Part shown: piece after piece, positions 1 through 64,000 of the stretch
How positions within the stretch are numbered: the stretch's first letter is position 1
Layout of the letters: every line of letters starts with the position of its first letter
NCBI GenBank assembly: GCA_036785375.1
Contig: JAWMAR010000323.1
Location: 2,108,001 to 2,172,000, forward strand
Direction of reading: 5' to 3'
From: Leucoraja ocellata
Lineage: Eukaryota
DNA length: 64,000 nt
Position numbers and translations under genes: made by a program
Notes under the pieces: model-generated
Database searches by the model: none
Told to the model about the DNA's origin: nothing
What the model saw: only the letters and a program-made list of their open reading frames with translations

Positions 1-219
1 TAAGCTGCCAGTAGTTCTTTAGCCTTGCTGCACATTTCCTGCATTCCGTTTTAGCATGTAGAGCAGGCAGTGGTGTCATCACATACTCCACATTTTACAT
101 GATTTTAGTGCACATACACTCATCAGAGTTTCCAGGAGTAAGCTCTAATGGTTGGACCATAGTCTGAGTGGCCTGTCCTTCATTCACCTCCCTCAGCTCT
201 AGTTTATGGTAAAGATTAT

Positions 220-500
220 TCTTCCTCATGAGATTACCATTGAGGCCTGAGATTCTCTGTGGAGTAAAGATGTCGAAAGAAGCTTTGATAGAGGTTTGCA
301 GAATCATAACTAGTTTATGTAGGGTAAGTAGAGGGAAGCTATTCCCATTCACAGATGGTTCCAGAAACAGAGACACAGATTTAAAATGTTGGGGAAAGCA
401 TGCAAAGGAAATGTAAGTAAAGACATTATTGCACGGAGTGTAGTTATGATCCGGAATTCACAGTGTTTATTGGAAAAAGTATCAACAAGGGCTTTTGAAA
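220..500 (+). mobile_element. Old CR1-type LINE 3' fragment
   Basis: ORF 228-416 reads LIEVCRII...KLFP...SRNRDTDLK, a degenerate CR1 ORF2 C-terminus (LIE.YKI...LFP...TRGH.LK). Confidence 0.65.
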
Positions 501-881
501 ATTAATCAAATGAGCACGAACCAAAAAAAGAGAGTTTTTTGGAATGGGACTGATTGCACTGTCTTAACAGTGGCTGGTATCATTGAGCATATACTATCAC
601 CTGTTCCTGTACTATAGCCAATCTTTGATGCTGAGATTTTATCCTTGCAGTTAGGAAGTATTCTGGAATGCTGCAGAGAATCTGGTGAGAAACTATGACA
701 GAACAATAAGATTTGGAGTTTGCCTGGTCTACCATCACGGGAATCCAAGGGGAGCAAGCTAATTGGAAGACCTAGCCCAGCATTCTGGTTCCTTTTGACA
801 TATTCATTCTCCATTCCATAGCAGACTGTAAAGCAGTCATTCATTGTTGTTCCATACATAGCACAATATATAATTTTGAGG

Positions 882-1389
882 GTTTAAGAAGGAACTGCAG
901 ATGCTAGAAAATCGAAGGAGCACAAAGACCAATCGAAGGTTGGGCGATTGTTTCGCCGAACACCTCTGCTCGGTCCGCAATAACCAAGCTGACCTCCCGG
1001 TGGCTCAGCACTTCAACCCCACCTCCCACTCCGTCTCCGACCTCTCTGTCCTGGGTCTCCTCCATGGCCACAGCGAGCAGCACTGGAAATTGGAGGAACA
1101 GCACCTCATATTCCGCTTGGGGAGTCCTGGGGGCATGAACATCGAATTCTCCCAATTTTGTTAGTCCTTGCTATCTCCTCCCCTTCCTCAGTCCCCCTGC
1201 TGTCTCCTCCCATCCCCCAGCCTTCGGGCTCCTCCTCCTTTTTCCTTTCTTGTCCCCGCCCCCCCCCCCCCCCCCCCCACACCCCCGAACAGTCTGAGGA
1301 AGGGTTTCGGCCCGAAACGTTGCCTATTTCTTTCGCTCCATAGATGCTGCTGCACCCGCTGAGTTTCTCCAGCTTTTTTGTGTACCTTC
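882..1389 (+). mobile_element. Penelope-like element 3' fragment (GIY-YIG end plus 3' UTR) with inverted tail
   Basis: ORF 901-1164 (RRLGDCFAEHL...PVAQHFN...KLEEQHLIFRLG...GMNIEFS) matches a PLE GIY-YIG C-terminus. TSD ATATAATTTTGAGG at 868-881 and 1390-1403. Confidence 0.85.
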
Positions 1390-2616
1390 ATATAATTTTG
1401 AGGATTGGATTAGAATGGACTGTCTGGAGCTAAAGACCATGGAAGTTATTCAGGTATGACCACACCATACAATGACATTGAGAATGTAAACTATCAAGGC
1501 CACTGTCCTTGGGTGCTTGTAATAGCTTATTTTTTGAACGTGTGTGCATCCATGATGGTGAACTGCACTTTGTGAAGAACTTACACCAAAGTAAGATACT
1601 GCTTTCACAGAGTGATGAGCTTTCACTGCTCTGCTTTCTCACATTTAATAGCCTGTTGGAGCTTCATACACACCAGCCTGAAAATTAATCTGTGAACTCG
1701 ATACACAGCAATGGCAAACACAAACTGTCAGAAGCAATATCACTCAACCCAAAGAAATTGGGACTTCAGCTGTGAAACTATTATATTTTTTGGCATTGCA
1801 TTTAAATGGCTTAAATGCTAAGGGGATAACAGTATATCTCACTTCAGAACATTTAAAATGTAGCATAGATTGTTACTTTCTGGAAAGTGGTGACCTGCCA
1901 TTTCTAGTACTGTACCATTGAGTGATTTGGAAGGCTTATGATTCAGAGGTACAGTTACAAAGCAAGTAACTTACACAGAGAGGATAAGGTCATAGAGGCC
2001 GAGTGGGCTTGTGTCTTCTGCTCGACTGATAAACGAGGAGTGTGGCACAAGTAGAGTCAAATTAAATGTGCCAATTGAAGACAGGGTAAAACTTTACTTC
2101 CTGGTTTTATTCATACAGATAAAAGTTTTTTGGAAGTTCTGTATCGATATGGCTGAAACGGATACTTCCAATCACAATATTTGCCAGGATTCCGAATCTC
2201 AGCTGCCATTTCGATGGGTGTTCACAGTATACAACATTAAAGGGGTTTATCTGTGGATTGGATTGATCAGCATTTGTATTGGTGTGGAGAGTTACCCTTA
2301 TGGCATCTGGGTACAGAGGGATTTATCTTAGTTGTGGACCTCTAATTTGCTGATACTTTACCAGTCTCTTCCAAAGCAGTCATTAGTATCTGGCAATGGA
2401 CTCCTGTCAATGTATTTCAATGATTTGTCTTCATTTTTCCCTTCTGCTTTCCTTTAACTGATAGCCATGACTTGTGCTCAAATCAGACTCACATTTGCCA
2501 GCTAAAGTACACACCAGCCTGAAGATGCATTTTGCATCTTAGTTTACATTTGCCCCTCTTTTTAATCTATTTAATTTCTCAGCAGCAGTCTTGCCACAGA
2601 CAAGTGTCACCACAGA

Positions 2617-3545
2617 CATAGGAACATAGAAACATAGAAAATAGGTGCAGGAGTAGGCCATTCGGCCCTTCGAGCCTGCACCACCATTCAATATGATCAT
2701 GGCTGATCATCCAACTCAGTATCCTGTACCTGCCTTCTCTCCATACCCCCTGACCCCTTTAGCCACAAGGGCCACATCTAACTCACTCATAAATATAGCC
2801 AATGAACTAGCCTCAACTACCTTCTGTGGCAGGGAATTCCAGAGATTCACCACTGTGTGAAAAATGTTTTTTTCATCTCGGTCCTAAAAGATTTCCCCCT
2901 TATCCTTAAACTGTGACCACTTGTTCTGGACTTCCCCAACATCGGGAACAATCTTCCTGCCAACCCCTTAAGAATTTTGTAGGTTTCTATAAGATCCCCC
3001 CTCAATCTTCTAAATTCTAGAGTGTACAAGCCAAGTCTATCCAGTCTTTCTTCATATGAAAGTCCTGACATCCCAGGAATCAGTCTGGTGAACCTTCTCT
3101 GTACTCCTTCTATGGCAAGAATGACTTTCCTCAGATTTGGAGACCAAAACTGTACGCAATACTCCAGGTGTGGTCTCACCTGTACAACTGCAGTAGAACC
3201 TCCCTGCTCCTATACTCAAATCCTTTTGCTATGAATGCTAACATACCATTCGCTTTCTTCACTGCCTGCTGCACCTGCTTGCCTATTTTCAATGACTGGT
3301 GTACCATGACACCCAGGTCTCGTTGCATCTCCCCTTTTCCTAATCGGTCACCATTCAGATAATAGTCTACTTTCCTGTTTTTGCCACCAAAGTGGATAAC
3401 CTCACATTTATCCACATTATACTACATCTGCCATGCACCCAGCCTATCCAAGTCACCTTGCAGCCTCCTAGCATCCTCCTCACAGCTAACACTGCCCCCC
3501 AACTTCGTGTCATCCGCAAACATGGAAATGTTGCATTCAATTCCC
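2617..3545 (-). mobile_element. CR1-type LINE (HER1-like), 5'-truncated
   Basis: ORFs 2847-3179 (RPHLEYCVQFWSP...) and 3176-3415 (KCEVIHFG...RDLGV). The 3' tail appears as ACATAGAA repeats near 2620-2640. Confidence 0.92.
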
Positions 3546-3559
3546 TCGTCCATCCATCT

Positions 3560-4570
3560 AACCTTCACATAGCTTCAGGAAAGCAGCCAAAGGAGCATTA
3601 CCACCCTGGTTATTTCTTCTTCTCACTGCTCCCGTCAGGAGTTAGATAGAGAAACATGAAAGCACATACCAACAGATTTAGGAACATGGTTTTCAGGCTC
3701 CTGTACCTTCTTCCTGATGGTATTAAAGATGATGATATTGGTTGCCTTTTTGAGGCAGCTTCCTATAGTTAATAGTTGTGATGGAACTGAGAAATGTTCA
3801 CTACTCTCTCTGCAGGCTTCTTCCTTCCTGGGCATTCAAGTTACTGAAACGGCAGTATGCTATCTATTGCACACCGATAGGTTTAGTAGAGTATTGAGTA
3901 AAATTCCGAATCTCCTAAATCTTCTCAGGAAGTAAAGGCACTAATGAGCTTTGTTTGTGATTGCATCTATGTGCTATACTCGGGACAGATCTTCAAAGAT
4001 ATGAATGCCTAGGACCTTCAAGGTGTTGATTCTCTGCACTGATGCCTCATCAATGACGACAGGTTCACGGATGCTTGTCTTTCACCTCATGAAGTAAACT
4101 TCTTGGTGTGGCTTAAAGCCCTGTCCCAGTGTACGAGTTCATTCAAGTGCTCTCCCGAGTTAAAAAAAAAAATCAAACTCATGGTCAGCACATAGAATGA
4201 ACGTAGCGGTACATCGGAGCTCGGGGACATCTCATAGCGGCTCGTAACGCTAACGGCAGGTACCCGGGAAGACTTGCTAATGGCAGGTAAGCTCAGGAAG
4301 CCTCGTGAAGAGTTTTCAACATGTTGAAAAATGTCCACGAGAGCCCCGAGTACCTGCGAGCGGCCATTACCGTAACTCTCCCAGTTCGAATCAGGGCAAA
4401 CTCGGGAGAACTCTTTGAATGAACTCGGATAGTGGGACAGGACAGGACTTTAATGCTGAGGCCAAGATTGTTGTTCTGGTGCCAATCAATCAGATGATCG
4501 ATCTTCCGGTCTGCACTCTGACGCATGGTTACTCATCTAACTATGGTGGTATCACTGATGAAATTAAAGA
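3560..4570. mobile_element. Degraded Rex1/Babar-like LINE fragments interrupted by a MITE
   Basis: HPGY..FSLLPSG.R on plus (3600-3650). Decayed minus-strand RT C-terminus resembling 20318-21000 (for example WHQNNNL in ORF 4293-4526). Confidence 0.55.
4117..4450. mobile_element. PIF/Harbinger-like MITE
   Basis: Terminal inverted repeats AGCCCTGTCCCA...TGGGACAG, TAA flanks, internal sequence shared with 21985-22290. Confidence 0.75.
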
Positions 4571-4574
4571 TAGC

Positions 4575-5885
4575 CAATAGAAAATAGGTGCAGGAATAGG
4601 CCATTTGGCCCTTCGAGCCAGCACCGCCATTCACTGTGATCATGGCTGATCATCCACGATCAGTAACCGTTCCTGCCTTCTCCCCATATACCTCGACTCT
4701 GCTATCTTTAAGAGCTCCATCTAAAGGGCCTGTCCCACGAGCGTGCGACTGCATGCGGCGAGTGCGACCAAACAAGCGGGGGCCGCGCGGAGGTCGAGTG
4801 ATCCCGTACGAATTGACGTGAAGTCCGTGCGTGATGTACGGCGTCAAGACGCTGCGTATGGCATCGAGACGCTGCGCACGCCCTCAATGCGGCTGCGGGC
4901 CGGCAGGCCATTGCACCGCGGAATTTTTGGACAGTGTCAGTTTTTCGGAGCCCCGTGTGATGTCGGGACCAGCTCCGCACAACTCAATACAACTCCATCG
5001 AAGTGGGTCCGGACCCACGAGGCCGTATGGCTCAAGCGACCACGTTAGGTCGCGCTTGCCGCATGCAGTCGCATGCTCGTGGGACAGGCCCTTAACTCTG
5101 TTTTGAAAGCATCCAGAGAATTGGCCTCCACTGCCTTCTGAGATTGACAACTCTCTGGGTGAAAACATTGTTTCTCATCTCCTCATTTCCTCATCTCTGT
5201 TCTAAATGGCCTTCCCCATATTCTTAAACTGTGGCCCCTGGCTCTGGACTCGCCCAACATCGGGAACATGTTTCCTGCCTCTAGCATGTGTCTTATATGT
5301 TTCAATAAGATTCCCTCACACCCTTCTAAATTGTGTATACAAATCCAGACACACCATTCTATCAACACAAGGCAGTCCCGCCATCCCAGGAATTAACCTC
5401 GTGAACCTATGCTGCACTCCTTCAATTTGAGCCCTTCCTCAAATTTGGAGACCAAAACTACGCACAATACTTCAGGTGTGTCATCTGAAAATTTGCTAAT
5501 GTTACTATTAATCCCTTCATCTAAATCATTAATGTATATTGGAAATAGCTACGGTCCCAGCACTGAGCCTTGCAGGACCACATTAGACACTATCTGCCAT
5601 TCTGAAAGGGACCGTTAATCCCTACTCTGTTTTCTGTCTGCCAACCAATTTTCTATCCATGTCAGTACCCTACCCACAATACCATGTGCTCTAATTTTGC
5701 CCACTAATCTCCTATGTGGGACCTTAGCAAAGGCTTTCTGAATGTCCAGGTACATTAAATCCACTTGCTCTCCCTTGTCCATTTTCTTAGTTACATCCTC
5801 AAAAAATTTCATAAGATTAGTCAAACATGATTTCTCCTTTGAAAATACATGCTGACTCGGACCAATCCTGTCGCTGCTATCCAAG
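4575..5885 (-). mobile_element. CR1-type LINE fragment interrupted by a MITE
   Basis: 3' UTR as at 2640. ORF 5615-6025 contains KSCLTNL.KFFEDVT...YLD.QKAF.KVPH (RT). Confidence 0.9.
4725..5092. mobile_element. PIF/Harbinger-like MITE (368 bp)
   Basis: TIR AGGGCCTGTCCCACGAGC... / ...GCTCGTGGGACAGGCCCT with ~45-bp imperfect extension. TAA duplicated at 4722-4724 and 5093-5095 inside the host LINE. Confidence 0.88.
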
Positions 5886-6130
5886 ATGGCATTGGACCTG
5901 TCTCTGGTGACATAGTTATAGGTATAAAGAGAATAGAGCAAGGAGCTGAGCACACAGCCTTGAGGTACCCCTCTGCTGATGGTCATTGAGGAGGAAGTGT
6001 TGTTTCCAATTTGTACTGATGGCAAAATAAAGAATCAATTGCATAGGGATGAGTTGTGACCCAGTATTCTTCAGAGATTCCCAGTTTACAGGGAATTATG
6101 GTGTTGAACGACGAGCAGTATTAGATAAAA
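5885..6130 (-). mobile_element. Rex1/Babar-like RT fragment
   Basis: SSSMTISRGVPQGCVLSSLLYSLYTY in ORF 5615-6025. Confidence 0.7.
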
Positions 6131-6372
6131 AATAGGCTTGCGTATAACCACACATTGCAGACAAATATTTGGTTGCTGGATGGTGAGGTGAGGTGAAAGG
6201 GAGTGCTTTTCTTCTCCTGCTGCATGGTAAAGTGCTGTGGGCGAAGCCATGAGTATTGGTTGAGTGTGAAACAGAACATCCTGGGGTGCATTTGGTATAT
6301 TGAGGAGAGTGGAAGATGTGCCTAGTGATGGCATCATGTTGAGGGATATTGAGGCCAACTGACTTACTTAAT

Positions 6373-6509
6373 CCTTCTTCTTGCGTATGGCATGCACAGC
6401 CTAAAGTTGTAAGACAACTTGTTCTGTTTGATCTTCTGTTTGTGCACGCCAGGTTGATTGCATTCGTTGAAACAGGGTGGACCACGTGAAGGTTGCAATC
6501 TCCCACCCC
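6373..6509 (-). mobile_element. 137-bp non-autonomous retroposon with HDV-like ribozyme head and (AAG)n tail
   Basis: Exact TSD ACTTACTTAAT at 6362-6372 and 6510-6520. 3' end ...GCCATACGCAAGAAGAAGG. 7-bp hairpin AAGTTGT-AAG-ACAACTT at 6404-6420. Confidence 0.85.
6456..6509 (-). ncRNA. Minimal HDV-like self-cleaving ribozyme (54 nt)
   Basis: Reverse complement GGGGUGG-GA-GAUUGCA-ACC-UUCACGU-GGU-CCACCCU-GUUUCAA-CGAA-UGCAAUC gives P1 (7 bp, G1-U wobble), P2 (7 bp), P3 (3 bp), L3 with U...CG, one P1.1 C-G pair and J4/2 CGAA carrying the catalytic C (6466). Confidence 0.85.
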
Positions 6510-6610
6510 ACTTACTTAATGCAAAATCATACGTGTTGGAAACTGAGGATGAGGGGAATAATATCCGAGTTCTTGGAATGCACAGGTATGACAGCAAAAA
6601 CAGGAAAGCT

Positions 6611-7179
6611 GGTTACACAAAAAAGCTGGAGAAACTCAGCGGGTGCAGCAGCATCTATGGAGCGAAGGAAATAGGCAACGTTTCGGGCCGAAACCCTTCT
6701 TCAGACTGATCGGGGGCGGGGGTGGGTGGGGACAAGAAAGGGAAAAGGAGGAGTAGCCAGAAGGCTGGGGGATGGGAGGAGACAGCAGGGGGGCTGAGGA
6801 AGGGGAGGAGACAGCAAGGACTAACAAAATTGGGAGAATTCGATGTTCATGCCCCCGGGGTGCAGACTCCCCATATTCCGTTTGGGGAGTCTGCACCCCG
6901 GGGGCATGAACATCGAATTCTCCCAATTTTGTTAGTCCTTGCTGTCTCCTCCCCTTCCTCAGCCCCCCTGCTGTCTCCTCCCATCCCCCAGCCTTCTGGC
7001 TACTCCTCCTTTTCCCTTTCTTGTCCCCACCCACCCCCGCCCCCGATCAGTCTGAAGAAGGGTTTCGGCCCGAAACGTTGCCTATTTCCTTCGCTCCATA
7101 GATGCTGCTGCACCCGCTGAGTTTCTCCAGCTTTTTTGTGTAACCTTCGATTCTCCAGCATCTGCAGTTCCCTCTTAAA
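6611..7179. mobile_element. Penelope-like fold-back insertion: perfect 263-bp inverted arms plus ~35-nt tail
   Basis: Arms 6611-6873 and 6883-7145 with a 9-nt spacer. Mirror ORFs 6636-7034(-) and 6722-7120(+). TSD AAACAGGAAAGCTGG at 6598-6612 and 7177-7191. Confidence 0.92.
7048..7083 (+). ncRNA. Minimal hammerhead-ribozyme-like core in the PLE 3' repeat
   Basis: CUGAAGA-A-GGGU(UUCG)GCCC-GAAACGUU: catalytic boxes, 4-bp stem II and palindromic ACGU stem III. Stem I pairing is weak. Confidence 0.55.
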
Positions 7180-7204
7180 CAGGAAAGCTGGAATGGACAT
7201 ATTG

Positions 7205-8655
7205 AATCATAGGTCATAGAGATAGGCAGTGTTAAAACATGCCCTTCGGCCCAACTTACCCACATCGGCCAACATGTCCCAGCTACACCTGTCCCACCTG
7301 CTTGGTCCATATCCCTCCAAACCTGTCCTATCCATGTACTTGTCTAACTGTTTCTTAAACAATGGGATAGTCCCAGCCTCAACTACCTCCTCTGGCTGCA
7401 AGTTCCATACACCCATCACTCTTTGTGTGAAAAAGGTACCCCTCAGATTCCTATTAAATCTTTTCCCCATCACCTTCAACTTATGTCCTTATTGTCCTCG
7501 ATTCCCCTACTCTGGGCTAGAGACCCTGTGCATCTACCCAATCTATTCCTCTCATGATTTTGTATACCTCTATAAGATCACCCCTCATCCCCTTACTCAA
7601 ACTCTTCCAAAAGTTCACACCCTCTGGTCCTGGCAACATTCTTGTAAATCATTTTTGAACCCTTTCAAGCTTGACAATATCTTTCCTATAACATGGTGCC
7701 CAGAACTGAACATGATATTCTAGATCCAGTCTCACAAACATTTTATACAACTGCAACATGACCTTCCAACTTCTATACTCTATACTCTATAAGAAGGCCA
7801 ATGTGCCAAAAGCTTTTTTGACCACCTTATCTAACTGCGGCTCGACCTTCAAGGAACCATGCACCTGTACTTCTAGATCCCTCTGTTCTACAACACTCCC
7901 TAAAGGCAGTGCCGAATTTAGATCAAGAGAGGCCCTACGCTATTCCACTTGTGAGACCCCTCCTAATCCCCCACCCCCATGACTAGTGGAAGATGGAAAA
8001 GTGTTTAAAATAATTTGAATAAAGCCAAGGATGACGACGGGTGTTTTATTACTAACCCGACAGTGGCACTACACAGCAGGTTTCTAGCAACGATTATCAG
8101 CTCTACCCCTACCATTGCTCCTTGCCAACTTCCTAGTTCAATTGTCTTTGCACTTTCCTACTTATCCCTGAGTTTTGACTTTTTAAGCCTGCAAGTATCC
8201 AAAGATGTTCCGTGCACCCGCCATCGCTGCTTACTGGAGCACGTGTGAAAGTTTGCCGGACCCCGGAGCCACCAGATTGACACCAATGTGCAGCCGAGCA
8301 TGGCCAATGAGATAAGGGGCTGGAAAGCTGCGCTTTTTAAAAATGTATTTATTGCCAGTGCTAGTGTCGAGTTATCGGCTCAAAACAGTATTATTCTGAA
8401 ATGGAGGGCAAGGAAAATTACTGAAGGGTTGTTTAAAGACTACAGTGCGTTGTGACAGCATATGCAAGAAAGGCCTATGACAGTGTCAAAAATATTATAC
8501 ACCTTGGCTGGAGGCCCCCTAGATTTTGAGGCCTTCGGCTTCAGCCTGCCAAGCCCATAGGTAAATCCGGCACTGCCCAGAGGCCTACCATTTACTGTGT
8601 AGGTCCTGCCCTTGTTAGACGTCCCAAAATACAACACCTCACACTTCTCTGTATT
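7205..8655 (-). mobile_element. CR1-type LINE fragment (second subfamily) interrupted by a hAT MITE
   Basis: ORF 7207-7479 (FFTQRV.GVWN..PEEVVEAGT..FKKQLD) and ORF 8440-8637 (FG.SNKGRTYTVNGR). Confidence 0.88.
7907..8575. mobile_element. hAT-like MITE (669 bp)
   Basis: TIRs CAGTGCCGAATTTA / TAAATCCGGCACTG. Imperfect 8-bp TSD CCTAAAGG (7899-7906) / CCCAGAGG (8576-8583). Splits the host LINE. Confidence 0.8.
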
Positions 8656-9337
8656 TATCAGAACATGCTGTTTGACTGGTCTATATAGTAAAGGTATTGA
8701 GGTTAGTAATATTAACGGTTTTAATAAAGGATTCCATGAACGTGATGTTTAATTAGACTCCCAGATCAATCCTTTCTACCTATGCTTTATTTGGTTTTAC
8801 TCATTCTTAAAAATAATTACCTAGTGCAACAAATGAGAGATGTCTCAACACTTTTCTTTTAGGACAAACACAATTCACATGGCAATAGTGAATTCACATG
8901 GCATTTCACAAGAGTTACAAAAAAATGAGTCTCTGCCGACATCAGAAAGTGAAGTTCAGGTTATTAATACTTTCAAATGAAACCCACTTCAGAAGATCCT
9001 GTTTGTTTTTAGTCATCTGACTTTTGAGCTGGAAGTACCTTTGGAGTAATTTGGAAAGGCTGCTGATATAGTTATATCCTTTGTGTTCCCTTGAGGTTTA
9101 TTGGAGTCAGTCGAGCTTTTTAAGGCACCTTTATGCTGTTGTTCATTTGGTTAAGCTTTCTTTGTAGCCATGGTATCATGACCTACCCTACCAAGGCTAG
9201 ATTCTTTATATTGGCAACTAAACTGCACCATCCAGTTTTCACATCTAACTTCAGCAACAAAGGAGAGGGGCCAGTTTTTTAAGCATAGATGTGAAATATG
9301 TATCATCACTCACAGGATCCATTGCAAGCAGTACAGT

Positions 9338-9541
9338 GTGTAGGAACGGACTGCAAATGCTGGTTTACACTGGAGATAGACACAAAATACTGGAATAACA
9401 GAACGGGACTGGCAGCATCTCTGGAGAGAAGAAATTGGTGATGTTTCAAGTCGAGAAGGGTCTCGAACCGCACGTCACCCATTCCTTCCCTCCAGAGATG
9501 GTGCCTGTCCTGCTGAGTTACTCCAGCATTTTGTGTCTATC
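9338..9541. mobile_element. Older Penelope-like fold-back insertion
   Basis: Imperfect arms 9375-9456 and 9461-9541 centred on TCGAGA-AGGG-TCTCGA, with an antisense tail at 9338-9374. Confidence 0.78.
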
Positions 9542-10839
9542 GTAAACAATGTAGTTATTGCTCAGATAACTCTTCAGCATTACAGTGTATTTTTTTTTTA
9601 AGAGTTGGTGCTTCCGTAAGTTCAAGGCACAACCTATATTCATTCTGAATGGTAATTAGGGAAGGGCAACAATTTCTACATCACCAGAATTAATTAGATG
9701 TTTGCTGATTGGAGCCTTAATTTGTTTTATTGCACTGTCACCACGCATCTGGCATGGCAGGAGCAAGGAATACAACAGGCGTTAGTTTACTGTTGATCCC
9801 TAAGAGGCTGATGATAAATGTAAATAGCTGGCTTTCAGGGATGAATGGGATTCCTCTTCCTGGAAGATATAGGTCTGCTGTCAAAAGTGAGGCAAGAGGA
9901 AAATAGTGGAGGCATTGATCAGAAACTGAATGGTAGAGCAGCTAAATGTACAGAAAGCTGTGTTAGTCGCAGGCTCGTGGGTCATTAGAACCATTACATT
10001 CTTAAGCCATTTGAGAGATTTTGTGCACAGACTCTTAGACCTGGAATTTGTATATGTTGGGCCATTTCAAACTTTCATATACTCATATGTTTCTCGACTG
10101 CTATGGAATTCACCTGTGTCTTGAATTGACAGTAGAAGCATCTTTAAATTTGGGCTATAGCTTAATTAATTACAATACGCATGTGGTGATCTTTATTCAA
10201 GAACTTTGTGAATGAAAACACATTTTGGACAGAATGAAAGGCAATTGCATGCATTTCTGGGTCTTTTTATGTTATTTCATTAAATGTACTTATTGATGCG
10301 ACTCGTACTTTGATCCCTGACACAATGTCTGTACCAGATGTACATCGTGATGTTGTGCTCGTGTGATGATCTTTATGAAGTAGTGCTGGGAAATTAATTA
10401 ATGTTTTCCGGGAACCAATTGTTCACATTGGTCACATCAGAACCACTGCTATCATGTATTAAAACAAACTGTGATCCCACTGAGTTAAGTCCTATTGCTA
10501 ACTTTTGATTCTATGCCTGCACTTCACCCCTCTCATCTCTCCTTCTCCCAACCACTCACAAGATGCATGCAAGTCCAGTACTTAGCTGTAAATTTGGTTG
10601 AATTTGAGCATGAGAGCATCCTTCATTAATACAACTTGACATTGTGGTCATATTCTTCAGCTTTGTATCTAACTGCCTTAATTTCACAATTTTAGTTAAT
10701 TTCATCTTGCCAATTGGCCTCATTAACCCATTGACTGATGACCTCTTCACCCATTGAAGGATAGAGGCACACATCAACATATATTAAGTACCCACTTACA
10801 CTATTCCTATGGTGACCTCGTTTTATCCTCTCCACATTC

Positions 10840-11030
10840 TCATCAACTGTCCACATATTTTATCATTCACAAGACCTCAAATAGCCTTCCAACCCAAATA
10901 TCTTTGGGATGTGGGAGAAAATCAGAGCATTATCGGAAACACATGCAATGATGGTGAGAATGTGCCAACTCCACACTGGAGGTCAGGATTGAACTCTCGT
11001 CACTGGAGTGATGAGCTTACAGCCTTTCCC
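10840..11030 (-). mobile_element. Degraded HE1-type SINE
   Basis: TCTTTGGGATGTGGGAGAAAATCAGAGCA...GGTCAGGATTGAAC matches the clearer copies at 19720 and 26110. Confidence 0.6.
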
Positions 11031-13179
11031 AGTTCCCAGTTCAGCCAAAAGGTCCTTGATGTGTGGTGTTAACAGTTTATTTTTTCACAGATGCTGCGTG
11101 ACGTACTGAATGTTTCTAACTTGTTCTGTTTTTTAACCTCAAAAGTATAGTGGGTAGATTGCATTTTAGGTAAGTTGCTGGAAGATACTGGAAACTCACA
11201 CTTGCAACTGGCAAGAAAAGCAATTAAGCAGAACTAGCAAGATGCCTAGTACAGATGGATTATATGACTCGGTCAACACTGTATTAGGCTTGCAATCTGC
11301 TTGATCAGCAGCAGGGTAGTAGACAGTCAGGACCTTTCTGAATGAATTTGAGCAATACACATTAACATACCTTCCTTTATTTTAATGTTAATTTGGCTCT
11401 GAAAATACCGATAGGGAATTGATTGGCATCCACAGTACTGGGACTGTGTTAGTGAATGGGACTCACACACTTTCCTTTCTTGCTGTGCCGTGCACAAAGG
11501 AATGAAACAGGTAGAGAAAGGAGCAGGATCTGGTTTGAGGGGATGGGTCCGAGGGGGGAGAAGGTCAGTGGTTGCTGTTTACAATGTGAATCAGCTCCTG
11601 AGGGGTCTGAAGGATTTCCAGAGCATGCTGCGACTGAGTGAATTGGTTCTGTGTGCCTCCAACCTTTCAGAATAAAGTGTAGTCTTGCTGAAACCCAAAC
11701 TTTAAAAACAAAACTAATTGTTGGAGACAAACGACATGCAAAACAAGCTGGCGTGTACACTGTTAGTCTATTTGATGATTTTGATACTGCTGCAAAGTTC
11801 ACACTGAAACACTCACCATACCTCGCATTGGCTGTGATGCATGAACTGGTGGCCTGCCAGAAAACACATTACAGCAGAGTTACACCAATGACACTCCGAA
11901 TAATTAAGCCACTCGCTGCTGTTTATGGTTAATTTTGTAATTTATCTGTAAGAGCCATAGCTGTCCTCATCTTCCTTGCAGTGACCCATGTGAACTACAG
12001 AGCAACTCACATCATTAATTGCTTTGGTACCTTTCTTTTTCAATTCCTCACATATATCAACAGATCCACAAGTGCAACTGAGCAAGCCAGTCAGCAGTGA
12101 GTAGTTCTGCTCAGTTGCATAATTGGAGAATGTTAACATATATCACTGTAGGCATGGGTTTTAGTCAATAAATTCTGTTCTTGCCAGCTTGGCAAAACAT
12201 AAATACTTCAAATTAATTTATTTGAATTCTACGCTGAAAATGCATGAAAATTATTTATGGCATCCAATTTTCAAGTATAATATAATTAAAAAGAAATGTG
12301 AACACGAGGAATGCCTGGGAAACCAATGAGGAGATTGTGCTGATATTTAGCAAATGAACAGGGTGGTGAGTGGATATGGATTGTATCCTATTTTTTTTCT
12401 TGAAGAATATGTTAAGTAAATTAAAATGTTTAAGGTTTTTCAAATATTTCAATATTAATAAGACTAATTTGATGAATAGGTTCTGAACCGTTTACATTAA
12501 GAAATAACAGTGCATAACTAACACAGTGCTATTCTTAACTAGACTATCACATCATTGTATTTCCTGGCATTATTATAAGATAGTGATAAATGATATTAAA
12601 ATAATCCTTTCAGGCTTGTCTCATCTCAGGAAATTGAAATATGTTCACATCCTCAGGCTAGATCATTTTCCAACAGGTAATAAAGGACTTATAAAAGGCA
12701 AAACACATTAGCCAATTATTTCACTAAATTGTGCCTCGACCGCAACTGCAACCTTGAACCTTTAACTTTCCTTCCCACATCCACAAAGCACATTTGACCA
12801 TTCACTGTCCAGAAGGTTCATTGCAAGTTTCAGCTCAATGGGGGTCATTTTGACTTAAAAAACCAGAACAAGTGAGCATGTAAGAAATACGAGCAGTAAT
12901 TTCCTTGTGTCACTTTGCACCTGCATCGCCTTGCAATAAAACCAGGCTCATCTGAAATTAGCCATGTTACTCTTGTTTCCCATGAACCTCCATACCCCTG
13001 AAGTACAAAAACACGTTTGTCTTGTCAACCATGTACCTATGTATTAGGTAAACAGTGATGTAGGCCTTTTTAAGACTGTGGGCATTTTGCTAAAAACACG
13101 TAGTCAAGTCTTACACAATAGGGCAGGTGGCAGCAGCAGAGAGGGAACCAGTGTAACCATTTCAAGTTACTATCTACCA

Positions 13180-14232
13180 CAACTATCTCAACTACACTTC
13201 TTCCCACCCTGCTTCCTGCAATGACTCTATCCCCTGCTACCAATTCCTCCGTCTACGCCACATCTGCGCCCAAGATGGGGTGATCCATACTAGAACATTT
13301 GAGATGTCCTCATTCTTAGGGAACGGGGGTTCCCCTCTCCATCATAGATGAGGCCCTCACTTGTGTTTCCTCGGTACCCCGCATCTCCGCCCTTGTTTCC
13401 CTTCCTCCTAGTCACAACAGAGACGGAGTCTCCCTAGTCCCTACCTTCCACCCCATCAGCCGTCGCATACAACACATAATCCTCCAAAATGTATGCCACC
13501 TCCAACGGGATCCCACCACGAGCCACATTTACCCATCTCCACCCCTTTCCACTTCCACAGAGACTGTTCCCTCCAGAACTCCCTGGTTAACTCATCCCAT
13601 CCCACCCAAACCACCCCCTCTACCTTTCCCTGCAACCGCAGAAGATGCAACACCTGTCGCTGTACATCCTCATTCGACACTGTCCAGGGACCCCAACAGT
13701 CCTTTCAGGTCAGGCAGAGGCTCACTTTCACCTCCTCCAACCTCATCTACTGTATCATTTGTTCAAGGTGTGGACTCTTATACATTGGCGAGACCAAACG
13801 CAGACTGGGCGATCGTTTTGCGGTACATCTTAGCTCAGCCCGTGTGAACCAACCTGATCTCCCGGTTGCTGGACACTTTAATTCTCCTTCCCATTCCCAT
13901 ACAGACCTCTCAATCCTCTGTCTCCTCCATTGTCAGAGTGACGCTAAATGCAAATTGGAGGAATAGCATCTCATATTTCGCTTAGGCAGCTTACAGGCCA
14001 GTGGTATGAATTTTGATTTCTCTCACTTCAGGTAGCCCCGGCATTCACACTGGCTTCTTATTTTCTTGTACAAACAGCTTACAATGGCCCATTTCCTTTA
14101 TCTCCATTACTTTTTGGCATATCTTTAATTCATTGTTATTTATCTCTCCACATCACCGTCTATATCTCTCGTTTCCCTTATCCCTAACCAGTCTGAAGAA
14201 GGGTCTCGTTACTCCAGCTTTTTGTGTCTAAC
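13180..14232 (+). mobile_element. Penelope-like element 3' portion (RT thumb/linker, CCxxC, GIY-YIG), degenerate
   Basis: ORF 13493-13966: FPCNRRRCNTC...SSNLIYCIICSRCGLLYIGETKRRLGDRFAVH. Confidence 0.9.
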
Positions 14233-14842
14233 CATTTCAAGTTACTGACTTTTCATCTGGTCATCTTTCACTGTTTCTCTGTTCACAGATCCCGAGTGAT
14301 CTGCTGAGTATTTTATTGCAAACATTTCTAGTTAACATCGTTGACATAATTTTGGGAACTTTTACAGTCAAATATCTGAGAAAGCACAGGTCTCGGAATT
14401 GGTTAGATTCACTAATGGAGCATGCCAATTCGATTAGACCTCTATTATCTCAGGAGATATATGATGTGAAATTTAAAAAAAGGGAATTGGGTTGAATCTA
14501 ATTCTTTTATGTGGAATGTTCAAGGAAACAAGTTTATATTAGATAGACGTTTGCTAGTGTTTATTCAGCCTGAATGTTTTGTAAAAATGTGATTACAGGT
14601 AGTATGGTGGTTGTGAAATCTAATGACTCTCATGTAAGCTGCAGTCAATAGCAGTGTGAATTTGGGGAATCTGGGTTTCTGTCATACGTCCACCTTGTAT
14701 TTGCTTTGAGCCATTTCCTAATTGAAAGCAGCGAATTATGGAATTTACTGATAAAATGCTTTATTACATTTGAGTGAAATGGGGTCATAGATCTCCAAAT
14801 ATTTTTCAGGGAGAGGAAACAAATGGGTGTGAGGTGATTAGA

Positions 14843-15500
14843 GGGTGGCACAGTGGCTCTGCAGATAGTGGGCGACAGATGGCGCAATGGGCTAAGTGTT
14901 CGGCTGGCGACCGGAAGGTAGCCGGTTCAAATCCCGCTTGGAGTGCATACTGTTGTTGTGTCCTTGGGCAAGACACTTCACCCACCTTTGCCTGCGTGTG
15001 AATATGTGTGAATGTGTGTGAGTGATTGGTGATGGTCGGAGGGGCCGTAGGCGCAGATTAGCAGCCACGCTTCCGTCAGTCTGCCCCAGGACAGCTGTGG
15101 CTACAGAAGTAGCTCACCACCACCGAGTGTGACTGAGGAGTGAATGAATAATGCAATGTAAAGCGCCTTGAGTATCTAGAAAGGCGCTATATAAATCCCA
15201 TCCATTATAGTGTATCTGTCTCAAAGCTCCAGCAACCCGGGTTCAATGCTGACCTCTCATCTTCTCTTTGTGGAGTTTGCACAATCACCCTGCACAGGTT
15301 TGGCAATGTTTTTTTCCCACCTTCCAGGGACGAGCTGGTTGTAGGATTAATTGGCTTCCCGTATAGGCGGCGGGTGAAAGAATCAGGGTTATTGCCGGGC
15401 AGGTGAGAGAGAAGATTGCATGGGGAAAAAAAAACATGGCAAATGCAATTGATGGGATTGCCCTGAGCAAGGATTTGAAGGGCTAAATGGTTCCTCCTTA
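14843..15500 (+). mobile_element. Old HE1-type SINE split by a younger SINE
   Basis: Head GGGTGGCACAGTGG at 14843. Resumes at 15213 with B-box GGGTTCAATGCTGACC and GTGGAGTTTGCAC. Confidence 0.65.
14871..15206 (+). mobile_element. Young tRNA-derived SINE with CORE-like segment and L2-type tail (AFC-like)
   Basis: A-box TGGCGCAATGG, B-box GGTTCAAATCC, GTGTCCTTGGGCAAGACACTT, tail TGTAAAGCGCCTTGAG...AAGGCGCTATATAAAT. TSD ATAGTG at 14865-14870 and 15207-15212. Confidence 0.85.
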
Positions 15501-15619
15501 AGAAGTATACAATAAACTGGTAATGTACTGCAAAAACATGGCTGATTTAGACCGAGTAGTTAATGTTAATCTTGGAATTGACCATTTCTTTCAACTAAAT
15601 ACAATCATGGACAAAACAA

Positions 15620-16360
15620 TCCATTGGACTCCTTCATGGAGTCTGGAATAGAGGCCATCACGCAGGATCTCCCAGCAGCAACGGAGCTGGAGGTGCCGAC
15701 TGTAAGGGAATTCACAATCTCAGGGGAATCCCCGACCTCGCGGAGACTCGTAAGTACTTTAAACACCAAAGAGGGCTTCATGGAGTATGGAAACGTGGTT
15801 GTCGGGCAGGACTACAAATAAGACTGAAGCGTAGGGGACATCGGCCCCCTCTCCCTACCATCCTACTGGCCAACGTACAGTCACTAGAAAACAAAGTGGA
15901 GGACTTAAGGGCAAGGCTGCTTTACCAAAGGGAGCTGAGGGAATGTTCTGTGTTCTGTTTCACAGAGGCATGGCTCACCCCCAGCTCCCCAGACTCAGTG
16001 GTCCAGCCTGAAGGGTTCTCCATCCACCATATGGACCGTACTCAGGCATCTGGGAAAGGGAGAGGAGGGGGCATCTGCCTCATGGTCAACTCTGCGTGGT
16101 GCTCAGACGTGGCAGTCCTGTCCAACTCCTGCTCTCCACACCTCGAACATCTGGCGGTGAAGTGCAGTCCCTTCAACCTACCGAGGGATTTCTCCTCCAT
16201 CACCCTGACCGTGGTCTGCATCTCACCCTGGGCAGACGACCGTCTGGCACTGGAGGAGCTGCACGACTTGGTCAACAAGCACCAGACAGCTTACCCCGAG
16301 GCATTTACCACCATAGACTTTAACGGGCTGATCATGGCGCAAATCAACTCATACCTCGCC
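15620..16360 (+). mobile_element. Rex1/Babar-like LINE AP-endonuclease fragment with internal deletion
   Basis: ILLANVQSLENK, CFTEAWL, GKGRGGGIC.MVN (ORF 15896-16387) joined directly to the RT peptide LIMAQINSYL. Confidence 0.85.
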
Positions 16361-16361
16361 A

Positions 16362-17012
16362 ATGCTAGTATGGGTATTGTGGGCTGAAGCGACTGGTTTC
16401 CAGAGGGCTAGTATGGACATTTTGGGCCAAATGGATTCTTGGGCTGACGGCTCAGTCACTCAAGCCTGTTGTGCTGACAGCTCACTCACTCACGGCTGGT
16501 GGGTTGGCAGTTGAATCACGGCTATTCCTTGAATTTCCATTTCAAGCAGGGTGCAAGACCACCAATTTAAGTGCAGTTTCTTACCACATCAAGCAGGGTG
16601 CAAGGCCACCAAATTCAAGTGAAGTTTCATACTACTTCAAGCAGGGTGCAAGGCCACCAAATTCAATTGCATTTTCATACCATTTCAAACAGACTGCAAG
16701 GCCACTAAAGACAGTGAGTCATGACCTCTCCCTCCTCCATCTTGCAGAGACTGAGCCACACCCATACTGCTGGGTTTTATAGTCCGTCCCCCCACCCATC
16801 AGAAGGGTCATGGCCTGATTGATAGGAGAGAGTATCTCAACATTTTTTAAACACTAATACCCTTTTACTTTTCAAAAATCCTCGGCACCTAATGAGCGGA
16901 GGGGGACTCTGAGTAAGATGGCCAAAATCGCAGCCGTACGTTGCAGCGTTTTTTCTAAAATCAATATAAAGCACAAACAGGAAGTGGTCAAGATTAGACT
17001 TTTAATTATATA
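16362..17012. repeat. Unclassified composite interspersed repeat (paralogue of 59190-60315)
   Basis: ~4 copies of a ~46-nt unit (CAAGCAGGGTGCAAGGCCACCAAATT...). Shared block GAGTAAGATGGCCAAAA...AGCGTTTTTTCTAAAATCAATATA...CAGGAAGTGGTCAAG...TTATATAG. Confidence 0.75.
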
Positions 17013-17013
17013 G

Positions 17014-17165
17014 AAGGCAAAGCAACTTTAATTAGGCAAGGCAACTTTAATTAGGCAAGACCTTTAATTAGGCAAGGCATGTTTACTTAGGCAAGACCTT
17101 TAATTAGCAAGGCAACTTTAATTAGGCAAGGCAACTTTAATTAGGCAAGGCAACTTTAATTAGGC
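17014..17165. repeat. 19-bp tandem array (AAGGCAACTTTAATTAGGC), ~8 copies
   Basis: Read directly from the sequence. Confidence 0.95.
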
Positions 17166-17469
17166 AACACAGCTTTAGCATTTCCAAACCATAGGCAACA
17201 CAGCTTTAGCATTTCCAAACCATAGGCAACACAGCTTTAGCATTTCCAAACCATAGGCAACACAGCTTTAGCATTTCCAAACCATAGGCAACACAGCTTT
17301 AGCATTTCCAAACCAAAGGCAACACAGCTTTAGCATTTCCAAACCAAAGGCAACACAGCCTCAGCATTTCCAAACCAAAGGCAATACAGCTTTAGCATTT
17401 CCAAACCAAAGGCACACAGCTTTAGCATTTCCAAACCAATGGCAACACAGCTTTAGCATTTCCAAACTA
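17161..17469. repeat. 31-bp tandem array (TAGGCAACACAGCTTTAGCATTTCCAAACCA), 10 copies
   Basis: Read directly. The first five units start TAGGC, the next four start AAGGC. Confidence 0.97.
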
Positions 17470-17556
17470 TATTTCAAACCACATTAAGGGCACTGACAGG
17501 TCAGTAAACCCCCCCTGTTACAGTAAACCACTCTCAGTCCCGACTGTTACTACTGA

Positions 17557-17756
17557 NNNNNNNNNNNNNNNNNNNNNNNNNNNNNNNNNNNNNNNNNNNN
17601 NNNNNNNNNNNNNNNNNNNNNNNNNNNNNNNNNNNNNNNNNNNNNNNNNNNNNNNNNNNNNNNNNNNNNNNNNNNNNNNNNNNNNNNNNNNNNNNNNNNN
17701 NNNNNNNNNNNNNNNNNNNNNNNNNNNNNNNNNNNNNNNNNNNNNNNNNNNNNNNN
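17557..17756. other. Assembly gap (200 N)
   Basis: Run of N. Confidence 1.
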
Positions 17757-18851
17757 GGAATGGCAAGATGAAAGGCTGCACTTTGGTGTAGAGCTCGAAA
17801 AATATTTTGTGTCTTTTATGTAATGTTCAAAAGGTCTGCCCTTTCACCCATGGGTTTTAGGAATGAGTTTACCCATGCAGAGGAGGATGAAAGTCTCTGT
17901 GGTTTCTGATAAAGGGCTTCACATAAATGAGTTATAGCAGTTAAAACTCTGTTGGAAGTAAAATGTAGCAGTTTTGACTATTGGGCACTGTGTTCACAAG
18001 GGTATACAGTCAATGGGATAACGAGGAAGAGAATTCAAAATTTGATACATTGGAAATGGCCTCGCATTACAATGCAGTACTCCTTAATCGATGCTAATGG
18101 AGTTTTTGAATGTGGTGAACCAAAGGTAGTAGACATCAGTGCCATGGTGAATATGTATGCACTTTATATTGAGATTTAACCATTTGAAATCTCTTCCCAC
18201 TTTCTTCAGTGGGAAACTTCTCATATTCTCAGTTCTCACAATCTCGCATGGAACGGATCTGGGAGCCTGGTGCCCAGGAGAGTCCAAAAGCCAGCCAGTT
18301 AAACCCTGAGAGGCAACGAAACCTCAGGCAATTGAATATGATAATGTGGGTGAGACCAAACTAAGTCCTGCCCACAATACTTTTGAAAAACTTGACAAAT
18401 GGTAAAGCATTTCATTGTTCCTGAATGAATGTTTCAGAAACATTTAATAACTATTACAATCAATTGTATATTTAAAATAGAATATAAAAATGAATTAATT
18501 CAAAGCATCAGATAAATGGAAGTATTCAAAAATAGTTGCCAGAAGTTAGGTTTCAACTGCCGTTGGTTACATTAAACATGTGCTGTGTGCGCCTCTAATG
18601 CTCACTAAGTAAAGAATAAAGAAACTCAGCAAAAGTTAGCATCGCACCATGGATTTCAACACAGAGTAATGCATTAAAATAGGGCCTGCTCTGCTTTCAT
18701 CAGACGCTGCAAAACTCACAGCACTAAGTTGTTAGAAATGGACTCGGAGCTTAACAAAAGCTCCCCATGGCAGCCAGAGATCAGCTACAGGATAGATCAC
18801 CATAGGTGTGAGGAAAATGCAAGGATGTGGAGACACAGTTCACTGTGGTAT

Positions 18852-18979
18852 TTAAGAGGGAACTGCAGATGCTGGAGAATCGAAGGTTACACAGAAAAGC
18901 TGGAGAAACTCAGCGGGTGCAGCAGCATCTATGGAGCGAAGGAAATAGGCAACGTTTCGGGCCGAAACCCTTCTTCAGA
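18852..18979 (-). mobile_element. Short Penelope-like 3' repeat insertion
   Basis: Near-identical to 7051-7179. TSD TGTGGTAT at 18844-18851 and 18980-18987. Confidence 0.88.
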
Positions 18980-19719
18980 TGTGGTATGTCTGGGCAGCCC
19001 ACCACATGATGGACTCTCCCAGTCAAGTCCCATGCTGTGGGCAGCCCCAAGCCAATGTGAGATAAGAGTTGATCAGGGGACCAGAGATCACATTATGCAA
19101 CTCAGCAATGATTTGAACCAAAATGTCGTAAACAGTGATGAGATATTCACTAAATCTTCTTTCCTTCATGTTTTAATTGAAAACTGAACCTGGGATATAT
19201 TGCTTTCGAGTTGTTAAATGCCTCAGTGCAGACCATTCGCTTGCTGTTTTATTTCTAATTCCTGTGTGATGTGTTCAGTGCTTTGCTGTAACTGATCAAC
19301 TAAGGTCGTAAATTGATCCCATAAGCTCCAATATATGCCTGTAGCAGAGGATACATGTAATCAGCAACCGCTGACATTATTAGGTTAGTGACTGATGGTG
19401 GGCAAATGTAGACTGAGCTAAGGTGTATAAAGTGTGGAAATGGTGAGGCCACTTTTGTATTGGACATGATTTCACCTTAAGGTCAATTTATAGGCATTTA
19501 CATATTTCCTCTTTGTTTTTGTTCCATACAGCTTTAGAATTCCCATACAATGAATGATCTTATAGATCCTTAAGCATATTTTCTGGTGTTAAATGTTGGG
19601 ATTTTTAACAAGGTTCATTCCGCCACTGGCTTACGGGGAGATCAGGTGGGAAAGTGGTAACGGAGGCTAGCCAGAAGGTTCAGGCTGATGAATGTGAAAC
19701 TGTGGGAAAAACAATATAA

Positions 19720-20022
19720 TTAGTTTTAATTTAGTCTTAGAGATGCAGTATGGAAACAGGCCCTACGGCCCACTGAGTCCGCGCCAACCAGCCATCCCCG
19801 CACATTAACACAATCCTACACACACTCGGGACAATCTACACAAACAACAAGCCAATTAACTTACAAACCTATACGTCTTTGAAGTGTGGGAGGAAACCGA
19901 AGATCTCGGAGAAGACACATGTGGTCACGGAGGGAACGCACAAACTCCATACAGACAGCACCCATAGTCAGGATCGAACCCAGGTCTCCGGTGCTGTAAG
20001 GCAGCAACTCCACCGCTGAACC
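19720..20022 (-). mobile_element. HE1-type tRNA-derived SINE
   Basis: B-box GGGTTCGATCCTGAC on minus, body TGTATGGAGTTTG, CR1-like tail GGGCCTGTTTCC followed by CTAAA repeats. Confidence 0.85.
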
Positions 20023-20114
20023 CATATTTGATAACAAATCCATTATTTCTTTATTTGATAAATTAATTGAGGTAAGAGCATAGTTTTATTTTGCACAGAC
20101 ATGCAGAGTGCCTT

Positions 20115-21520
20115 CAAGATTCAAGAGATTCAAGACAGTTTATTGTCATGTGGCCCTGATAGGACAATGAAATTCTTGCTTTGCTTCAGCACAACAGAAC
20201 ATAGTAGGCATTGACTACAAAACAGATCAGTGTGTCCATATACCCTTAATTAAACATATACACACATGAATAAATAAACTGATAAAGTGCAAATAACAGA
20301 TAATGGGCTATTAATGTTCAGAGTTTTGTCCGAGCCAAGTTTAATAGCCTGATGGCTGTGGGGAAGTAGCTATTCCTGAACCTGGTCGTGGCAGTCTTCA
20401 GGCTCCTGTACCTTCTACCTGAAGGTAGCAGGGAGATGAATGTGTGGCCAGGATGGTGTGGGTCCTTGATGATACTGCCAGCCTTTTTGAGGCAGCGACT
20501 GCGATAGATCCCCTCGATGGGAGGGAGGTCAGAGCCGATGATGGACTGGGCAGTGTTTACTACTTTTTGTAGTCTTTTCCTCTCCAGGGCACTCAAGTTG
20601 CCGAACTAAGCCACGATGCAACCGGTCAGCATGCTCTCTACTATGCACCTGTGGAAGTTAGAGAGAGTCCTCCTTGACAAACTGATTCTCCGTAATCTTC
20701 TCAGGAAGTAGAGGGGCTGATGTGCTTTCTTAATAATTGCATCAGTGTTCTCGGACCAGGAAAGATCTTCAGAGATATGCACGCCCTGGAATTTGAAGCT
20801 CTTGACCCTTTCAACCATCAACCCATTGATATAAACGGGACTGTGAGTCCCCATCCTGCCTATTCCAAAGTCCACATTCAGTTCCTTGGTTTTGCTGGTG
20901 TTGAGGGCCAGGTTATTGTGCTGGCACCATATGGACAGCTGCTCGATCTCTCTTCTATACTCTGACTCATCCCCATCAGTGATACGTCCCACAACAGTGG
21001 TATCGTCGGCAAACTTGATGATGGAGTTCACACTATGACCGGCTGCGCAGTCATGAGTATAGAGTGAGTACAGCAGGGGGCTGAGCATGCTGCCTTGAGG
21101 TGCTCCCATGCTGATTGTTATCGAATCTGACACATTTCCACCAGTACAAACAGACTGCGGTCTGTGAATGAGGAAGTTGAGGATCCAATTGCAGAGGGAT
21201 GCGCAGAGACCCAGTTCTACGAGTTTGGTAACCAGCTTGGAGGGGATGATTGTATTAAATGCCGAGCTGTAATCAATGAATAACAGCCTGACATATGAGT
21301 TTTTGTTGTCCACGTGGTCCAGAGCAGAGTGGAGGGCCAGCGGGATCGCATCCACCGTTGATCTGTTGTGGCGGTAAGCGAACTGCAGTGGGTCCAGGTT
21401 TTTGTCGAGGTAGCAGTTGATTTGCGCCATGATCAACCTCTCAAAACACTTCATTACCACGGGCGTTAGTGCCACTGGTCGATAGTCATTGAGGCGTGTC
21501 ACTTTATTGTCGCCTTCATT
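20115..21520 (-). mobile_element. Rex1/Babar-like LINE, 5'-truncated, RT largely open
   Basis: ORF 20606-21562: [49 protein letters not shown]. Simple-repeat tail near 20115-20135. Confidence 0.93.
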
Positions 21521-21984
21521 GTTCAGCAGAGTTATTGCTCTATATAAATGTTGCAGATTCACTTACATTGAAAGTGGTGAATACAATAGAAGTGGGTGCA
21601 GAGGCGAGAGAGGTACCAGTATAGCTACAGTACTCCTTTACAATGAAATTGAGGCACGTTCTTTTTGCTTCAAACTTTTGTCTGACAATTTCATTTCTCT
21701 TCTCTCACATGAATGTATTTTCCCTTTGTTGGAGATATTGTTTTAATGGCACCGTGGCAAGTTAATCATTCCCGAGTCATGGCGACAAGAGTCTGTGGAC
21801 AATTGACAGAGTGAAACATCTCTGTTCTCAATCAATCTGCACACACATTGACCTCCAGAACACGGAGAATGTACTAGAACTGTAGAGGGCAATAAAATGT
21901 AGCTAGAAGATGGGTACAGTCATGCACACATAACACCAAGGAGGATGTGCTAACACCCAAGATTGCAGAGGAGAGTTATAGTTA

Positions 21985-22290
21985 AGGGGCTGTCCCACTA
22001 ATTCAAGAGCACTCCCGAGTTTAAAAAAAAAATCAAACTCATGGTAAGCACGTGGAATGTATGTTGCGGGTACGTCGGAGCTCGGGACGTCTCTTAGTGG
22101 CCGTAACGCTAACGACAGGTACTCGGAAAACGAGGTAAGCTTGTGAAGACTCGTGAAGATTTTTCAACATGTTGAAAAATGTCCACGAGAGCCCCGAGTA
22201 CCTATGAGCGGCTATTACCGTAATTCTCTGAGTCCGAATTGGGAAACTCAAGAGAACTCTTGAAATATTTCATACAGTGGGACAGCCCCA
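21985..22290. mobile_element. PIF/Harbinger-like MITE
   Basis: TIR GGGGCTGTCCCACT / AGTGGGACAGCCCC, with TTA on both flanks (21982-21984 and 22291-22293). Confidence 0.85.
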
Positions 22291-22700
22291 TTAAGTGGAG
22301 AGAACCATGGGGCTATGGGGAAACCAAGTAGATAGAGGGGAGTAATTAAGGTACACTCCGCATGAGAGCTCTGCAGAAACAGTGTAGACATATTCTTTTA
22401 ACAGAGGTCAGTAACCAGGGAAGCATTGACAAGTTAGTTAAGACAAATATTAGAAAATTGAGTGAGTTTGCGGTCTAGAACACCCTGCCCGAAGAGGTGG
22501 TGGAGACAGAAGCCTGTAGCACACTGAGAAACACTATAAACCATATGTCGTAGGGAGATGAAATGAACCTAAAGTTAATTTCTGCATGCTTCGAACATGA
22601 TGGGCTGATTAGCCTTCTACCGTGTTGATGTTTCAATGATTTTTAGGAGTCCTAGATAGCAACTAAAAGCTGACATTAGAGTATTTTCTTCTCTCCCCAA

Positions 22701-23511
22701 TGGGCCTGTCCCACTTAGGCGATTTTTCAGCGGACTGCCAGCGACTGTCAATTCGCCAGCAGTCACCTGAAAAACCGGGAACTGGAACGGCGACTGTCAG
22801 AGTGGAACACACACACACAAACACATCGCAAAGGCGGGGGCCAGGGCAAGTGGGGGAGCGCTGTCTGAAATTCACACGGTATAAAGCCAAGGTGATACAG
22901 ACACACTGCGATGAACATGAAGGTTGGCGCTGTAGATGGCTAACACAGTGTACGGTAAGTCGTTTAAGAGGGGGGGGGGGGGGGGAGAGGGGGATAGAAG
23001 GAGTGGAGACAACTTTTAAGAAGCCAGACAACTTTTAATAAACCTGAGATACACAGCTGTGATGTTCGGCGGACATGTAACATTAACGGTCGGTTATCCT
23101 TGGTTCTGAAAACTCCTGCTTACATTTTTCTTCCCCAATGAGCCTATGAAAATGACCGGTCAGCAAAGTCGATTAACTAAATCTACCTACTACCTCGACC
23201 ACCCATAATTACATGTCGACCTCACTACAACTGCACCTACAACTACAGGATTATCGTTTTACTCCATGGAGACCAATTTTTGATCGCAGAAAATTTTTCA
23301 ACATGTTGAAAAATTTGCGGTGACCATACTGAGGCCGCGACTAGTTCACAGAATGCGGGAACTCCTCGCGACCATGAAGGAGACTCACCAGAGACCATCA
23401 GCGAACTTGTGGCGACCATGTGGTGACCATGTGGTGACCATGTGGCGACCATGTGGCGAGTGCAGAGTCTCCTGCACTCGCTTAAAAAGTCGCCTAAGTG
23501 GGACAGGCCCA
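22701..23511. mobile_element. PIF/Harbinger-like non-autonomous element (811 bp)
   Basis: TIR TGGGCCTGTCCCACTTAGGCGA / TCGCCTAAGTGGGACAGGCCCA, CAA/TAA flanks, 11-bp internal repeats G(C/T)GACCATGTG near 23408-23458. Confidence 0.85.
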
Positions 23512-23659
23512 TAACTCGCAGTCCCATGGTAATTACAACAATACTATCGCCTCTAATTACGCCAAGCAAATTTGGCACAAACCAAGGATCAAACCTGGTC
23601 CTAATGTAGTCTGTATCGTTTGGCTATTATCTGATAAACTAATTAAGTCATTGATCAAT

Positions 23660-23750
23660 AAACAAAGTGCTGGAATAACTCAGCAGGTCAGACAAATCTT
23701 TGGAGGACATGAGTAGGTGACATTTCGGGTCGGGACCCTTCTTCAGACTT
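23660..23750 (-). mobile_element. Penelope-like 3' repeat fragment with hammerhead-like core
   Basis: Reverse complement reads AGTCTGAAGAAGGGTCCCGACCCGAAATGTCACC. Confidence 0.7.
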
Positions 23751-23904
23751 TGATCAAATGTATCTTCTGACTTTAATATAATTATCCAATGTTGCTTTGA
23801 ACTCTGCTGTACATATTTTAATTGTTCATTGTTCAATAAATTCAATTTAATAAAATGCTGGCATCATCAGCCTGATTGATCGCAGTCGTCATGATCCATT
23901 ATAG

Positions 23905-24165
23905 GTGTCAGCTATGACTCAGTTGCTCGGATATTGTCCTTGTGTCAAACTTTGTGAACAAGGCTCTAATCCAAGTCTCCTGTGCAGTGCTGAGGGTGTG
24001 CTGAACTTTTGTCAGGCAGAGACATTAAGACAACTTGTTTGCTTTGGACAATAGCTTGATTATGAAGATAAATGGGTAACTATCTTCACACCGTGGCCAA
24101 TCTCTTCATATCTCAATTAATACCACCAATACGGAATATTTGTCATTATAATGTTGCTGTTGGTA
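23905..24165 (+). mobile_element. Old Deu-domain (SacSINE1-like) SINE remnant
   Basis: CAGTGCTGAGGG..., GGCCAAT...TCATTATAATGTTGCTGTT resemble the Deu core. Related pieces at ~30140-30390(-), 31345-31550(+), 36700-36935(+) and 41560-41720(-). Confidence 0.55.
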
Positions 24166-25800
24166 GTTGATTATCCGAAATTGGATCAAACTGCTCTACA
24201 CCGATATCCGTAGTGCAGTCCAAATCAATGGGTGGGAATCAGACAGCTTCCCCGTCTGGTCTGAGTCAGGCAGGGTTGCCCTCTCTCCCCTGTCTTGTTT
24301 GTCTGCTGTATTTAACCTTTTGCCAAGTCCATCAGGAAGGATGCGAGCATAAGAGGAGTGACATTGCCAGGCAGTGGGGGCACTCAAGTCAAATCCTCCC
24401 TGTACATGGATGATGTCGCCGACTTCTGCTCGGATCCAGGGTTGGTCTGCAGATTGATCAGCATCTGCAACCAGTTTGAGTCGGCCACGGGAGCCAGGGT
24501 GAACCGCAGGAAGAGCGAGACCATGCTCTTTGGCAACTGGCCCGACCGACCTTCCATCCCCTTCACCATCAAGCCTGACTTCTTGAAGGTGCTGGGGATC
24601 TGGTTCAGGGGGGCTGAGGCATGTAACAGGAATTGGCTGGAGCAGATAGCTAAGGTGGGGAAGAAGCTGGAGCTATGGAGGAAACACTCCCTCTCCATAA
24701 CGGGGAAAAATGTGGTCATCAGGTGTGAGGTGCTCACGGGGCTGCTGTACTTGGCACAAGTGTGGCCTGTCCCTCCCTCCTATGCCACAGGGATCACCCA
24801 GGCCGTCTTCCAGTTTATCTGGGGATCGAGGATGGACCGGGTGCGACGGGCCACAATGCACAAGTCGGCAGACAATGGGGGTAAATGAGTGCCCAACGTC
24901 GCCCTCACCCTGATGGCCACCTTCGTGTGTGGCTGCATCAGGCAGAGTGTAGATCCAAGGCACGTGGGCACCAAGTGTCACTACCTGCTAAGGTTCTACC
25001 TGTCCCCGGTGTTGCGAAGGATAGGCCTGGAGCAGATGCCACGGAATGTACCAGTCAGCTGGACATTGCTGCACCATCTGTCGTTTGTGGAAAGGTTCTT
25101 CCGGACCAACACCTTTGACCACATGTCCATTGGGCAGTGGTCAGCATGGAACGTCCTGCTGGCACTACAGGGAAAGGACTCCATGGATTCGGTGACGTGG
25201 TTCCCAGAGCAGACTGCCCAGCTTATTTGGCGAAATGCCTCATCACCAGAACTCACTAACAAGCACCAAGACCTGGTTTGGCTGGCAGTGAGGGGAGCCC
25301 TCCCAGTCAGATCCTTCCTGCACCGTCGGAACCTCACTACCAGCGCACGCTGCCCTCGGGACAGCTGCTATGGGGAGGAGATGGTTGCCCACCTCTTCGC
25401 AGAGTATAGATTTGCAAAGAGAGTCTGGAGAAGTATGCTCGGATCCCTGGCATGCTTTATCCCGAAGAGCTCCGTCACAGAACTCTGTGATTTACAGACT
25501 GTTCCCAGGGACACATTCAGAGACTGACATCGAGGGCTGCTTGAAGGTCATCAACTCAGTGAAAGACGCTCTTTGGTCTGTCCGAGCATTTTTCACCACC
25601 GGCAGAGCGAGATGTCCGTCAGGGAATGTTGCCGAATGGCCCGCTGCAAACTGCAGGACTACGTGCTGAGGCACGCACTGAAGCCTGGTGCAACCAACGC
25701 CAAGGCTTGGTGGGGGAGCACCACAGTCTAGGGTCCTTCCACTGCTGGACATGGGGGGCAGGGTGTGGTGGAGACGCCCCTCAAAATAATGGAAGGGATC
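24166..25800 (+). mobile_element. Tx1/L1-clade LINE ORF2 3' half (RT plus zf-RVT-like Cys/His motif), frameshifted
   Basis: WIKLLY, SLYMDD, LKVLGIWF, LSITGK, WLAVRGALPV, CPR..C..EE...HLF.E..FAKRVW. Confidence 0.88.
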
Positions 25801-26009
25801 CCATGGCAGGGATCCCACGACCTGAAACGTTGCCTATTTCCTTTGCTCCATAGATGCTTCCTCACCCGCTGAGTTCGACCACCGCTTCATCATTTTGCAC
25901 GTCATGCATGCATCAGCCACAGTCCTTCTGTAGGGTAACATTTACTTTTCCCCCCCACACTTAAGAATTAAATGATGAAGTTGGTGGCAATCAGGTCCTG
26001 ATTAGTTTA

Positions 26010-26104
26010 AGGTACACAAAAATGCTGGAGAAACTCAACGGGTGCAGCAGCATCTATGGAGCGAAGGAAGTAGGTAAAGTTTCGGGCCGAAACCCTTCTT
26101 CAGA
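26010..26104 (-). mobile_element. Penelope-like 3' repeat fragment
   Basis: Matches 6611-6705. Flanking duplication CTGATTAGTTTA at 25998-26009 and 26105-26116. Confidence 0.8.
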
Positions 26105-26109
26105 CTGAT

Positions 26110-26430
26110 TAGTTTAGTTCAGTTTAGAGAGACAGCGTGGAAACAGGACCTTCGGCCCACAGAGAACGCGCCGACCAGTGATCCCTACACATTAACACCG
26201 TCCTACACACACAAAGGACAATTCACATTTATACCAAGCCAATTAACCTACAAACCTGCACTTCTTTGGAATGTGTGAGGAAACCGAAGATCTCAGGGAA
26301 AACCCTCATAACCACGGGGAGACATACAAACTCCGTACAGACGGCACCCGTAGTAGGGATCAAACTCGGGTCTCTGGTGCTGCAAGTGTTGTAAGGCAGC
26401 AACTCTACCGCTGCACCACCGTGCTGCCCA
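26110..26430 (-). mobile_element. HE1-type SINE
   Basis: Head GGGCAGCACGGTGGTGCAGCGGTAGAG on minus, plus body and CR1-like tail. Confidence 0.88.
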
Positions 26431-27219
26431 TCATAACATCATTTGTTATACATGAGTCAGGCGCAGCCAACAATAACCCCAGTGTAAACCTAACAACCAA
26501 GAAAAGTGATGATAATGAAGAGAAAACCTCTTAACACAATTTAAAAAGCATAGTTTATGTCAAAGGGTGGTGAGTGGCATAGTTGGATTGGTAAGTTTCC
26601 AATGGCAGTTTTCCTTGCTCTGTAAGGGTTAGTTTAAACTTAATTTTAATTTAAAAGCTTAATTTTAAACAACTAAGTAGAGGGGGGAAGCAAACAAATA
26701 TGTGCGTGTGGGATTGTATTACAGTGTGAATATATCTGATCTGGGGAAAGGTTGTGGTGACCCAGGAATAAAGTGTTTATTTAGCATTCTTTATCATAAT
26801 CAAATCAAACAAATTTCTAAGAGATACAAGGAACTGCAGATGGTGGTTTCCAAAAAAAGACACAAAATGCTGGAGTAACTCAACGGGTCAGGATAACTTT
26901 GTTAATTTTCTTGAATAAACACCTGCATGGTCAGTCCCATTCAGAGCAATGGAACTAAATAGTTCAAACAAGTTCTTTGGATCAGTGGATATTATCTGAT
27001 GTTTATTTGTAGTGTATAAATTCACGGCAGCCTTTCTTGCATTCCAATAGTGATGACACTTTATGGACCTGATTGGGTGAATGGTGCTTAGGAATAACTG
27101 AAATTATAAAAGGAGCTAAATACAGACTTATCTCATTAGTTTACAAGTAATTTCAAGCCAATCAAAGCATTTAAGAATTATGCATTATGTGACAGAATTT
27201 GTTAAAATACATCAATGTG

Positions 27220-27455
27220 CAGAGTGCAGCACTTGTACAAAGTTCATGGTAGTAGGTTGTAGTTAGGATTGCACAGTGCAGTTCTAAAGATTGGTAGTTG
27301 TTGGGAAGAAGCTGCTTTTGAACTAGAGGTAAAGTCTCTCAGACTCGTGTATTTTCTTCTTGATGGTAACAGGGAGATGAGAGTGTAGTCAGGATGGTAC
27401 AGGTCTTTGATGATATTTGTTGCCTTCTGGAAGCTAAAATTCCTGTAGATCCCTG
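27220..27455 (-). mobile_element. Degraded Rex1/Babar-like 3' fragment
   Basis: Collinear with 20330-20520. Confidence 0.6.
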
Positions 27456-27464
27456 ATCACCACC

Positions 27465-27957
27465 AGGTGCCGCCTGTAATGGCTGCCGCACCAGCAGTCT
27501 GTCTTGTCCCTTCTCTGTTTTTATTATTTTAAGTATGTCTTGAATGTTTGTTTTAATGTCTCTTGGTATGTTTTATGTGGGGGATGCGGGACGGGGGGGG
27601 GGTTTTGTGGGGGAGAGGGAGTGGTGCGGCCTACAACGTGGAGTGGTGCGGCCTTTCCTGGAGACCGGCCCGGAGTTTCAAGCCACGGGTGCAGCGCGCG
27701 GACTTACCATCGCGGAGCCTGGGATCTTTTGCCGAGGATCGCCAGTGTTGGAGCTCCGACCGCGGGGCCTGTGGACTTTAACATTGTGAAGCAGTGGTCT
27801 CTAGTAAGAAGCGGCCGACTCGGGAGCTCCATGCCATGGATGTTCTGATCCATCCTGACGCTGGAGTTTCGATCATCCCGACGAGAGGGCTTGAACAGCG
27901 GACCGTCGGCAATGGCCCCGTTTAAAGCCCCTACCATGGGTGAACAAAGGAGGAAGA
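27465..27957. repeat. CpG-rich unclassified interspersed repeat
   Basis: Abrupt GC/CpG-rich block in AT-rich context. Its start resembles 29700-29870. Confidence 0.45.
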
Positions 27958-29383
27958 TATTTATTGCATATGGCATGCAAAGCCTAACGTTGTAGGTCAA
28001 GGGTAGACATGCAGGCCAGGACAGCATCAGTTACTGGGTGGATGGCTTTGATGCCACCAGGGAAAAGCCTCAGCGAGCAGTCATTCATGATGTGTGGGAT
28101 GGTCTGGTCTGGATGTCCACAATCGCAAGCAGGGCTGTCTGCCATCTCCCACTAATGCAGGTCTATTCTTCCATGGATGGTGCGGATTCTGTTCAGGTTT
28201 AGCCATTGTTTGAGATGGAGGCCAAATCCTGGTTGCTTTCAATGCATTAACATCCTTCTGCAAATAAAGGGCCTGAAGTAGTCAATGTGAATGACCTGAA
28301 CAATGGACCATTAAAAATGCCTCACCGTGCTTTCTGGGTTACAGGACATTGATCAGCATGTATCAATGTAATTTTGATCTGACGTACAGATGCTTCAATC
28401 ACTCATTGAGATGCTTCAAATTGCTTGATTATGGTTTTGTGTTATTCAATTTCTGTGATGCTGAAAGGGTTAAAATCATTCATTTTCTTTCTGCTCTGTA
28501 ATATAAAATCAAACCACTGGAAATTCATAATCCAATTTAGAAATAAAGTAGCTTCAAATCCGTACTGATTTTGTACCTGATTATGTTCCGCGAAACTAGC
28601 TGTGGGAAAAGAATTGTCAATCATTCCAACAATAATGCCCTGACATTTCACCATGGGATATTAATGTACAAACATTTAGTTTGACAGAAGTTTCTCTCTT
28701 TTTTGCTATTTTATCCTTTATTTTTAAATGGAAATGTGCTTTCATTAAATTAATAGTCTGAAAGTTGCAATCATCAAGCATACTGAAAAAAATTTGTTCA
28801 CTAAGATCTCTGTGATGTCAATGTCAGATCTCAAAGTCACTATCAATTAAATGTCAATCACATGGCAATCAGCAGCAATTACGTCTTCAAACAGGCAGGA
28901 CAGCCAACCAGTTTGAAGTGTTAAAAAGATATTTGTTATTAATATTATCCAACTGCTTAATGTTTTCCAAATTAAGTAGTTGGATAAAACACTGGCGCAC
29001 ACACACATAAATTGAAATATCTCCAAGCATATGAGAATATATATTATTTTCAATGTTTTAAAATAATTCATTTTGGTTTATTTCATATGGCTATTGAAGT
29101 CCACACAGAGAAGTTTATTTTTTACAAAAGAGAAATTTTAGCAAAATTATGATTCATTTAACTTTAAAATTTAGTTACATCTCTTTCAACAACCCATAAT
29201 ATTTTCAGTAATTTTCCAGTGAAATTTGTTTGTAAATTCATTGATTTCACTAAATAATGATACAATAGCTCCTCATGAACGATAAACAGCAGGATATCCT
29301 ATTTCCTACATTTATTGTAGCTGCATATGTACATACCTCAGACGTTTATATTAGATTTTCTTTATCAGTCAATGTCATAGCCT

Positions 29384-29510
29384 CAAAAAGCTGGAGGACC
29401 ATAGAGGTCTCGACCCAAAACGTCATCCATTCCTTCTCTCCAGCTGAGTTACTCCAGCTTTTTGTGTCTATCTTCGGTTTAAACCAGCATCTGCAGTTCC
29501 TTCTTACACA
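29384..29510 (+). mobile_element. Penelope-like 3' repeat with short inverted stub
   Basis: Antisense stub CAAAAAGCTGGAG, then the sense repeat and tail. Imperfect flanking duplication AATGTCA(A)TAG. Confidence 0.7.
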
Positions 29511-29743
29511 AATGTCAATAGGCTTACTGTTACATGACAATACAAATACAATTGTAACAATCAAGGGATATGGGGGGAAAAGCAGGGACGGGGTAGTGAT
29601 TTTAGATGATCAGCCATGATTATATTGAACGGCTGTGCCGGCTCAAAGGACCAAATGGCCTACTCCTGCATCTATTTTTCTATGTTTCAATACAAGTTTT
29701 AAATTTGATTTTTGTTTTGATTTTAGTGTGTCTTAAAGTGTGT

Positions 29744-29774
<31 letters not shown>

Positions 29775-29879
29775 GGGGGGGGCTAGAGGGGAATAGGGGG
29801 AAAACTGTTTTTCGGTTGCTTGCCTCGACGGAATGTGACTTTTCTTCATGTCACAATTTCGCTCTCTTGTCTCTCAGTT

Positions 29880-30052
29880 TGGATTGGTGCGGTGAAGAAT
29901 GTTGATTCCACTGTGGTGGATGTTCACGTTGTATTCTATTGTGTATTGTGCTCTTTTTGATTGTATGGCTGCAAGGTAAGTCAAATTCCACTGAACCATA
30001 ACTGGTGCATGTGGCAATAAATGTGAATGTGAACGTGAACTTGAACTTGAAA
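29880..30052 (+). mobile_element. Rex1/Babar-like LINE 3' UTR with (TGAAC/TGAAT)n tail
   Basis: GCAATAAA followed by TGTGAATGTGAACGTGAACTTGAACTTGAA. Similar tails at 31250-31324 and 63660-63790(-). Confidence 0.55.
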
Positions 30053-30604
30053 ACCAAGACAATTTGTCTTGAGTTTATAACTGCATGTAGAATGGTGCTA
30101 CAAAAAATGAAATAATCACATTTCCAAAGTACCTTCCACTTGCCTTTTAAGACATCCTGATGGATTGTATAGGCAATGGAGCAATTTTACAGTTATAATG
30201 CAGAAAATGTGATAGCCAATTTGTGTGTAGCAAGCTTCCATTATTTGAGCATAATATTCACCCAGAAAAAACACCCAGTAATGATGTTCAGATAATCTGT
30301 TTTTCATTGATGTTGCTTGAGGATAAATATTGATGAGGATTATTCCCTGGTCATTTCCCGAATAACACATTAGGATTATTCTTACATCCATTCACTGCCA
30401 AGGAACCAAAGCAAGCTGTAGTTCCTCTTGTGATCTACTAGTTCAGCGCACAGTTCTTTGTTACCTTTTTAAATGGTACATTTCTCTATCATTGATAAAA
30501 TTGCAGTATTCACAAATGCTATGCTACTCACACATGTAATTTCCAGAGAGCCTCGTTAATGATTTGATCCATGATATCTCCTGAAATAGCTGATTTCTTT
30601 AGAC

Positions 30605-31045
30605 CCTAGACTTTGCAGATATAGCATGGAAACAGGCCTTTTGGACCACTGACTCCGTACCGACCCTCAATAAGCCCATACAGTAACACTATCCTATACA
30701 CTAGGGATAATTTGCAGAAGCCAATTAACCTACAGACCTGAAGGAAGGAACTGGAGATGCTAGTATGTATCAAAGGTAGACAAAATGCTGGAGTAACTCA
30801 GTGTGAAGGCAGCATCTTTGGAGAAAAGGAATAGGTGACATTTCGGGTCGGAACCCATCTTCAGATTGAAAGATAGAGGTGGGGGAGAGCGAATCTGGAG
30901 GCGAGAAAAGGCCAGAACAAATCAGAGCCGGCAACAGATGACCTCGGGTTAGATGTCTCCATCTAACCTACAAAACCTGTAAATCGATGGAGTGTGGGAG
31001 AAAACTGGAGCACCTGGAAAAACCCCAGGATCAATGGGAACATGT
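30605..31045 (-). mobile_element. HE1-type SINE interrupted by a Penelope-like fragment (30741-30964)
   Basis: The SINE motif AACCTACA..ACCTG is duplicated on both sides of the PLE piece, which carries the hammerhead-like core at ~30836-30866. Confidence 0.75.
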
Positions 31046-32059
31046 GAAATGCAGCAGATGGAGATACAGGAATACCATCTTTAAAATAACTTTTGGCTGT
31101 TCAGATCGAAAACCAAAATTAAAAACAGTTGCAAGCAAAAATTACCAAGCCAAAAATTTACACCACTGTCATTAATATGGTTTTGTATTTTGTTTAATTA
31201 CATACAGCTCATTATAGCCCATTTAATTACATACAGCTCATTATAGCCCCTAGCAGCAAGTAAGAATTTCATTGTCCCATCCGGGACATATGACAATAAA
31301 ACACTCTTGACTCTTGACTCTTGATTTAAAGGACTACATAACAAAAGCAGACTTCTCCTTCATGTCCTGTTGAGCATTTATCCCTCATTCAACATCAGTG
31401 AATCAAATTATCTGCTCGTTATCGCATTGTTCTTCGTGGGACCTTGCTGTGTACAGTTTGGCTGCTATGTTACCTCAGTGGCAACAATTCAAAAGTATTC
31501 AATTAGCTGCACAGCACTTTGGTTGTTGTGAAAAGCATAGATAAAATCTTAATCCTCCCTCACATAAGAATGAAATGGTGCAGTGGGGCAATCAGGTGCT
31601 GATTCGTGAGCCAGGCACAGCCAGCAGTAACCGCAGTGCTAACTTAACTAAGAAATACGATGATGATTAGAAAATCTCAAAGTAAAATATAAAAGCTTGG
31701 TTTAAGTCAAAGAAGCATCGTTGGATCGCAATACAAGTTCCCCAAGGCAGTTTTTGTTCTTGCAAGCATTAGTGAGAAGTTTAGTTTTAAACAACTGAGT
31801 AAGTAGACGGGGAAGCAAACTAATGCGTGGTTGTGGGGTTGTATTACAGTGTGATCTGGGGAAGAGTTGTGGTGAACCAGGAATAAAATATTAATTTAGC
31901 ATTCCTTGTTAGAATGTATTTAAACAAAATTCAAATTACCGGTATGGTAATTTTCTTCAAAGTACACCTGCTCAGACAGTCCTCACTCAGAGCAGGGGAG
32001 TAGGCTGTTTCTCTGAGCAGGCGCTCAGTCTGCAAAGGCCTACTGAATCACCCAGGAAC

Positions 32060-32470
32060 TAATCATTTTAACAATCCTTCCCATTCCACACTGGCCATTC
32101 TGTCCTGGGCCTCCTCCATTGACAGAGTGAAACCACATGCAAACTGGAGGAACTGCACCTCGTATTCCGCTTGAGTAGCTCAATGGTATGAACATTGAAT
32201 TCTCCAAGTTTAGATAATCTCTCACTAACCAACCCCCCCTCCCCCCCTCCCTCCCCCCAGACAACCAACTTTCACCCACACAGTCCTCCCATTCTCTCTC
32301 TCTGTCTCCCCACCCTTCCTCCCTTGGGCTCTATCTAGACTCCCACCTATTTGGACTCCCACCTATTTCTCCCATCCACTCACCCATTCCAACCCTTCCT
32401 GCAACTTTCCTGCCTCTAACAATCTGTTAAACCTTTTTAAACCTGTCTCTCACCTTACTTCCTTTCTTTT
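32060..32470 (+). mobile_element. Penelope-like GIY-YIG 3' fragment and pyrimidine-rich UTR
   Basis: KLEELHLVFRL and GMNIEFSKF, as at 1085-1160. Confidence 0.75.
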
Positions 32471-32487
32471 TCATGAGTCAAGAGTGT

Positions 32488-32770
32488 TTTAGTTTAGTTT
32501 AGAGATACAGCGTGGAAACAGGTCCCTTCAACCCACCGAGTTCGTGTAGACCGGCCACCAATTACTCGTACACTAGTTGTATCCTACACACTAGGGCCAA
32601 TGTACAAAAGCTAATTAATGTACAAACCTGCACGTCTTTGGAATGTGGGAAGAAGCTCCATCACCCACAGAAGACCCACGCAGTCACAGGGAGAATGTGC
32701 AAACTCAACCCAGGCAGCACGCAAGGTCAGGATCGAACCCGGGACTGGCGCTGTGAAGCAGTGGCTCTGT
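32488..32770 (-). mobile_element. HE1-type SINE
   Basis: Same head, body and tail as 26110-26430. Confidence 0.85.
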
Positions 32771-33097
32771 GCCCCTCTGTTAAGTTACTCCAGCACTTTG
32801 TGTCCTCTTTGTTTTTTAAATTCAAAATGACCACATTAATTTACATGTTAGAATTTTAAGACAATCTAAGTTTAGGAAATATTAGATTACAAATTTAGCA
32901 TTATGTGACAGACATTGTTAAAATCTGTCCAGTTGTTAAACTCAGTAAGGTGTTTTATGTGCTAACAATGCACCATGAAATTAGAGGCAAGTCTTTCATG
33001 TATCTAGTGAGCATATAGAAGCTGATCACTGAATAGAGTTGTTAAATGGCCTCAAATTATGGTATTGGTGTTGTTGTGAACAAACAAAATACCAGAT

Positions 33098-34250
33098 CAA
33101 AGGGAGGCTACAGATTTTTGGCTGTTGAGTAGAGCAACTACTCGTGGATAAAAACTGTTTTTAAGTCTGGCTGTGGCAGCTTTGACAGTCCGGAGTTGCC
33201 TTCCAGAGGGAAGTGATTCAAAGAGTTTGTGGCCAGGGAGAGAGGGGTGAGAGATGATCTTGCCTATTCCGCTTCCTAGCCCTTGCTGTGTACAGTTCGT
33301 CAATGGAGGGAAGATTGCAGCCAATAACCTTCTCTGCTGATCGGACGATTTGCTGCAGCCTCCAGATGTCGTGCTTGGTGGCTGAGCCAAACCAGATCAT
33401 GATGAAGAAGGTGAGAACAGACTCTATGATGGCAGTATAGAATCGTTGCCTGTGGCAGATTGAGCTTCCTCAGCTGCCGTAGGAAGTACATCCTCTGTTG
33501 TGCCTTTTTGACTGTGGAGTCGATGGTAGCCCCCCATTTAAGGTCCTTGGAGATGATGGTTCCCAGGAACTTAAAAGACTCCGCAGTTGTGACTGTGGTG
33601 TTGTTGATGGTGAGTGGGGTAAGGGGAGGGGGAGCTCTCCTAAAGTCTACAATCAAGTCCACTGTCTTCAGAGCATTGAGCTCAAGGTTGTAACGATGGC
33701 ACCAGGATGGCAGCTGTGTCACTTCCTGTCTGTAGGCAGATTCCTCCCCATCCTGGGTCACTCCAATCAGGGTTGTGTCATCCGCAAACTTGAGAAGCTT
33801 GACAGAGGCGTCTGTGGAGTTGCAATCGTTGGTGTAGAGAGAGGAGAGGAAAGAGTACACAGCCTTGTTTGTCCGGTGCAGGAGTTGCAGTTCATCCACT
33901 TTGTTCTTGAGAGAACGTACGTTTGCCAGGAATATGCTCGGGAGTGCTGTGCGTGATCCTCGTCGCCGGGGTCGGGTGAGTGCTCCAGAGTGCTTCCCAT
34001 GGGTCCTCCTCTGTCTCAAGACCTTGAACGCAGCCACAGCCCCGCCGACGAATATGTCCAAATAATCCAGCGAGTGAGAGAAATCCGGAACGATGTTTGG
34101 AGGTACTGCATGTCCGATGTTTATGAGTACCTCTCTTGTGAAAGTGATCTTTGTAGGGTGTTCACAGACGACACAAACGGACATACAAAACAGCAAGGAG
34201 CAGTACACCGTGGCCGCGATCGTCGGTGCCAGCAGCAGCAAGCAGCCTAA
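33098..34250 (-). mobile_element. Rex1/Babar-like LINE with a large internal deletion
   Basis: ORF 33300-34277 joins LPSIFLANVRSLKNKVDEL (APE start) in frame to SLYTNDC...KFADDTT...FKFLG...KKAQQRMYFLRQL (RT end). Confidence 0.88.
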
Positions 34251-35274
34251 TCTGAGCTTTAATACCTTCTTTGGCATTATATAAAGATGTCTATTAGGCC
34301 TGGGAAAGAGCCATGGTGTGCAAGCTTTCCATCTGCTTCCAGGAAGGCACCTTCAATAAAGTCCTGATGTATTTTTCTCTTGCTGCCAAAATCTCATTGC
34401 CCACGTCCATCCTTCTGAGTGAATAGCCATCCACATTCCATCTTCCCAATCAGCATCTAATAAAGCTTTGCCCAGTCATATCCTGAAATTCAAGCTGAAA
34501 TCTCCCAGAGTATCCTCTCCCCCAATTCTTTCCCTAATGTGCTGTCCACATTCCTCTCCCAACATAACCTTGTCATATACACCAAATGTTGGAGTTACTC
34601 AGCGGGTCAGGCAGCATCCCTGGAGAAAGGGAATAGGTGATGTTTTGGGTTGAGACCCTTCTTCTGATTGGTGATTCCTTGAATCCTTGGGATTTTGTCC
34701 CAACATACCTCTCTATGAAGTCCCCCCTCAAACTTTGCCCTGTTTGTTCTTCTCCCCAACACACACCACAATCATCTCCCTAACACTTTCCAAGACATAA
34801 TTTCTCAGCAACAGAGCTATGTAATAATCTATTAAACACTTCCAAACTCTCACCCTGAGATTCTCTCCCTAACACACACTTGTGCTACTTTCCCCAATGC
34901 ACCTTCCATGATCTTCACCCCAACATGCCTACTGCTGTTCTTTCCTCAACACTCCCTCTCTCCCACAGCACACAAATCCCTTCTCATCCAGCCTGGAATT
35001 TATCCCTTTCCATAGTGTTCAATCTAGTCACTTCCATGACTGTGAGCCCCATAAATTTAAAAAGTGGAACTTAAAAGGGAAAAACTATTTTTGCAGGCAC
35101 AGGTCTACCCCAGATAAGGCAGAGTTCTCTTCTTGAGAACAGTTCATAGCCCTAATAATGTACGCTGGAAATAGTGCAGTGTACTGAGTTGCCACACAGC
35201 AAAGATACCCGCAGCTCTGCAACAGCCAGCAAATCCATCCCACAAATCTCCCAAATATTCATTCATGTTCATTG

Positions 35275-36385
35275 TTAGGTTAGATCACATGGGATCCAAG
35301 GAGGGATAGTTGAATGGATAGCAAATTGGCTCCATGGAAGGAAGCCGAGGGTAATGGTGGAAGGTTGCTTCTCGGACTGGAGGCCTGTGACTAGTGGCGT
35401 GCCTCAGGGTTCGGTGCTGGGCCCGTTATTGTTTGTCATCTACATCAATGCTTTGGATGAGAACATGCAGGGCAAGATTAGCAAGTTTGCTTATGATACA
35501 AAAGTGAGTGGTTTAGCAGATAGTGAAGATGGTTGTGAAATATTGCAGCAGGATCTGGACTGATTGGCCAGATGGGCGGAGGATGATTGATGGAATTTAA
35601 TACATAGTGTGAAATGTTGCATTTTGGGATGTTGAACAAGGGCAGGATCTACACAGTAAATGGTAGGTCTCTGGGTAGTTTTGTAGAGCAGAGGGGTCTA
35701 GGAGTACAGGTGCATGGTTCCTTGAAGGCCAAGTCGCAGGTGGATAAGGTGGTCACAATGGCTTTTGGCACTTTGGCCTTCATCAGTCAGAGTATTGAGT
35801 ATAGAATTTGGGAGGTCATGTTGCAGTTGTATAAGACGTTGGTGAAACCGCATTTAGAATATTGTGTTGTTCTGGGCACCATGTTATAAGAAAGATATTG
35901 TCAAGCTTGAAAGGGTTCAGAAAAGATTTACGAGGATGTTGCCAGACTAGAGGGTGTGAGTTATAGGGAGAGGTTGAGTAGGCTGGGTCTCTATTCCTTG
36001 GAGTACAGGAGGATGAGGGGTGATCTTATAGAGGTGTACAAAATCATGAGAGGAACAGATCGGGTAGATGCACAACGTCTCTTGCCCTGAGTAGGACCAG
36101 AGGACATAGGTTCAAGGTGAAGGGGAAAAGATGTAATAGGAATACGAGGGGTAACTTTTTCATACAAAGGGTGGTGGGTGTATGGAACAAGCTGCCAGAA
36201 GAGGTAGTTGAGGCTGGGACTATCCCATCATTTAAGAAACAGTAAGACAGGTATATGGATAGGACAGGTTTGGAGGGATATGGACCAAGTTCAGGCAAGT
36301 GGGACTAGTGTAGCTGGGACTTGTTGGCCGGTGTGGGCAAGTTGGGCTGAAGGGCCTGTTTCCACACAGTATCACTCTATGACTA
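35275..36385 (+). mobile_element. CR1-type LINE 3' part
   Basis: VTSGVPQGSVLGPLLF.IYIN, KFAYD, LYKTLVKPHLEYC, followed by the 3' UTR. Confidence 0.93.
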
Positions 36386-37231
36386 TATACGGGCTGTAGA
36401 TAAGTAGGGCATTTATAAGCTGGGAAGAACCTGTATCATAGTGGAGGGCTTGCTCTGCACCATAAAATGTGGGTGTTATTCACATTTTCTCACAAAATTT
36501 GGGTTCACTCCAACAATCATTTTCCACATGACACCACTATAACACAGGCTTTGAGGCTCACTACAATTGTTACATTAGGTATTTTTCCCCCAAAATGTTC
36601 AACCAATTCTAAATATTTTTTGTTTGTCTTAATATGGCCTATCATGTGAAAATTAGCTTTGTAATCTTGTAATGTGTGTTTTGGCGCTAAAAAAAATGTC
36701 CTCAATATCCTGAAGGTTAAATAAGGTTCCATGTGTCCTCTCAAGTGGAAGTGGAATATTCTATGTGGGAACAGGATTAAGGTCAAAATTTATCACTCAT
36801 TCTCACATTACTGTGTTGAGAGCTTTCCATGTGTGGATTGTCTGCCACTTTACATCAGCACAAATGCTTCAGAAGCACTTAATTGGGTGTAAATTGCTTT
36901 GAGATTCTTTTATGGTATTTTATAAATCCAAGCTTTTTCTGCCTTTTTGTAGCTGTCAATATTTGAAGAAATCTCTCCTCTTTCCACTTTTCAGATTTAA
37001 CATTTTTATATGAAGTAATGCCTGGCTCACCTGAAACTGTCCAAGTTGCTCTCTCTTCACAAATGTAGTATACGTGTGCTTACTTAATTGAACTGTGAGT
37101 GATGTCCAGGATACTGAGAAGTGGGACTTTTATTAATTGCAACAACATTTTATGCCAATCTCACCCATATGCTTCAGATTGTGCTTTGGGATTTTGGTCT
37201 TCGCTGTGTGCTAAGACTGCATATGCATTTT

Positions 37232-37580
37232 TAGAATCATAGAAACGTACAACAAAGAAAGAGGCCCTTTTAGCCCTGTTCATCCATGCAGACAATTATG
37301 TCTATCTATGCCAATCCCATTTACTTGCATTAAGCCCATATCCCTCTCTGCATTTCCTATCAAAAAACCTATCCAAGACACAAGATGCCGCAGACACTGA
37401 AATTTTGAGTTGGGACCTTTCTTCATATAAATATTACCTGTCCCATAACGTACCTGTCCAAATGCCTTTTAAACAGTGAAACTGTATCTGCCTCTACTAC
37501 CACCTCAGATAGTTTGTTCCAGATAACCACCTTCCTCTGGGCGCAGAATGTGTCCCTATGATCATTAAATTTCCCCCCTT
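37232..37580 (-). mobile_element. CR1-type LINE 3' end
   Basis: ORF 37423-37605 (WNKL.EVVVEADT..FKRHLD). Confidence 0.7.
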
Positions 37581-38941
37581 TCACCATAAACAAAGCAATA
37601 GACAAAATTCTTCAATTTTTTTTACGATGCCATCTCCACAAATGAGCAATTTTGTGACATTTTTCATGCCAAGTAATTTCAAGACAATTCACTCATCAGT
37701 TAAACATTTCCATATGTTCCACATTAGGACAAGATGGCACATACACCTGAGTGTACATGCTTGGGATTCCAAACTACCCAGTGTGATTTGGTCCCTTTCT
37801 TTGAATCTCATATTCACTGATAGGAACAATGTCACATCTGATTGTCTGAAGTCCTCACAGTGTTTTAATGTTTACTCGGTTGCACAGCTGAAGGTTTAAA
37901 TTATGAGATAGTTCAACACTTTCCCTGAAGTGAGTCCCATATTATTGAAACAACTAGGAGTAGCTCTACACACCTGTATGTGTGCATAACGTCATTTAGG
38001 AGCTTCTCAAACAATGCTGTATTTACCATCGCTGTGTTTCTGTGCTCATCAACACAGTGGATGCTCAAAGTTTTATTGTGTTTGCCAATGCTGTCACTTC
38101 ACAAGTACGTCTTCTTTGCTGATGTCAAAGTCCCTTTCCTTTGATTTATAAGCATGCTCAATTTTTCTTTGTCATCCTTGAAAGATGGCTTTGATTCTAG
38201 GCATCAATATAAAGTAAATGACTGTTTGCTTACTTGATTGGTTCAAGGGAGCACAGGAGGCAAAGACACACAAAGGGACTGAAAACATGGAGAATATGTG
38301 CTACTAATTCATTCAACTCCAACTAACTGCATATGTGCACTTACATAATACATTATGTCACATATTTACACACACTACAGATATTCCAGAGGTTTTCAAT
38401 GAAGTATTTGGAGATCACATGGAATTTAGGAGATCAATCGTGCATTTGAGCATCCAGAGCAGGGTGTAACATTGACTACAAAGTAGAGCCTCATTAATTC
38501 AGCTTGCTATCTCCAGCTGTAAGTTGAATATATGTTTCTTATAGTGAGAGTGATTTTCTCTTTGTCACCATTACTTAATACAGAGGTCTGGAAATTCCAC
38601 CCATGGAATATACAATGGATCTGTGTGGAAGTCGGTTTCCTTCAGAGAACATTAATAAGGTTTGTGGGATGGAAATACATCCCACACTATTAATGTCAAG
38701 GGAAATGAATTGGAGAAGCAGAGTTCAAGGTGCATATGCTGCTACCTAGCTGATTCAGCCGGAATGAATTTTTATCCCTTGGTTATAACATTATAACCAT
38801 AACATTGCATGTTTCTTTTTAAAAGATTGTGGAGAATCGTATTATTACAGGATTATAAAATACTCATTGTGAAAAATTTATTCGCCGCTTTGACCTCCAG
38901 TAATGAATTTCATTTTATAAAAATAAATTTCATTTTATAAA

Positions 38942-39130
38942 ACTCACGACCATACAGGCGACATGTCGCGGGGTGATGCCTGTATGGTCGTGAGTAGTGG
39001 CCCAAAGAGTCGTACCTTTTTCTGGTCGCCGCTGGATTTTCAACAATTTGAAACATTTTTGCAACCTGCTGCGACAATGATGGGTGCTGGCAAGCCGGCG
39101 AAAAAATAGTGTATGTGGGACAGGCCCTTT
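38942..39130. mobile_element. Truncated Harbinger-like MITE with internal hairpin
   Basis: Single TIR GTGGGACAGGCCCT at ~39116-39129. Inverted repeat ACTCACGACCATACAGGC / GCCTGTATGGTCGTGAGT. Confidence 0.7.
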
Positions 39131-39939
39131 AGGATCTTCTGCATGTGAAAAGCTCAGATTGTGTAACTTAAAATCTTTTTGAGAAGTCTTAGGTGTTGGC
39201 GTGAATTATTTTATACTGCTGCTTTTTTGTAGGTTGTTGCTCAGCAATGAGAAGTAAAGTTTTGCTCTGATGGCCATTATGTTCTCTTTGCTTGTCATGC
39301 TTGTTCATCTAGATTAATGAATAAGTGAGGGCCTTGCAGACTAGATCCTGAATTCCTACATGCATTATCTTCTGGCATGATTCACTGCTAACCTGAAAGA
39401 AAGGAATGAAGTAGCTGGGCAATATTTTGACAACAAGTCTTTAGGACTGCTCCAGACAGATAAGTGGATCATTAAAGATCCAAGGAGTAACTTTATATCC
39501 TTAACTTTTCTATTTCAAACAATGTTGCTGAACTATCAATATTATTAGCATGCTTAAAGGGTAGTATTTATTTGGTTGCATGGTTGGGTTAAAAGTCTAC
39601 ACTTCTCTTTCTTGAAACAATTATGCCAAGCAGTACTATCAGGGTATGGTTTCTGATTTTATTTTGCAAGTATAAACCCAGTTCTGTGCTTAATTAATCT
39701 GTCATGTCCCCTTGAAGTTACGAATTTAGCAAATCCATCTCTTTTATGCAGAGCAGAATTAGGCAAAATAGTCAGCTCTGGGAAGATACGTGAAAGTTAC
39801 CTGAAAGTTATGCCCTCTAGTCTTCAACATTTCCTCTCTGGTTCTCACTGTCTACCCTACGTATGCCTCTCATAATTTAAATACGTCCGCCAGGTCTCCC
39901 TCAATCTCTATTTTCCAGGGAAAACAAGCCAAGTTTGAT

Positions 39940-41000
39940 TCAAAATTAGCTTGGTGGAGGAAGGCAGGGAGGCATGGTGGAAGGATGTTTTACCAATTAG
40001 AAGACTGTCACCAGTGGTATACTGTAGGGACCGGCACTGGAACTCTTATTCACTTGGATGTGAATGTAGGATGTATGATTAGTTAGTTTCCGAATTACAC
40101 AAAAGTTGGTACTGTTGTAGTAGTGGGGAAGGTTAACTGAGGCTACAGTAGATATAGATCAGATAGGAAGTTGGGCAGTGCATTGGCAGGTGGAATTTAA
40201 GTGTGAGGATGCATTTTAGGAAGTCAAATGGGTATAGGAAAACTAAATGGTAAATTGGATCCAAAGTTGGTTTGGTGAAAGGAGGCAGAGGACAATAGTG
40301 GGAGAATATTTTGCTAATGGACTATACAGTAAATATACAATAAATGATCAAATGCTAACTGATATTGATGGACAGAGGGACCTTGGGGTTCTTGTTCATT
40401 GTTTACTGAAAGTGCCAATATAGGTAGATAGGGTGGTAATGAAGTTCTGGAAATGTTTGTTTTCATACGTTGGACCATAAACGTTGAGACATTATGTTAC
40501 AGCATTTCGGAACACTGGTTATATCACACATGGAGTGTTATGCACTATGCTGGTTTCAATTCCTTGCATTGAGAATGTGGTTGTGCTGGAGAGAATGCAG
40601 AGGAGGTTCACCCGGGATGTTGCCTGTAGTAGAGGACTTTAGTTATGTGAAAGATTGGACACGTTTAGCTAATTTTCTTTGGAGTGAAAGAAACTGAGAG
40701 GTGACCTGATGGAGGTATATAAAACTGTACAAAGTATACTTAGGGTAGATATATTTTTCTTATGCTTGGTGTATCAGAAACAAGACAATATAGGTTAAAG
40801 GTAGGATGAAAGGCTTTAAAATGAGATTTGATGGGAAAGTGATAGTATTAAAATACAATCACTACTTTTAAGAGATACTTATATAGGCATTTAAATAGAC
40901 ATAGCATAGAAAGAAACAAGTGTGGGCAAATAGGCTGATTGCAGAATGGTATATTATAAGATGGTTGTCATGGATGTGGTGGGCAGAAGGTCCGTTCTAG
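39940..41000 (+). mobile_element. Old CR1-type LINE fragment
   Basis: Heavily mutated but collinear with 35330-36380. Confidence 0.75.
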
Positions 41001-41002
41001 AA

Positions 41003-41533
41003 ATATAGGAACAGAAAATAGGTGCAGGAGGAGGCCATTCGCCCCTTCGAGCCATGGCTGATCGTCCCCTATCAATAACCCGTGCCTGCCTTCTCCCCAC
41101 ATCCCTTGATTCCACTGGCTCCTAGAGCTCTATCTAACTCTCTCTTAAATCCATCCATTGACTTGGCCTCCACTGCCCTCTGTGGCAGGGAATTCCATAA
41201 ATCCACAACTCTCTGGGTGAAAGCGTTTTTTCTCACCTCAGTCTTAAATGACCTCCCCTTTATTCTAAGACTGTGGCCCCTGGTTCTGGACTCGCCCAAC
41301 ATTGGGAGCATTTTTCCTGCATCTAGCTTGTCCAGTCCTTTTATAATTTTATATGTTTCTATAAGATCCCCCTCATCCTTCTAAACTCCAGTGAATACAA
41401 GCCTAGTCTTCTTAATCTTTCCTCATTTGACCGTACCGCCATCCCAGGGATCAATCTCGTGAACCTACGCTACACTGCCTCAATCACAAGGATGTCCTTC
41501 CTCACATTAGGAGACCAAAACTGTACACAATAC
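41003..41533 (-). mobile_element. CR1-type LINE 3' end
   Basis: ORF 41072-41311 (GESRTRGHSLRIKGR...WNSLPQRAVEA). Confidence 0.9.
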
Positions 41534-44494
41534 AATTCTTTAACTTGGTAACTGTAATGTTTCTACTTGCAATATTAGTGGCAAGAAACCTTTGGACCAA
41601 ATGCTCTGGCTCAGTGCTTTATGAAAACAATCCCGATGCAGTTTGCTGGTTATTGGTATGTTTGTACTGAAATTAAAGATATACGTTATCAATGAGAAAG
41701 ATATACTTGTTATCAATGACATTAGCTATCTATCCTCACTACCATCACCTCACCATTCTTCCACAACGGATCCCTACTTCATTTTACACATTGTATATTT
41801 TCCTTCATGGTTTAGTGTTGAAGATATTTGCCTCTTGACTGTATTCACCCAAAGTATTAAGGGACAAATAAGCTTTTGTCTTCATGGAGACAAGTATGAT
41901 CATTGATCCGAATGAACTAATAAAAAGAGGGCAGCTTCTTGATAGTGCATGGAAGAGGGGGCTGACATTCTCTATCATGTGTGGAATTTACATTAACGCT
42001 TGTGATTAAAGATAAGTCATGCATGGCAGTATTTTATATATGGCCTCATTAGTGCAAGATAGATATCAGCTGGAAATTGGATTTCTGCACATAGATATAT
42101 CAGGGGCTTTCAAGCATGTTTAGATCTTCCGATATGCATCTGTAATTACAGAGAGAAAATGTGCCCTTGATCTTTGCTTGACTGCTCTGCCACTTGTATA
42201 TTTTGTATTAAAAAAACACTGGATTTGCATCATTTTCTCTCTATTTAACATTAAGGCAGTATGTTTCCTTTTTAGATTGATAAAGGTTTACTGCCCATGG
42301 CAATGAAAGGAAGAGAAAGACTTCATGAAAGAGAATGAGGGGTGACTTAACAGACATATGTAAAATTCTAAGCAGCCAATTTAGAGGGTAGTTAAGAGTC
42401 ACCGTCATTGCATGTGCAGAGGGATTTCAAATGGCTATTAAACCATGGTTTTAATGTTAGTATTACACATTTTTTTCATTTTTGATCATTTGTTGGTGAA
42501 TTAAGAAGCATCTAATTAGAGAAAAGCAAAGCTCATCAACCAGCTTGTTATGCAACAGGAGTTCTTGTCGTATGTGAATTTAATGCAAATTTCTGTGTAC
42601 CCACCTGTGTGTTTTTTGAAGGATTTGTTTTAAATGCAATTGCAATGCCTGGGGATCGTTTTTAAAATAGTGAAGATTAGGGCGGGGGCTTTCAGATGGT
42701 GGAGAAAGTTCTATTATTTCCACAAGAAATGTAGTTTTGTATCTATTCCAGGCAATTGTATATAATGGGTTTCCACTGCAGACATAACGGCATTAATATG
42801 AGAAGCTATTATGGTCTCGATAAATGTTGCAGCTTCCACAGAAATTGCATTTTGTCCTCTGTCAGTTTTGTGATTTTATACTTAAATATTTGATGTTCAT
42901 CCATTATATTTTAAAATGGTGAATAGTGTGGAAAGTGATAAATGTGTACAAAGGCTGCAATTATTATTCCATTAATCAAATCATCATTGAGATCTATATT
43001 TAAATGTCCTATCAAATTATCACAGCGCTGTGATGTGAATCTTTTGAATCAGGAAAAATTATGTATAACATTTTCCATTAATCATTGTACCTTTTGGCAT
43101 GGACAGGACTCTGTTCTATTAATAGTGCTAATCATTGCCAGAAGTATGAGCCTGAAGAAATATTATTAAGAAGTCTATCAGCTGGGTGAAGATTCTGGTC
43201 TTGAGAGGTTTCTCAAATGTAGCCTCTCTATTACACCAATGAATCAGTTATAAATGCCAGGAATAAAATCTCCATTTAGCATTCATACTCTGAAGTTCCC
43301 TATTCTGTTTCTGAATGCAATTGTGTTGCAGTTGCAATCGAGTTGTCCTTTGCAGTTCAATTCCCAACTGGCTTGAGACTTTTTCTTTTGTTAGCCAGAA
43401 GTGCTAACCTTAAAATAAATCCCTGGGGTGAAATTGCTGGAGTCCTGCGAAACACTGATTGAAGAAATGCACCAACTGTCAGGTTTGGGGCAAATCAATC
43501 ACCTCAAGTTTTTCATCATTTATCTTGCAGAATGTACCTGGGTCTGCAGTTCTACTGCTCTTGAGAGCAAATTTCCCTCATGAGTTATTAGGACATTTGA
43601 ATTAATGAGCTCGGTGCTTAGGGCTGAACCGTTTATAGAAATGGGAATCGGCATGCTGTGTGTTTCAAACAATTTATGTTGTGTCACTTTTATGAATGGG
43701 TTATTATTCTTATAAACTTAACAAAATCAATGCAATGCAGGTAAATTCAGAAGTATTTGTATTAAACTCAGTGAAAGCTGTCTTGTTCATTAAATCCACG
43801 TTCATTAAATCCACTTCCGTTGGTGTTGATTTCATTACCTCTGTTACAGCATTTCAGCATGTAGTGTTATCAATGCGTTCGTGCAAATTAACAGAATATT
43901 AATTTAACTATTAGTTGCAGCCATGACAGCCTTTACAGGTGGATTCTTCTTGATAGTGCTCAACTCAAATGTCATACAAAGCTGCATTTCAAAAGGCCAG
44001 GAATTTTTTGATTTCAAATTTTCTTTTTTACAAGGAAAGGGTTGCTCCAGCAGCCATGTCTCAGTACTGGAAGTTAAACAGAGCTAAGTATGTTTGACAG
44101 CATGTACCTTGTATTGTCCTTATACCTTCATGGCCTTGGGTTTGTGCTGTAACAAGTGCATGATGGCTCCGCATACAGCTGGAAAGATAAGCCAAAGATC
44201 ATTTGTTGCAACATAACTGCAGTCCCTAAAAACTGGCTGTGGAAGGCTGAGGGAGGAAATATTTGTTTCTTAATCCAGTAGGATTAGTTTAAAAAATATG
44301 TAGTAAATTTGAATTAATTTAATTTGGGTAAATCTAAATTGTTATCATCTGGAGGATTCAGATGGACTTTCTTTAAAACAAAAAGTCCCATCACACACAG
44401 AGCTTACTTTTGCCCATTTTGTCTATTTGCAGCATTAGATTGATGTGAAGAAGGGCTTTGTTTGCTTCCATACTACTAATTAGGCTTTTGATGT

Positions 44495-44678
44495 TTACAC
44501 AAAAAAGCTGGAGAAACTCAGCGGGTGCAGCAGCATCTATGGAGCGAAGGAAATAGGCAACGTTTCGGCCCGAAACGTTGCCTATTTCCTTCGCTCCATA
44601 GATGCTGCTGCACCCGCTGAGTTTCTCCAGCTTTTTTGTGTAACCTTCGATTCTCCAGCATCTGCAGTTCCCTCTTAA
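44495..44678. mobile_element. Penelope-like fold-back insertion: perfect 74-bp arms plus tail
   Basis: Arms 44495-44568 and 44570-44643 with a 1-nt spacer. TSD AGGCTTTTGATGTT at 44482-44495 and 44679-44692. Confidence 0.93.
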
Positions 44679-45233
44679 AGGCTTTTGATGTTACTGGCTA
44701 CAGGTTTGTGTACTTTGGTATTGATTGTGGGTTTCTGCATCTGAGATTTGTGGCTCTCGAGTTACACCTTGTTCCCTTGGTATGAAGAATAGACATGTGC
44801 CACAGTAACATATTTCCAGTTGTGTGTATATGTATCTATGCATGTGAGCGTGTGCGTTTGTATGTATGTGCGCAAACATGTATACTGCAGAAGGCACTTT
44901 ATTCATTGAATCCTGGCACGGAGCAAACCTCTTAACCAGGTGAAAACTGAGTTATGCCAGGAGGAGGAATGATCCTTTGGCTCTCTGAGGCAATGTGTAT
45001 ACATCCTTGCTGCTGTTCACCTCTCCTTCCCATCCATACAACAACTCCAACCGCATACCTTAAAATTTCTTTACTGGCTGCAATTGACCTCTGGCCTTTG
45101 TGATTTTGACATGTCTATTGCTGGCCAGCTACCTCTTTCTGCCATTTTTCTCAGTTAGAGTGGAATGCAAGAATGTCTCAGACTGATGACAATGAGCCAG
45201 AGCCGATGCCAATCTACAAGTGTTTGACTCCTT

Positions 45234-45327
45234 GGTTACACAAAAAAGCTGGAGAAACTCAGCGGGTGCAGCAGCATCTATGGAGCGAAGGAAATAGGCA
45301 ACGTTTCGGGCCGAAACCCTTCCTCAG
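45234..45327 (-). mobile_element. Penelope-like 3' repeat fragment (tail-less)
   Basis: Near-identical to 6611-6704, with CCTTG on both flanks. Confidence 0.85.
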
Positions 45328-45582
45328 CCTTGTTAGGTTTAAGATCGTCCCTTTATCAGCAATGTAGTGCAACAATTGGCCTGCTTTCAACATTGTTTGA
45401 GCAGGGTGGGACAGAAACAGCTGAATGTGTCAGCTCAACTTCACAATTCCAAAGGGAACTGCAGGCAATCAGCTGTTTCCTGTAAGTTAGTCTGGTTCTT
45501 GCATACACCCTCATCAGAACAGGATATCTCAAGTGAGAAGTAACTGATAGATCTGTCAATCCACTTCGTAGATGAATTTTAC

Positions 45583-45845
45583 ATAGGTTCAAGGTGAGAG
45601 GGGGAAAAATGTAATAGAAATCTGAGGGGTAACTTTTTCACACAGGTATATGGAATGAGCTGCCAAAGGATGTAGTCAGGCAGAAATTATAACAGCATTT
45701 CAAAGCACTTGATGGGTATAATCAATAGGAAAGGTTTGGCGGGATATGGGCCAAATGCGGGCAGATGGGACTGATGTAGGTGCCCCTTGGTCAACATGGG
45801 CAAGTTGGGCCTAAAGGCCTGTTTCCTTGCTGCATGACTATGATT
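45583..45845 (+). mobile_element. CR1-type LINE 3' end
   Basis: Collinear with 36105-36385. Confidence 0.75.
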
Positions 45846-46369
45846 TGGATGTCGTTTCATTTTACTTATTTCACCTTTTTTAATGTTTCATTGCGCTTTG
45901 CTTAAATGTATTTTTTGTTCACATAGCTTTTTAATAAGGTTTACTTTAGTAATTATTTAGAGTAATTCTAATAACTTTTAAGTCTCTCCTTGTCTCGTGT
46001 GTTTGCTTGCAGGCAAATAATCTGAGGACTCTCCAGATTTAGGGTTTCAGTAAACTGCTTCCTTCAAAACCCTGGACCCCTGAGAGGTTCTCAACTATGG
46101 TGGTCTGCTCATCCTGCCTAACTAATGATAGGAAGGTTGTGACAGCTATGGGCTAAGAATCTGGGCAGGAGACTTGATCCAGCTCGATTTGTTCCCATGT
46201 TCCCACTTGAGCCTTTCCTTGGCACTTAATACATTGTTGTCAAATATTGGCTGTTGGAAAGTTAATTAATGTGTATTAGGAGAAGACACGATATCATTGG
46301 ATGCAGCTGCAAGTACTGCAGGTAGAGTGAATATGTCTTCAGTTAAACTTTCTCCACCCCCAGCTCCGT

Positions 46370-46640
46370 ATAAAACCTCCACACTACCAGATATCCGGGT
46401 TCGATCCTGACCTTGGGTGCGGAGTTTGCACATCCCCTGTGTGACTGCATGGATTTCCTCTGGGTGCTCTGAATTCATCCCACATCCCGAAGGTGTGTTT
46501 GTATGTTAATTGGCCTCTGTAAGATTGCCCCTTATATATGGGCAGTGGGATAATGCAGAACTTGTGTTGGCAGGTGATTGAAGGTTAGCATGGACTCCGT
46601 GGGCCGAAGTGCTTGTTTCCATGCGGTATCTTTAAACTCC
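46370..46640 (+). mobile_element. HE1-type SINE
   Basis: GGGTTCGATCCTGACC, GGAGTTTGCACA and tail GGGCCGAAG..TGTTTCC. Confidence 0.75.
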
Positions 46641-48231
46641 CTCCATCCATCTATGTTTAAGGTATATCTGCAACACAGTGCGACCATATCTCTCTATGAC
46701 ATAGAAGGCAATTTCATCCCATTGAGTCTATTCCAATTTACAGAGCAATCCCGTTCTCCACTTTTTTTTCCTGTAACCTATTCTCCACACATCCCCATCA
46801 ACTCGCTTCTTTCTACTGTAGCCTGAAATTCCAATTTTGGATGTATTGTTTGATTGAGGGCAATAGACAGCTGAAACATTCTAACTGTTCCAAAGCTCTC
46901 TGCGGAGATTCTTTGGAATATGCCCTTGGACTTGCTCCACTGAACTTGACAAATCAGCTGAGAAATTGGTGGAGTGAAGTGGAAACATTGCACTGATCTC
47001 TTCCTATATAGAGCTGTTTGTGCACTTAACTGCTTTGCTGAGTAATCTCTCTGTTTTCTCAAATGTCCAATGTCTGCAGTCATACAGGATACGTGATAAC
47101 ATGGCTTAAAACGCAGGATGCCATTTAGTATTTTTCCCTTGAATCTTTTATGAGGGATTGAACAATGTTGTAGTTAAGCACATTGTCCTTTCACTTCTGG
47201 GAGTTGGGTTCAAGTGAAGGCTCGAATAAGGGAATGAAATTAGTTACATGCATCCTTATGTGCAATAGTTTGGGGTACTATTACCCGAGGTCTTTGTGCT
47301 GTGCAGAGACGAAGGGACTTCTGAGGAGCTTGATGTGATGAATAACACAAAAACTGCCTACATTGGCACAACTTTGTATAAAGCTGTCATACAGAGAACC
47401 CACAAGCAAAGTGAGAGGTGGAAGTGTCACACTGCCAAAGCATGACGTGTTTTCTCTGATGCTTGGGGCTAAAGCATGTTCGTTTGACCCTGTAGATATG
47501 TGATTTGCATATTGTATGGTCGAGGTTATCACAGGGAGTGCACAATAGCAAGGCCAGGTACGCTTGAAGCATTTTTCCATTGCATTGCACTGCCTTCAGA
47601 CCTCAAAATAGGTTAATATTTCTAAAAATATTTAACAATATCTGCAACCCAAATGATTTTTATTTTGTCCAGGGATTTCCAAATGTTATTTCTAAATATG
47701 AAACCTGCTTGACTTGGCCTCCTCCTTACTTCGAACATTTTAACCTGCACTTATCAATATCATCTCTTTCTGTCCTGTGATGTCCCGAGCCACTGCTTTA
47801 ATGAGATATACGGTCAGTTCTGATGAATTGAATCAGCATCAGCAATGTTACAGACTCTGACAGAAGGTATGCCTGAGCATGTAAACTAAATATAGTTCAA
47901 CTATGGTGTAAATTAAAATAAAGTGAGACAGCGTTGCAAACTGAATTATATTCACAGAAATTCTGCCAATACTGCTTGAGGTTGTAATATTGTCCTGCCA
48001 TATTTTATTCTATTTAATTGAATTCTAAAATGGGCTGAATGGAACAAGCTGTAGCTGGCAGCTCTACACATACCTTCAAGCATTCAGCTGCTCCCAGGTA
48101 AGTTCGGCACTTGTGCTGTCCCGTTTTAAGTCTGCGAAAGTTGAGTGAAGGAGACCAATGCACCTGTCAGTTCTGGTCTGTCTATGCAGGGCCTGAGCCT
48201 GATGCTGTCATATCTGAGCATTACTGGGCCT

Positions 48232-50986
48232 ATCGGGGTGGGGTAGCTCTGTTGGTGAGGAATGAAATTCAGTCCCTTGCAAGTGGTGACATTGAAACAG
48301 GAGATGTGGAGTCAGTATGGATAGAACTAAGGAATTGTAAGGGTAAAACGACCCTACTGGGACATCTACAGGCCCCCAAACAGTAGCCTGGACATAGGGT
48401 GCAAGTTGAATCGGGAGTTAAAATTGGCATGTAGCAAAGGTAATGCTGTAGTTGTTTTGGGAGATTTCAACATGCAGGTAGACTGGGAAAATCAGGTTGG
48501 TACTGAACCCCAAGAAAGGGACTTTGTAGAGTGCCTTTGTGATGGATTCTTAGAGCAGCTTGTATTGGAGCCTACCAGGGAGAAGGCAATTCTGGATTTA
48601 GTGTTATGTAATGAACCGGATTTGATAAAGGAAATTCAAGTCAATCAAGTGAGTTTATTGTCATGTGTCCCTGATAGGACAATGAAATTCTTGCTTTGCT
48701 TCAGCACACAGAACATAGCAGGGATTTACTTGAGGTTAATGAGCCATAAGGAAGTAGTGACCATAATACGGTCAGGTTTAATCTACAATTGGAGAGGGAG
48801 AAGAGTAGATCGGAGGTGTCAGTGTTACAGTTGAATAAAGGGGACTATGGGGCAATGAGGGAGGAGCTGGCCAAAGTTGTCTGGAAGGATATCCTAGCGG
48901 TGATGTCAGTGGAACAACAATGACAGGTATTTCTAGGAATAATACAGAAGGTGCAGGATCAGTTCATTCCTAGGAGGAAGAAAGATTCCAAGGGGAGTAA
49001 GGGGCGACCATGGCTGACAAGGGATGTCGGGGACAGTATAAAAATAAAAGAGAAGAAGTACAACATAGCAAGGATGAGCGGGAGCAAGAGGATTGGGTAA
49101 TGTTTAAAGAACAACAGAAGATAACAAAAAAGACAATACAGGGAGGAAAGATAAGGTACGAAGGTAAGCTCGCGAATAATATAAAGGATAGTAAAAGCAT
49201 CTTTAGGTATATGAAGAGGAAAAAATTAGTTAAGACCAAAGTTGGATCCTTGAAGACTGAAAAAGGTGAATTTATTATGGGGAACAAGGAAATGGTAGAT
49301 GAGTTGAACAGGTACTTTGGATCTGTCTTCACTAAGGAGGACACAAACAATCTTCCTGATATAGTAGTGGCCAAAAGATCTGGGGTGACAGAAGAACTGA
49401 AGGAAATCCACATTAGGCAGGAAATTATGTTGGGTAGACTAATGGGACTGAAGGCTGATAAATCACCAGGGTCTGATGGTCAGCATCACAGGGTACTTAA
49501 GGAAGTGGCTCTAGAAATTGTAGACGCATTGGTGATAATGTTCCAATGTTCTATAGACTCAGGATCAGTTCCTTTGGATTGGAGGGTAGCTAATGTTATC
49601 CCACTTTTTAAGAAAGGTGGGAGAGAGAAAACAGGGAATTATAGACCATTTAGCCTGACATCGGTGGTGGGGAAGATGCTGGAGTCAATTATAAAAGATG
49701 AAATAGCAGCACAGGATCAGTCCGAGTCAGCATGGATTTACGAAGGGGAAATCAGGCTTGACTAATCTTCTGGATTTTTTTGAGGATGTAACTAGGAAAA
49801 TGGACAAGGGAGAGCCAGTGGATGTAGTGTACCTGGACTTTCAGAAAGCATTTGACAAAGTCCCACATAGGATATTAGTGGGCAAAATTAGGGCACATGG
49901 TATTCGGGTTAGAGTGCTGACATGGATACAAAAAATTGGTTGGCAGATAGGAAACAAAGAGTAGGGATTAACGGGTCCCTTTCAGAACGGCAGGCAGTGA
50001 CTAGTGGGGTATCGCAAGGCTTGGTGCTGGGACCGCAGCTATTTACAATATACATTAGCAAATTTGCAGATGGCACAAAGCTGGGTGGCAGTGTGAACTG
50101 TAAGGAGGATGCTATGAGAATGCAGGATGACTTGGATGGGTTGGGGGAGTGGGCAAATGCATGGCAGATGAAGTTTAATGTGGATAGATATGAGGTTATC
50201 CACTTTGGTATAAAAAAAAGGCAGATTACTATCTACATTGCGTCAAGTTGGGAAAATGGGAAGTACAACGGGATCTGGGGGTTATTTTTCATTAGTCTAT
50301 GGAAGTAAGTATGCAAGTACTGCAGGCAGTGAAGAAAGCGAATGGCATGTTGGCCTTTGTAACAAGAGGAGTCGAGTATAGGAGCAAAGTGGTCCTTCTG
50401 CAGTTGGACAGGGCCCTAGTGAGACCACACCTGGAGTATTGTGTACAGTTTTGGTCCTCTAATTTGAGGAAGGCCATTCTTGCTATTGAGGGAGTGCAGC
50501 GTAGGTTTACAAGATTAATACCCGGGATGGCGGGACTGTCATATGCTGAGAGAATGGAGCGGCTGGGCTTCTACACTCTGGAGTTTAGAAGGATGAGAGG
50601 GAATCTTATTGAAACATATAAGATTGTTAAGGGTTTGGACACGCTACAGGGAGGAAACATGTTCCCGGTGTTGGGGGAGTCCAGAACCAGGGGCCACAGT
50701 TTAAGAATAAGGTGTAAGCCATTTAGAACGGAGACGAGGAAACACTTTTTCTCACAGAGAGTTATGAGTTTGTGGAATTCTCTGCCTCAGAGGGCGATGG
50801 AGACCGGTTCTCTGGATACTTTCAAGAGAGAGCTAAATAGGGCTCTTAAAGCTAGCGGCGTTAGCGGATATGGGGATAAGGCAGGAACAGGGTACTGATT
50901 GGGGATGATCAGCCATGATCACATTGATGGCGGTGCTGGCTTGAAGGGCCGAATGGCCTACTCCTGCACCTATTGTCTATTGTCTA
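48232..50986 (+). mobile_element. CR1-type LINE ORF2, near full length (APE plus RT), multiply frameshifted
   Basis: GGVALLV, ESVWIEL, LGDFN, PTREKAILDLVL, KSPG.DG, GNYRP.SLTSVVGK, YLDFQKAFDKVPH, KFADG, RPHLEYCVQFW, and a (TATTGTC)n tail. Confidence 0.95.
48634..48720 (-). mobile_element. Rex1/Babar-like 3' tail nested in CR1
   Basis: Nearly identical to 20138-20205 (GTTTATTGTCATGTG.CCCTGATAGGACAATGAAATTCTTGCTTTGCTTCAGCACA). Confidence 0.8.
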
Positions 50987-51249
50987 ACAACCTCAGTCAG
51001 ACAACCCCTGGCACTGGAGATATGAATGGGGATTCCAGGTCATGTAGATTAGAAGGGGAAAAATAAGATAGGCTAAATTTTTAGTTACTTTCATGTTTAT
51101 TGTTTAATACTGTTCCACATTAAAATGATATAAAAACAGGTTGGATAGGTTTTAAAAAGTACATCAGAATATCAGAAATGTTAAATAAAAATCCAAAAAG
51201 CCTTGTGGGTTTTGACATGACTACTCCATCCTTGCCTCTTCGATATGCG

Positions 51250-51571
51250 TGCAGCACGGTGGCGCAGCGCTAGAATTTCTGCGTTACAGCATTTGCAGCA
51301 TGGGAGACACTAGTTTGATCCTGACTGGGTGCTGTCTGTATGGAGTTTGTACGTTCTCCCCATGACCTGCATGGGTTTTCTCCAACATCTTTGGTTTCCT
51401 CCCACACACCAAAGACGTACAGGTTTGTAGGTTCATTGGCTTAGTATAAATGTAAATTGTCCCTCGTGTGTGTGGGATAGTGTTTGTGTGTGGTGATCGC
51501 TGGTCGGTGTGGACTCGGTGGGTCGAAGGGCCTGTTTCCATGCTGTATCTCTAATCTAAACTAAACTAAAC
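51250..51571 (+). mobile_element. HE1-type SINE, full length
   Basis: GCAGCACGGTGGCGCAGC head, body, GGGCCTGTTTCC and a (CTAAA)n tail. Confidence 0.9.
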
Positions 51572-52097
51572 AACCTCAGTGAAACTATCTGAGGCTCCCT
51601 TGTCATTGAGGATTGGTCACGCCTCTCAGACACACCTAGTTGAGAAGCATCGCCTCTCTTGACTCCCAGGTAATTGAAGAGAGGTGGACACGAAGTGCAA
51701 TTGGAAGGCTGGATCCAATGGCATGGTTTCAGGATTTGCAACAATCAAGAAACGCATCCAAATAAGCTGGGAAAGGGATTTGGTGATAAATGGACCAAAG
51801 ACACTTCATTCAAGATACAAGCAATTTCCACTGATTTATATTGTTAATTTTGCACCTCGTTTGATAATGAAACATTCTAACCATGCAGAATTAATTTTTC
51901 TTCTTGGGGGATGCTAAGTTAAATGTGTTACTAGTTCTCACACATAGCTCAGTTTAGCTTATTGCAAACTGAATTTTCCAGATTCATTTTGGGCCAGAAC
52001 ATGCTGAAATAACTAAATCGTACAGCAACTCATCTTGTTCAATGCCATCCAGCCCATGATCTCATGTGTCAGGAGATGCTGCCACTGAGACAGATTT

Positions 52098-52490
52098 GGG
52101 CAGCACAGTGATGCAACACATACTGCCACCTACTGCTCCGATAATCTGGATTGAATTCCAACATTAGATGCTATCTGTTTCGAATTTGCACATATTCCTT
52201 GTAACTGTATGGAATTTCTTCATATTCTGCAGTTTCCTTCCACATCCCAAAGACATGTGGGTTGGTGGATTATAGCCATTGCAAATATATTGCAAAAGAA
52301 CATAGAAAAAATTATAGCCATAGCAAATCACTACTAGCATGTGGACGTTGTAGAATCGTGGAGTAATTGATGGGAGTGGGGAAGAATTAAAAATTGGGAC
52401 CAGATCAGGATTAGTGCAAAGTGAGAGCTTGATGTTTGGACAGACTCAGTGGGCTGAATGATTGGTTTCTGTACTGTGTGACTCTACAAT
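52098..52490 (+). mobile_element. Old HE1-type SINE
   Basis: GGGCAGCACAGTG head and TTTCCTTCCACATCCCAAAGACATG body. Confidence 0.65.
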
Positions 52491-55358
52491 TTATTCCCGA
52501 GAAGAAAAGTTTATTTAATTGAAGTTGGCTTCCATACCTTTGGACTGGAACATGTTCCAGCATTGGAAGTGCACTTGTGATGTCAGGTATTTACAGGATC
52601 TGGCTAAATTGGGAAATTTAGTAGAGTCAGAAATGCAATAAACTCTCCCTTATCGAGTTGTTACATAAATGGCACAATAGGTGGAATTGCAAAGCAGCAG
52701 TGTGCTGGTGGCACAATATTAGTTTGCATACCAATACATTTTGAAGAGGAAAAGAAGGCCATATAGGTGCAGGAGTTAAACAGTACACCTTTGAATTGTT
52801 CTGTTACCCTGGAAAACTTAGACAAAAAATACAACAATAATGCCGAAAATTGAGATCATTATTTATTTGAGCTTTGCAAATGCACAATGTCTTTGGAAAT
52901 GATGTTGCTGTTGATGCAGAGGAAATTTTGCACAGTGGAAATTAGTAACTCCTATTATTAAAATGCAATGATATGATTTATAGCTGGTGTGTACTGGACA
53001 GCTCCATCGTTGGAAATGGACTGTTGTTGATGTTAACAAGAAAGATAATCTGGGACAAGGATATCACATTGTACAGGATACATATCAGAATCACTTTACA
53101 ATGGAAATCAGAAAGATTAAAGATGAGGTCTTTCTAGTTCATGTAGGGGCATCAAAACAACAAAGTAGGAGATCACTGTTCAGAGTGTGGTGGGAATTGA
53201 AGTGACACATCACTCCTGCAGTCTGAATGCAGATTACCCAGTCTGAATTTGATTTTTCCATTGTAGAATGTATTGAATCCATTTAATGCAATACACTCGA
53301 GTGGGGAACTACAAATTAATCATTGTTACATCTAAAAATTGTTCTGCCTGGATATGTTGTGGCCTTCTATTTTCAATATTGAATTCTCCAAATTTAAGTA
53401 ACTTGGTCCTTCTGTCTGTGTCAGAAATGGCCATTTCTGTCAATAAGCCTTTTCACTAAGTTATCTGTATATACAGACTGGCCTACTGGGCGTGTCCTAC
53501 AGCCTTGATATTATAAACACCAACGGAGAAGCATAGTGGTCTTCTAATTGCTTTGATCACAGGGGCGGAATGGCCTACTCCCGCACCTATCGTCTATTGT
53601 CTATATGTGGTCTTGCCTTGTCAGAGACATTCACTTTCCACCTTCTTCGCTACTGAAAGCTATCTTATCTTTTCTCTGTATTGCTCTGATGAAGGATTTC
53701 AGCCGTGCAAGATTAACCGATTCTCTTTTCACAAATGTTGCCTGACCTGCAGAGTATTTCAAGCATTTTTCTGTTAAAATTGATTGTGCAATTTATTTTT
53801 GCTATTGTTCATTAACACCAACTCATGAAATAAACTCTGTGGTACAATTGACTATGATACAGTCCCTTTAATAATATTTCAGCGATTCAGGTTCGTAAAG
53901 TCACTTGTTTTATTCAACCCATCTGTGATTTTCAAGCTCCAGTAATAACTGTCTAGCCCATCTGCCCCTTTTAAACACTTCAGTTAACAACAGATTTGTT
54001 TCGATCTGATCACCATTATTCAATAGTTTGGATTTGCAAAGCTAACCAGATGGAATAAAAATAATAATAATTTGCACGACTTTACTATTTCATATAAACA
54101 ATATCCATTGCTCTGTCAAGCTATTTAACAGGTGCATGGGATGCAGTTGTGTGAGTTTGTGGTGAAGAGCAAGATTCATCTTTCTGACTTACTCAGCTAC
54201 AGGTGGTTGTAATTGGCATGACCATTAAATCACAGAGAAATTGGTAATCAGCTGCACCCTCCCAGCTTGGAAAGATGAGGATATTTGGCAGATACTTTTA
54301 CATGTAGGGAAATAATAATTGAGGATGAAAAGCAATTATTGGTTTTGAAACAGATGGAGCACCATTGCCTAATGCTGCACAGAACACCTGCAACTCATTG
54401 ATATAAATAACCAAACTTGTGGGATGTGACATTTTATGGATCTTACAATTATTGTTGTATTTGCTATTAAATCTAGTAGCGCGAGACAAGTTTTCTCCCA
54501 TTTTAATAGAAAGATGACTAAAGATGAGAAATGACTAAACAATTATACACAATGTGATTAGGGGAAGGAAATTCATCTCATTTTCAAGTATTTTGCATTA
54601 GTTTGGTCAAATACCTCAGGATTTTACTTGATGTGACTTGTATCATGTAAAGTAGAATTCCCCTTGCCAGTGCAAGTGTGCACAAAAACCTTTCCTCCAT
54701 GATCTTCCAGCATAAAACATTGTTTTAGTTGCAAGAATTTTTGGGTTACTTTCTAAAATATGAGGGATTCAAACCTCATGAATTTGAATTGCAGAACTTT
54801 TGAGGAACAAGCAAAAGTAAATGGTTCAGCAGGATTCTCATCTACAATTTAACTGCCGAGTTACTTTACAAATTAGACTTCCTAATGTTTGAGATGGTGC
54901 CTCCAGGTATAAGAAATATCCTGTGGTAGACTTAAAAGATTACAGTAGGGCTTCCTTTTGGAACGGCAAAACAGGTAACAAAAATAGCAACTTGCTGGGA
55001 ATTTAAAAGTCACTGCCGCCCTGAAGGCTCTTACCAACAAAACAGCTGTCACAAGTGCGCACAGCACATTACATATTAAGCAAAAAAGTTACACCAGGCA
55101 CAGCTCGTCCAAAATCCCATGTGGCAGTGCATATGTTACGTTGCACCTTTTCTGTCAAATTGTAATGACATATCCCTTTCCACCTTCCACTTCACTGTAT
55201 TTTGACACGGTACTGATGATCTCACTGCAAGACCCACTTACAAAATTATCTTTTTGAAGCTTGGTCTCTGAGAAAGGAACATGTCAAAAGATGGCACATG
55301 CATCATTACTTTTTTGTATTTCAGTTAATAAACTTATTGAATAAATTTATTTGTAGTA

Positions 55359-58115
55359 AAATAGAAAGATTAAACGAGAACTTACCGTTTAATATTTGAT
55401 CTTTATTTTGTGAGAAGTTGAAGTGAGGGAATACGTGAAGAGCCGGACAGCCCGCATGCACGTCAATCTTTAGAGCAGCTGTATGAAACCATAGACTAGT
55501 TGCTGAACTTAAGCTATAGAAAGATTAACGACTTTGGAACTACCGAATGATCTTTATGAGAAGTAGGGTTGGGAGGGCACGTATTCCCTCAACTTCTCAT
55601 AAAATAAAGATCAAACTTCAAACGGTAAGTTCTCGTTTAATCTTTCTATTTCATTTCGAAGTCACGTGAGTGACTACATGAAGACTTCAAAGCTCTGTGG
55701 TTTCATGCAGAAACCCAATCTGTGTGTGAAACACTTAAACAGATAAACCATTAATGGTAGAAAAAAACATGGGTTATTAATACCATGATGCTAACTTGCA
55801 TACATGGCCATTGTTCTTAACTGGATCATAGCCCCAATTGACTTTGAGTTAGACAATAACTCATGCAACACTGTGCAGAATTCTATCTGTAAATATCCAG
55901 ACATATTCAACCAAATTTTATAATTTATTAACATGCACTATGTAAGCCTCTTGCTGTATGATGAAAGGGAACTATCCATTCTATTGGTTGCTAATGAGCC
56001 ATGAGCAATACCTTGAGACTATTGAATAACAATAAATAAACTATCTTTCATCTCATAGGTACTAGCAAGCTCAGGGCACTTGTATACCTAATGGCACCCC
56101 CAATCTCTGCTCTGGTGGGTATGCTGTCAACTTCAAATGTACGCAATCCTGCCCATTGTGCTTATGAGATCATTCTCATAACAAGCTACCCATATGTCAG
56201 TTATGACCCAGAGCCGAGCCAGAGATTGAGTAAAAACTGTGTTCTTAGTGCTGAGATCAGTTGCTGAAAGCATAGTCATCTTAAAAATACTGCTCCAATT
56301 ATGAATACAGAAGAAGAATATTTGCATAAACATTTACTGATATACATCGCACACTCCAATAAGTGTAGGCTATTAGAGTGGTCATATAAAAGACGCCCTG
56401 CATAACCGGATTTGGCATGCTCCATGTTTCTGTAATCTTGAAAAGTATCAGAAATATACCCCTCTTGTTCTTGGCCAGGCCACTCATCCCCCGATGACAT
56501 GTCACTGATTGCACTCGGAACCACTGTTCCTCTATTGACCATAAGGACAGAAAAGGTTTTGGCTTCTCTTGCCGCTGAAAATGCATTATTTAATTATTGA
56601 AACATTTCGCTAATAACATATAATCAGAACCTTATGACTAGAGTTGAAAACAGACTTTCTCCTTGATGTGGGAATACAAGTTCCCTGTCAACTCTTGACT
56701 ATAAGAGTCACCACAAATTCTCAGTGTTCTTCCTCAGAGTGGAATTTAGCATATGCAAGCTTGAATCAGGAATTGCTTCGCAGTCCTCTGACTGAAACCA
56801 CTTGTCTGAGTCGCCAGAGTGCACAACACAATCTCTTCGAACCGCCACTCAATCATGAATACTGGTATTGAGAGCCTATGGATTATTATAAATACATTGT
56901 TGATTCACAATATGAACCTGCAGGTCAGATAAAAATATTATATGCCAGACCAGCTTCCTGCTGGTAGCTACCTATCCCAGAGAGGATGGCAATGATGTTT
57001 CCAATGATCTGGCAACTCTACTAACTGAGCAGAAATTTAAACATATGTTGAGGGAGACGTCAACTACTTCATTCTACTGAGCAGCCTGATAACCTCAATC
57101 ACAGATGATGAGGCAGTGCTTCCCTGGTCAATATGACCCATATGGCCAGCCAGTTCCTGAACAAGGTTAACCAAGCTGTTCCTACTTGGAACTTACAGAG
57201 GTTACTATGCAAGGCACCCTGCCAATGTCTCTGCTCCCAGAGACAGTGAAAAAATACTAGACAGCCCATGCTGCCAGTAAACCCAAACCTGGGCCAACAG
57301 ACTGCTCCATTTTGGAGTTTTACGGAGGTTAATAAAGAAACCTTACCTGCCAGCGTCTCTGAACCAGGGTCGATTTGCTTGTTGGAGCTTCAGCGAAGTT
57401 CCATTTGCAGATCCTGTCTGTCATGCTTGCCATTTCTTCAGCTGGTGTGAAGTTAGATAGCTGATGCCGCTGGCCAACTCCTCTTGTAGTGGCTTGCCCG
57501 TCCCTGAGGGAACAGCAAATTTACAGGCAAGAGCAGGCAGCTTTTCCTTATGCGACTCAAACTTGACCAAACACCAACCGCTATTAAAAACTGCCAGCTC
57601 TATTTATAACTGCCCTATAAATAGAGCACACACTATATACTGGTCTACAGTGTATGCTGCCTCAGCCAGCAGCATCTATGTTTAAAAATTGGTAGGCACT
57701 ATGGCAGCTGAGCTTACCTAGCATTCGCTGCCCTGGCCGCGGCTAATTTTCAAAAGCACCGACTGCTGTTATCTTTTGCAGCGATCGTTAACCTAGCCGC
57801 GGCTATATTTTAACTACCACCTGTTGCTAATCTTAGCAGAGAGCTTGCCTAGCTGCGCCGGTAGCCCCAACTCCTAATGGAGCTTTCACGGCGGCCTCCA
57901 AATTCGGCCACCTGCTCCCGTTCGGTGCTCCAACGGCGGCCCAAATCTGACCGTCTCCATCAGCTACTCCGGGCCCGCTGTCCGCACCGGCCCGCTGAAA
58001 ATAAAATTAACTTACCTGCCAGAGCAGTTTCGAACTGCTCCGACTCGCGCCCCATGCGTCGACGTATTGAATACGCGCTCTTCACATAGTCACTCACGTG
58101 GCTTCGAGATAAAAT
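55359..58115 (-). mobile_element. DIRS1-like tyrosine-recombinase retrotransposon, shortened and degenerate
   Basis: Internal complementary region 55578-55685 pairs with both termini (55359-55437 and 58078-58115). Decayed YR-like peptides (MQGVF...YTYWSV; AYPPEQRL; SLFI) on minus. Confidence 0.82.
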
Positions 58116-59189
58116 GACAGGTAAATAATCATTAACAGCTTGAGCTATTTTTTGTGTCACAAGGGTCTGATGTTTTTTCTTTCCGTCCAATTAAATATTG
58201 TTCTTACAGCATTTGACATTTTTCAAAATAAGCTACTTGTTTTTTAATTAATCTGATAGAACTGGTCTTGCCACTTACATTTCACATATTGGTATCAAAG
58301 CAGGCTAAGAAGTCACGATTAAGTACAGTTGATACTTTAATATTAGCCAATATGCTTCTTGTGTGATACTCTTAATTAATGACCTGTCACTGCTGTCAAC
58401 CTTTGACCACCAGTTCTTTATTCCAGTGTTATAAAGCTTGAAATGCCCTTTCTAATGGATGTAATCCCAGTTTGAAATGGCAACATTTATTATCGTCTGG
58501 CTGGGTTTCTTTCAGTTCAAAGATTTGGTATGAAAATTTCACCTATGCATTCTGCTTTACTTAGTGACAACACCTTTGAGTTTGCAGGCACTTTATTCAT
58601 TCAGTGTTCGAATGTCAGATCAAATTTTATGCACAAAAGGTGAATGGATAGCAACGCAATCAAGGGTATAGCTCTTTACTTCCCTGAGGCTAGATTCTAC
58701 AGTGCAGCTATGATCATTTTTTTAATATCATAATTATTCATTTCACTTGTTAACAACGATCACTTCAACTGTGACCTGATTTTAAAAAGCCTTCATTAAC
58801 TTTTTGGTCATAGTAGGACACTCTCTCTCCCTGTGTCGATTCTATGGTGGTTTGAAGATTATGAATGAATTACATTATTTTTCAAAACCAATGATTATTC
58901 CAAAAATTGTTTCGGGTTTCCAGAACTTGTATTAATATAATGAGCAACTTGAGAGATGGAAATGCTGAAGGCTTAAGAATGAGAAACATTGTTAAATTTT
59001 AGTATATAAAAATTAGACCAAGTTTATAAATTGGTGCAATTGGGCTAGAATATTTGGACGAATATTTTTCCATGGTTAGTGATGATCTCCACACATGTAG
59101 GGAAAAAATAATGAAACCCAGTGCTGATAAAAGTAAGACACCATGGAAGGTCATCTATTGGTAAAACCCGTGCAGAATTATACAACAAA

Positions 59190-59965
59190 GGGGGGGGGGG
59201 GAGGGTGGTTCTGGAGCGCTAGCATGGGTGTTGTGGGTCAAGTCAAGCACAGTGAGTGCAGGGCCAACAATCTATTTCAATCCATTTCATGTCAAGTCAA
59301 TCCATTTCAAGTCAAGTCAAGCATAGGCTGGGCGGGGCCAGCCAACAATACAATCCATTTGCTTTCCTTTCAGGTGAGGTCAAGCAAAGCAAAGCAAAAG
59401 CAAAAGCACAGGGCAGGCGGGGCCAGCCAGCAATACAAACCATTTGCTTTAATTTCAGGTGAGGTCAAGCAAAGCAAAGGCAAAGCAAAAGCAAAAGCAA
59501 AAGCACAGGGCAGGCGGGACCAGCCAACAATACAATCCATTTGCTTTCATTTCAGGTGAGCTCAAGCAAAGCAAAGACAAAGAAAAAGCAAAAGCACAGG
59601 GCAGACAGGGCTAGCCAACAGTACAATCCATTTGCTTTCATCCCAGGTGAGGTGAAGTAAAACAAAGGCAAAGCAAAAGCAAAAGCACAGGGCAGGCCAA
59701 ACAACTCATTTCATTTCATTTCCATTTCCAATTCAATTTCAAGCACAGGGCAGGCCAAACAACTCATTTCAATTCATTAAGGGCTAACAAATCATTTATT
59801 GCAAGCATATTAAGGGTTAACAAATCATCATTCATTGCAAGCACAATGTTGGCTAACAAATCATTTATTGCAAGCACATTAAGGGTTAACAACATAAAGC
59901 ACATAACCACATAAAGGGTAGAGTAACTGACTCACGTCCAGGCATCTGAGATTTTATAGTCCTCC

Positions 59966-59998
<33 letters not shown>

Positions 59999-60315
59999 CC
60001 CGCTGGAAGGGGTGTTACCTTCATCATGGTGATTGACAGGCAAGAGGACCAATCAGCTGATCTCAAGATTTTTTAAACATTCAGAAATTCATAGATCGTA
60101 AAAATCCTTGGGGCTGCCGCAGCGGAGGATGACTGTGAGTAAGATGGCCAAAAATCATAACGATATAGCTTAGCGTTTTTTTCTAAAATCAATATACAGA
60201 GCAGGCAGGAAATGGTCAAGGTGAGACTTTTCGTTATATAGATAGGGTAGCGTTTTTTCTAAAATCAATATACAGCGCAGACAGGAAGTGGTCAAGACTT
60301 TTAGTTATATAGATA
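59190..60315. repeat. Unclassified composite repeat with nested tandem arrays, C31 run and duplicated terminus
   Basis: ~70-80-nt units (GCACAGGGCAGGCGGGGCCAGCCAACAATACAATCCATTTGCTTT...), ~31-nt units (GGCTAACAAATCATTTATTGCAAGCAC), poly-C at 59967-59997, terminal block shared with 16780-17012. Confidence 0.8.
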
Positions 60316-61668
60316 TTGTTTTGTATCTAAGGATGAACCTACAGATAAAAAGATAAAAAATAAAAGGCTAAATTGAAATTTGAAAGAACGCAAGTGTGAA
60401 AGTTTGTGCTAACAATAATCAAATAAATATGAAACAAATGTGTAATAGTGATGTGAAAAGGGTATCAAATAGTTAAGGGAGAATATATAAGGGAAGAAGA
60501 AAAGAATGTCAGTTTGTACTTTTATGGCAATCATTAAATAAAAGAATGAGAAACACCCAAGGGCTGAAGAAGGCGGTTTAATAGTGGGGATAAGAAATGT
60601 GTTTTACATCTTTTTTTATAAATGTCGTTGTGAGAGATAATTGGTAATGGATATGAAGCAATTCTAAGTGATAACTGTCAAAAATGTGTCCAAATTATGT
60701 TTTAACAAACTTTTGATTTATGCTTGTATACACCTTTGGCCAAAAAGGGAAGTCAAAGAAAGGAGAAAGCTAATTTGAATGTGTTAATGGCAAATGTAGT
60801 ATAATTTTTTTTTAACATCTGTGTAGTTTCAGACATTGTAATTCTCTAAAGGTATTTTACTAAAATAGAGGCATTTGGTGTAAGTAATGTGGTGGTGTGG
60901 CTATGAAAGTTTATTGATAGACAAAGCCAATTTCTGATTCATATCTGTTATTCATTGGGAAAAGGTTGGAATTATTGTCTGTTAGGGTCTTATGTCTTCC
61001 TTTCTTTTGTTATCTCTTCATCTTTCTCTCTATTGATATAGATGAAGCCAATGGAGTAGAGAATATGATATTAAAACTTGACAATAACACAAAGTAAGGG
61101 TGGTTGAAATGCAGGAATATACAAAAGCATTAGAAAAGCATAGCATTGTTAACAGCGAGAATGAACAGCCAGTTGATGCAGTTCAGAGGGTGAATACGAG
61201 CTGCTGGATATTGGCTGACAAAACTTGGATAGGAAATTCTGGGTTTGCTTACTGCTACCCTCTTAATCTCAGGAGCAGGCTTCTCTGAATGGGAACAAGA
61301 AATAATGAGAGCACTGGAATATATGTAATTTGCCTGGTATTTCTGTTTGGGTCCTGAAGAAATGCACTTGCACATACAGAAAAGAACAAATCTATATTCA
61401 AACAATAAAATGTCGGTAAATAAACCATTATGACCCAAATCCCTTCCATCCAGATAATATTCTACTCTTAAAGCAGTAACTTACTATACATTGAAATTAA
61501 TGGCACCTAGATATTTAGTTATTTAGACAGAAATATATTTGCGGTCAGCTGTGCTGATCATGATATATAACCTGACCATGCTGGATCCAACCTGCCACCC
61601 ATGCTTAACCACAACCTCCACTCCTCCATTCCTTTGCAATGGCTGCATCTGCTTTTGCAGCTCCAGCA

Positions 61669-61845
61669 CAGTGGTTCCCAACCCTTTCTTAGTTCATGGC
61701 CCCCTTGGTTTCTTTAATTTTGCTGTGGCTCTCCCTGACATTATTAGTGGGGAAAAAAGTGTCCCCCTTCATGGCCCCCTAAATCCTCAAATGTTTCTGT
61801 GCCCCCCCCCTAAAATTTGCCATGGCCCCAGGTTGGGAATCACTG
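61669..61845. mobile_element. hAT/Charlie-like MITE (177 bp)
   Basis: TIR CAGTGGTTCCCAACC / GGTTGGGAATCACTG. Degenerate 8-bp flanks CTCCAGCA / CTCTAGAG. Confidence 0.8.
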
Positions 61846-61944
61846 CTCTAGAGGACCAAAGAAACTAGGGGTTCCACACCCACACTGAACAATGCCTTGG
61901 TCTCAGGCCACAATTCCTGAAGTTGCTTTCTCAGACTGCTATGA

Positions 61945-62192
61945 TGACAGAGGATGTTGAATCTATGGAATTTATTGCCACAGGTGGCTGTGGAAGCCAA
62001 GTCAATGGATGTTTTTAGGGCAGAGGTTGACAAATTCTTGATTAGTAAGGGTGTCAGGGGTTATGGCGTGAAGGCACGAGAATGCGGTTGAGAAAGAAAG
62101 ATAGATCAGCCATGATTAAATGGCGGAGTGGACTTGGTGGGCCAAATGGTCTTATTCAGCTCCTAGAACTTAAGAACTTATGAACTTATGAA
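61945..62192 (+). mobile_element. CR1-type LINE 3' end
   Basis: WNLLPQVAVEAKS.DVFRAEVD peptide, 3' UTR and a (GAACTTAT)n-like tail. Confidence 0.85.
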
Positions 62193-64000
62193 TGACAGTT
62201 CATTGCCATCAAAGATCCCTAATTCCATCAAACAATTAGAGGCATTTAAATAGATTTAAATAATTAAAATATCATTTACTCACTTAAAATTAACACATTA
62301 ATTTAAACTACCTTGGAAACACAAGACCACGGATGCTATAGTCTGCAGAAAGAAGAACTGGTGGGAAACTCAGCAGGTAGAACAGCATCTGTTTGTGCAA
62401 AAGGATGGTCGGCGATTCGGGTAGAGATCCTGCATCAAAATAATTTAAAGCACTTTATATGAAATTAATTTGAAAATTAAAAACAAAATAAAAATGCAAC
62501 AGTTGCGTGCATTTACCTTTGGTTGAAGGATTTTCAACACTATTCAAATGAATGGGTTCATGCTTATTACACTGCATAAAGTTGAATGGCCAGATGCAAT
62601 GTGAATCTAGCCCCACAGCTCATAATGTTAACATATCGCTTTTAGATTCAGTGGTGATCTTCAACTCATCCATGTCTCTACACACAGGCATGGATATCAG
62701 ATACAAGATGACCATGAGTAGGATCTCACTAGCAATAATTATCAGCCTTGTATGTTAATTTTGATCCAATATTAGTCAATTGAACTGAAATTCGGAAGTG
62801 CAGTACAACTGCTGATGTTACTACAAAATATGCTTACCATTGCCCCTGTTGGTAATGTTAAGCATATTTTCAGCATTAAATGTATTTAATTTAACAATAG
62901 ATTCTCCCAAAAGGCTCTTTTCCACAATTTAGTTCATAGAAGAGCTTTTCTCTTCCTCATAGGAACTAAATTATTTTATGGTTGAAAAATGGGTATCTAC
63001 TGTATATTTGTTGCTGAAAACTTTTCTCTGGGGACTGATGATGATAACAACAGTTAAGCACAGTGAATATGTTTTTAACTCTGATTTTCTGCAGCACTTA
63101 AGCATGGCAATGATTCTGCTCATCTTGGGGTATAATTAATTGAGAGTATGTTATTTTTAGTAATATAGTAGATCGGAGAGCAAAACAAATCCCCTGATTT
63201 ACATTTTGGAAAGTATAAAAGTGAAAAAAGAACCATTTATATATTTACAGCATTAGGTTATTCTTCATCAATGGATTTCTTTCATACATGAATGAGGATG
63301 GAAACCCATGGTGGGGTATTATTTCTTTATTTCTCCAGATTGTGGTTTGCTGAGTGGGAAAACGTTAATTGTTCATCACCAATTACGCCTGAGAATGTAA
63401 TGATGAGTCACTATCTTGACCTCTGGAGTCCTTCAGTTTTCCTGGCTTTAAACCAATGACAATGAAGTTAAGATGATATGTGACCTGGTAGGGAACATTT
63501 GACCATTTTATCACAAATGTGCCTAAGTTATGTTTATCCTGCAAAACGTTTCATCTTAATTCAGACCATAATTTTTATGTAACATATAACCTAACACCCC
63601 TATGTAGGGGTTGACTGAGAGCAGATTGCATTCATGCAGTTTCAGTGAATGTTTATTGGTTTAATTTAGTCAAGTTTAGTTTATTGTCACGTATACCGAG
63701 GTACAGAGAAAACCTTTTGTTGCGTGCTAACCAATCAACGGAAGACAATACATGATTACAGTCGAGCCATCCACAATATACAAGTGCGTGATAGTGGAAA
63801 TATCTCTAAGTGTTACATGATGTGCACGTGAAAGTCACCACTGAGGGCGGTGATCAAAAATAATCAACCCATTTGCACTACTCCTCCAAGAGGTCCCCCT
63901 TTTTGTACCCAAGGTTTTGGCCAGGTTTTCTTACAAACCCCTGTTGGCTATCCATGCAAATCCACATATTACATTCTACCTGAATCTCCATATATAGTTG

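Follow-up and report, generated by a model that had tools for sequence, protein, structure and literature searches.

The 137-bp insertion at 6373-6509 of the window (the whole 64-kb stretch of Leucoraja ocellata DNA that was analysed) is very probably a short non-autonomous element derived from a Vingi-like LINE by internal deletion, with an RNA freed by a predicted HDV-like ribozyme inherited from that LINE and mobilised in trans. Copies of its family are composed of the two ends of the LINE, carry (AAG)n tails, are flanked by target-site duplications (TSDs) of ~9-14 bp, many of which begin with A or AG, and start at G1, the first base of the LINE-inherited fold. The original prediction had described a 'ribozyme SINE'; this was corrected, as the element is bipartite, arose from the LINE by internal deletion and inherited its putative ribozyme from the LINE 5' UTR.

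Insertion boundaries and target site

The insertion and its flanking repeats were delimited as follows.

6373-6509, minus strand: whole insertion, a 137-bp bipartite non-autonomous Vingi-like retroposon (bounded by the TSD, supported by an empty site and related heads)
6510-6520, no strand: TSD arm abutting G1 (exact 11-bp repeat)
6362-6372, no strand: TSD arm after the tail (exact 11-bp repeat)

The exact 11-bp TSD, which had been said to place the 5' end of the insertion on G1, was confirmed, and an empty site in sequencing run X20 agrees with it: one contig joins 6361 to 6510, omitting 148 bases (137 + 11; 11 ambiguous letters). Since this empty-site contig has only four flank differences among those listed, the 137-bp insertion is recent. 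A second version of the insertion with identical flanks lies 135 kb away on the contig (L010, C323:2249581-2249717); its catalytic C is altered (C-to-U), and the locus is an allele, a duplication or an assembly artefact.

The element has the hairpin of 7 bp and the tail, (AAG)3, that had been reported for it, and the reported absence of Pol III boxes held, with none of the 64 A-box consensus matches in the window falling inside the element. The head is LINE-derived, rather than a tRNA-, 7SL- or 5S-derived head with an A box as in a Pol III SINE, and no tRNA was detected in the 64-kb window. No host exon was recognised by eye among the 46 window ORFs.

A P4-less HDV-like fold at the 5' end

The minus-strand parse from 6509 was re-read against the sequence and proved correct in every coordinate, giving the following parts.

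6456-6509, minus strand: 54-nt HDV-like ribozyme fold lacking P4, with cleavage predicted at the 6510/6509 junction (descriptor, covariation in relatives, theta comparison)
6503-6509, minus strand: P1 5' strand, partner 6474-6480 (G1·U plus 6 Watson-Crick pairs)
6494-6500, minus strand: P2 5' strand, 7 bp, partner 6456-6462 (sequence parse, descriptor)
6481-6493, minus strand: P3-L3-P3 core, with P3 6493-6491 pairing with 6483-6481 and L3 of 7 nt (descriptor; 12 of 13 letters equal those of a phage theta row)
6467-6473, minus strand: P1.1 3' side (G, U) and a 5-nt linker replacing P4 (descriptor; P4 sits here in relatives)
6463-6466, minus strand: J4/2, presumed catalytic C at 6466 (descriptor)

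These parts make up the nested double pseudoknot of P1, P2, P3 and P1.1 with a G1·Y pair that characterises HDV-like ribozymes, with a J1/2 of 2 nt and a P1.1 consisting of a single C-G beside U·U. The presumed catalytic C (C6466) opens J4/2 and is followed by N-R-A, as in HDV-like ribozymes, and a C occupies this position in all five related families. The loss of P4 proposed earlier stands, the wording 'almost absent' being too weak, as P4 is absent outright with the 5-nt linker in its place.

A self-written descriptor, applied in strict and relaxed form to both strands, returned 6456-6509 as its single match in the window, which upholds the HDV-like fold proposed at the element head. The relaxed form returned 3 matches altogether in 40 dinucleotide-shuffled windows, and with the catalytic base swapped the descriptor gave one unrelated match. 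The nested folding energy of the head is ordinary (z -0.57 and +0.29, pseudoknots lying outside this model). Rfam gave no match at gathering score in the window and three weak, irrelevant ones near the element, so that no HDV-type model recognises 6456-6509; since these models are sequence-specific, the miss is compatible with an HDV-like fold. Predictions for the sequence just upstream of this copy give pairing with J4/2-P2 at 0.67 (fourth highest of 83 loci, median 0.24), an extension of P1, and competition with P2 and P1.1, so that the native flank would be expected to slow cleavage.

Copy number and 5' ends across the family

The 41-nt head has at least 3,357 matches at ≤1 mismatch in the 3.44-Gb assembly (control, 0), a count that includes haplotype duplicates, since loci with identical flanks occur twice (L001/L010, L002/L008, L004/L005). 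Identity is 98-100% among the best 40 copies and 80-98% among head-selected copies, and family copies are present in all four sequencing runs, from four organisms. With TSDs, repeat tails and many dispersed copies, the family has the genomic features of SIDEs.

For analysis of 5' ends, 83 distinct loci were assembled from three sets, two picked for an intact start and the third (29 loci) via an internal 22-mer, with the first 32 nt unused. Of the 83 loci, 56 had a TSD; in 29 the arm abuts G1 exactly, in 41 it stops no more than 1 nt away, and 64 loci of this selected sample satisfied the descriptor. In the internal-22-mer set, 28 of 29 loci align from ≤3 nt of G1, the remaining one being 5'-truncated; loci chosen independently of the head start thus bear out the placement of the insertion 5' end at G1. 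The genome-wide check of copy number, TSDs and G1 pile-up that had been proposed therefore came out in favour, with thousands of heads and 5' ends converging on G1. The flanks upstream of G1 are unrelated, no shared sequence being seen there across the examined copies. Tail-selected loci include 5'-truncated short copies, and at L061/L062 a TSD-flanked 80-bp form consists of the ribozyme fold and ~24 nt of tail.

Parent LINE and origin by internal deletion

Alignment to the LINE resolved the element into three segments, and a further structure spans its 3' part.

6431-6509, minus strand: 5'-end segment of the Vingi-like LINE (75/80 aligned columns identical to L218)
6418-6430, minus strand: 13-nt junction matching neither LINE end directly (comparison with LINE)
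6374-6417, minus strand: LINE 3'-end segment with final codons, stop codon (6401-6403), short 3' UTR and (AAG)3 at 6374-6382 (alignment to LINE)
6388-6451, minus strand: 3' RNA structure, an 11-bp helix (6441-6451 with 6388-6398) around a 7-bp hairpin (6404-6420) (folding z -2.57)

The 137-bp element is accordingly made of ~79 nt of LINE 5' end, 13 nt of junction, which reads like a short local duplication, and 44 nt of LINE 3' end; like a SIDE, it contains only the two ends of an identified LINE and no ORF. Differing deletion junctions among the short copies, down to the 80-bp form, indicate that internal deletion occurred repeatedly. Stability equal to that of the 3' structure was reached by 4 of 200 shuffles. 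Two subfamily-versus-LINE changes (6449-6451 with 6388-6390) each convert mismatches to pairs in the 11-bp helix, and the helix carrying them ties the 5'-derived to the 3'-derived part of the element.

Searching from the head side returned 162 matches, of which 30 loci and 17 longer regions were read, and yielded short variants only. A tail search excluding the usual upstream letters gave 46 matches, and 3 of the 30 read (L114, L115, L136) have a coding remnant before the tail. This remnant has 1,061 candidates, ~90% alike, ending in the last 44 nt of the element including the stop codon; walking upstream from it led through RT and APE domains to the same ribozyme head. The proposed search for a long LINE sharing both ends thus succeeded: L209, a near-full-length copy, extends over 2,769 bp, G1 through tail, within a TSD, its ORF beginning ~110 nt after G1. 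The one ORF of the parent LINE encodes APE and RT domains and, C-terminally, a Cys/His motif. Of 20 LINE heads, 4 match the first five letters precisely from G1 onwards, in 7 the differences are confined to the first 1-3 nt, and 9 are without 5-12 nt at the start, often at inversion joints. In many LINE copies, head and body lie in opposite orientations, a twin-priming-like arrangement (L185, L190, L199, L213, L218, L220, L221, L223).

No intact driver LINE was found among 150 scored of 93,190 RT candidates, every LINE copy seen being broken. The closest intact protein (P0001, 1,019 aa, APE and RT, without RNase H) is 73% identical to a decayed genome copy; the intact 1,019-aa relative is also represented by P0121 and P0122, and the next matches to the genome copy reach at most 64%. 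RNase H was present in the control L138 and absent from the intact relatives P0001 and P0012. The parent has the layout given for Vingi in the available text of PMC13708176 (compact single ORF, APE and RT, without RNase H), with the absence of RNase H judged on P0001 and P0012. In an RT tree with few outgroups, from which the window CR1-like row (no match) was left out, the LINE pairs with P0001 (100/99) inside a 28-row clade of compact elements (99/99) that includes L267. Since this tree contained no named Vingi or Ingi proteins, membership of the parent LINE in the Vingi clade is likely rather than proven. Mobilisation in trans by a Vingi/Ingi- or RTE-type LINE had been suggested; the partner found is Vingi-like, and the RTE option was dropped.

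Intact two-ORF LINEs with RNase H were considered as drivers in a PF14529 search, and were rejected, as none of the 13 examined shares sequence with the element. Four of this kind in the genome (L138, L142-L144) encode 1,246-1,268 aa and have (GAA)n tails. For a second RT family, 50-53% related, four 1.2-kb upstream windows showed neither the fold nor a clear element start, so that the missing fold carries no weight there. Viral contigs contained no Vingi relatives and lacked the element 20-mer, and a PDB search returned only L1, R2 and group II RTs.

The fold in distant relatives and possible signs of selection

Among 80 metagenome loci of related LINEs, 19 have sequence upstream of the N-terminal match. 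The descriptor matched in 7 of these 19 distant Vingi-like loci (5 families), always in sense orientation and with the first matched codon 157-384 nt downstream, and gave no match in the 12 other 5' zones; in the other 299,878 bases it gave none for any of the four catalytic letters, and three non-C matches in the relatives are alternative parses of the C-bearing sites. Every matching relative (5/5 families) has a P4 region of 16-26 nt. A similar fold was seen by eye only in L229, L230, L238 and L241, that of L230 lying upstream of the ORF and having a long L3 insertion. By eye, the 5' end of Vingi-2_Gav, as given in the available part of the PMC5786205 supplement, can be parsed into this fold, L3 letters included, and resembles L267.

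Across six rows, 12 of 18 pairs differ on both sides, a number equalled in 0 of 500 shuffles, although the rows were picked by a descriptor that demands pairing (partly circular) and two of them are misaligned. The check for compensatory changes that had been proposed was in this way borne out among distant Vingi-like relatives, with descriptor-chosen rows; the position of the fold upstream of the ORF is a control independent of this circularity.

Within the fold, X20 shows four variants above 20%, which lie in J1/2, at a P1 wobble, in the linker and at the base that follows the catalytic C, all tolerant sites; by rough estimate, such placement of all four would occur by chance in a few percent of cases. 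At the catalytic CpG, C-to-U occurs in at least 584 genome matches and the neighbouring G-to-A in 1,364, C-to-U being 2.3-fold rarer, whereas the L3 CpG is symmetric (4.8 versus 4.7%). These counts fit source elements that tolerate G-to-A but not C-to-U, the G-to-A excess could also come from one lucky source lineage, and the sequences give no sign of hosts favouring ribozyme inactivation.

RNA reads and alternative explanations

RNA reads came from X24, a poly(A) run from another organism of which 6% was read and whose strandedness is unrecorded. No pile-up of starts is listed at G1, and nowhere do many molecules begin; 280 listed reads run across G1 into the flank, and at G1 depth drops equally for both orientations. 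The result lends no support to frequent cleavage at G1, and is itself weak because poly(A) RNA favours copies that escaped cutting and because the library strandedness is not on record. Orientation counts were ~234 versus 342 over the fold, 124 versus 281 over the 3' half and 1,188 versus 1,314 for the neighbouring repeat. This bias would agree with sense depletion in the case of a stranded library alone, and it was not counted as evidence.

The neighbouring repeat (6611-7145) consists of a short repeat duplicated in inverted orientation with near-perfect agreement (98.7%), and more copies of it lie at 18885-18979, 26009-26109, 44492-44645 and 45233-45327; its X24 depth is ~1,200 per orientation, and it has no Rfam match. 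Its segment 6672-6705, minus strand, reads like what we take to be a minimal Penelope-type hammerhead core.

In the proposed mechanism, a source copy would be transcribed by Pol II, via read-through or its own promoter. The 54-nt double pseudoknot would then cut 5' of G1, C6466 acting as the general acid, and leave an RNA of unit length that still bears the ribozyme. The APE/RT protein of a Vingi element would bind the 3' end of this RNA in trans and carry out target-primed reverse transcription, with priming probably helped by the AAG tail. P4, kept in relatives, would have been lost in this lineage, and selection would act on source elements alone while dispersed copies decay.

A possible though doubtful alternative keeps the same origin and attributes the 5' end chiefly to an internal Pol II promoter whose start lies at G1, with the ribozyme as a slow back-up or merely sharing the sequence. 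It has a precedent in Pr77, the first 77 nt of L1Tc in the sister clade, which are both promoter and ribozyme (PMC3383444, available text), and it would suit the dispersal of copies among unrelated flanks and the lack of a cleavage signal in X24; a promoter alone, however, would not preserve nested pseudoknot pairing through unrelated helix sequences. The promoter and the ribozyme-based origin favoured here can coexist.

It is unlikely that the P4-less fold is no more than the inactive remnant of a ribozyme of ancestral Vingi elements and that the short family spread because its shortness allowed full copying from any carrier RNA. All five related families keep P4, the inactivating C-to-U is found in the 584 or more matches given above, among them L010, the twin of this locus, and X24 reads cross G1; yet without a cut or start at G1 the upstream flank of the source would be carried along, and none is shared, lineage-level changes spare the core of the fold, and P4-less ribozymes of similar size are active (preprint). 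Chance pairing within an ordinary SINE head, which the near-zero nested-folding z-scores and the Rfam miss would allow, is highly improbable and largely refuted by the scarcity of matches in shuffled windows (3 in 40), the fall of the insertion end on G1 and the same fold at the same place in distant relatives.

Comparison with known systems

The comparisons below follow the available text of the cited sources. The derivation from a Vingi-like LINE favoured here has close parallels in NARTc/RIME (from L1Tc/ingi) and the R2 SIDEs, which likewise arose by internal deletion, carry a 5' HDV-like ribozyme cutting before +1 (PMC3383444, PMC4035085, PMC6765202; predicted here) and keep a short parental 3' end; NARTc shares 77 nt at the 5' and 30 nt at the 3' end with L1Tc (PMC3383444, PMC4035085). 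The present element differs from these in its Vingi-like parent without RNase H, its length (137 versus 263 nt), the absence of P4, its (AAG)n tail and its location in a large animal genome. Vingi-1_EE derivatives, SINE2-1_ACar and SINE2-1_AMi are also bipartite, internally deleted Vingi elements (PMC5786205), but the SINE2-1 families have tRNA heads, whereas the 137-bp element has none.

In structure, the element resembles theta ribozymes. A gut-phage theta row has segment lengths of 7-2-7-3-7-3-7-2-6-4-7, compared with 7-2-7-3-7-3-7-2-5-4-7 here; both lack P4, 12 of 13 core letters are equal, the element linker is one nt shorter, and P1.1 has two G-C pairs in the theta row but one C-G and U·U in the element. 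Minimal and theta ribozymes are reported almost only from phages, often beside tRNAs (PMC10879173), whereas the element is a retroposon in a window without a tRNA; 6456-6509 thus shares the absence of P4 with them but not the phage context. In the same source, ~99% of minimal HDV-like ribozymes are in Caudoviricetes, its eukaryote set being human, mouse and protists. Convergence is a plausible cause of the likeness. Four theta ribozymes cleave in vitro (preprint), and fast cleavage is compatible with a non-canonical P1.1 (PMC13635239).

Novelty and implications

The bipartite-LINE kind of element is known, and the freeing of retroposon RNA by a ribozyme has been known for long. In the available text of the literature searched (scope excluding Repbase, Dfam and patents), no ribozyme assigned to Vingi was found, nor such an element in cartilaginous fishes or a P4-less ribozyme in animal repeats; within it, the predicted Vingi ribozyme and the predicted minimal fold in an animal repeat are new. 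Ribozyme-bearing clades given in PMC5786205, in its available text, are R1, R2, R4, RTE, Ingi as well as LOA, with Vingi unlisted.

A broader reading, put forward tentatively and at somewhat short of even confidence, is that the Vingi clade sets its 5' ends by an unrecognised HDV-like ribozyme, here shrunk to an active 54-nt theta-sized enzyme with thousands of intact copies, of which sense ones would cleave the transcripts of the host and influence where the family can persist. If this is true, Vingi UTRs in gene-writing platforms may self-cleave; those of Vingi-1_Acar serve in gene-insertion platforms (PMC13708176, available text), and a self-cleaving 5' UTR, if present there, would bear on template design. 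P4-less HDV-like ribozymes have been almost phage-only until now (PMC10879173, available text); the predicted fold adds one candidate from a retroposon of an animal, which has relatives that carry P4 and natural variants by the thousand. ORF-less bipartite elements are made by RTE, Ingi, R2 and Vingi, of which RTE, Ingi and R2 have ribozymes, and the cause was left open (PMC5786205, available text). The predicted Vingi ribozyme would fill this gap and make the cause testable, and, if the broader reading is true, all four clades known for such elements would have a ribozyme.

Follow-up and report, generated by a model that had tools for sequence, protein, structure and literature searches.

A perfect head-to-head palindrome of a Penelope-like element in a skate genome, and priming at two sites as its possible origin

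Head-to-head palindromes with a tail on one side and a TSD are a structure already known for Penelope-like elements (PLEs). In the available portion of PMC8557442, an inverted 5'-truncated copy at the 5' end and a tail of 30-40 bp at either end are given as standard for PLEs, and in that of PMC3846280 an inverted pseudo-LTR (pLTR) overlaps the direct one by 15 bp, with a 31-bp one-sided tail, TSDs and palindromes at the junctions. Self-priming from such junction palindromes was inferred there as early as 2013, and the original prediction that the present locus reveals a recurrent mechanism had therefore been preceded. The EN+ PLEs of Adineta vaga in that paper, for instance Pen2a_Av, have long and few copies, whereas the skate insertions measure 100-600 bp and are densely spaced, with 16 loci in 64 kb, and self-priming was placed on an antisense template, with no tie between palindrome and hammerhead in the text at hand.

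In an anole PLE, according to the accessible text of PMC11167929, the tail is the stretch between two start sites of reverse transcription (RT), and both target strands are cut and extended; the late steps of PLE integration are called unvalidated in the same text. This element, PAc, a Poseidon of Anolis carolinensis, is like the skate family in its hammerhead within the pLTR and its tail between two start sites. It belongs, however, to a clade without the CX2-5CxxC linker that the skate family has, and its ORF starts in stem II, a start not seen for the skate family in the window. An AC-rich stem-loop in the tail is a further feature of the anole element, whereas the fold of the skate tail has z = -1.44, with 20 of 200 shuffles as good, and the consensus fold of seven tail copies has four pairs and no two-sided change.

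The metazoan PLE hammerheads of PMC4209133, as far as its available text goes, share with the skate motif a CUGANGA core, an extra base before G10.1-C11.1, a palindromic 15.2-16.2 and the lack of helix III. Those of Schistosoma have a helix II of 7-8 bp and a helix I of 4-5 bp, while a descriptor scan gave 4 bp and just 0-2 bp in the skate, and the cut site is GUC there and GUU at the predicted site in young skate copies. Hammerhead pairs 100-700 bp apart on opposite strands had already been noted in that paper. A literature search with most subscription journals outside its scope turned up nothing on twin priming in PLEs, nor anything on this family in skates or sharks, and the available parts of PMC12910113 and of a 2026 retrozyme preprint held nothing on junctions.

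The window analysed here, 64,000 nucleotides of Leucoraja ocellata DNA, comes from a vertebrate and is rich in repeats, LINE-type RT fragments among them. The palindrome at 44482-44692 is built up as follows, in window positions:

44482..44495, + strand: left TSD, 13-14 bp, its last base common to the arm
44495..44568, - strand: inverted tail-less copy of the 3' part of the pLTR (44495-44561 new, 44562-44568 the shared native repeat)
44562..44576, + strand: native 7+1+7 quasi-palindrome GTTTCGG-C-CCGAAAC, the turn of the palindrome
44562..44678, + strand: direct 5'-truncated pLTR copy, assigned by identity to 7062-7179
44644..44678, + strand: 35-nt tail between the 3' end sites B and A
44679..44692, + strand: right TSD

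A scan for perfect inverted repeats found the arms 44495-44568 and 44570-44643 to be exact reverse complements of 74 bp with a C at 44569 as spacer, second in the window after those of 263 bp at 6611-7145; in five base-shuffled windows, perfect arms reached at most 8-10 bp. The 35-nt tail (44644-44678) is present on one side only, and the whole is enclosed by a 14-bp direct repeat, AGGCTTTTGATGTT, at 44482-44495 and 44679-44692, where random pairs of 30-nt windows give a direct repeat of at least 14 bp with a P of 0.0007. The base at 44495 is counted in both arm and TSD, and the locus can be described as 74-bp arms with a 13-bp TSD or as 73-bp arms with a 14-bp TSD. The predicted 74-bp arms, 1-nt spacer, tail of about 35 nt and 14-bp TSD are thus borne out, with the TSD put at 13-14 bp since that base is shared. 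The placing of the turn within a native 7-bp inverted repeat also proved right, as the repeat is present at 7062-7076 of the reference copy (6874-7178).

The stretch 44562-44679 is identical to 7062-7179 at 118 of 118 positions. The 15-nt quasi-palindrome is therefore native, and new sequence in the left arm amounts to 67 bp; the other 7 bp of each 74-bp arm belong to the native repeat. The identity of the arms was considered as proof of self-templating and rejected, as the independent copies at 6611 and 45234 are equally identical to the copy at 44495-44678 over an 82-nt core. Because of this match, perfect arms are evidence of a young family and no more.

The repeat is the 3' pLTR of an endonuclease-containing PLE. 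At three loci (926-1389, 6874-7178 and 13742-14235) it is preceded by the C-terminus of a GIY-YIG endonuclease, and one feature joins the end of an RT/endonuclease ORF to the repeat and so ties it to a PLE:

13160..14235, + strand: old broken Penelope-like ORF end (C-terminal part of the RT, CX4CX2C linker, GIY-YIG), then 3' UTR and repeat

The GIY-YIG match at 13412-13963 has an E of 0.0002 and 22.0 bits, slightly below the cut-off of 22.6. Upstream of it, in the old copy at 13160-14032, is a CX4CX2C linker with the sequence CNRRRCNTC, and the CCHH residues are found as two Cys within the GIY-YIG motif and two His downstream, like the C-terminal GIY-YIG with CCHH and upstream CX2-5CxxC of the Neptune and Nematis EN+ PLEs in the accessible part of PMC8557442. 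RT-endonuclease proteins from cartilaginous fish match this copy as well: out of 51 candidates, 22 passed, and its best relatives are in Leucoraja erinacea (72%) and Rhinoraja longicauda (68%). The copy also matches residues 159-451 of P0005 at 47%, and since P0005 has RVT_1 at 1-121 and GIY-YIG at 355-432, an RT upstream of the endonuclease in a single ORF is indirectly suggested for the skate element. By its linker the element would be of the Neptune/Nematis type, and Neptune is favoured over Nematis only because Neptune and Poseidon are the vertebrate groups. Direct and inverted pLTRs with an optional tail of 30-40 bp (here 35 nt) and TSDs of variable length agree with a PLE. The 64-kb window holds no full-length copy of the family and no intact ORF or RT core of it. 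A third decayed C-terminus of the endonuclease is seen at 32000-32220, followed by a pyrimidine-rich 3' UTR without a clear hammerhead repeat.

All eight matches to a minimal hammerhead descriptor (CUGANGA, helix II, GAAA and UH core), searched on both strands of the window, are in this family. Stem II is GGGU-UUCG-GCCC at 7060-7071. The turn had been predicted to lie exactly on stem II, and it does overlap it: the repeat at 7062-7076 covers the 3' part of stem II and the GAAA. The two pair differently, however, and are mutually exclusive, with predicted RNA energies that are about equal (-5.0 kcal/mol for the turn-repeat hairpin against -5.1 for stem II), and the CUGAAGA core is missing from both arms at 44495-44678, where there is no intact hammerhead motif. 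Helix II is 92.5% paired in ten copies without any two-sided change, and 500 of 500 shuffles are as high; for the turn repeat, 85.5% paired across the copies, 87 of 500 are, and these values speak neither for nor against the two pairings. Rfam gave no match at gathering scores in the whole window and eight weak matches over 6990-7200, none to a hammerhead family, and MFE folds of the repeat do not show a hammerhead. With a helix I of 0-2 bp, no covariation in the ten copies and no Rfam match, the assignment as a putative ribozyme leans on the core motif. No perfect short inverted repeat longer than the quasi-palindrome was found in the native stretches scanned (305 nt and 464 nt).

A profile search of the window gave 25 matches at E up to 1, with arms counted separately, and the census of TSDs covers 16 loci, leaving out the three weakest fragments (11084, 32777 and 37398). 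Apart from the locus described above, the inverted loci and three of the solo copies are:

6598..7191, + strand: sister palindrome; 263-bp arms, 9-nt spacer within endonuclease C-terminal coding sequence, tail on the direct arm, TSD up to 15 bp, 2-nt microhomology at the turn
868..1403, + strand: asymmetric inverted insertion; 14-bp TSD, inverted tail-bearing arm of ~45 nt (882-927), direct copy of ~460 nt that contains the end of the endonuclease, the 3' UTR and the hammerhead motif and stops without a tail at 1389
9337..9539, + strand: old head-to-head pair whose junction is in the hammerhead region; the inverted arm bears the tail, the spacer belongs to the tail-less arm, TSD undetectable
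29371..29524, + strand: old inverted insertion with unequal arms; inverted arm of 13 nt without tail at 29384, tail-bearing direct copy, TSD degenerate
18844..18987, - strand: tail-bearing solo copy; TSD of 8 bp, begins at the hammerhead core
25998..26116, - strand: solo copy lacking the tail; TSD of 12 bp, begins at the hammerhead core
45230..45332, - strand: solo copy lacking the tail; flanking repeat of 5 bp (chance level), begins at the hammerhead core

At 6 of the 16 loci the insertion is flanked by exact repeats of 8-15 bp, the chance of a repeat of at least 8 bp being 1.5%; the other ten, including 9337-9539 and 45234, have 7 bp or less, which is not above chance. Among the five inverted loci the TSD is exact and 14-15 bp in three, degenerate at 29371 (7 bp exact) and absent at 9337. 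The prediction that the family is a systematic producer of palindromes holds in so far as five of the 16 loci are head-to-head, two of them as perfect palindromes; hairpin self-priming as the general cause does not hold. All copies in the window are solo or head-to-head and none are head-to-tail. A non-LTR retrozyme, with tandem repeats and a hammerhead in each unit, was considered and rejected on this arrangement. A 58-nt internal pLTR fragment at 25818-25875, flanked by a 5-bp repeat and without site A or B, adjoins an L1/Tx1-like coding remnant (24316-25669).

Young copies end at one of two places, site A, the tail-bearing end, at 7178-7180 of the reference, or site B, the tail-less end, at 7142-7149. 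In each of the five inverted loci one arm ends at A and the other at B, and either arm may bear the tail. Site B is where the solo copies at 26011 (12-bp TSD), 23659 (8-bp TSD) and 45234 (flanking repeat of 5 bp, at chance level) end, the solo copy at 18852 (8-bp TSD) ends at A, and 1389 is the B end of a long direct copy (14-bp TSD) whose short inverted partner bears the tail. The ends at 1389, 26011 and 45234 were taken from alignments, as automatic extension halted at substitutions. That tail-less arms at 6611, 1389, 26011 and 45234 share an end was claimed earlier; the ends do cluster (7142-7149), but fold-back arms are not what is found at 26011 and 45234, both solo copies, or at 1389, where a long direct copy ends. 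As solo and direct copies end at B, the element makes this end without any fold-back, and the proposed stop of the second strand at a fixed site about 35 nt from the 3' end is not supported, given these same copies. Site B is best read as a start of first-strand reverse transcription, and the stop 35 nt short is better read as a second primer starting 35 nt inside. The tail ends at 7177-7180, 44679 and 18851 share 1-4 bases with the start of the TSD, which begins with A in every case, hinting at pairing of primer and template at site A.

The 5' ends are clustered too. The young solo copies that have flanking repeats, three in number, begin at 7051, 7052 and 7046-7051, 10-16 nt upstream of the turn repeat, and the old copy at 23749 at about 7049; this cluster is just 5' of the CUGA core and some 28 nt upstream of the predicted cut site. 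On the window itself the 5' ends of short solo copies are at 18979, 26104-26109, 45327, 23749 and 34670 (minus strand), again upstream of the CUGA core and not at the cleavage site. The cluster suggests a pause site or a short non-autonomous transcript. Any cDNA ending there carries the quasi-palindrome near its 3' end, and a turn at this place is therefore likely under twin-priming and fold-back models alike.

In L1 twin priming, both target strands prime on the RNA and a 5' inversion results that is joined by microhomology. The inverted and direct parts of L1 are different stretches, whereas in the skate PLE they are the same stretch offset by 35 nt, and for this reason the skate product is a palindrome. 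We lean towards a related explanation, in which each of the two target strands primes at a site of its own and the resulting cDNAs become joined through self-complementary sequence. The endonuclease would cut the target with a stagger of 13-14 nt, as the TSD suggests, and each target 3' end would prime reverse transcription on the element RNA, one at site A, the end of the tail, and one at site B about 35 nt inside. The arm at 44495-44568 would then be antisense cDNA that extended the top-strand 3' end at the inner site B. Both cDNAs would end near the hammerhead, the usual end of short copies of this family in the window. Being of the same sense, they could pair only at self-complementary element sequence, and their 3' ends may anneal through the 15-nt quasi-palindrome (14 bp), after which trimming of flaps and fill-in would give a perfect head-to-head palindrome with a one-sided tail. 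Extension of a single strand on the RNA would leave a solo copy with or without tail, and early abort of one cDNA an asymmetric inversion.

This two-site priming covers both kinds of solo copy, a tail on either arm and arms of unequal length. Solo or direct copies with a TSD end at B (26011, 23659 and 1389) or at A (18852), at 868-1403 the tail-bearing arm is ~45 nt and the tail-less one ~460 nt, and three of three young solo copies with flanking repeats start at 7046-7052. The two cDNA ends are predicted to pair at -19.6 kcal/mol, as against -4.0 for a single-strand hairpin, although inter- and intramolecular values are not directly comparable. The anole protein, a predicted dimer, cuts and extends both strands and starts at two internal sites that bound the tail (PMC11167929), but this in vitro support comes from a Poseidon element, a different family, and the available text does not address inverted products. 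The near-symmetry at 6611 (263 bp, 9-nt spacer, 2-nt microhomology) is also awkward, as it is expected in 4-14% of cases under uniform independent ends, and priming at two sites thus needs a shared RNA end or a pause site. The spacer is on the tail-bearing arm in both perfect palindromes, as fold-back predicts, the asymmetric loci could be palindromes that were later shortened by deletion, the locus at 9337-9539 is old with no detectable TSD, and there are only five inverted junctions in total.

The junctions bear on the other explanation of some weight, an amended form of the original proposal, that a first cDNA primed at the tail folds back at a micro-inverted repeat and that its far end is fixed at B by the endonuclease or by a second priming, which we consider possible but doubtful. 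Microhomology amounts to 7 nt at 44482-44692. At 6611, where the copy at 926-1389 served as the native sequence and two older copies agree with it, there are 2 nt, and at 9337, 868 and 29371 by eye about 3, 1 and 0 nt. Random junctions reach at least 7 nt in 0.07-0.36% of cases and at least 2 nt in 12-15%. The rarity of 7 nt by chance argues that the native repeat guided the join at 44482-44692, and to this extent the predicted self-priming at element-encoded hairpins is supported, as it is by the near-symmetry of the 263-bp arms at 6611, which fits a fold-back. Both perfect palindromes are near-symmetric, with spacers of 1 and 9 nt, and a 6-bp hairpin with a 3-nt loop and its 3' end paired at 7061-7062 has -4.0 kcal/mol, the lowest among the 3'-paired hairpins listed. 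The available text of PMC8557442 further suggests that the tail arises from resolution mediated by the endonuclease.

Self-priming is, however, not general. A strong hairpin is present at one of the five inverted junctions in the window, the 2 nt at 6611 are within the range of chance and the hairpin there has -0.6 kcal/mol in its native context, and six young arms (1389, both at 6611, 18852, 26011 and 45234) read through the 7-bp repeat. Neither 868-1403 nor 9337-9539 could be the product of a fold-back without later deletion, since in both the tail is on the arm reaching less far 5', and the solo copies ending at B also speak against it. A 9-mer, AATCGAAGG, occurs twice at the junction of 868-1403 (913-939), in the inverted tail and in endonuclease coding sequence, and the two cDNAs of this locus could have paired there.

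To return to priming at two sites, one order of events would account for several of these features, and we propose it tentatively: B primes first, and A primes second on the same RNA, displacing the first cDNA, until both halt, either at one and the same end of the RNA or at an obstacle immediately 5' of the hammerhead core, and join by self-complementary bases. If true, it would explain the arm of tail plus 9 nt at 882-927, where the second RT would have stalled at the first hybrid, and would likewise account for the symmetric arms at 6611, for a turn located at the hammerhead and for short copies that start at the core and not at the cleavage site. The order of integration events is not stated in the available texts of the PLE papers compared. 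A dense and young family like this one offers many natural junctions by which twin priming and fold-back can be separated. Perfect palindromes could moreover yield hairpin RNA or fragile sites.

We find it improbable that the palindromes were self-primed by an antisense RNA template with its 3' end folded back at the palindrome, the proposal in PMC3846280. It gives the head-to-head orientation and was put forward, in the accessible text, from junction palindromes and intron retention in other PLEs, but in the available part of PMC11167929 the anole element copies sense RNA in vitro from target primers at the borders of the tail. The asymmetric copies and the weak junctions would also be left unexplained. 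Micro-inverted repeats are known sites of template switching in replication, which counts for a switch during replication or repair that turned a solo copy into a palindrome after insertion. We nevertheless hold such a switch to be very unlikely, as the outer end of the inverted arm is on B or A in five different flanks and abuts the TSD, which argues that the element sets this end at insertion. Chimeric reads can give perfect palindromes, but a fold-back artefact of sequencing or assembly is hardly credible with direct TSDs, differing outer flanks, a one-sided tail, family-specific ends and decayed forms of the same structure at 9337 and 29371.

Other repeats in the window include 18-bp perfect arms with an 18-nt spacer at 38942-38995 and two short palindromes containing TTTTTCAACA at 22159-22180 and 23291-23316, which probably make up another repeat family. 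LINE RT/endonuclease remnants, which we take to be CR1-like and others, are found at 2619-3531, 20606-21562, 33300-34352, 41000-41533 and 48331-50986, and there is a gap of 200 N near 17560-17760. A SINE-like family with a tail of AAACT repeats, presumably HE1-like, has copies at 19719-20022, 26106-26427, 32486-32761 and 51251-51572, and the solo copy at 26011 is inserted into the tail of such a SINE-like element.
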